Positions 1 to 64,000 of a stretch of 64,000 nt of DNA are shown one piece after another. Position 1 is the first letter of the stretch. The number at the start of each line of letters is the position of its first letter. The DNA lies in NCBI RefSeq assembly GCF_001194135.2, contig NC_068993.1, positions 55,542,180 to 55,606,179 on the forward strand, in the 5' to 3' direction. Under the pieces are notes generated by a model. The model ran no database searches and was not told the origin of the DNA. It was given only the letters and a program-made list of their open reading frames with translations. The position numbers and the translations under genes were made by a program. Origin of the DNA: Octopus bimaculoides. Its lineage: Eukaryota.

Positions 1-135
1 TGTTATAACTGCATACTTTATTCCGACATATTTCCCTGAGGAGAAGTTAACATTTTTAACATCGACGATTCCTATGGATCGCATAAATTGTAATTCTTCG
101 AAACATATGTCGGAATAAAGTATGCAGTTATAACA
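1..135. mobile_element. MITE-like palindromic element, probably truncated by the window edge
   Basis: Bases 1-31 (tgttataactgcatactttattccgacatat) are the exact reverse complement of 105-135. A (TA)n tract follows at about 160. Confidence 0.7.
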
Positions 136-1658
136 TGCGTTTACTCCATTCCTTAAATTTATATATATATATATATATATATGTTATATGTATATATATA
201 CACACATACACTGATACAGAGTGTAAATGCGATGGTGCTTGTGATGAGACTGGCTTTTCTCTCTATACACTTGTTTATTAGTTTATTATATGCACACATT
301 CCTATATATGCATGTGATGCATAATGAAAATGGTTTTGTTTATTTGTTGCATTTTGTTTTAGTTTCTTGTGATATAGAGGATAAAGAATTTAAAGCCTCC
401 CTATGTTTTTGTGTGGTCTTAGATCAGACAGCATTGCTCTGCACTCAGACAAATAAGTAGCTATCTAAAACTATTAGTCTGTGGCTTCCATTCCCTTTCA
501 CATGTTCTTTTCTCCCTGCATATTTTTTTTTCATTTACGTAGTCTCAATAACAGGAAGAAGATTGATACAATTTGTCCCCTATGCTGGTATTTTGTATGG
601 CTTTGCCACTTACAACTGACTGAAGATGTGAGGTAGCGAGAACAAGATTTGTCCTTATGGAACTTGCCAGGTTCAATACTGTTCTAAGTTAAGTTGCAGT
701 CTTCTAGAATTTAGTTTTGGTTTACAAATTTAAAGAATAACAGCTTCTATTGATTTTTATAATCTGGTATCAGATTGGTGAAGGTTTCGAATTATTAAGG
801 TTCAGAAGCATTAATTATTCATTCCCTTTTGCCGTTTGTCTTTTTTAAATTGTTTACTCATCAGACATCACTAAACTGCACTAGTATATGACAGGTATAG
901 TACTTGCAGGTAATTTGATCTGAGGACCTCTGCATTAAGTGTCTAAATCTGCTACAATTAATGGGTAAATCTTCTTCAAATCGCATTCTACTATGTTGGG
1001 AAACGCTTGAGTCACGACTGGAACACGTTTTAATCATAGATCGAGTGACAATGTTTTGACTGTTGACTTTAAAGACTGATAGTCTTGAAACAATGAATAT
1101 ATTCTAGAACAAAGGTGAACATAATTTTATAAACTTTGTCGATGCTCTGTTCATCATCATCATCATCATCATTTAACGTCCTATTTAGAGTAAATTTTTT
1201 AAAGATAATCAGAAAGTTCTCACTAGTCCTGAATTACACAAATTGTCTTATTACAGAGCTAAGATTGGTTTCTTGTTTTATTGTCCTGTTCCTGGTTAAA
1301 TTTTACTAAATTCCACTCTCTGTTATGTGAAATTTGTCAAACACTTTCGACTTATCAACATTGTGAAGGAACTTTACATATTTGAAATATTGTTTGGAAT
1401 TTGGAATGATTTGGTAAATAATTAGCTGAAGTCTGTAGTAATGTATAGTTTGTTATTGTTATCACACTTGTTTTGGTAACATTTTAAGATTACTTTAGGT
1501 TTTTGGGTGCTTGTGGTATAATTTACACGAAACTGTTTGGAATATCCTATTGAATTTTTATATTCTGTCCATATCTGAAGCCTCCCTCCCTGTTATGATG
1601 ACTTGGTAAACGCATCAGTTTGCTGCCTGATTCTGTAGCTATAAACTTCTTTTTGTAG

Positions 1659-1742
1659 AAAATGAATCATCTTGTGATATGTTGTTGTCACCACTAGAAG
1701 ACCTTGACTTAGACTCAACGCTGTCACCTGCCAGAAGCATAG
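1659..1742 (+). CDS. Candidate 84-nt phase 1-1 cassette exon of the MIER gene (ENESSCDMLLSPLEDLDLDSTLSPARSI)
   Basis: Acceptor ttcttttttgtag ends at 1658 and donor AG|GTATTG starts at 1743. The frame is open, and the final G joins AT at 5012 to give the Asp before PMSLW. Confidence 0.4.
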
Positions 1743-2907
1743 GTATTGGCAACTTGGCTTTCTCCTATTTGAAGGGAGGTGTGTGTTGTTGGAAATTTGA
1801 AGCTTAAGTGATTTTTTTTTTTTTTTAATAAATTATTTTTTGCTTATACACATCACTTAGCTTTTTAAGCAAAATTCATAAAAATGTTTTCCATCATTTG
1901 AAATTTTCCTTAGAATATTTCAACACATGCCTCTCAAAGAGTTATGTGTATGTATGTATGTAAAATTCATGGATATATATATATGTATATTTATATATAT
2001 ATGCATACATACGTACATACACACACAGACTTATGTTAGTCTCTCACAGCCATGCATTACCAGCATTGTTAAATTACATTGCTGACTGTATATATATATA
2101 TATATTTTCCTTGACTGTTTATGACAATTTTAGAAAGGCCAGAATGTTTATTGGCCCCAAATTCTTGTTAGTAACCACAATCTATTAATAAGCTCTCCCT
2201 AAGAGGTTTATAGGAAATTCATGTTAATGTTTTTTTTATAATTTGGTCATCAATACCGCCTCCCTTCAATTCTACTTGACAATTTTGCTTTATATAATTG
2301 TTACGCTTCTTAAATTAAAACCATTATTTTGATTATATTAAAAAGTTTACTGCTCATTAAACTTTGAAAGCATTAATGAAATCTCGACTGAGTTATCCTT
2401 GCAATGGCAGCCAAAGTTTCTGTTATTATTATTATTATTATTATTTACATTATTAAAGCATGTCTTGTTCCTAACATTTCCAATCTGGGTAATGAAGTGT
2501 TTTTTTCATAACGAGCACTATATAGAAATGAGAAAGGAATTGCAGATAATTTACCAGGATATAGTTGCCACAGATAATAGAAACATTAAAAAAAACTTGC
2601 CTAATTTGTGCTAGAATTAAAACACATAGTTTTTGGCATCTCAAATCAAATTAAATGCTGATATAATTCTAACAAGTCTTTGTTCGCTTTTATGTCCATT
2701 TTTCCATGCTAGCATGGGTTTCAGGAACATTGAATATTTTATTCCAATGAAAATTTGTCTATCAACTTGACCAAAATATTTAGTCAGAAAATTCATTTTC
2801 ATTTGTATCCTGAATTTCTCTACTTATTTAGGATTATTTAAGATAGCAATCTGCTCCACATTTTTCGTAACTGACTTCAATTTTTAAAGATCCTCCCTAT
2901 TACACAG

Positions 2908-3510
2908 TCATCATAAGCATTGTCGTTTAATGTCCGCTTTGCATGCTGGCATGGGTTGGGCGGTTTGACTGAGGACTGGTGAGCCAGGAGGCTGCACCAG
3001 GCTCCAATCTGATCTGGCAAAGTTTCTACAGCTAGATGCCCTTCCTAACGCCAGCCACTCCAAGAGTGTAGTGTGTGCTTTTACGTGCCACCGGCATGAG
3101 GGCCAGTCAGGTGGTACTGGCAACGACCACGCTCAAAAGGTGTTTTTTACGTGCTACCTGCACGGGTGCCAGTCTGGCGGCACTGGCATCAACCACGCTC
3201 AGATTGTGCTTTTAACATTCCACTGGCACAAGTGCCAATCAGGCGGTACTGTCATTGACCACATCAGTGATTTTGATTTTGATTTCACTTGCCTAAACAG
3301 GTTTTCGCAAGCAATGTCTATTGTCCAAAAAATGAAGGGTACTCATAAGTGGGCTGGTTATACACCACTGACATAGGCCACGGGTTATGGTGTCAGTTGG
3401 CTTGTCGAGTCTTCTCAAGTTCAGCATATCTCCAAAGGTTTTGGTCACTAGTCATTGCCTCGATGAGGCCCAATGTTCGAAGGCCGTGCTTCACCACCTC
3501 ATCCTGGGTC
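2908..3510 (-). mobile_element. 3' end of an RTE-clade LINE (ORF C-terminus, 3' UTR with 63-bp tandem units, (GAT)n-type tail)
   Basis: The reverse strand encodes DEVVKHGLRTLGLIEAMTSDQNLWRYAELEKTRQA-like text typical of RTE ORF ends. It continues into the tail shared with copies at 5376, 5850, 19740, 21465, 43310 and 46720. Confidence 0.8.
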
Positions 3511-4986
3511 TTCAACTAGAATATTTATCACTATACGCATCATCACTGATACGTCTCTTCTATATCATCAACATGATAATTAGACTGAGGGAATCCAAAA
3601 TGAGTAACTAGTTGTTATATGTCCTTTATATTCAATGCTAGTCTTTAAAAGAGGTATTTCGTTTAGATTCTTCTGACTGTGCCAAGGAAATTAAGGCTAT
3701 GTAAAGAGTCAAGAACTATTTCAGTTCAGAACAATTGCTTCAAGCTGTAAAAGTACCCCTCACTATGGTCTACTATGTCATATTTGAGATGATGCACTTC
3801 CTTTAACCACTGCAGTTAGAAGAATAAAAGAAAGCTATTTGACAGGCCTCTTTAGATGTCATCTTTATATTTGGTCTCATTTAACTGTTACTATACCAAA
3901 GTTATTGACTGTACTTTCACCTCCACTTTGTAGTCATTCGGCCTGCTAGAAATACCAACCAAATCGTCCACAAATCTCATTCTCAAAAAGAAGGACACGT
4001 TGGATATAGTCTTGGGTTGACTATGCCGCAGAAGAACCCAGATGGTCACAGTTTGGGTGCTTTTGACCATTCATCTGTAGTATCACATCTGTCCTGTGAC
4101 TCAGGAGGAATAACAATATATATTTTGGTACACTTATTTCTGTTTGCCCAAACTTTGTACCAAACATAAAATTCTGTAAATCACCAGATCCTATCTCATC
4201 ACCGTGTATGGGGGTCACCATGTCAGTGTCATAATGGATTTAGCAGACAGGATTCCTGCAAGTCACTCCCTCTAGTGTATCGGCAGTGTCAGTTAAAGTA
4301 TACCACTGTACTTTCTCCTCGTAGTTTGTGTCAAAAAATACACACTTTGGCATTGTTGGCTTCTCTTAGAATGTTTTCCTTTCTTTGGCATTCAGTAAAT
4401 TATAACTTAGCCTAGAGATGTGAACCACATGATAAAATCTATAGTTATTTTAATGTTAACTTATTTAATGCAGGAAATATTGGAAGACTTACTAGAAATC
4501 GTTGGACATTTACTTGGTGATCATTCCATCAGTATTTTGGGGGAAGAATAAGAAGCATGCTTTGCTGATGACGTCAAATGTAGGATAGTCCACAGTTGTC
4601 TCCCATACTTGGTGAAATAAAAGTAATACTCATCATTGGCTATTATTTTTTCTTCACAGTATGATTATTTCTTGTTGTTCTTATTATTGAGTCCTGCTTT
4701 AAACATGTTAGCTATAAATTCCAGTAAACTTGTTGCATTTCTTTGATCATACACTAAAATGACTTGCTTTAAAAAATGTTTTTGTCTCTTTTTGCTCAAT
4801 ATGTATTTGATTTTGAGGTTGGATACTCACTCACACACACTAACTTGAGACTTTGGCTGCCATTGGTTATAAAGTAAAATTACTTTTTTTTTTGTGTAAC
4901 ATTTTTCAATAATTTTTCTTTCTTTGAAAAAAAGTATTCAAGGTTTGTAAATATATAGAAACAGTGTTATTTATTTACTGGAATAA

Positions 4987-5247
<261 letters not shown>

Positions 5248-5375
5248 TAATTTTCTAAATCATAGTCTTTAGCTAGTGTGTGTTCATATCTAAATTATGT
5301 TTCATTAGTTTAATCTCTAATTGTCGTCAAGTGTTTTATTCATTGGTTCAGTGATAAAGATGCTATTACACTTCA

Positions 5376-5630
5376 TCATCATCATCATCGTTTAACGTCC
5401 GCTTTCCTTGCTAGCATGGGTTGGACAATTTGACTGAGGACTGGTGAACCAGAACGCTGCACCAGGCTCCAATCTGATTTGGCAGAGTTTCTACGACTGG
5501 ATGCCCTTCCTATCGCCAACCACTCCGAGAGTGTAGTGGGTGCTTTTACATGCCACCGGCACGAAGGCCAGTCCGGCGGTACTGGCAACAGCCACACTCA
5601 AAATGGTGTATTTTACGTGCCACCTGCACG
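5376..5630 (-). mobile_element. RTE-tail repeat (SINE or truncated LINE copy)
   Basis: catcatcatc gtttaacgtccgctttcc...ggatgcccttcc...gccaaccactcc, the same family as 2908-3070. Confidence 0.85.
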
Positions 5631-5849
5631 TAAAATAAATAAATATAATAGGATTTCTAAAATTTTGAATGACTGCAAGTCCACCAGCATAAAATACAAA
5701 TCAAAAAGGTTCATATATAAAAAATGGTTGAGAACCTCTGTTTGACATATAAATGAGCCAGATTTGGCCCAAATATCTGTTTTATGTTCAAACCAGCCAG
5801 ATCCATCCTCTCATGCCTACGATATAATGTATGATTAATTAAAAATGAT

Positions 5850-6013
5850 GTCTGAGTGGTTGGCGTTAGGAAGGGCATCCAGCTGTAGAAACTCTGCCAA
5901 ATTAGATTGGAGCCTGGTGTTGCCATCCGGTTTCACCAGTCCTCAGTCAAATCGTCCAACCCATGCTAGCATGGAAAGCGGACGTTAAACGATGATGATG
6001 ATGATGATGATGA
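5850..6013 (+). mobile_element. RTE-tail repeat, inverted relative to 5376-5535 and inserted in a piggyBac-like MITE
   Basis: Ends in ggacgttaaac(gat)n. MITE sequence lies on both sides (5745-5850 and 6014-6040). Confidence 0.85.
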
Positions 6014-6444
6014 TTTGACAGAGTAATCTGAATGCTAAAGACTTCTAAAGGATTACTCCTGTTACTTAGTTACTTACTGATTCTGCCTGAAGTTCACAAG
6101 AAGAGCACAAATGTCCATAAAATTCTTCACATTTACTCTATAATTCAATGGATGAGCAGTTCAGCCATCTTACTAGAACACTCTTCAAAAATGGCAAGAC
6201 TTTTTGGGNNNNNNNNNNGCTGTCATTAAATTAATCCAAAACAGTGATGTACCGGCATTTTGCCACATTTTCCAGCATGCAAGTCAGTACAGTGTACAAT
6301 CTAAAATATGCTATACCCTCCAAAGTTGTTCTGGTGTACAAGTCAACTTGTTCCCCCCCCCTCTCTCTCTCTTTGTTTGTTTGTCTAAAATATGGTAAAT
6401 TACAGCATGTGTTTGTAGGTACCATTCTGCTTTCCAATATAATA

Positions 6445-6677
6445 GCAAGCTGTTAGATTCGTTAGCACACCGGGCGAAATGCTTAGCGGTATTTTGTCTG
6501 CCATTACATTGTTACATTCTGAGTTCAAATTCTACCTGGGTAGATTTTGCCTTTCATCCTTTCAGGATCGATTAAATAAGCACCAGTTACACACTGGGGT
6601 TGATGTGATCGACTTAATCCCTCTATCTGTCCTTGTTTGTTTTCTCTATGTTAAGCCTTCTCTGGGCAATAAAGAAG
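6445..6677 (+). mobile_element. tRNA-derived SINE, family A
   Basis: gttagcacaccgggcgaaatgcttagcggtatt...gagttcaaattc (B-box-like). Collinear with the copy at 40667. Confidence 0.85.
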
Positions 6678-7135
6678 TTTAAATCATTAATTCCTTAATC
6701 TATCTGACTTATTTCCCTTGAGTCCAGCTGAATAGGCGGCTTACTTCCTGAAGAAGATAGGTATTCACCAATAACTCCCTCAGGATAAACATTTCCTTAT
6801 GTTTGAACTTTATCGAAATTTCTCTCCAATATAATAAATATTGTTTGCAATGCCTTTAAAAGGATTTCATCTACAATTATAATTTCTTTAATATAACATG
6901 ACTAAACCACACCTTTCCCATCAAAATTCCTGGTCTTGTACCTAGATTAGAAACCATTATTGTTATTAAAATTACATACCAACTGCTTGGTAACTGAACA
7001 TACATGAATAAAAAAAATTTTACGAGATAAGTTACAGTCACAAAATGCCTTGGGGATGAGTTAGCTGGAATTTTCCTTTTATCAGGCTGCAACAACATGT
7101 TAGTTGTCACAAGACATCTTGTGATCAATGTTTAA

Positions 7136-7350
7136 CCCTTTAGCAATTTAATCTGGCCATATCCAGCCTCAAATATTCCACCTGTTTTATTATGTTAAAA
7201 CTGACTAGGTACAGCTTCTCACACCTACCCTACAATGTTGTTCTAAAAATATACTAACACATCATTGAAGTTTTGAAGCTGCAAGATTAATTCAAAGCAA
7301 CGTGAATAAATAAGCAAGGCATTTGACAATGGAATTTGGTTGCTAAAGGG
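7136..7350 (-). mobile_element. piggyBac-like MITE
   Basis: ttaa|ccctttagca ... tgctaaaggg|ttca. The body is the reverse complement of the 58086 copy. Confidence 0.7.
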
Positions 7351-7680
7351 TTCATGGTTAAAGCAAATTAACTGATTGATGATAAATAACATAGCAGAAC
7401 ATTGTAACATTGGTGGATGTGTGTGTGTGAATTGAGGAGGTGACTGTGTTTGTGTTGGTTGTAAGAGATACAGCAATACTAAACCAAGAAATAGTTGAAG
7501 TGGGGGAGTTATGTCAAACCTTGAAGCTGAAGGGTTTTACTGATGAGATGACGCAGCATCAAAATATAAAAAATGCCATCTTGAAGGTATGAGGAAGAAG
7601 AAACAATACACCATTTATGATGTTGGCTATTTATTACTACATTTCATCATTTCTTTTATTATTTTTTATTTTCGTCATAA

Positions 7681-7836
<156 letters not shown>

Positions 7837-8252
7837 TAAGTCTGTTGTATATGCTTTTTATCATTGCCCATCTGGTTTGACAGTCTTTGTTAATCTTGTT
7901 GTGGTTGGCCTCACCAAGGAAGATGCAAAGATGCTGTGACAATTTAGTTGTCTCTCCATCATCACAGCTAAAATCAATTCTTCCAAGAGGCTGCTTTACT
8001 TTCTGTTGTATATTTTTCTGTTAAACACCCATAGGCTATTAATATATATTATGGTGAGATCGTGTGGACAGAAAAATTCCTTCAGAGACTGGGATTTATC
8101 AGTAGTACAATCTTTATGTTCCCCTAGCTGTGTGACTGCAAAACAGCTGACTTAGTCTGTGAAGTGAGAGATTTTAACAAATGGTGTGCTCATTTCTCAT
8201 CTTCATCAGGAGAAACCATTTATTTATTCTTGTCTCTTTCTTCTTTCTGCAG

Positions 8253-8772
8253 AGACTACATGGATAGATTCCTCGACCAAGACCAGGATAGCCCGTCTCC
8301 TGCAACAACAAGGGACCGGTCGTCTAGTCCGAATTTTAGCATGCTGATTTACGGAGATCAGAAACGTCACCAGCTGAAACCCACAATAGATGTTGACAAC
8401 CTCACCAACTTCCAATCTATAGGCAGCTTATCTGTATTGGATAACTCTAGCAGTACTAAAGTCTTAGACTCTGCTGTAGATCATCACAATGTCGACACAA
8501 ACAGCAATGGACCAGGCAAGCAGGTCGTTTCTCGGCTTGAAAGACATGACGACGTTTCCGACGACACGTTAGAGCCACCTAGTGCCAAAAAATGTAAACT
8601 TGACTTGAAAAGTGAAATAGAGATGAATTATTCAGCTAAGCATTTCTTAGAGTCAAATATTTTGAACCCGCTGACACTGACAGAAGTATCAAAGCTTTCA
8701 AACGATAACACACTGGCCTCTGGGGAGTCACTACACTTCTCACAGCCAACAGCTGAGTCTGTCGCACAGTAA
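8253..8772 (+). CDS. MIER1: MIER-family protein, terminal coding exon (TDYMDRFLDQDQ...PTAESVAQ*)
   Basis: Acceptor ttctttctgcag, phase 2 compatible with 7835. DYMDRFLD is the conserved MIER post-SANT motif. The frame is open to TAA at 8770-8772 and contains the NLS-like PSAKKCKL. Confidence 0.92.
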
Positions 8773-8822
8773 AACAAATAAGACTAAAATACATAAAACA
8801 AAAACTCATAAAACAGACAGTA

Positions 8823-9824
8823 AATAAATTTGAAATTTAAAAAAAAATGTAAATGTGAAGTTAACAGTTGCGACTGTTGAGATGAGGGNNNNNNNNNNNN
8901 NNGGAGGGAGGGAGGGACGGGTGGATGGGGGGGACACATTCCAGGAGAATACCAGACATTGTGCAATAAACTGGTTGCACACACTCACATATACATACAC
9001 ACACACACACACATGCACGTATGTACAAAGTGTAAGGCTGACATGATGTATTGACTGTTATTGAGGAGAAAATTGCCTACACAGTACTATCTTGTCCTCT
9101 CATTCTTCTTTCATTCTGCCCCTTTTCCAACATTCTTCTGTGTAATTTCTCTCCTGAAAAGTTTCACAAAGGTCTCTTACTTTAAAAATGTATTGCTGGG
9201 GATCCCAGCCTCTCTCTCTTCTCTCTCCTGTCTCTCTCTCTTCTCTCTCCTGTCTCTCTCTCTTCTCTCTCCTGTCTCTCTCTCTTCTCTCTCCTGTCTC
9301 TCTCTCTCTCTCTCTGACTAAATAATTATAAAACACCAATTATTAAAATTAATTTTTTTTCTTTTTTTTTTTTTAAATTACAGTCCATTTTGGAAAAGGC
9401 AATTTAAAAAAAGAATATTGGTCAGAGTGACGATGGGGAGAGAATAGAGACTATGTAAAATTCCGAGTACGTCAGGACACAATACCTGCCCCGCTCCTCT
9501 CAGCAATCTCCTGTACCTCAAAAGTTCTTCGCTCTATTTCTGTTACCGGTGAAAGTAATCAAGTGTAGCCGGTCACCGTCAGTACTCGATCCTTTGTTAA
9601 ATCTCTGTGTGTGTGTGTGTGCACGCAGCTGCTGGAGTTGAAAGTAGAAGAAAAGTTGGCAACCCAAAGGTTTCTTGTATTTCACTGTTCCACATGTAAA
9701 CGTTTCTTATCAACATAAGAAATTGCATATTGTTCCAAAACTTGTGTATCATTCTGTGAGAGGGGGACCTCACCCCCTTTAATACGTTGTCTCCCTGTCG
9801 ATGAAAAGTTTCATTGTCAATAAA
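8823..9824 (+). other. Candidate MIER 3' UTR polyadenylation signals
   Basis: AATAAA at 8823, 8965 and 9819 downstream of the stop. The site actually used cannot be told from sequence. Confidence 0.3.
9209..9315 (+). repeat. 22-bp CT-rich tandem repeat (ctctctctcttctctctcctgt), about 4 copies
   Basis: Read directly from the sequence. Confidence 0.9.
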
Positions 9825-11589
9825 AAGCAACACAACTTTCAAACAATAGGCAAAAAAGAAATGGTGAAATTTCAAAATGCTCTCCTCCCGCCTTCCCCCT
9901 CAGTTTTTCTAACTTTCCACCTGCTACTGTATAAATAACGACTGACATACATACATGCACGCCCCGCCCCCTCCCCCTACACACAGAAATGTATGTATAT
10001 TTATTGGTACTACACCGAAACACATCACATTGAAAGAAGGTTGACGAGGAAAATCTTAAAAATTGGAAAAACAAAACAAAAAAAAATTACAAAAAAAAAC
10101 AAAAACAACAAATGACAGACATTTCTCCAAGCATCTGTTTTTGCTGGGAACTATTTATGGAAAAGACATCATAAATTATACACAATCTCTATCTCTCTTT
10201 TTTTTTTTTTTTTTTTTTTNNNNNNNNNNNNNNNNNNNNNNNNNNNNNNNNNNNNNNNNNNNNNNNNNNNNNNNNNNNNNNNNNNNNNNNNNNNNNNNNN
10301 NNNNNNNNNNNNNNNNNNNNNNNNNNNTTTTTTTTTCCGGCTGATGTTCAGCTTACTAAAACAGCTGATTTTTAACAAAACATTTGAAGAAAAGCAAAAT
10401 ACAACTTGAATTCCAAACTGATCCCTCCAAGCGAACCATTTTTTAAAGAAAACTAATTCACAGGCCATAACTAGAAATCATCTAAACTAAATCTTATTCA
10501 TTTGTCTTTTCCTTTACTCTTCTTCATTTTTGTTTGCTTTATTTTTATTGTCTTTTTTTTGTTTTCTCTGAGGGTTACATCTGGCCAGACAGACTGTTTC
10601 GCGTAATGTGTGTGGGACTGCACTAAGCCCTGCTCCACCTAGTTTGTAAATAGGTACCTTGGAGAGGTACAGTCCACTTCCGCTATATACATATAACTGA
10701 TGACTCCTTTTGTTACCATGCAGTACTGAGTTCAAAATCTTATTGTGGGCTTGGAATGGGTCCAGGGAAAGTTTCAGTGAGGTCCCAACTCCCGAGGTAG
10801 TTTCCTGTCATCACTTAACTGTGTCTGCTTTTGGTTTTCCATCTAGTTTCTCATAATTGGTGTTCCTCCTTCATGTTTCTGTCTCTCTCCTGTTTTGGGT
10901 TGGGGTATGAGATGGGGGACATAGCATTAGTCCGATATTTCCTTCGTTCCATACTTGACACATGAGCTAATCCATTCAATCTGCTGGCTGGCACACATTT
11001 TCACTTCTACGTACTGGTAATCCTTATCATCACTTAGTGTTGTCTAAAAAATAATATATACATATGTATGTAGAATCACCTGTAGCCCCACCCCTCACCA
11101 CACCACTTCAGTCTTTTCCTCCCCTCCGCCTTGAATCACCCAACTTTGTTCTCAATGCTGAGGCCTTCGAACTCTCACCCACCAAACCCTCCTTGCTCTA
11201 CATAAACTCTCAGTAGACAGACAGACAGACGAACTACTTCGGATCATCTTGTGATACTTCTTTATCATTTTCTCTTTAATTCCACACATTTTGACTCATT
11301 AATTTTCTTTTCAGTTTGTGTGTGTGTGTGTTTATGTATGTGTGTATGTATGTATGTAAATATATGTGGTTACATTGTAACAATTTAGAAACTTCAAGAG
11401 ACGTGAAAATAGTTTGTTTTTAACTGGAACTTGAAGCAGATAAAGTAATATGTACTTGCATGTGCGTATTGGGTTTAAAAAAAGCCATTTGGATAGCCTT
11501 CAACTTGCTCTGTCCAAAGGAGTTTTTAATCCAACATTTACATGTTACTAAATATATCTTTATCTGCTTTGAGTTCTCCAGTTAAAAGC

Positions 11590-11624
<35 letters not shown>

Positions 11625-12782
11625 TACATATATAACTATTTTACAAATACAATGAGTTTTATTTCGGTGCATAGTCTACCAAAGGGCTCTGTAGAAAAAT
11701 TTTAAATTATAATTATATAATGTAGTAGATACAAACACAGTGAAAGAACCAATGTATACTTAGGATAAATACATATTTTTTTTCCCTTCCCTTTCAAGTA
11801 AACTTAAATGATGTTGTCTTCAACAGGCTACAAATGCTACATGAAGTATTGAAATATGCATGTTTATATAGACTCAAGAACTAACATAAAGCAAGTTTAT
11901 GTACATTAAGAATTATGCTGAACTGTTGCGGAACTCTGCACTGAAATACAGCGATGCTGTATATGAAAAATATTTTTAGTTATGTGGTTTCTGTTCTGTA
12001 TTTTAGATACTGAATCCAGAATAGGTAGAGCGTCAATATGTGGATTCCATGGCATTTCAGCTTTGTTCATAATATACCTCAGTTCGCTGTATACATATGC
12101 GTAGTTCACACTGCATTTTTTTCCAGTGGCCTGCAAAGTAACACCAACACACACACATATGTAAAAAGATACATTCACATAGACATACATATATATATGT
12201 ATGTATTGTGTGTGTGTGTGTCATTCAGAAAGTGTTGCTCTGAAAAAATATATATTTTAATATGTATATACTTGGGTTGTTTTTTTGTTTTTGTTTTTGT
12301 TTTTTTCCATTCCCACTACCACATTATACTTTATAATATAATATTTATAAATATAAATGTGTGTGTGTGTGTATACGTTTATAGATATATGTGTATGATA
12401 TAAAATATACATCTGCACACACATGTATGCATTTGTGCTTGAGGGTGTGAGTGTGTGTATGTTTGGTTTATGTTTATATTCATTATCTTGTTTTCTTGTT
12501 TTTTTGAAAAAAAAAATTATCTTTTGAAATACTTCTTTCATTGTATTGTAAATATATAATATAATGCATATACACCTTTTTTTTTTTTTTTTTTTTCCAT
12601 CTCTGATTTTCTCTTTAAAAAAAAAATTATTTAATGGTATAATGCCTGGAATATATGTACTCATCACCATCGTTGTTGCTGCTCATTATGTAACCTATAC
12701 AAACACAGTGTGTACATATATATAATCTATATATATATATATATATTCACATATATATAGATATACATATATATATATATAT

Positions 12783-13482
12783 NNNNNNNNNNNNNNNNNN
12801 NNNNNNNNNNNNNNNNNNNNNNNNNNNNNNNNNNNNNNNNNNNNNNNNNNNNNNNNNNNNNNNNNNNNNNNNNNNNNNNNNNNNNNNNNNNNNNNNNNNN
12901 NNNNNNNNNNNNNNNNNNNNNNNNNNNNNNNNNNNNNNNNNNNNNNNNNNNNNNNNNNNNNNNNNNNNNNNNNNNNNNNNNNNNNNNNNNNNNNNNNNNN
13001 NNNNNNNNNNNNNNNNNNNNNNNNNNNNNNNNNNNNNNNNNNNNNNNNNNNNNNNNNNNNNNNNNNNNNNNNNNNNNNNNNNNNNNNNNNNNNNNNNNNN
13101 NNNNNNNNNNNNNNNNNNNNNNNNNNNNNNNNNNNNNNNNNNNNNNNNNNNNNNNNNNNNNNNNNNNNNNNNNNNNNNNNNNNNNNNNNNNNNNNNNNNN
13201 NNNNNNNNNNNNNNNNNNNNNNNNNNNNNNNNNNNNNNNNNNNNNNNNNNNNNNNNNNNNNNNNNNNNNNNNNNNNNNNNNNNNNNNNNNNNNNNNNNNN
13301 NNNNNNNNNNNNNNNNNNNNNNNNNNNNNNNNNNNNNNNNNNNNNNNNNNNNNNNNNNNNNNNNNNNNNNNNNNNNNNNNNNNNNNNNNNNNNNNNNNNN
13401 NNNNNNNNNNNNNNNNNNNNNNNNNNNNNNNNNNNNNNNNNNNNNNNNNNNNNNNNNNNNNNNNNNNNNNNNNNNNNNNNNN
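12783..13482. other. Assembly gap (700 N) flanked on the left by (TA)n
   Basis: N run. Other gaps occur at 6209, 8889, 10220-10327, 24375, 31746, 41748-42163, 59294-59456 and 62308. Confidence 1.
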
Positions 13483-13560
13483 GATATCAGTTGATTACAA
13501 ACTCTTGTCTCACCTTTTTATTTATTCATTTTTGCTTTCCACTCATTTGGTATGTATATG

Positions 13561-13602
<42 letters not shown>

Positions 13603-14074
13603 CAAGATGAAGAGTAATTTAGCTCAACCCTACTATGAGCTTCTGGATGGAAGCAGTCATCTAACTCTTTTAAGAAACTCTCTAAATTGTAAGCCAGGTT
13701 GAATTTCTCCAAAGTTTAACCTTGAAGTAGAATTGGTTATTATTTTATTATTTTAGAACAAGTTTAAGGATAACAACAGAACCGTTACTAACGGTCTGAC
13801 TCCATACTGAGACTCCAGTTACATCTGTGAATATTAAGTTCACTGGGACATCACCATGTGTGTGTGTATGTTATTCACTTGACTACTTTATAATTTGAGT
13901 ACAATGTTTGCACTTGCTATATACAGCTACTAATGTATAATATGTGTATGTGTGTGTATTAGGTAAGAAATGCATTCTGAGTTTTACTTAGGTAATCACA
14001 TGTTCGTGAATAGGAGTGTACACCTGTATACATGTGTTATATACCTGGCATAGTCATTATTGTCACTACTTCCT

Positions 14075-14108
<34 letters not shown>

Positions 14109-14240
14109 AATGTACAAGTAAGGTATGATTCTTCCACCTGTCTAAAAGGTCTGTAATTCCAGATAATAACTCATATTTGACACGAGAAAGTGCATGAACA
14201 GTACACAGAATAATGCACAGGAAACAAGATATATACATAC

Positions 14241-14352
14241 CACTTTGTGTGGCTGCTGGAGTTTTTAATTCATTCCTAGGTCTCATGCTGTTCACTTTCG
14301 TACCAAGATAAATTGTTTTCATTGATAAAAACAAAACTGTTTGTGGATATGA
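14241..14352 (-). CDS. Candidate exon of an unidentified minus-strand gene (SYPQTVLFLSMKTIYLGTKVNSMRPRNELKTPAATQS)
   Basis: Donor TG|GTATGT is good. The CTACAG acceptor has a poor pyrimidine tract. Phase compatible with 14926. Confidence 0.25.
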
Positions 14353-14925
14353 CTGTAGGCGTTTGGTATTTGTGTGTTTTAGTTGTTGGATAAAGATTTT
14401 GTCTGAAAGTTTCTTCCTTTTGGAGCAGGAAATTCAGTTCTTAGCAAAATAGAGGTTTTACAAAAACATATTGGGTTAAATTCAAGTGTCCATGGGAGCA
14501 ACAGACTTAAATAAAGTATAGCTGCAAAATGTGGCCTTAAATATCTGGAAAGACTGTCTGATCAAAGAGATGGAAATTGTTTCTAATTATCAGGTGGAAA
14601 TAATGGCAGGAAAGATGAGCTATGGATCCATTAGAAATTGTGAAGGTGTGTAGTCTGGTGGTCAGGGTGGTGACCTCACAATCATAAGGTTGTGGGTTCG
14701 GTTCCTGAACAGAGGGGCACACTGTGACTTAGAGCGAGTCACTTCATTTCTCTCTGCTCGCCTCTATTGTACCACTCACACTCTCCCCCCTTTAGTTGTT
14801 GTTACATTTTCAATGCTCTGAATCAAAGGCTGAAGAGCTCAGACATTGTCTCTGTTCACAACTACATAGACGTCCTAAACAATCAGCAAAAGCATGGCAC
14901 TTATTGCATACAAAGTCACACTCAC

Positions 14926-14958
14926 TTGTGAGTGCCGGCTGTTCTTACATGTCCTACT
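14926..14958 (-). CDS. Candidate 33-nt exon of the same gene (SRTCKNSRHSQ in phase 0)
   Basis: Acceptor aatctgcag and consensus donor AA|GTGAGT. Confidence 0.35.
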
Positions 14959-15611
14959 CTGCAGATTAACATTAGAGAGAAGTGGCAGTGTAGTGCAATT
15001 AAAGTGTATGAAACAATGTGCTAAAAACAATTACTGTTGAGTTAACTTGAACATTGTTTTCTGAAATAAATTACATTACAGATTTTATAAAATAGTATAA
15101 TAGTTAAATTACCATATACTAAATATAAATATACTCTGCTGGCTTCATTTGTATATAGATATTTTTTATTAATATTTAGCAGAAGCAATGGTGACTGAAG
15201 GGATGAGAGATTCGTGTGTTTGCTCCGTTGCTTCAGTTAAATATTAATAAAATATATATATATATATTCTCATGTTTTGAGTTCTATTTTTCCTGTTTGC
15301 ATCACAAAACCTGTAACCAAAACACTTGGATACTGAAATTTAACTTTTCATTAAACAAGCAAATGGTAAATGGCCTCTATTAAAAATCAGCATCTAGCTA
15401 TCCTTGTGCAAAATCCTGTAGTAATAGATGCAGGGATTGTACTTTGTACTTTTATTTTCAAATGTATAAATTGAATCTGGTTTATAGGATATAGCAGTTG
15501 AATTTTTTTTATATAAATGTAAACTAATTTGAATGGGAAGCATTTAAAATACGGTATGTGAATGACTGCAGTGTCATTCGAGAGTAATTAATTAGGGTGA
15601 CGAGAGTTTAC

Positions 15612-15791
15612 CAATTCATTCATTACAACCTTTAGTCTTGATACTGTCTCTTGAATTCTCTGTTTTACCTCAAGAGGATCTTGGACTCTGGATTTTTTGT
15701 TTGTGCATTTTCCTGAGTAAGATCTGGATCTCCCTATGGAATTTGGTAAAGATTCATTGCAAAATGGCATTTCATTACAAATGTCAATGAT
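15612..15791 (-). CDS. Candidate 180-nt phase 0-0 exon (IIDICNEMPFC...EVKQRIQETVSRLKVVMNEL) with a coiled-coil-like end
   Basis: Acceptor atatacag, donor TTG|GTAAAC, 60 open codons inside ORF 15588-15833. Confidence 0.45.
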
Positions 15792-15872
15792 CTGTATATA
15801 TATAGTCCGTACACTGTCACATGTGCTAGCCAATAATCAGAACTACTGGATTTGATGCCTGCAATGTCTTAC

Positions 15873-15967
15873 CGTTCCTGATTGAGCAGGCCTATGATAA
15901 TAAACACTCTGACCATGACCATCTTGTCTCCAGGATATTGTATCTTGGTCTACATTATCAAATGTGT
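15873..15967 (-). CDS. Candidate exon (DTFDNVDQDTISWRQDGHGQSVYYHRPAQSGT)
   Basis: Consensus donor ACG|GTAAGA, phase 0 into 15791. Coding requires the AAG acceptor 5 nt downstream of a CAG. Confidence 0.33.
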
Positions 15968-16269
15968 CTTATCTGTTAAGAATAGTAGAGTGTAATTCTT
16001 CAGGTTAGAGAACATGTTTGAATCAATGTCAAGAATGAGTGACAGAAGAGAGATAGGGAAACAAGGTATGAGTAAGTGAAGGTAGTGACTACAAAGTATT
16101 ATGATAAGTAGATGGCAGAAATGGACAGATCTATGTGATGCCATACTTCATTTCTCAAGTGTAGAGATAGTTATCAGAAAGTGGGGGATAATTAAAAGAG
16201 GAGAGTAAGATATAGAAATTTATTGTAACATAAAGGTTAGGAGAGACTTGAATGTAGACATCCCAGTTT

Positions 16270-16710
16270 GCATTGCAACTGTTTCACATCCATTTTTTTT
16301 TTCCATTCTTGCATGGCTTAGATAAGTTCTCTAATTCAGCACTTTGCTACAAGTTTGTCTTGTGTTCTACTCAAAATCAGACTTCACCATTTCATCCTAT
16401 ATATTTTCCTTGGCCTCCTTCTGCCATTTCTATATAATCCATATGGACTCTTCAGTACTTGTACAGCTAACATAGTCTATATATATATTATATGCTACAC
16501 CAGTGTAATCTTCTCTCTTGCATGCTACATCCTATTCTTATTCCACTTTCTCTCTCAACTCATTTGTGCTGCATCATTCACGCAAACCAACACAACTCAT
16601 CCACTGATGCATACACGCCTCATTTCTTTTCAACCATTGCAAATTGTTCACATTCAAAACCCAGTTTCACCTCCCTGTAACATTGTATTTCCTACACAAG
16701 CATTGTAGAC
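16270..16710 (-). mobile_element. Decayed RTE LINE 3' ORF fragment
   Basis: The reverse strand gives ACVGNTMLQGGETG (compare RTE ACVRSAMLHGSETW) and is homologous to 18020-18340. Confidence 0.7.
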
Positions 16711-17079
16711 ATTCTTTATTGCCAGCAGAGTTCAATGACAACCTTGAATTTTTTTTTTTTACATTTGTCTTACTCTAAAACCTATGCTTTTTGGATAGCC
16801 CCTCTATTACTGATTTATCACCTGGGTAACAAAGCTATCAGCCATTTCTATGGAGCCTTCTAGGCATTTCAAGTATGCCTCTGTCTGGGATGATAATGGC
16901 ATACATGCCCTTACTGTTAATGAAAAGAAAATGGCATAGAAGTGCTATTATGAGAGGTTAAACAAGAACACATGAATAAAAGGGAGTCTACCTGGTGCTC
17001 ACTCAACAGAGGGACCAACAATTCAAGTTGAAAGCATTATAGTAAATAGAGCAATTAATAACAAGAAGATGTGGTAAGT

Positions 17080-18340
17080 TGCTGGTCCATCTTGAATAGT
17101 TACGGAGATGCTCAAAATATCCAAGGAAGTAGGATACATGCTCATCACCCAAACAACCAGGTAATTTAGAACTGTCATGCTCAATGATTGACAAAGCAGG
17201 CAGGATCATTGTAAACTGCTGCAGAGGCCAAGGAAATGAACAAGAGCGAGGTATCAAATTTTGGGATTAGGCTATGAAGATTACAGAATCGTAGCATAAT
17301 TGATCACAAACAGCATTTGACTAGATAATATTTTGGTTTTATGCCCAGAAGAGATAACCACAGATGGCCATTTTCTAGTGAGGCTACTGAAAGAGATGTT
17401 CAGAGTAGCTACTATACCCAGCATTCATTGATTTTGGAGAAGGCCTTTAATAGGGTACTTGGTCTGTAATCTGGTGGCCACTAAGGAAACTAGGAGTTGA
17501 AAATACATTTTACCTGAAGATATGATCCATTACGGCTCTGCTTTTAACCGTTTCCTGTCCAACATGGTCATCACAGTGGAGCTTCAGATTGATTGTCTGT
17601 GGGATACTGATGATCTAGTTCTTAATAGGCCACAAGGTAAGTTTAGCAAAAACTTAGTAGGAAATAAGATTGGCCCCTTATACTATCAGGGAAATGGCTG
17701 TGATGAATATACAAAAAGGAGTGGGTATAAACAATAAATGCTGTACCTAGAGGAAGCTATGGACACACAAGTGCTGTAGTAGTGGAATCACAGGTTTAGC
17801 ATGTAACACGTAATAAGCACTCACAAGAAATAGCTTCTGTCAAGTACCCAGAAAGCTCACTAGAAGTCAATGATGCTTTTTGTTACTTAGGTGACATAAA
17901 TGGAGGCAATTGCTTCAAAAGTAAAGTAGTCGAGGTAAAAACGAGTTGTTAAATTCAGGGTGCAGTTGCCCTTACTAGAAACAAAGTTTCTCTCTCAAAG
18001 GGCAAATTGTATGATGCTTGTGTCAAACTAAAATGCTGCATGGGTAGTGAATTGTGGGTCTTAAATGCAGGTGACATAGAGGCTGAAAAGAAATGAAGCA
18101 AGCAGGTTTCAGTGGATGTGTAATGATACAAATGAACTGAGTATAAGAGGAATCGGATGTACTGAGGAAGGGAAAAATGCAGGTATGGAGGATGGTTGTA
18201 GTATGAAGAAATGACAAGTACTCTTAAGTTTGTGGAACCTTTGAAAGAGAGAGAGAGAGTGACTGGGGAAGAGTAGGGATGAAGTGGTGATGACTGATCT
18301 GAAGACGATGCATTTCATGGAAGAGATGACAAAGGGTCAT
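17080..18340 (+). mobile_element. Decayed RTE-clade LINE reverse transcriptase region
   Basis: Interrupted motifs appear in the expected order: AGPS*IVTEMLKISKEVGY, IIVNC, RGIK, LEKAFNRV, IWWPLRKLGVE, IHYGS, WDTDDLVL (YADD equivalent), then the C-terminal region. Confidence 0.85.
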
Positions 18341-18449
18341 ATTAATTGGTAATACACAGTGCTGGTGTAAACTTGACCAATGGTCAAAGAATGGTGATGT
18401 ATGTACATTGAAATTAGGGGAGGTGAATGTGTGTGTATATGCAACTAGT

Positions 18450-18620
18450 ATTTTGCTTTATGAGTTCTATAAAGGCAACAATGCAAGGAATATTAATGCA
18501 TATATGGGGATCAGACAATAAGTGTAAGCCAGTGTCAATGGTGGTTCCAGAAACTACAGCCTAGAAGACAAGCCTCATCGTGGAAGATCTGTAGAGCTCG
18601 ACAAAGATGTCCTACAAACT
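18450..18620 (+). mobile_element. Mariner transposase N-terminal HTH fragment (frameshifted)
   Basis: ILLYEFYKGNNARNINA / SVSQCQWWFQK / NYSLEDKPHRGRSVELDKDVLQT resembles the mariner W-F-F...SLEDEPRSGR motif. Confidence 0.75.
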
Positions 18621-18896
18621 ATGAAGAGCATAGGTTCGAAACATAAAAGATTTTCTCACTTCCCGAGCATCAAACTAATACATCTGTTTGTTGTATACAC
18701 ATCCATCTTTGGTTTTTGATAAATTCCAACTATAATATAATATAGTTGCTATCAGGATTCAGTTATGAACTGTAGAAGGCTGAATAGATTATACCCTATG
18801 AATCAGAGTTTACAGTTAGATAAGGAATGATGTGTCAGATGTAACAACAGACAGTATATAATTCTTTCTAAATTTGGCACAAGGTCAGCAACAGAC

Positions 18897-21800
18897 CTTC
18901 ATCAACAAATGTCAGAGATACATCCTCAAGACCTGGTAGCTGGACAAAAATACAAACAGAAGTCTGTGAGATAGAACAAACTAAACTCCCATCAATCAAT
19001 TCTGAAAAGGAAATGGCTCAGTCCAGTTTGCCTCAACATCTGCAAAAATAAGTTCCCCTCTCCCTATTTCACATTTCCGTGATTGGTTGGAGCAAGGCCA
19101 TCTATCAAGTTGTTAACTCTGTTGCTTCCACAATTAAAAGTTCTATATAAGTTAACATCGGTAGACATATTGAGAGAGGATATTTTATAGTACAGTAACC
19201 CCTCGACTATTGCAAGTGTTATGCTCCAAAAGCCCTTGTGATAGGTGAAAATCCGCGAAGTAGAATCAGTACTGTACTGTATATTTTTTTAAATTATTTT
19301 AATAATTTGTATATATTTATTTTATTATAAATGCAAAACACCACCACGGAGGAATCGGTTTAAGCTTAAATAATAAACAACGATAGGTGGACCGCGATAT
19401 GGTAAGGGATTACTGTATAATTATTTCATGATATCTATTCTTACTAGCAAGTAGATATCAGTATATTTTGGTAGCAATATTTGTCATGCATTTTTTCAAA
19501 GTAATTTTACTTTAAGAAGTGAATTACTTATTAAATGTATTAGAATATTTAAAAATAAGTGCTGACGCTATGTAAAAAGCACCCATACTGGCACCACATA
19601 AAAAGTGCCTGTGCCTGTACCATGTGAAAAGCACTTGTGCTAGCACCACATAAAAACCATCCATGCCAGTACCCATGAAAAGCACCTATGCTGGTGCCAT
19701 GTAATAAAGTTTCCATGTGAGTACCATCTAAAAATCACCCAGTAAACTCTGTAAAGTGGTTGGTGTTAGGAAGGACATCCGGCCACAGAAACTATGCCAA
19801 AACAGATAACTGGAGCCTGGCGTTGCCTGCCTTTCTGACTTGTCAGCTCCTGTCAAACCATCCATCCCATGCCATCATGGAAAACAGATATTAAATAATG
19901 TTGATTAAGTTTATCCTATATTCAGATGACCTAATTCTTCATCACAGAATCAACTTAAAAACACAAGGATTTGAAACATGCAAGATTACAAGGCATTTGG
20001 TTGAATATTACATCTGAATCTAATGGACTAGTTAATGGTAGGAAGATTAGGAATATGTCCAAATTTAAGAAACTAAATAGGGACTTGATAGTGTATCAGC
20101 CAATAAGCTGAAAATTTGGGGGCAGTTTCTTTTACCCCTGTTTGTAGAACAGTTCTAGAGCAGTGATTTCCAGCTTTTACTATGCCCAGCACTCCAAGGA
20201 AATGTTTTTGCACCCCTTTCAAAAATAATTTTTTAACTAACTGGCACTCCATCAGTTACAACAATAAAGGGCTCCAGTTGATCTGACCAATGGAAAAGCC
20301 TGCTCATGAAATTAACATGCAAGTGGCTGAGTACTCCACAGATGTACATACCCTTAACATAGTTTTCAGGCAGATTCAGCATGACACAGAATGTGACAAG
20401 GATGGCCCTTTGAAATAAAAGTACAACTCATTTTTACCAGCTGAGTGAGCTGGAACAACATGAAATAAAGTGTCAGGCTCCAGGACACACCACACCACTG
20501 GGAATCAAGCTCATCACCTTATAAGCACAAGAAGCTAAATGCCCTAACCACCAAGCCATGCACTCTCGCAAAAATAATACTATATTTAAAGATGAAAAAG
20601 TCAATTTTCTAATAATGAAGTTATTATGTTTTTAGTTGAACCACATACATTACTGTGGAATAATAAAGTACTTGTGCTTATTAAGACAAAGTTATATTTA
20701 ACCCATATATACCCCTGGTTGCATTTTCGCAACGCAAAACCTGCTCCTACTTGTTTGAACATGAACTTGCCAGGAAGCATCTGACTGAGCGTACGAAATG
20801 TTCAGTAGGTAGTCAACACCTGTAGCTAACAGTTGCATACTGTCCTTCTCTTCCAGATTGTGAAAGCTTACCATAATGTTTATTCTAAATACAGTGAAAT
20901 TTTAAGACTTCGTTTTTTTATGAGCATATATGGGTTAAGAGTAAGCCAAAAAGCTATTACAATAAAGTATATACTCTTTGCAACTCCACCCCTCCTGAAA
21001 TGCTATCTTGCACCCCTAGCGTGTATGGGCACTCCAGGTGGGAACCCCTGTTGTTCTTGAGCAAATAAATTTATATCCAAATAGCCCATTTTTGACATTA
21101 AAGGATACATTTCTGTACCATATCTACAGCAGTAGGTTTACCAAAATTAAGTCAACAAATGAGTTTCTATGTTGTTAGTCAACTGCTCAATAGAGTAACT
21201 AAATCTTCCTCAGCAAGTGTTGTCTTTAAAATGAGAACCATGCATTTAGATATAATTATTTTCTGTCTTTTGCCACCAGTCACAGAGATCCTTCAAAAAA
21301 AGTAAACGGTACTGATAAGGTAAGATAAGAAGGTAACCACTTGGATGCTTGACTGGTTGTTGTTGAATAGACCTAGGTCTGTGTCCACAATTCTAAACTG
21401 TAAGAGGAGGCCTACACCTAAGATCTTCTTTCATCTTATTCCTTATTCTTTTAGTGTCTGTCTTCCATGCTAGCATGGGTTGGCTGGTTTGACAGGAGCT
21501 CGTAAGCCAGAGGAGTGCACCAAGCTCCACTGTCTGCTTTGGCATGGTTTTTATGGCTGGATGCCCTTCCCAATGCCAACCACCCCTACAGAGTGGACTG
21601 AGTGTCTTTTACATGGAACCTGCACCAGCATATATGCATACATACATACATACATATATACATACACACATACACACACACATATATACATTTACACGCA
21701 CACACACATTTATGTATATGTATATAAGATATATTGAAAAAAAATTTTTAACAGTATTAAACTATTCATTGCTGGTCTATTCTGTTTCCAATGACCTGTA

Positions 21801-23040
21801 CTAGTTGATTAGAACAAATTCAACAACAACATTAGTTATAACAGCAGGATCCACAAGAAAGATTATATGTGATCACTTGATCTGAAAAATCAGCAAATGT
21901 CTCTGTTTCTCAACAAACATCTTAAATCATAGACTACATATTAAGTTCTAAATTTTAAAACATGTCCTACAATAAATATGGTTAGACCACTCATAAAACT
22001 TTCTAGTTTATTTTATGTGCTACTCCAGCTTTGCTATGCCTGTACATCAGGTTGATAATCCTGTTTGTTGAGTAATTTATCTTTGTCAGACTGATCTGTT
22101 CCACCAGATCTGATCATTAGTATTTAACAATGTTATCAACAGAAATTCTGAGAATAACCTAATTTCTATAATCATCCAGGCAATATTATCATTCTTTTAA
22201 AATCTCTTTTACAGTTTCTCAATGTTGGAATTTTTCTATTATTCAAAGGATATTTTGAGAATAATATGGTTGATATATTCTTGATGTATAGTTTGAAAGT
22301 AAGGCAGTGAGCTGGTAGAACAACTAGCACAATGGACAAAATGCTTGGCAGTATTTTGTCTGTCTTTACATGCTGTGTTCAAATGCCACTGGGGCAAATA
22401 AAATAATTACCAGTTGAGTACTGGGGGGTCGATATAATCAACTAGCCCCCTCCCCTGAAACTGATGGCCTTGCGCCAAAATTTGGAACCAATATCATTTG
22501 AAAGTGACAGTTGTGTGTTTGAAATGTTAGAGTATCTGACAAATTGCCATGACAATATTTAATTTTATGACCTCAAAGGTTGGTGTACAAGTTCCATAAG
22601 AAATCAATAGGTTTAGGAACAAGTGAGGAGAAAATACAACTGAGAAGATAGTCATGACATGGTTTCAGTCCAAAGTTGAATTCCTCACACATCTGTAAAA
22701 TGGTTAATGCCCTTGAGAAAAAAACAGGAATGTTATATAAAAATGTTGTGTGTTCTCTGAGACTAAATGTCTTGCATTATTCAGTTTTGTTTCTCTAGAT
22801 TCTAGCTGCCAATCAAGATTAAACCTTGCCTTTCCTCCCTCAAGAATATAAATAATCATCAGTAGGAAAATAGAATCAATTCTTTCACAAAAACTGACAA
22901 AGAAATCAATGCTTTTCAGGGGAAATAAAGTTGAAGAAATAACATTAAGGCATAAGAATAACTAAGAATTGGGAATTTCCATAACTTATTCTTTTTACCA
23001 AGTACACCATTTCAACAGCAGGGTAAAATGGATGTACATG
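18897..23040 (-). CDS. Four weaker upstream candidate exons of the same model: 22999-23040 (ATG at 23010), 21373-21397, 20751-20819 and 18897-19001
   Basis: All have AG/GT borders and chain in phase. Two donors are weak (GTCTAT, GTCTGT), and the exons were chosen partly because their phases fit. Confidence 0.2.
19193..19415. mobile_element. Tigger/pogo-like (Tc1-mariner superfamily) MITE
   Basis: TA|cagtaacccct ... aagggattactg|TA: terminal inverted repeats with a TA target-site duplication. Confidence 0.75.
19575..19895 (+). mobile_element. RTE-tail repeat with an internal tandem array of about 26 bp (aaaagcacccatgctggcaccacat-like, about 6 copies)
   Basis: The tandem units are followed by gtggttggtgttaggaagg...atggaaaacagatattaaat. 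Confidence 0.7.
20161..21050. mobile_element. hAT (Charlie-like) MITE ends, with a minus-strand SINE inserted at about 20270-20570
   Basis: Left end cagtgatttcca follows ttctagag (Charlie-type NTCTAGAN target). Right end tgggaacccctg. gcacccct is subterminal at both ends. The flanking 8-mers do not match. Confidence 0.45.
22302..22495 (+). mobile_element. tRNA-derived SINE, family A (diverged, internally deleted)
   Basis: aggcagtgagctggtagaa...gttcaaat...ccttgcgccaaaatttggaacc. Confidence 0.75.
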
Positions 23041-25489
23041 CTAAAGAAATCAGGAGCAACAGTTTTTTTTTTAGAAGTCATTGATTGAAATTCTTTCTTT
23101 ATTTCTTTGCTTACATCTTTGTTATATTTCAGTTCAGAATTGTTAAAAAAAGAAACTTTGATTCTTTTGAGTATTGCACTTTGTGTGAACTCTCTACAGT
23201 AAACACAATGTTAAGCTATCAATTCTTGACTTAAGAGCATGTATAATATCACAATATCACAAGCATTTAGTCTGTGCCTTTAGGCCAGTTATTCAACTAC
23301 CACTTTCCTCAAATTATCTGCCTCCTAAATAAAAATATTTATGGCAGGGAAAATGTGTGTGAGGGTGCTATGAAGGTAGTCTATAATTGTTGAAGCAATC
23401 ACCTAAAAAGAGTTTTTGACTCCATGTTGAATCTAGGCCTTATAGAAAGAGTATTATTACTGTATAAATGTTAAATGAAATAATAATGCTTCGGAGGAGA
23501 GAGAATAAAATATGTTCGTTAAAAAATTCTTTATAGTTGGCATTTTGGAGAGAAAATTTAATCAATTTATTCATTCTTTAAAAAAAATCCTTTTTATAAA
23601 CAGCCATCTTTTTTCCCCCCCAACAACCGTCTGCTCAATATTTTAGTAACAAAGAAACATCTGGCAGAACAGCAAACATTGATCTTCATTTCATTTGCTG
23701 AAGACGTATATGTATTTGTTAGGTCTCCTAATACTCGTTCTTGAGTTTAATACCGAAATTGAAATTCAGAAGAGACGAATTAGAGAAGGGAAATAAATAA
23801 TGGTTATTAATCTTTCCCCAAACCTAAAAATAACAAATAGTCATTTGTCTAACAAGGGAGACAACTCTGAGCCTGTTAGATGGCGGCAAGTGGTGGTGAA
23901 GCGAACATTAGCCATTTATTATAGACGTTCACCAGTCACTCCTATTAAAATATCGTTTCATTACACATTTTCGACTTTACTTGGTCGTTTTCCCCACTCT
24001 TTATTATCTTTTAAAAATAAGTCATTAATCTAAGTATATATATATAAGAAATAAAAGACAATTTAAGAACGATTTTAGTTGCTTTATGCTATTTGTATGT
24101 ATATATGTTTTTTAGATTTTAGAAACTGTTTTTTAGAGGCTGACGACATGTGTTCTTATTACTCACACATTCTGACTGAATTTCTGATTAAGGCGGTTAG
24201 GTTAGAGGAGAATAGAGATTGAAGTATGGAAGCTAGGAAACATTTAAAAAAAATAAAAATAATCGAAAACAGGTCATTTAATAATATTTTATATATATAT
24301 ATTCAAGAATGAATACACATTTTTATATAATTATTTATATCAATATATGCCTATATATACATTATATACATTATNNNNNNNNNNNNNNNNNNNNNNNNAT
24401 ATATATATATATATATATATATAATGTATATATTGCTCATATGAAAAAAAATTCATTATAATCCGAAGTCTGGTTATAAAACCTTTATGGAAAATTTGAC
24501 CATTATATTTTCTTTCTACAGATTTTTTCCCCATCTGCTTTGAACAAACAAGGAAACATATAAAGAAGGAAGTCTGTAGTTTAATATATGTCGATTAAAA
24601 AAATATTATTTTCAGCAAATAGTCTTAAGATATAAAGAAGTAATTTATGAAGGAATGGTTAAAGGGAACGAATTATTACAGGATTTTTAACAGATTTACG
24701 CAATTATAACGTGTCACTTTAGCTTTATTCTAGTCAATTCTTTTCTCCCCTTCCTTTTTTGTTCTCCATCTGGAGATTACCAGACTAAATTTACAGTTTG
24801 AGGCAAAAAATAAAACTAAATAAGAGGAAGGAAGCAGTTTTTATTCTTACTATTATTATTATCATTTTGAAATTAAGAGAGTATGAGTTAATTAATCACA
24901 AACCACACAGACATATATATGTGTAAATTTATATATATATATATATATATGTTTGTGTGTGTGTGTATACGTATAAATGATTTCTGAATCCCAATTTATT
25001 GACTGATTAATCTAGTTTCATTTGAGCCCCTTCAAAGTTTGAGCTCTTGCTGACCGGCGACAGCACAAAATATATGTATGTGTGTTTATCAATAAAAACG
25101 GTGTGTTTATGAATATCATGTCTTCACAGTTATAGACGTATGGTGCTTATATGTGTATGTGTACGTGTGTTTCAGTGGAGCCACATCGGCCCAGACACAT
25201 ACACACATAGGCACACACGTATATACACACAAAGGCAAAGAGATAGAAACACAGAGTTACACACTAACACACACACTAATTGACGCACATGCGCAATTTC
25301 ATATCCTATGCGATCATGGCGTCGATGGAATGACTTTCCTATTTCATTTTGAGGATATTTGGTAAGTAATGTTTGTTTTAAATCGATATACAGACTTCAG
25401 AAAAAACAAGTAGAAACATTGACAATTCAACGGTGCCCGGTCTTATAAACTATTGTCCAGTCTGACATTTTTTCCTTTTCAGTTTTTCC

Positions 25490-40666: not shown

Positions 40667-40898
40667 GGCGGCGAGCTGGCAGAAACGTTAGCACACCGGG
40701 CGAAATGCTTAGCGGTATTTCGTCTGCCGCTACGGTTCTGAGTTCAAATTCCGCCGAGGTCGACTTTGCCTTTCATCCTTTCGGGGTCGATTAAATAAGT
40801 ACCAGTTACGCACTGGAGTCGACGTAATCGACTTAATCCCTTTGTCTGTCCTTGTTTGTCCCCTCTGTGTTTAGCCCCCTTGTGGGCAGTAAAGAAAT
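40667..40898 (+). mobile_element. Intact tRNA-derived SINE, family A, with an 11-bp TSD
   Basis: A-box-like gctggcagaaacgttag and B-box gagttcaaattcc. aagcatggaaa occurs at both 40656-40666 and 40899-40909. Confidence 0.9.
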
Positions 40899-42163
40899 AA
40901 GCATGGAAAATTGGATGTTAAATGATGAAATAACCAGTAATAGTCAACATTATCTATCAAGCTTCTTACTATTTATAATCAGTATACTGTCTAGGTGAGC
41001 AGGCCAACATTTCCCCCTGGTCAGAAGGGGGGGGGGGCTGTAGCAATGTAAAATGAAGTGTTTTACTCAAGAAGACAACGCCACTGCTGGTCTAGCAATT
41101 GAACCCACAATCTAGTGAGTGCGAGTGCAATAGCCTAACCACTGGGCCACAGTAATAGAGAGATAAGATGCCTGATGTTTTATATTTTAGTGTGATTCTT
41201 CTGAGTTCCTATTTGAGACAAACCCAGACTTTGTATAGAAGATAAGTGTCATTTACATTTGTTTCGAGAGATCATTTCTTTGTTTACCTTTTAATCAGTT
41301 CCTGCTGCGTTTCAGTGGATGTGTCTTACAGTGGAGATTATTTATCGGAATGTTTAATTCCCATCTGGTCATATCACTCTTGGTTATGAAGATGTGATGA
41401 CAAAGAAAAAAAGGTATTGTATTTTGTGCACTGACAGGCAGTTTGAATGGTGGAGAAAATATGCATTGGAATTAACAAATATAATAAGCTGGTAAGGTGG
41501 TGGTCATACTGAATGCGACCATCAGTTTATTAAATAGTTTAAAGAATTGGCACAAACGTCACTGTGTAATAAGAAGCTTGCTTCTCAACCACATGGTTCT
41601 GGGTTCAGTTCCGCTGCCTGACACATCAGGTGTCTCCTACAATTTCTACAATAGCCTCAGCAGACCAAATCCTTGCCACTGAACAGAAGTAGACAGAAAC
41701 TGAAAGAAGCCTGTCATATATATATATATATATATATATTCATATATNNNNNNNNNNNNNNNNNNNNNNNNNNNNNNNNNNNNNNNNNNNNNNNNNNNNN
41801 NNNNNNNNNNNNNNNNNNNNNNNNNNNNNNNNNNNNNNNNNNNNNNNNNNNNNNNNNNNNNNNNNNNNNNNNNNNNNNNNNNNNNNNNNNNNNNNNNNNN
41901 NNNNNNNNNNNNNNNNNNNNNNNNNNNNNNNNNNNNNNNNNNNNNNNNNNNNNNNNNNNNNNNNNNNNNNNNNNNNNNNNNNNNNNNNNNNNNNNNNNNN
42001 NNNNNNNNNNNNNNNNNNNNNNNNNNNNNNNNNNNNNNNNNNNNNNNNNNNNNNNNNNNNNNNNNNNNNNNNNNNNNNNNNNNNNNNNNNNNNNNNNNNN
42101 NNNNNNNNNNNNNNNNNNNNNNNNNNNNNNNNNNNNNNNNNNNNNNNNNNNNNNNNNNNNNNN

Positions 42164-42254
42164 ATATGTGTGTGTGTGTGTGTATATATATATGTGTGTG
42201 TGTGTGTGTATGTATGTGTATATATATATATATGTGTGTGTGTGTATGTATGTG

Positions 42255-42295
<41 letters not shown>

Positions 42296-42442
42296 GTATA
42301 TATATGTGTGTGTGTGTGTGTGTGTATGTATGTGTATATATATGTGTGTGTGTGTGTGTATGAGTGTGTATGTGTATATATATATATGTGTGTGTGTGTG
42401 TGTATATATGTGTGTATGTATATATGTGTGTATGTATATATA

Positions 42443-42473
<31 letters not shown>

Positions 42474-42510
42474 GTATGTATATATACATATATATATATA
42501 TGTATATATA
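42164..42510. repeat. Compound (TG)n/(TA)n microsatellite next to a gap
   Basis: Read directly. Confidence 0.95.
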
Positions 42511-42539
42511 TTGTTGCTATTATGTTAAACTGTTGTATG

Positions 42540-42830
42540 TCAAAATTTGGCCAGATGCGTTTTTTCAATATTTATTTTTGCTTGCAATAGCCGGCTCTTT
42601 TGGTCAAATGCACTGTGTTTGATGTGAGAAAATCTTGATGGAAAACATATTCTCGATTTCCACAAATTTTTGTCTGCTCTGCAATGATTAAAACAACACA
42701 TCTGTGTACAATTACTCTGGGTGAATGTTGTGAAAAGATCAGGCTGTACAGTTGTTGTGGATGGCTCCTGTATGATTGATGTGAAGGGCAGTCAATCCCA
42801 TTCAAATTGTTGCAAGAATTACAAAAAAAC
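42540..42830 (-). mobile_element. Decayed Tc1/mariner-superfamily transposase catalytic fragment
   Basis: The reverse strand reads KICGNREYVFHQD...*ILKKRIWPNFD, resembling the YVFQQD(S/N)AP and WPxxSPD motifs. Confidence 0.5.
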
Positions 42831-44574
42831 ATGGGTGACAGGTTGACAATGATGACTGGTGTTTTTAAGAAATGCTGTTGCTATTTACTTTTTCTTAGCC
42901 TTAGGTTTGCCCTAATCCAGTAGACATATGATTAAAGGCATTCTAGCTAGTGACCATCCCATCTTATATTCAGACATAATATAGTTAAAGTAATGGTTGT
43001 CAACCTGTTGTTTTTACACTTTCTTTCTTACCCTGAATCGCATTTTACAAATGCTTTGCCACCCCATCTTTTAAAGCCCTCCCCCTCAGAAAACAACAGG
43101 TTAATTTTACACAGTAGCTTATTGTGCTTATGTTCTTGGACTCTTCCATTCAGCATGTGCTTCGTTTTGCATATTTGCATGGATTAGTGTCCCCTATGTT
43201 GAATTTTTATGGAAGATTTTTTTTTAGAAATTTTTACTAACGAAGATGAGGACTTGAATAATGAAACTATATTGGATCTTTGCACGTCATATATGCCAAT
43301 ATATACAATCATCATTGTTTAACGTCCGCTTTCCATGGACGATTTGACTGAGGACTGGTGGACCAGGTGGCTACACCAGGCTCCAATCTGATTTGGCAGA
43401 GTTTCTACAGCTGGATGCCCTTCCTAACACCAACCGTTTTACTCATTTTCTAATCCTGCCAAAGATTAAGAAAAAACCTGTCCCTTCTGCCCCCTTGTAA
43501 GCTCACTCACATTCCCCCCCACCTCAAGAGACTCTACAACCCAGGCTCAGAACTACTGATATAATATATCATTCATGTTTTTAAATAGTAAGGTGCAATT
43601 TTGGGAGCATATGGTTGTTATTTCTAGCAGGAAAAGAAACCACAAAGAAAGAGGCTTTATTAAGTATGTGTTTCTTGGTATCGTTGATTAGGTTAATCCT
43701 ATGAAGAAATAGGTTTTGTGAAAATGTTGCTTATGATAGACTAATTGGTGTCCTGTCCATGAATGATATCACAGGCAACATATCTCATTTTAATGTTATA
43801 GAATCTAGTTCTAAAAACTGTCCTTATGAGCTTCTATGACTTATTCAAACACTGTTTTATCATTTCTTTGTTAACGCTAACATTGGTGTCTTCAGATTAA
43901 ACACAAAACCAATTTTTGTGGGGGAACTATTTTTTCCATTGTTGTTGCTACTCTCATAAAACTTCAAAGATGTGAAATAAACCCTCCCCCACCCCCATAC
44001 ACACACCACAACCACCACTAAATTTAAACTCAAAACCACAAGGGATGAAACCAACAATTAAAACCTATTCAGTCCACACTATTTCAACAATGTTAGTATG
44101 TTTATAATTATATTGTTATGAAAATGTATTCTATAGTCATTTTTCATTCTAATTTATCTGAAGAATATTTTATATCCATATTTTTGTTTTCATTGGGAAA
44201 TGTTGTTTTCTTTTGAAACCAGCAATAAATACCACTCATTTATGAAGTAGGATTGGTGTATATTGTTAGCTAGGTAGACTGAGGCATGCAGCATCATGTA
44301 TGTCTAACACAAAAGCTGTAGAAAGATTTGATTTAATTTTATGGTCATCACTCAAATACTTAGACCTTTGGTCAAATACTTAACCATTTTGTCTTTAACT
44401 TGTGTACACACACACACACACACACTTCTTTAACACAATATTTAACTATCTCGTATTATACACCCACACCATCATTTTACCTCTAACGGTACAAAAACCC
44501 AAAATGAAATTCTGATAATCTAGCCAGAGATTTAATAAAGTGAGCCAGCTAGCAATTATGTAAGCCAGCAATTT

Positions 44575-44750
44575 AAGATACAGTACCAATAACAGATTAT
44601 ACAATAACAATAGCAGACTATACAGTACCAGTAATAGATTATACAATGCCATTAATTATATATTCATCACTAGTATTAGTATACAGTACCATCGAACAAT
44701 ATATGGTACCTCAATAACTGACTGTACAATAATACAGTAATACAGATAGC
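44575..44750 (+). repeat. 21-bp minisatellite (atacagtaccaataacagatt-like), about 4 clear copies then decay
   Basis: Read directly. It produces the LYNLLLV heptad ORF at 44446-44652. Confidence 0.8.
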
Positions 44751-46719
44751 ACACATAATTTTAAGGAATTCATATCCAACAAATGTTGCGTTTCACACTT
44801 TAGAAGTTGTTGACCACCAATGCTGTTTTATCTGATATATGATGTGCTGTTGTTCTGCTGTAGGCCTTATATATATTCTACGATATGCATGAGCACAGCA
44901 CTCATGGTTTCACGTAATTTTAGTGTTAGTATTTAATGTAATAAATAGTATGTGACAATTATGGAATATCCAATACTACATTCACCACACAACAAAGAAA
45001 TTGCATTAGAAGAAATGTCAGATAGTTAGTAATTTGTGAGTAAAACAAAACTGAGCAATTATAACAAAAAGCAGTCTTTTTTTTGTTTTGTTTTTTAATC
45101 ATTAGCACATATACAATCATTCTAATAGGCTGGTGCTCTTTTCTGCTCCATAAGAATTGTTTGTTGTAACTGTATTAGTTGAATTGATACATTCTCATCA
45201 TCTACTGTTTCCAAATTTATCTTTGCTGCTGTTACCGTTATTATTGTATGAACTATTGTATTTGCATAAGTGAAGGTTTGCAGTTTTCAGCAGTTATTTT
45301 AAGTTTCAAATTCAGAGTCTTGGGATAAATTGCTTGAGACTCTATCACAGCACCCTGTTGTATAGTGAATTAGAACGGCAATAGGAGAGTCTTGCAAGCA
45401 CTAGAAGGCAATGATCTAAGGTTCATTAAAGCTAGTAGTAGTTTTTCATCTCATTGCTTTACTGTCTTGTTTTGTTTATGATAAGATGTAACGGAGTAGT
45501 TTTTCCATCTCACTTCATTACAAAGTTCATTTTGTCCATTTGATTATGAAAGGCAAAGAGTCATTCTGGTCATATTATTTAAATACTTCTATTGACTTAA
45601 AAACTCCCAAATTTCAGAGCTTCAAATTGAATGCTGTGAACAGAATTTGGAGTACTGCAGCTCGTGAATATTGAGGAAAGGCATTGAATAATAGCTTGAG
45701 AAGTTTTTCTTAAGGCAAACGCAGAATGATATTCATTGAATATTGTCAGAATGTGAGAGATGCCCATGCTCGTATTTGGTTTTGGAACTACAATATCAAA
45801 TGATAGTTGCTGTCAAGATATTTTTAGGATGACATTGTAAGGTAGGTGTGAAAGATTGGATCTGGTTAGTTTTAACATAAAACAGGTAGAATAATTTGAG
45901 CCAGACATGGCTGGATTAAATGCTAAGGGATTAAATTAGTTTCCAAGTTTCATTTTTGACAAAAACTTATTTCTAAAAGGCCCTTCTACTAAGGATATAG
46001 GAAATTTATGATTTTTTAAATATGTATCCAAGGCAGCTCACTAGGCTGTTGTCCAAACTGTTGTTTCAGTGTAATCTCATTCATTGAATATCTTTTTGCT
46101 TTTAGTAAATTTAGTTACAATAGGTTTTTTTTTTTTTTTGCTCTTGAATAGTAGTAAGGTCAGCTTTGGGCTCCTCCATCTTTTGTAATTTCAGGCCACT
46201 TTCTTTCATTCTGTTAACTAGTTCCAGTATCTTCCAGATTTAATCCTTCAGCATTCAGATTACTTTGTCAAATGTAATGCTTATCAATTTCACATTTTGA
46301 ATCAGTCCTGCATTGTGTTGTAGCTTTGAGATTATGAGGATGTGGTTTTTTATTTTTAGAATGAAATTAAAAGGTGAGTGAGTGAAGCTGGATCTGATCA
46401 GTTTGAACTTAGTGGAATATTTGGGTCTGATATGGTCAGTTTGAATGCTACAGGGTTAATAAAAATATTTTGAGAAAGGGTTGGACAATAAAATGTTTGA
46501 ATCTTGTCTTTAAATGTACTTTATAATTGGTACACTTCTTTAAATTACCTGCTTTCCTCTCCACCCAAAACAACTGAAGATGCATTGTTGACATCTTCAT
46601 ACATGTCATTATAAATCCCATTACTTCAAGATTGTGAAGTTCATTTACAACCTCCCTTCTTGTATGTACTGAAACTGGGAATGCTGGACAAATTTTAGTA
46701 TTTACAATCTTTTTACTCA

Positions 46720-47070
46720 TCATCATCATTTAACGTCCATTGTCCATGCTGGCATGGGTTGGACGGTTTGACCAGGGTTGATAAGCTGAGGGGGCTGCAC
46801 CAGACTCCAGTCTGATTTGGCATTGTTTCTACGGCTGGATGCCCTTCCTAACACCAACGACTCCAAGAGTGTAATGGGTGCTTTTACATGCCACCGGCAT
46901 GGGTGCCAGTTGCATGACATCAGTATCTGCCATGACTACAATTTCACTTGGCTTGATGGGTTTTCTCAGGCACGGCATATTGCCAAAGCTCTCGGTCATT
47001 TGTCATTGCCATTTGTCATTGCCATTTGTCGAGGCCAAACACTCGAAAGATGCTTTTTACATGCCACTCA
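46720..47070 (-). mobile_element. RTE-tail repeat
   Basis: catcatcatttaacgtcc...ggatgcccttcctaacaccaac; same family as 5376. Another copy lies at 43310-43435. Confidence 0.85.
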
Positions 47071-48471
47071 CATGTTATTTACTGGAAGTAAATATTCCGA
47101 AACCTTGTAATGATGTACATTGCAGAATATCTGCACTTATTAATCTGGGGTTATAGGGGCATCTCTAGCTTTTATCAGTCAGTTAGATGATGTATGATAA
47201 TTGTAAACAGCAAATGGTAGAGTAGGCAACATCAAAAGCCAATTGCATCTGAAATGAGTGTCTAATCAACTTACAATTAACCCATGTAAATTATCATTTA
47301 TTGCACAATTAATATTCATTATTACTTCCCCATTATCAGACTGTTTAGGATGCATGGTCTTCGCATTTATGTTGTAGACAATATTTAATGGAATAACAGA
47401 GTGGAATTTACTGAAATGTCCTAGTTTACTACAATTGCTGCCATTTTGAACCTGGCTTCACTTAGTAACTAAATTCTCTTGAATAGTCCTTGCTAGTAGT
47501 GTGAAATACTTCTGTATTTAGAACAAGGTTATATTACTGATTCAAGAACAAGTATTGGATCTAGCTACATACTACAACAAGAGTAACCAAATCCGAGATG
47601 AATACATTAGGCAAAGTTCTAAGTCTGATTTCATTAATCAAAACCAATTTTGTAAACTCTGCTTCTGGATCTTCTATGATTGCAGAGAGTTTATATGAAG
47701 AAATATGTGTTTTGACCCTTAGTAGGAAATCATTAACCAGTTCTTGTATTTGCTCTAGGTCCAAAAATTCAAGCATGTTTGAGATGATAAATCTTTAGAC
47801 CCCCCCCCTCCACTTGTTTTAGTCATTGATCTATGGCCATGTTGAGGTACCACCTTGAAAGGTTTTAGTCAAACAAATCACCAACCAGTATTTATTTTTT
47901 CAGCCTGGTACTTTTTCTATCGGTCACTTTCACTGAACTGCTAAGTTATGGGAACATAAACCAACACTGGTTGTCAAGCAGTGGTGGGAGACAAACATAA
48001 TACAAACACAAAGACACACACGACAGACTTCTTTCAGTTTCTGTCGATCAAATCCACTTATAGATATAGCCTGGGGCTATAAAAGAAACCCTAAGATCAC
48101 ACAACTGGGATGTAAGGTTCTTCAGCACACAGCCACACTAACAGAACACTTTAAATTTTCAAATCCAACAAAAATTGTCATAGGACATCAGATATCTTTT
48201 CATTTGAGCATTGTGCTGGTGCCACATAAATGCATGGAATTTTGACTTAACTGTGCTTCTATTTTTTTAGTAATAAGAAGATTTAAGTGTTTCTTAGAAT
48301 CCATCTTAGTGTTGTTAGCGTATTTTTAAAGTTGTAAATCTTCACCATCAATTGTTAATGGAAAATAAAATAGACCTAGGTGGTATTTGAAATCAGAATG
48401 TAAAGAACCGGAAGAAGTGCCACTGAGTGTTTTCCTGATGTGCTGACAATTCTGCCAGTTCTCCTCTTTAA

Positions 48472-48676
48472 CCATTTAACATTCGGATTATTCTGTTAAA
48501 TGCAATGCTTAATTTATTCACATTGTTTTGAATTAATAATGAATTATTTTGTAGCTTCAAGAGTTTGATGATGGAGTTTATTTTTAGAATGACATTGTAG
48601 AGTAGGTGTGAGGGGCCAGATTTGGCCAGTTTGAGCATAAAACAAATAGAATAAAGCCTGTTTAAATGCTAAGGGG
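48472..48676 (+). mobile_element. piggyBac-like MITE with TTAA on both sides
   Basis: ttaa|ccatttaac ... tgctaagggg|ttaa. Confidence 0.75.
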
Positions 48677-49118
48677 TTAATGCATACAACAAATAATGAA
48701 ATGAAACCTCTTTGGATGATGCCTGGTGGAAGTGGTTTCCTGAAGATATATGTTCACAAATTGAAAGGTGAATGCCAATTCATATTAATCAGCTGTCAGG
48801 TTTAATGTAGGAGAATAAGATATTCTAGATTGCTGGGATCTTTCATCTTACTGTATGAAAATTTACAAAAATGAATAACAAAAAAAAAAAAAAGCTACAC
48901 AATGTGAAAGAAATTTAACGAATGCGCTCCTCATAATTTCTTTTAAGTCTGACATTGAGCCCCAACAGGACATTTGAGTTCTGACTTCAGCTGAGAATGT
49001 TTTCTGTTGAAGCCAACGTACTATGCACCCTTCTTTGCACTTGAATCTCAGATGTGAGAGAATGTTGCAAAATGTGAAGTTTATCGTGTATTTGCAAAGG
49101 TGTGGATGTGTGGTTAAG

Positions 49119-49480
49119 CAGTTTGCTTCCTAACTGTGTGGTCTTTGGTTCAGTCCCACTGTGCTACACCTTGGGCAAGTGTTTTCTGCTTATAGCCCCC
49201 ACCCCCCAGGCTGACCAAAGCCTTGTGAGTGGATCTAGTAGACAGATGTCTAATGTATGCTTCTCTCTCTTTGTATGTATGTGTGTGACTCTCACTACCA
49301 CTTGACAACTGGTGTTAGTTTGTTTATATCCATATAAAGTTCAGCGAAAGAGAGACTGATAGGATAAGTACCTGGCTTTAAAAATAAATACTGGGGTTGA
49401 ATTGTTTAAATGAATCCATTAAGTTGATGCTCCAGCATGGTTGCAATGCAATGACTAAAACAAGTAAAACATAAAAGATA
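49119..49480 (+). mobile_element. tRNA-derived SINE, family B
   Basis: tggttaag...ggttcagtccca (B-box-like)...ccttgtgagtggat...gactaaaacaagtaaa. Related copies at about 37466, 39965, 41560 and 52822 (+) and 47810-48125 (-). Confidence 0.8.
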
Positions 49481-52400
49481 TACATATGATGTTTAAACTG
49501 TACAAACAAGCTCAGTGTGCTTGTGCTGGCTAAAATGGCCACCTATTTTTTTTTTTTGTCTACATGACACTACACAATGCCAATAGCTGGCTATATAATA
49601 CCTGACAGATTATGCAATATCAATAACTCTATACAAATAATAGACGGTACAATGCCACTAACATCCTAAACAACTAATGGCAATTCATTATGCAAGTAAT
49701 GAGAAACTAAAATACACAGCATCAGGCAAAATCCAAATGAATGTATTTTGAACCATTCAAGAGGAATCTGTTGGCATTGAAATTGCTAGAAATAGCCCAC
49801 TAAAATCTTTTGGAAAAGGGCACATTGGATAATGGATAGTTACAGATAAACTATGCCTGACATGGTGGGATGGTCATTGGGGGAATGCTTTTGATCATAA
49901 GTTTGCTTGACCAGGGCTGGTCTGTGGCTAAACAATAACAATAAATGAAGATTTTGAAGTATTTCTATCCTTGTTGACAAATGGGACAATCTTGAAAAAA
50001 TTTTTTCTTAAATATTGGCCCCAAATTTAAAGTGTGCAGCTTAAGATGTGTTCAGATATTAAAATCAGATTATAAAACAACACCTAGCAAGGTTTGTCTT
50101 GTGTACATACAGTATGTTTACTAACTCCATGGCAACGTAGATGATAGTTAACTGTCAAATTAGTGAAATTAATTGTAATGAGAATGTAGTTTTCATGAAA
50201 CACCAATGACAAAATTATTGACATTTGTTTAACTCTAAATCATTGGTATTATGTCGAAATAGCATTTTTCTCCAGATTCCTTGGAGTTACTTGAGCCTGT
50301 TTCCTTCCTGTTCTAGCATGAAATAAGTAATTTCATAAAACGAATGAATTACTTGGGGTGTACTAACTTGTTCTTTGGCCAAGCTCATTTCTGCTAGAAC
50401 AAATCTATGCAGCTTTTTCGTCTATGGCTATCCTCTTGCTTTGCAAATCTAGCATAACATCCAATATATCCATCCTTTTTCAACACTGCAAGGTGTGACT
50501 TGAGGGACATTTGGCTGCTATTTCTAGTAGGTTGAGCAGCTTATGTAGGGGTCATCATTGGCTTGTTGTATATGTTGTTTTATTTGGCATCAGGCATGTA
50601 TAGTAGACCTAATCTGTCACCATCCTGGTTGTGGGTGCCTTTTATTTATTTCTTTTCTTTAGCAAATATTCTGATCAAACCTCTGGTTTGGGGAAAGATG
50701 TGCTGCTTCCATATGCAAGAACACAGGTGTTTTTCTACTCCACTCCTTGAGGCCTGCAATGTTTACAGATGCTTCCTTCGTCTTTTAACTTAAAAAGTTG
50801 TTACCTATCTTATTAAAAGCCAATGAAAGAACCTCTAAGTAGTTGCTCACCCTGCTTGAAATAGTCAAATCTCTCAAGTCACACTCTACCATCTTAAAAA
50901 AAAGGAAGGATGCATTGAATAACGTAGTCCCAGATATTAAAAGAAGGATAATTGTGACTGGAACACCTTGATCAAAGGCCTGTTCATCCAGGGCTGACCT
51001 AGTCTGAGCAACAACAAGCCAACCATGAAATAAGCAAAAATGAGCTTGTTACAAGTATAATGTATTAGTTGTTTGTGATGTATATTTGACTTAAAAGCTA
51101 GTAGCGTAGCAGTTATAATTAGTTTCTCATTTAGCTTTTTATCTTATCCCTGTTATATAGCTCCTACTTGTTCCACATCAACTAAATGTTCTGGTTTCAC
51201 TTTGTCCTATAAACTGAATTACTCTGGAATCATACCATCATTATTTATACTGGTGTTCAACTTCTGAAGATTTGTTGTGCATCTCCTGTAGATTCATTGT
51301 GCAGCTTGTGTCAGTCTGTTGTGCTAATATTTCCAACAGCTGAAGTGATTATATAGAGCAATATGAAGGGCAAATTGCAAATGCATAAGAACATGTGGAA
51401 CATCTATGTTGAGGAAAATAATGAATTTTAATTTTACAAATTCAGAGGTCTGTACCCAATCACATGGAGTAGCAGTAATTAAAATGTTAAATGGCATTAA
51501 TTAACCAGCTTGAGCTTATAATATTTTAAGTATGATACTCTGAATACCAAAACACCAAAAGTACTACGGGTGGTAGGCAAAAGTTTTAAACCTTTACTAA
51601 AGTGAAGGTGTAGAATTATGCTTGTTAAATTACAAGGTTTAGATGCATTTTTAAAAGTCACCTAGACATTTTTACCTGTGGTATCATTTGAACCTTTGTC
51701 ACAGCAAGCAATATAAATGAAGGTAGCCTTATCCAACACCCTCACTCTCCAAAAACCTATCAGAGAGAGAAGGTTGGGCAAATAATAATATGAAAGTAAT
51801 GTTAATGGCTATAATCCAGCATGGTTACAGCCAATAAGCTGGAATGGAATAAGAGGCCTCTAGTATTTGTCATAATCAGGACAGATCTTTTTTACATCAT
51901 ATACAAGGCATATTTGTTTGGCATTAAATTAATATAGAAATTTGGTTTCTATATGTATATTAACGAAAACTTATGATTTGACAAAAATAATGCAGCACTT
52001 TCACTAGACTCAGAAGTTTTCAGTTCAAAAGCTTTGACTTTTGTTAAGGATCGGGGTGGTTGAATTTCTGACCACCATGTTTAGATAATGTACATGGCTA
52101 GCAATGTCAAGCAGAAGTGTAAAATCACAGAACAATGTTTGGTCCTAATTTAGTAATGGATACACCTTCAGTATTTTTGTGATTTCTCTCTTGTTCAATT
52201 CTTTCTTTTTTTTTTTAATGAAATTAACACATTTTGTCACCACTTTCATCATGTTGCTCATTCTTAGAGAATGTGCACATACATTTCAACAATGTAAGAT
52301 GTACTATTATGCTCTTAGAATAGTATTGATAGTTCCCCAATTCTTTTTTGATCAAAGCACAAGTATTTTTGAGATCTTATAAGTGACATGTCATCCATAA

Positions 52401-54483
52401 CTGCACTACAGAGTTTTTCCTTTGGTAGGGTAGTGTTTAACACAAATCATTTATTGGTTATTTAACTTTCACTGATAATCATATACATTGATTTTTTATG
52501 CTGGTAAATCTTATATCATAAAGTTTGCTATTGTTTCATACTTCATATTTACTGTGTCTGTTGTCTTGTCTATAGTTGTTGAATAAAGCAAAAGTTTTGA
52601 TGCTGTTTCAAAAATTCTGTTTCAAGTATATTAAATATCATTAACCTTCCTCCAGGATAAACTAATGTTCTCAAAAAATCTTTCTGGGGTTAAAATTCAC
52701 ACAACCACCTGTATATTCCTTACCAAACATGCTTTCGGTGTTTAGTTTCACTTTCTATGCAGTTGGCTTATACACTTCATAACTTACTTTACATAAGTTT
52801 TTTTTATTATTAATAATACATAGGCGCAGATGTGGCTCAATGGTTAAGATTGCTGTCCAACCACATGGTTTTGGGTTCGCTATTATTATGGGCTGACCTA
52901 AGAAAGCCTTGTGAGTGAATTTGGTAGACTGAAACTTTAAAAAAAAAAAAAATTTTTTTAAACCCTGTTATGTGCATGAGTGTTTCCTTGTTTTGACATT
53001 GAATAGTAGTTGCAAGCAAGGATCACCTTCAAACAAGCAGTGTTGTTCAGTTCAGTCTTCCATAAAAAATGTTTGGCCTTGAAGAAATATTACCTTGCTG
53101 GGAAATAGGTAATGTTTGGCAATAGTAGAAACTCCGACTAACTCATGAAAACATGGAAAAGTAGACATTAACCACTCTTTTGTTACCATATTTCTGTTGA
53201 GATTCTCTGTGTTTCTTTCAGTTACTTTCCATTTTATATCAAAGCAACAGTTTTTCTTTTATTAAGTATTATCCTTTGCAGAAAGGGTCACTTACTGTTA
53301 TGTACTTAACAATATTGATATAAAATCTGTAAAAAGAATAGACAAATGAAGTGGTAAGTACTAAAAATGTTAATTAACTGTAATAAAGGTGTGACTAATA
53401 CATCTTTAAATTCATATGAATTTCAACAGTATGGTTAATATCACAAAACAAGCATTACGGTTGACAAAAATTAGTTTACTTATGGGTTGTTGAAATTATA
53501 TTAAATTACTGATTTGATCTTGATTAAACACTTTAATTTTTGTTTTGTTTTTCATGTGGGTTTTTTTAAGAACTTTCTTAGCGGACAGTTTCAAATTTTG
53601 TCTGCAGGGGATGTGTCTCTATCCTTCTCTGTCTCTTTCATCGTGTCTTGATTTCTAGCTTGGTTTCTACAAGAAGAGTATTTATTATCTTTCTGAGTTA
53701 CTGTTGGCCTTTGATGAACATAAACTATTTTAACCTAATTTCCATGTGGATTATCATTTACTGGAATTGAAAGATTGATTTCTTTGGTTAGTTTTCAGAA
53801 TTTAGAATCTCTAAAATATTTGTCTAGGTCTCAGTAAATTAATTGATTCAATCTATTTTAAATATACTTCAGATCTTTACCAATCAATTATTTATTGCTG
53901 GAAGATATTTTATTCCAAATCACTGTAGGTAGATTGCAATGTGATACATACATATATAAGGTTTGTGATTAAAGTACATGATACCTTTGGTGAGTTCAGT
54001 TAACTCTTTCACCGTCTGCAGCTGCTGACGTTTTTGTGTTATGGTTACTGCTAGACATAACAGTTTTGTTATTTCTTTTGTGTTAAACATTTTACAGTCT
54101 GCAGCCAATATTTAATTGCTACTATTAATTTAGATTTGTAGAAAGGCAAACAAAATGTCTTGGGGTACTTAGTTCCTTGTTCTGATTTCAAATCCTGTTA
54201 AAGTCAGCCTTTGCCTTTTCATTTTTCCAAAATCAATAAAAAATAAGTATCAATGAAGTTGATATAATTGACTAAACTCTTCCTTAAATTTGAAGCCTTG
54301 TACATATATAAGAAATCGTTCAATGTAATTGTTCTAATGCCATGATCTAAGTTCAGAATTTGAACTATAAAGATAGGATTTTATTCTTCAATCATTTGGA
54401 AATTTTGTTGCAGATAATGTATTGCGAGTTGATTTTATCTTAAAAGGGTTAATAAAATATAGCTAGTAATGCAATTGTTAGTC

Positions 54484-55010
54484 ACCAACATTAGCAGTTA
54501 CTAATAGCTAGCATTGCTTGTTGATAAAAAAAAAGAAAAAAAAGACAAGCGTTGCCAGTTGATACTCACTAGTATTGCTATTTGATACTTACCAACATTG
54601 TTAGTTACACTTGCTGGCTTTGCCACTTATATTTACAGCATTGTTGTTTGATACTAGCTAGCAATGCTAGTTAATAGTCAACAACATTGCATTTACTGAT
54701 AAAACTAACTAGTTTTGCCAACTAACAACACAAGTTGTTATTACCGGTTGATACTTCTAAGCTTAAGCACTTTGATACTTGGCAACACTAGTTGATTGTT
54801 ATGACATCTGTTTGATATTTACTAGCATTTGCCAGCTGCTATTCTGTACTGTTGATATAAGCTGGTATTACCAGTTAATAGTTGCTCTCATATCCAATGG
54901 AAACATTACCAATTACCAGATAAATATTTGCTAGCCTTGCCAGTTGAATATTAGCCAGCATTGCTTGTTGATCCTCACGAGCGTTGCCAATTGTTTACTA
55001 GCTTGCATAG
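54484..55010 (+). repeat. Degenerate minisatellite of about 22-23 bp (gcattgccagttgatacttacta-like)
   Basis: ttgccagttgatac / tagcattg fragments recur with regular spacing. Confidence 0.7.
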
Positions 55011-55424
55011 CTGTTATTAAAAAATGCTTTGTATGAGATCTTCCTTAACTTTTAAAATACAAATTTAATTTCTGTGGTAATAGTGTAATTATACTGTACT
55101 AACAATCCATTACAGTACTTCAATTACAGTGTCTTATATAGTACTTTAGTTACATGTTGGTACTTTATATCTCATCAACTGTCTTGTAAATTAGTTCACT
55201 ATTTATTGTAAGGCAGTGAAGGGTGTATATAATCTTGTAGTAAATGGACTGAATCTTGGCCAAATTCCTTGATAAACCACAGTAGACTCTATCACCTGGT
55301 GTTAATCGCAATGGTTAAATAATGAATATACTAGTAGAGAATAATGAAATGTAATGTCCAAGTGTATCAATGTATCAGTCTCGTTTGTGGGTTTTCTGTT
55401 TGTAATATGTAAGCATTTGTTCAA

Positions 55425-55602
55425 AATGTTTTGTGGTATTTCATCCACCTTTACTTTCTGAGTTCAAAATTCCACTGAGGTTGACTTTGCCTTTCATCCT
55501 TTTGGTTTCGATAAAATAAGTACCAGTTGAATGCTGGGGGGTCAATGTAATCGACTTATCCCCTACCCCAGACTTGCTGGCCTTGTGCCAAAATTTGAAA
55601 CC
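55425..55602 (+). mobile_element. tRNA-derived SINE, family A
   Basis: gagttcaaaattccactgaggttgactttgcctttcatcc...ccttgtgccaaaatttgaaacc. Confidence 0.8.
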
Positions 55603-57240
55603 ATTAGGTGTGCATTTGTTATTCTCATAAAATATTGAATTATTTTTCACCTCTGCTTAGAAAGCAGTGTGTTATTGTCAAAAGAAGTCACCGAATTGAT
55701 CTGAGGGTGTTTTTGAATTCTGCCAATGGTCTTCTGGCCATTAGAAGAGAATAGAACTAACAATACACTCCATCTGATAAATTTTCTTGGTTTGAAATTG
55801 ATGGCAAATGCATACATATAAAAAAAGTGAATGCATTAAAATGAATGGAGAGAGACAATGAGATATGAATTATTTCTGAAGAGGTTTATTTTTAAAGAAA
55901 TAATCATTTTGTGAATCTTTTTAGTCTTAACAATTTGGAGAAAATAATTAAGATTTCTAATGAAAATTGATGTCTGTTGTCATTGTTTTAAAATAACCAA
56001 CTTGAGGCTCATTAGTCAGAAATCTGTCTGTACAAGCCATATAATAATATTTCACTAGATTATCCTGCAAATCTGTAGCACAGTGTAAATGGTAAGCTGT
56101 TATCAGTATTGAAGTTTCCATTTGAAGTTACAGTCATTGACTTTGAGGAAGATGTGATTGTCTTAACCATCAACTCTCCCTAAAACTTTTACACTTCATG
56201 CCTTGTTGGCAGTGGGTAACCACTCCAGTGAACAAAGTTTTCCTTGAGACATTGGATATAGAATCACAATAAACTGAATTCCTTCTTGTTTCAGGAAGTA
56301 ACATCTATATCAGATTTTAAATCAAATTTCCTTCATTAACAGCTCTCTAATTAAAACATGATTTATTCAAACATTAATTCATATAAATGATAAAGAAGCA
56401 ACATTAGAGTAATCAAGTGATCTGAAAAAGTCCAGTTATGAAGTTATACTATGGGAATATCAGGTTCGTAGACTTGTGTTTGAGGGCATATTGAGGAGGG
56501 TGTAAGAGTTTCAAGCAAGTTAGCAACATACTTTGAGAATTCCAGCTGTAATGAAATTAACCAAACATTAGAATTGAATGATCACAAAGCAACAACAAAA
56601 GCAGGTCTATGAAATTGTCATAAAATTCACCAGAGACCAGAGTTATCTCTAAATTAGTTTTCATATTTGCGGTAAAATTAGTCCATGGCATTACAGATTA
56701 GGGATTAGATAAAGAAGGAAGCATGTTTAACCCTTTATGACCTTGTTTCTAGTGAAAAACACTCAGTATGTTTCGGTTAATTTTGATAATAATAGAAAAA
56801 ATATGGAAGCGTTTTGTAGAATAACAATTTAGCTGTAAGCAAGCTGGTGTTTGGAGCCTAACTTATCAAAAAGTTCTTGTATATAATAGTGATGGATGGT
56901 TTTAATTTAGATATGAACTCTTGGAAATCCTAGAAACAGATGCCACTCAGATGGATTGCTAAGAAAAGAGTGATGTCAGGTTCTACAACTAAACTTTTAC
57001 CAAGTTTTTGATAATGATAATAATAATAATAATAATAATAATAATTGGTTGTGCCTTTTAGTTTTGGTTTGTGCCTTATTCTTTGGTTCATAAAAGAATC
57101 AATCTATACAGGAGAATAGCTATCCAAACTAATGTAGCCATGTTCATTTGTTTTTATGTCTGTCTTTTTATGCCTGCATGAGTTAGATGAATATATTATT
57201 GAGGCATTGTTTTATAGCCAGATGACGTTCCTGTTGTTAC

Positions 57241-57276
<36 letters not shown>

Positions 57277-57626
57277 GGTGTGGTGGTGGTGGTGGTAATA
57301 ATGGATAAGGCTGATCTATGTATGATATTGTTTTTAAAATCTTCAGAAGCAAGCCTTACAACCTCATTTACTCACGTGAAAAGCAATTTATAAGTAAAGA
57401 ATGTTTATGTATTTAAAAAGTAACAAAACTTGTCTATTTGATATTTTGAAATTAGTTAAGTAGTTGTCTGTTGATAAGGTTGGTAATATGGTTATATTAT
57501 CTCATTTTTTTGTATTTCTAAATATTGAAACTCATGTTGTTGGGTCAGTTCAGCTCTTAATGGGCTGCGCCTTCACACTTGTTGGAGTATCTATATTGAT
57601 AACCTATTAGCTATTTGGTTCTCTGA

Positions 57627-57990
57627 GAGGCTGTGGTAAGAAGTTTGTTTCCCAACCACATAGACTGTGTCGCACTTTGGCCAAGTGTCTTGTACTGTAG
57701 TCTTGGGCTGACTAAAGCTTTGTGTGTGGGTTTGAAAGAAGTCCATCACATACATATATATGTGTGTGTGTGTGCGTGTGCATTGTTATGTTTGTCCTCA
57801 CTACCATTTGACATCAGTGTTGGTTTGTTCACATCCCCATGATTTAGTGGTTTGAGTGGGTTGGCAAAAAGAGACCAGTAGAATAAGACTTTAAAAAAAA
57901 AATGCAACAAGTACTGGGCCCAGTTTAGTTGAGTAAAACTTATCAACACAGTGCCCCCAGCACTGCCACAATCCACTGAAACAAATAAAA
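57627..57990 (+). mobile_element. tRNA-derived SINE, family B
   Basis: ggctgtggtaagaag...cccaaccaca...gactgaaacaaataaa-type end. Confidence 0.8.
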
Positions 57991-58085
57991 TATAAAGATA
58001 CCGGTTCAGCTCTCTCTCTCACTCTGCTCCCTCTCTCCCTCTTTCTCTCTCTCTCTCTGCTCTCCGCATCCCATTTGCTCTTTAA

Positions 58086-58305
58086 CCCTTTAATGTTCAG
58101 ATTACTCTGTTAAATGTAATTCCTTTTCACTCAAATTGTTTTGAATTAATCATGCATTATCTCATTGCTTTGAAATCTCAATGATGTGATTATTTATTTT
58201 TAGAATGTCAATGTGGGTTTGGTGTGAGAGGCTAGATGTGGCTAGTTCAAATATAAAACATGTAGAATATTTGGGCCGGATATGGCCGGTTTAAACACTA
58301 AAGGG
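58086..58305 (+). mobile_element. Complete piggyBac-like MITE
   Basis: TTAA at 58082-58085 and 58306-58309; termini ccctttaa / ctaaaggg. Confidence 0.8.
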
Positions 58306-58498
58306 TTAATGATTATTAAGTAAAATTATTATTGCTTGTTTTAAAGCTCTTTTAATCATTTTGAGGTATTGTAAAGATTGTTTTTGTTTGCATTGAATTC
58401 TAAGTATGTCTTTCTCTTGTTCCTTCCACTTGTAGGTTTTTTGTGTTGCTATTATTGCCATAGCTGTTCCTGTGTAAGCAGCAGGATCATTGTACAGT

Positions 58499-58588
58499 AT
58501 GACAAGTGAAGACAGTCCAATAATGACTGCCCCACCACCTCAGCCACCCCCAGTTTATCCACAGGACAATGTGCAAATGTTACAAAAT
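58499..58588 (+). CDS. SMARCA4: Brahma/SMARCA2/4 first coding exon (exon 58436-58588; MTSEDSPIMTAPPPQPPPVYPQDNVQMLQN)
   Basis: Acceptor ttccacttgtag, an in-frame TAA upstream of ATG 58499, and donor AAT|GTAAGT in phase 0. YPQDN...MLQN joins AINSMEEKGMQDDPRY, matching the recalled human SMARCA4 YPQDNMHQMHK|PMESMHEKGMSDDPRY and fly brm QENLHALQRAIDSMEEKGLQEDPRY. Confidence 0.88.
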
Positions 58589-58675
58589 GTAAGTATCTCA
58601 ACTGCCAAATCTTTCTTTGCTATTTGTTGAAATCAGCAACAACAGAATCTTGATTTACCTTACATATATATAGGC

Positions 58676-59020
58676 ACAGGCATGGCTGTGTGGCAGGAAG
58701 CTCGCTTCTTAACCACATGGTTCCAGGTTCAGTCCCACTGTGTGGCACCTTGGGCAAATGTCTTTTACTATAGCATTGGGCCAACCAAAACCTTGTGAGT
58801 GGATTTGGTAGACGGAAACTGAAAGAAGTCTGTTGTGTATATATATATATATATATAAGTATATATTTCTTTGTGTCTGTTTGTCTTCCCCTCCTCCTCC
58901 ATCACTTGACAACTAGTGTTGGTGTGTTTGCATCCTTGTAACTTAGCAGTTCAGCTAAAATGACTGATAAAATAAGTACCAGGTTTACAAAATGAGTACT
59001 GGGGTCAATTCATTCAACTA
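58676..59020 (+). mobile_element. tRNA-derived SINE, family B
   Basis: A-box-like tggctgtgtgg and B-box-like ggttcagtccca, full body. Confidence 0.85.
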
Positions 59021-59259
59021 ATATATATATATATATATATATATGTACATATATGGTGTTCCATCTAAATTTGATTTTTTTTTTATATCTCCTTTTTTTT
59101 CAAGCACAGTTTGGATGTATTGGTGAAAAATTAACAATTAGAAAGCATAAAGATTAAAGTTATAGCCGAGAAAAAGTTGGCTGACATGGAGGACTGGAAG
59201 CCATTTCAATATTCTTTCCTACTCGAGGCACAAGGCCTGAAACTTTGGGGGGAGGGCCA

Positions 59260-59293
<34 letters not shown>

Positions 59294-59456
59294 NNNNNNN
59301 NNNNNNNNNNNNNNNNNNNNNNNNNNNNNNNNNNNNNNNNNNNNNNNNNNNNNNNNNNNNNNNNNNNNNNNNNNNNNNNNNNNNNNNNNNNNNNNNNNNN
59401 NNNNNNNNNNNNNNNNNNNNNNNNNNNNNNNNNNNNNNNNNNNNNNNNNNNNNNNN

Positions 59457-59509
<53 letters not shown>

Positions 59510-60178
59510 GATAGTTGTCCACTTGTGACTGAGGAGGGCCATCACTGGCCATTGCCCATGCAGTGTTTCAACAATGTCTGTGCATGTGATTATTGCACTT
59601 GTGGTCAGCTTAACTCGGATTCACTCCTACAGCTTCCATGCTCGCCGTGGTGCCCTCCTACTCATCCTCACTGGCGATTGCACAAACTAAAATTTTAGGT
59701 CCAATGTCTTGCACATCTCACAGATCCTCTCCACTCCATTGGTATGATCCAGAGACACGCCATTGCAAGATATCCAGTGCCAATAAGGTTGCAGGCTCAG
59801 GAATGTGAGAATGCCATGATCTCAACACAAGCACTAGATCCGCAAAATGTTCATACACACACATACATATGAAAAAATAATTCAGATGAGATTTTGGCTT
59901 TTTTTTGCTTTCTAATTGTTAATTTTTCACCAATACATCCAAACTGTGCTTGAAAAAAAGGAGACATAAAAAAAAAAATCAAATTTAGATGGAACACCAT
60001 ATATGTACATATATATATATATAGTTGAATGAATTGACCCCCAGTACTCATTTTGTAAACCTGGTACTTATATAATCAGTCATTTTAGCTGAACTGCTAA
60101 GTTACAAGGATGCAAACACACCAACACTAGTTGTCAAGTGATGGAGGAGGAGGGGAAGACAAACACAGACACAAAGAA
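58867..60178. repeat. Inverted duplication with arms of about 280 bp (58867-59151 and 59902-60178)
   Basis: The arms are reverse complements by eye apart from a few substitutions and TA-tract length. They include non-SINE flank. Confidence 0.9.
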
Positions 60179-60407
60179 GGTAAATCAACACATAGTTGTT
60201 GAATATCAAGAAAATATATTGGTCTTGTGACTTGAGAATTGTGATCTCTGCTGCGAATTTGTCACCACTGGGAATGTGTCTTTGTGTTAGTGAGTTGGAT
60301 CTTTAATGTCACAAGCTGTGGCTGGCTAAGCACCAATTTTCAGAGCCCCTTATACTTTTATTATCATAAAAGTTGAGTTTGTAATTTTCTTTGGCTGTTT
60401 GAAATAT

Positions 60408-60610
60408 TTGCATTGAATTCTAAATATGCATTTCCCTTTTCTTTGCCACTTGTAGGTATTTTGTGTTGCTATTATTGCCATAGCTGTTCCTGTATAAGTA
60501 GCAGGATCATTGTACAGTATGACAAGTGAAGACAGTCCGATAATGACTACCCCACCACCTCAGTTTTACTCCTAGTTTATCCCCAGGACAATGTGCAAAT
60601 GTTACAAAAT
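60408..60610 (+). pseudogene. Degenerate direct duplicate of the Brahma start exon (pseudo-exon from 60456)
   Basis: Aligns to 58388-58588. Acceptor and ATG (60519) are intact, a 2-nt insertion patch gives TAG at 60573-60575, and the donor is replaced (aaaat|tttaac). Confidence 0.88.
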
Positions 60611-61498
60611 TTTAACAGCATTATTAAGAGTTTACTTACGAGCTACTAAGTTTGTAGAAGTAGTAGTTAGTACAAACTTTGTAAGAGATTTATTAGTATT
60701 TAGTATCTAATATGTTGCACAATTCAACACATGCCAGGTTGTTGACTCCTGTTAATGGAGATCAATTTGTTAGCATTTGGACTACCCACCCCACCTACAT
60801 TTTTCCTAGAGACATTGACCTAAGCTGGCTATCAGTTACCACTATCACTAGGCTAGAAGAGCCTTCAAAGATTGTACATAAGTTCTCTTCTGCCTTTAAC
60901 TAATTTATTTTTAAAAAAAGAGAGAATTTATAAGCAAATTAGATTTTTATTGTTTTTAATGATATCGCAATTGAAAGGATAAATGTGTTTATTGTATGTT
61001 TTTTACCTGAGGAAGAGGAAAGGAGCTAGCTGTTTTCAAGTATAAGTAAAAGATTTAAAATATTCAATATCAACCTGCTCAAGACTGCCCCTGGTTCAAT
61101 GATACAAGCTCCCTGTTTTAAAATATCATTTTAAACACTAGCGTAAAAATGACTGAGCTATTTTACTAAATTCTTCATTATTTTCAAAATTAATTGAAAT
61201 AAAGGCAGTGTGTTTCAGCAGAAATATGGTAACAAAAGAGTTAATAAATTTGCTATTTATTTTATAGACTCTCCATGTATCAGCAAAGTAGTAAATATAT
61301 TACAAGGGCTTCGTATAGGAGAGTAGTGAGTAATTTTCAGAAACAAAAGACAATGTTAATCTTGTGAAATTTGAGTGTGTTGTAACTTAATAGACTTTTT
61401 GTATTATGTTACCCAGTCCCCCTGCTCTGTTGCCCTTCCTGTTGCTCATTTTTAAATACTTGATGTTAATGTCTTCTGCTTTGTGTCTTCTTGTACAG

Positions 61499-62057
61499 GC
61501 TATTAATTCAATGGAAGAGAAAGGCATGCAGGATGACCCTCGATACTCTCACCTAGTGATAATTGCAAATCGAACCAAGGGAGTGGTGAGTGGAGGAGGA
61601 GGTAATGGCACTGCAAGTGGTCCTGGATCACAGGGTTCGACAGGCCCTCCTAATATGGGTGGCCCAGGCCAAGGAATGGGTATGAGTGGACCGGGCATGA
61701 CACCTGGAAACAATATGAATGGACCAAATATGAACAACTCAAACAGCAACATGTCGAACTCTAATATGGCCGGACCAAATGGTGGAAACATGAACAGTGG
61801 AATGGGGGGTAATCCTTCATCTGGTACCGGTGTAGGTGCTGCTGGATCAGGTAACCCACCCAATGTCTATGCCAATATGCAAGGACCTAATTCATGTGGT
61901 CCACCTGGGATGAATGGGCCGGCCATGAACAATATGTCCGGACCTAATAATGCTATGGTTGCAAACATGAATTCCAATATGAATGGTCCACCTGGACCCC
62001 CAAATTCCTCTGGAGCTAATCAGCAAGCTATTGAAACCAGTGAACAAGGACCACAAG
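61499..62057 (+). CDS. SMARCA4: Brahma/SMARCA2/4 second coding exon; EKGMQDDPRY motif followed by a G/N/M/P-rich low-complexity region
   Basis: Acceptor gtcttcttgtacag, donor AAG|GTAAGT in phase 1, 186 open codons. The gene continues beyond the window. It is probably the co-ortholog of SMARCA2 and SMARCA4 (brm). Confidence 0.92.
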
Positions 62058-62980
62058 GTAAGTGCTTATATTTATTTTTATATAACACACACACACACAC
62101 ACACATACACACATATATATGTTCACCATGTTGGACCACTGAACTCAACACGTTTTTTTTCATTCTCTTCCTATTTATTTCCTCTTATTCCTTTCTGTTG
62201 AAGAGCGTACGCTCGAAATGTAAAAGACTTTCTCATTTTTCCCAACCATCAAACTAATGCACTTGCTTGTTGTTCCTATACCTGTCTTTGTCTTTGTTAT
62301 ATATATANNNNNNNNNNNNNNNNNNNNNNNNNNNNNNNNNNNNNNNNNNNNNNATATATTTAACATAGTGTAATTCAAGAAACTTGAGACATAAAATATA
62401 AATAACTTTACAGATATTTATTTGAAAGTTTTAATTATGCTTTTGTTTCCTTGAAACATAATTGCATATCTTAAAGTCTTTGAGATGCTGTACCACTATT
62501 CTTCAGCTACCAAGAAAACTTTCTCTCTAAATTGTTATGCGTATGTCAGTAGCTTATTAAGATATAGCATTAACAGTTACCTTGATGTGTTTTATATTAG
62601 TTGAAATATATATAATGTAGATAACTGTACAGCTATTTATTTGAAAGCCTTATTTGTGGAGAGAATAATTGAGTAACTTACAGATAATTTTTTGGGGGAC
62701 AGTTGTCCCTTGTCAGAGATGTGCCACAGAGAACTTTTAATCTAAATTACTCTTTAGTTTTTTTTTTGTATGTGTATTTTTAAAACTTTCCTTTGATTTT
62801 CTTGTGTTTTATTTAAAAAAAAAATTTATTGATGTATTCAGCTGGTGTTTGCAATACAATTCAACTAAAAGGGGTTTACATAAAACTAACACAAACTTCT
62901 TGCTTGAAAACTTCCTTTAATTAAAGGTAATAACAGGTAGTGAAATTAAACTTGGTATTAAAATTACTGGTGCAGGAAGT

Positions 62981-63530
62981 CACCGAGCTGGCAGAATCGT
63001 AAGCATGCTGGGCAAAATGCATAGTGGCATTTCATTCGTTTTTACACTCTGAGTTCAAATTCTACCAAGATTGACTTTGTCTTTTATCCTTTTGGGGTCA
63101 ATAAAATAAGTACCAGTTGAGCGCTGGGGTCAATGTATTTGACTTTACACTCTCCCCGGAATTAGTGGCCTTGTGCCAAAGTTTGAAACCAAAATTACTA
63201 GGTGCCAGTATGGCTGTGTGGTAAGAAGTTTGCATCCCAACCACATGGTTCTGCATTCAGTCCCACTGCATTGCACCTTTGGCAAGTGTCTTCTATTATA
63301 CGCTTGGGTCAACCAAATTCTCATGAGTGGATTTGGTAGACGGAAACTGAAAAAAGCCTTTAAATGATGACGATGATGATACACACACACACATATCAGT
63401 GTGTGTGTGTGTCTTTGTGTTTGCCTCATGCCTCTGCATGACATCTGGTGTTGGTGTGTTTACATCCCCATAACTTACCAGTTCTGCAAAAGCAACTGAT
63501 GGAATAAGTACCAAGCTTTAAAAAGAATAA
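62981..63530 (+). mobile_element. Adjacent SINE family A (62981-63190) and family B (63208-63530) copies
   Basis: Same diagnostic motifs as the other copies. Confidence 0.8.
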
Positions 63531-63544
63531 TAAAGAAAGACTTG

Positions 63545-63720
63545 TTCACACTTCCATAGCCTTCTTTGCTTCATGCTACAGCTGATACCTAAAATATCCA
63601 AGGTTTTTTCGCAGCTCCTTGTGCCTCGTTGTTCATGCATGCTGACTTCACGCATCCAGCAAAGCCCACTTGCTTCGTTTCTTTCTAGCCTTTACATATC
63701 CCTCACATTCTGCACTTAAT
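63545..63720 (-). mobile_element. RTE LINE C-terminal ORF fragment
   Basis: The reverse strand reads RLERNEASGLCWMREVSMHEQR, the RTE RLERNEASMLRWMC motif. Confidence 0.75.
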
Positions 63721-64000
63721 GTCTTGCTAACCTGATATATCACAATCTGTACCCTTCACTCAGAAAGTTGTTGTTTTGCTCCAAGTGAGTCTCGATCCAG
63801 CAGATATACAATCAAAGGCACTCCTGTCTTGACTCTTTCATTTCATGTGTCTAGGACCACATCTTTGTGTCCTTCCTGTTTTAATATGGTTGGATGTGAT
63901 TTGGGGGAATTTGGCAGCTTTTACTAGCATACTAGTAGACTATGTAAGTGCATAGAGGCTCTGTTGTGTCCAGAGAAATAGCAGCTGCTTGATCAGTTTC

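What the first reader, a model, noticed from the sequence alone, without database searches (positions are those of the whole stretch)
58388..60610. The Brahma start exon has a downstream decoy copy: acceptor and ATG kept, donor lost, early stop
Seen: 60408-60610 duplicates 58388-58588 with about 6 exon substitutions and a 2-nt insertion patch, so it is not a simple assembly echo. It keeps ccacttgtag, the 5' UTR and the ATG, encodes only MTSEDSPIMTTPPPQFYS*, and lacks GTAAGT. AATAAA occurs downstream at 61198 and 61243. Inference: the duplicate offers a second near-identical 3' splice site. It could act as a poison or alternative terminal exon after the true exon, or replace it to give a uORF-led or N-truncated message. 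That would be a built-in dosage valve on a dosage-sensitive SWI/SNF ATPase.
Basis: partly seen in the sequence, partly recalled or inferred. Interest (0 to 1): 0.75.

Follow-up and report, generated by a model that had tools for sequence, protein, structure and literature searches.

The report
Dead intronic copy of Brahma start exon
A 204-base piece holding the splice acceptor and start-codon exon of a Brahma/BRG1-type chromatin remodeller gene was copied once into the next intron; the copy has no splice donor and a broken reading frame, and it looks like an ordinary decaying leftover, not a built-in dosage control.

Summary
58385-58588 and 60405-60610 are a direct repeat of about 205 aligned columns at 90.7% identity (blastn E 4e-75). 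It is the only such pair in the window, and the flanks are unrelated. Copy 1 is the real start-codon exon (58436-58588, ATG 58499, 30 codons, donor AAT|GTAAGT). Its product joins the exon at 61499-62057, and the joined peptide aligns across that junction with N-termini of Brm/BRG1 relatives. Copy 2 therefore lies inside the intron 58589-61498.

Copy 2 keeps a strong acceptor, the UTR and the ATG. It has a 2-nt insertion (MTSEDSPIMTTPPPQFYS*) and no donor. The assembly gap lies in intronic (CT)n, so reading frame is not an issue. Copy 2 and the next exon share one contig, so copy 2's intronic position does not depend on the gap. The spacing and relative orientation of the two copies do.

Nothing supports a dosage valve. 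AATAAA occurs at chance density, no usable donor follows copy 2, and the divergence pattern fits neutral decay of copy 2. RNA evidence and cross-species conservation could not be tested because no close relative is in any collection.

One oddity remains: homology stops exactly at the last exon base.

Verdict: a real, probably silent pseudo-exon. Interest is low.

The parts
58385..58435 (+). Copy 1, intron part: candidate branch site (TTCTAAG), pyrimidine tract and acceptor TAG of the true start-codon exon
   Evidence: 85% pyrimidine in -23..-4, followed by TAG.
58436..58588 (+). Copy 1: true start-codon exon, 153 nt. 5'UTR 58436-58498 with an in-frame TAA at 58475-58477; ATG at 58499; 30 codons MTSEDSPIMTAPPPQPPPVYPQDNVQMLQN; phase 0; donor AAT|GTAAGT
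   Evidence: donor 7.5 bits. The product aligns with Brm/BRG1 N-termini.
58589..61498 (+). Intron between the start-codon exon and the next coding exon (about 2.9 kb, length depends on the gap estimate). It holds everything listed below down to the AATAAA hexamers
   Evidence: The junction 58588|61499 is inferred from ungapped protein alignments that cross it.
58674..59005 (+). Interspersed SINE-like repeat in the intron. Other copies lie at 63210-63524, 49094-49397 and 57632-57852
   Evidence: No tRNA or Rfam match.
58867..59151 (+). Left arm of the inverted repeat. It starts inside the SINE-like repeat and runs into unique sequence
   Evidence: 4 mismatches in 273 aligned bases, with indels in the (TA)n and T runs.
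59262..59508 (.). (CT)n microsatellite interrupted by the assembly gap 59294-59456
   Evidence: CT repeats on the same strand on both edges; list of gaps.
59902..60178 (-). Right arm of the inverted repeat
   Evidence: predicted duplex with the left arm, -438 kcal/mol.
60405..60455 (+). Copy 2, intron-derived part: pyrimidine tract and acceptor TAG retained (85% pyrimidine). 6 substitutions and 2 indels against copy 1
   Evidence: Sites this strong occur only 0.19 times per kb in the window.
60456..60610 (+). Copy 2, exon-like part, 155 nt. ATG at 60519, 2-nt insertion at 60564-60565, stop TAG at 60573-60575. No donor; followed by TTTAAC
61198..61248 (+). Two AATAAA hexamers (61198-61203 and 61243-61248), at background density
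   Evidence: 77 in the window, 1.23 per kb.
61499..62057 (+). Next coding exon, 559 nt: AINSMEEKGMQDDPRYSHLVIIANRTKG... Acceptor CAG, donor AAG|GTAAGT
   Evidence: (donor 11.9 bits). Homology.

Best explanation
Copy 2 is a real and fairly old local duplicate, about 8% diverged, of a 204-nt block. The block comprises the last 51 nt of the upstream intron (pyrimidine tract and acceptor) plus the whole 153-nt start-codon exon of a Brahma/BRG1-type SWI/SNF ATPase gene. It was inserted in the same orientation about 1.8 kb downstream, inside the intron that follows that exon.

The duplicate stops at the last exon base, so it never had the 5' splice site. It has since gained a 2-nt insertion and 16 substitutions.

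Inferred: with no nearby donor it cannot be defined as an exon, so the spliceosome joins 58588 to 61499 and removes copy 2 with the intron. Copy 2 is then a neutral, decaying pseudo-exon. At most, occasional use of its acceptor would give a message that reads ...LQNVFCVAIIAIAVPV* and would be an expected target of nonsense-mediated decay.

Shown here: the anatomy, the gene identity, the productive junction, the absence of a donor, and the divergence pattern. Inferred: that copy 2 is silent, and how it arose. The mechanism of origin is unknown.
For: - Repeat and sharp borders.
- Productive path copy 1 -> 61499. The joined peptide YPQDNVQMLQN|AINSMEEKGMQDDPRY aligns without a gap to 30 relatives in the representative library (alignment). 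It also aligns to a 1,714-aa protein with the domains QLQ-HSA-BRK-SNF2-Helicase_C-SnAC-Bromodomain (E 6e-12), and to the human SMARCA4 N-terminus as I remember it (E 3e-11).
- No donor. The 9-mer at the copy-2 exon end scores -12.5 bits against 7.5 (copy 1) and 11.9 (next exon). The best GT in 60456-61498 scores 6.1 bits at 61326, and the window background at that level is 2 per kb.
- Premature stop in every way of using copy 2.
- Divergence: intron part 6/50 substitutions plus 2 indels, 5'UTR 3/63, CDS 7/90 plus a 2-nt insertion. The intron:exon ratio of about 2 is what neutral drift of copy 2 predicts when only copy 1's exon is constrained. 13 transitions to 3 transversions looks like real evolutionary change, not sequencing error.
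- AATAAA at chance density.
- No Rfam family or tRNA in the region.
Against: - Copy 2's acceptor is still strong and is rare for this sequence: 0.19 such sites per kb, and 85% pyrimidine against 75% at the true acceptor. It is transcribed about 1 kb before the true acceptor, so some use is plausible.
- The last 10 nt before the exon are identical in both copies. At 12% divergence this has about a 28% chance of happening without selection.
- The divergence test has little power (Fisher p = 0.23).
- No RNA data and no genome of a close relative could be reached, so silence and neutrality are inferred, not shown.
- The exact coincidence of the 3' border with the exon end is not explained by a random DNA breakpoint.
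Confidence: 0.7

Rival explanations
1. Regulated decoy. The copy-2 acceptor competes with the true acceptor. Using it gives either a premature-stop message degraded by NMD or, with the downstream AATAAA, a short terminated transcript. Either outcome would tune the output of a dosage-sensitive remodeller.
For: - Intact strong acceptor, rarer than background.
- A premature stop 14 codons after the junction.
- Two AATAAA hexamers downstream.
- The inverted repeat could fold the pre-mRNA so that the donor and the decoy acceptor are only about 556 nt apart.
Against: - AATAAA is at chance density and no donor is present.
- The acceptor module is the most diverged part of the repeat, and the overall pattern fits neutral drift.
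- Decoy exons as defined experimentally need both splice sites: mutating the GT of the decoy's 5' splice sites abolished the effect (PMC6097662).
- No expression or conservation evidence of any kind.
Confidence: 0.1
2. Assembly artefact. The two copies are haplotypes or paralogous reads wrongly placed in tandem, or the scaffold join across the gap is wrong.
For: The copies lie on different contigs separated by an N gap. A nearly perfect inverted repeat straddles that gap, a structure that often goes with assembly trouble.
Against: - Identity is only 91% and is confined to 204 nt. The flanks on both sides are unrelated, whereas haplotigs would be about 99% identical over their whole overlap.
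- Copy 2 lies in the middle of its contig, 948 nt from the gap and 888 nt upstream of the next exon on that same contig. It is therefore intronic whatever happens at the gap.
- Both gap edges are (CT)n on the same strand, which is consistent with one long microsatellite.
- The two arms of the inverted repeat differ by indels and have unique flanks.
- The transition-rich substitutions look evolutionary.
Confidence: 0.07
3. RNA-templated origin. This concerns how copy 2 arose, not what it does. The block would have been copied from a splicing intermediate whose 3' end is the freed 5' exon, with the upstream intron still attached, and inserted at a break in its own intron by reverse transcription or RNA-templated repair.
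For: Homology ends exactly at the last exon base while 51 nt of the upstream intron are included. A random DNA breakpoint would fall within 1 nt of the junction only about 1-2% of the time (my estimate).
Against: - No target-site duplication, no poly(A) and no retroelement recognisable next to it.
- The 5' border does not coincide with the candidate branch site.
- It is a single post-hoc coincidence.
Confidence: 0.12

Closest known systems
Remnants of tandem or local exon duplication, the raw material of mutually exclusive exons (Kondrashov & Koonin 2001 and Letunic et al. 2002 from my own knowledge; PMC5740500 and PMC5224494 were listed but not read)
   Same: A same-strand duplicate of an exon together with its acceptor, lying in the adjacent intron of the same gene.
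   Different: Functional duplicated exons keep both splice sites, their length and their reading frame. This copy has no donor, is 2 nt longer, and contains stop codons. It also duplicates the 5'UTR and start codon, which cannot serve as an interchangeable coding cassette.
Decoy exons that promote intron retention (SF3B1, OGT, ARGLU1; PMC6097662, PMC7373989)
   Same: A non-coding exon-like element inside an intron longer than 1 kb, with a good 3' splice site that could engage the upstream donor unproductively.
   Different: Those decoys have both splice sites, and mutating the 5' splice sites abolished their activity. They are also ultra-conserved. Copy 2 has no 5' splice site, and its conservation is unknown.
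Poison cassette exons and NMD-coupled alternative 3' splice sites
   Same: Using the copy-2 acceptor would introduce a premature stop (VFCVAIIAIAVPV*).
   Different: There is no downstream donor to make a cassette, and no evidence of use or of the conservation typical of regulated poison exons.
Intronic pseudoexons and cryptic splice sites (for example the DMD pseudoexon literature, PMC7650627; listed, not read)
   Same: Exon-like intronic sequence that is normally ignored because one splice signal is missing. It is one mutation away from being included.
   Different: Ordinary pseudoexons arise by chance or from transposable elements. This one arose by copying a real exon of the same gene.

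Membership tests
Brm/BRG1 (SMARCA2/4-type) SWI/SNF ATPase gene | Conserved N-terminal motif (YPQDN..LQ.AI.SMEE.G.Q.DPRY) lying upstream of the QLQ domain | tested here: met
   30 relatives match, with invariant L28 Q29 M35 E36 E37 G39 Q41 D43 P44 R45 L49. QLQ follows the motif in P0013, P0009 and P0035. E 6e-12 against P0035. E 3e-11 against the remembered human SMARCA4 N-terminus.
Brm/BRG1 (SMARCA2/4-type) SWI/SNF ATPase gene | QLQ, HSA, BRK, SNF2 ATPase, SnAC and bromodomain encoded by the same gene | not testable with these tools
   The window ends at 64000, and no QLQ-like frame lies in 62058-64000. The architecture was seen only in the relative P0035.
Decoy exon (in the sense of PMC6097662) | Functional 3' and 5' splice sites on the decoy | tested here: not met
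   The acceptor is present. No donor: -12.5 bits at the exon end, and the best downstream GT scores 6.1 bits 870 nt away.
Decoy exon (in the sense of PMC6097662) | Strong cross-species conservation, and retention of the host intron | not testable with these tools
   No close relative in any collection, and no RNA data.
Poison cassette exon | Bounded by usable 3' and 5' splice sites, and introduces a premature stop when included | tested here: not met
   Premature stop yes. 5' splice site absent.
Alternative terminal exon / intronic polyadenylation | 3' splice site followed by a functional poly(A) signal | tested here: inconclusive
   AATAAA at 61198 and 61243, but the background is 1.23 per kb, so about 1.1 is expected in the 888 nt. 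3'-end reads cannot be tested here.
Mutually exclusive / tandemly duplicated functional exons | The duplicate keeps the length, the reading frame and both splice sites | tested here: not met
   2-nt insertion, stop at 60573, no donor.
Processed retrocopy or template-switch chimera | Lacks introns; poly(A) tail; target-site duplication | tested here: not met
   It contains 51 nt of the upstream intron. No exon-3 sequence follows it, and there is no poly(A) and no direct repeat longer than 6 nt at the flanks.
Recursive splice site | AG|GT junction that regenerates a strong 5' splice site | tested here: not met
   TAG|GTATTT. The regenerated AAT|GTATTT scores -0.5 bits.

The most novel reading that the evidence does not exclude
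The block was copied from RNA. The template would be a splicing intermediate ending at the freed 3' end of the start-codon exon, with its upstream intron still unspliced, reinserted into the gene's own intron. This would explain why homology stops at the very last exon base. The resulting donor-less but strong acceptor, brought close to the true donor by the 285-bp intronic hairpin, would be used at a low regulated level as an NMD-coupled brake on Brm output.
Probability: 0.05. Interest if true: 0.6.

Novelty: new member of a known kind. Interest (0 to 1): 0.2.

Why it matters
If the ordinary reading holds, its use is practical. Gene predictors and RNA-seq aligners can mis-assign reads or call a false first coding exon at 60456-60610, so the 16 copy-specific substitutions should be used to separate the two copies.

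It is also a clean example of how a duplicated exon can be tolerated in an essential, dosage-sensitive gene. A full copy with a donor would insert an in-frame stop (GTT TTT ... GTG TAA) into every message. Only a copy without a donor can persist.

If copy 2 turned out to be used and conserved, it would be an unusual self-derived NMD or termination switch on a SWI/SNF ATPase. Nothing seen here points that way.

Tried and rejected
- Close relatives to test conservation. The search for homologous proteins found only a distant fragment, P0001 (60% identity). Its contig L001 has only the 3' part of the next exon, and no start exon within 10 kb upstream. An exact-pattern scan of the metagenome contigs found nothing. 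The search for related loci found one distant, intron-less match, L002. No test of conservation was possible.
- The PDB sequence search gave only chance hits to asparaginases (E of 0.16 or worse), which did nothing for gene identity.
- Extended homology beyond the repeat, on either side: none.
- Retrocopy signs (exon-3 sequence after copy 2, target-site duplication, poly(A)): none.
- Recursive splice site: rejected.
- Rfam and tRNA scans of 56-64 kb: nothing above chance.
- Folding the left arm alone was uninformative (z -1.1).
- Literature on octopus SMARCA4 exons: nothing relevant.
- Pfam on other long open frames in the window: no hits.
- The donor scores use a position weight matrix recalled from memory, so they are only rough rankings.

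Full report
**Observation.** Reading 57800-61500 and searching for repeats show a direct repeat, 58387-58588 against 60407-60610. A blastn of 57000-62500 against the whole window gives 205 columns, 90.7% identity and E 4e-75. It is the only match of this sequence in the 64 kb.

A global alignment places the borders at 58385/60405 and 58588/60610. It counts 16 substitutions (13 transitions, 3 transversions) and 4 gap columns. The gap columns include a 2-nt insertion inside the patch CCACCCCCAG -> TTTTACTCCTAG.

Both copies have ccacttgtag|G. Copy 1 continues into GTAAGT and copy 2 into TTTAAC. Copy 2's ATG (60519) opens MTSEDSPIMTTPPPQFYS, followed by a TAG stop at 60573-60575. AATAAA is at 61198 and 61243.

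**The gap.** The N run 59294-59456 lies between (CT)16 and (CT)26 on the same strand. The simplest reading is one long microsatellite that the assembler could not cross. It lies in an intron, so reading frame is not an issue.

Copy 1 is on contig 42164-59293. Copy 2 is on contig 59457-62307, which also carries the next coding exon (gap list). Copy 2 is therefore 888 nt upstream of that exon whatever the gap hides. Only the 2,020-nt spacing and the relative orientation of the two copies depend on the scaffold.

A haplotype or echo artefact is unlikely.
- Identity is 91% and is limited to 204 nt.
- The flanks on both sides are unrelated: Smith-Waterman scores equal the shuffle means.
- The substitutions are transition-rich.

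**What the gene is, and which copy is used.** Copy 1 is a 153-nt exon (58436-58588). Its 5'UTR has an in-frame TAA at 58475-58477, the ATG is at 58499, and 30 codons end in phase 0 before AAT|GTAAGT. An open frame at 61394-62254 contains an exon from the acceptor CAG|G at 61499 to the donor AAG|GTAAGT after 62057.

The joined product MTSEDSPIMTAPPPQPPPVYPQDNVQMLQN|AINSMEEKGMQDDPRYSHLVIIANRTKG... matches 30 proteins at E <= 0.001 in the 1.84-billion representative library. Most of these matches run straight across the junction (alignment).
- Two of the relatives, P0013 and P0009, carry a QLQ domain just after the motif.
- P0035 belongs to the same 90% cluster as the hit P0024. Another member of that cluster is named by its source as a SWI/SNF-related regulator of chromatin, subfamily A.
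- P0035 has the domains QLQ, HSA, BRK, SNF2, Helicase_C, SnAC and bromodomain. It aligns to the window product with E 6e-12.
- The human SMARCA4 N-terminus, as I remember it, aligns 18/39 across the same junction.

So the gene is a Brm/BRG1-type ATPase. The conserved message joins 58588 to 61499, and copy 2 lies inside the intron 58589-61498. The species could not be identified, because no collection holds a close relative.

**Anatomy of copy 2.** It contains the last 51 nt of the upstream intron (candidate branch site, pyrimidine tract, TAG) and the whole exon. It ends at the very last exon base.

Its acceptor is still strong: 85% pyrimidine in -23..-4, TAG, and no AG in the exclusion zone. 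Only 12 sites in the window reach that level, or 0.19 per kb. The true downstream acceptor has 75% pyrimidine.

It has no donor. With a rough position weight matrix recalled from memory, the equivalent 9-mer scores -12.5 bits, against 7.5 for copy 1 and 11.9 for the next exon. The best GT anywhere between copy 2 and the true acceptor scores 6.1 bits at 61326. That score occurs about twice per kb in this window.

Joining copy 1 to the copy-2 acceptor reads ...LQNVFCVAIIAIAVPV*. The same stop explains why a complete duplicate with a donor could not be tolerated in an essential gene.

**Function.** The evidence offered for a terminal exon is two AATAAA hexamers. The window has 77 of them on this strand, 1.23 per kb, so about 1.1 is expected in the 888 nt downstream of copy 2.

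The divergence pattern is as follows.

| Part of the repeat | Substitutions | Indels |
|---|---|---|
| Intron-derived part | 6 of 50 | 2 indel columns |
| 5'UTR | 3 of 63 | none |
| Coding part | 7 of 90 | 2-nt insertion |

The intron:exon ratio of about 2 is expected if copy 2 drifts neutrally along its whole length while copy 1 is constrained only in its exon. The test is weak (Fisher p = 0.23), but it gives no hint that the copy-2 acceptor is preserved. The pyrimidine tract is in fact the most changed segment.

Decoy exons as defined experimentally need both splice sites: mutating the GT of the decoy's 5' splice sites abolished intron retention (PMC6097662). Copy 2 fails that defining feature. 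It also fails the definitions of a poison cassette, a mutually exclusive exon, a recursive splice site (regenerated 5' splice site -0.5 bits) and a processed retrocopy.

The best-supported account is a donor-less pseudo-exon that exon definition ignores and that leaves with the intron. I put this at about 0.7. A regulated NMD or termination switch remains possible at about 0.1, because the acceptor is intact and is transcribed first. Only RNA data and related genomes can settle it.

**Unexplained points.**
1. Homology stops exactly at the exon/intron junction. Nothing further matches, even after allowing for insertions. A random DNA breakpoint would do this perhaps 1-2% of the time (my estimate). 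An RNA template ending at the freed 5' exon would explain it, but there is no target-site duplication, poly(A) or neighbouring retroelement.
2. A younger inverted repeat, 58867-59151 against 59902-60178, straddles the gap.
   - It has 4 mismatches in 273 aligned bases, against 16 in 203 for the direct repeat (Fisher p = 0.0008).
   - Its left arm starts inside a SINE-like repeat and runs on into unique sequence, so it is a local inverted duplication and not two insertions of a transposable element.
   - Its outer ends lie 279 nt after the true donor and 277 nt before the copy-2 acceptor.
   - In the pre-mRNA the arms could form a duplex of about 285 bp (-438 kcal/mol). I cannot say whether that matters.

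**Novelty and score.** Intronic remnants of exon duplication and pseudoexons are well known, and this is one more instance, in a notable gene. Its practical value is for annotation and read assignment. Interest is 0.2.

Noticed in passing
window 58867-59151 and 59902-60178: A nearly perfect inverted repeat of about 285 nt straddles the assembly gap inside the Brm intron. It has 4 mismatches, with indels only in the (TA)n and T runs. The predicted duplex is -438 kcal/mol. The outer ends are placed almost symmetrically: 279 nt from the true donor and 277 nt from the copy-2 acceptor. It would make a long intronic double-stranded RNA.
   Followed up: partly
window 24000-36000: The CpG observed/expected ratio is 0.6-1.15 here, against 0.06-0.3 in most of the rest of the window, including the Brm exons. 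This may be an unmethylated domain that holds the promoter and non-coding first exon of the gene, or it may be intergenic DNA. The region is also full of CT/TC and TA/CA microsatellites.
   Followed up: no
window 58078-58310; also 48464-48653, 46239-46460, 38911-38684, 7352-7132: An interspersed repeat family of about 230 nt (70-76% identity between copies) ends 75 nt upstream of the duplicated block.
   Followed up: no
window 2969-3373, 5434-5742, 46790-47107 (+): Three open frames begin with nearly the same peptide (LRTGEPGGCTRLQSDLAKFLQLDALPNASHSKSVV.AFTCHRHEGQSGGTGN...). They are probably copies of another repeat element. None has a Pfam match.
   Followed up: partly
window 8128-8769 (+): A 214-codon open frame rich in Ser, Asp and Asn, with no Pfam match. 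It could be an exon of an upstream gene or a chance frame.
   Followed up: partly
window 59515: The only other strong acceptor-like site in the intron (CTCTCTCATGATAG|T) is created by the (CT)n microsatellite at the right edge of the gap.
   Followed up: no
L001 10073-10315 and 18764-19639: This is a distant relative's contig (ENA ERZ21867824). It holds only the last 73 codons' worth of the window's 559-nt exon as a separate exon, so the exon structure differs between the two species. A reverse-transcriptase-like open frame lies 8 kb downstream.
   Followed up: partly
window 58309-58539 and 60353-60559 (- strand): Both copies are also free of stop codons on the opposite strand for 77 and 69 codons. 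This is most likely a by-product of their similarity. It was not examined further.
   Followed up: no
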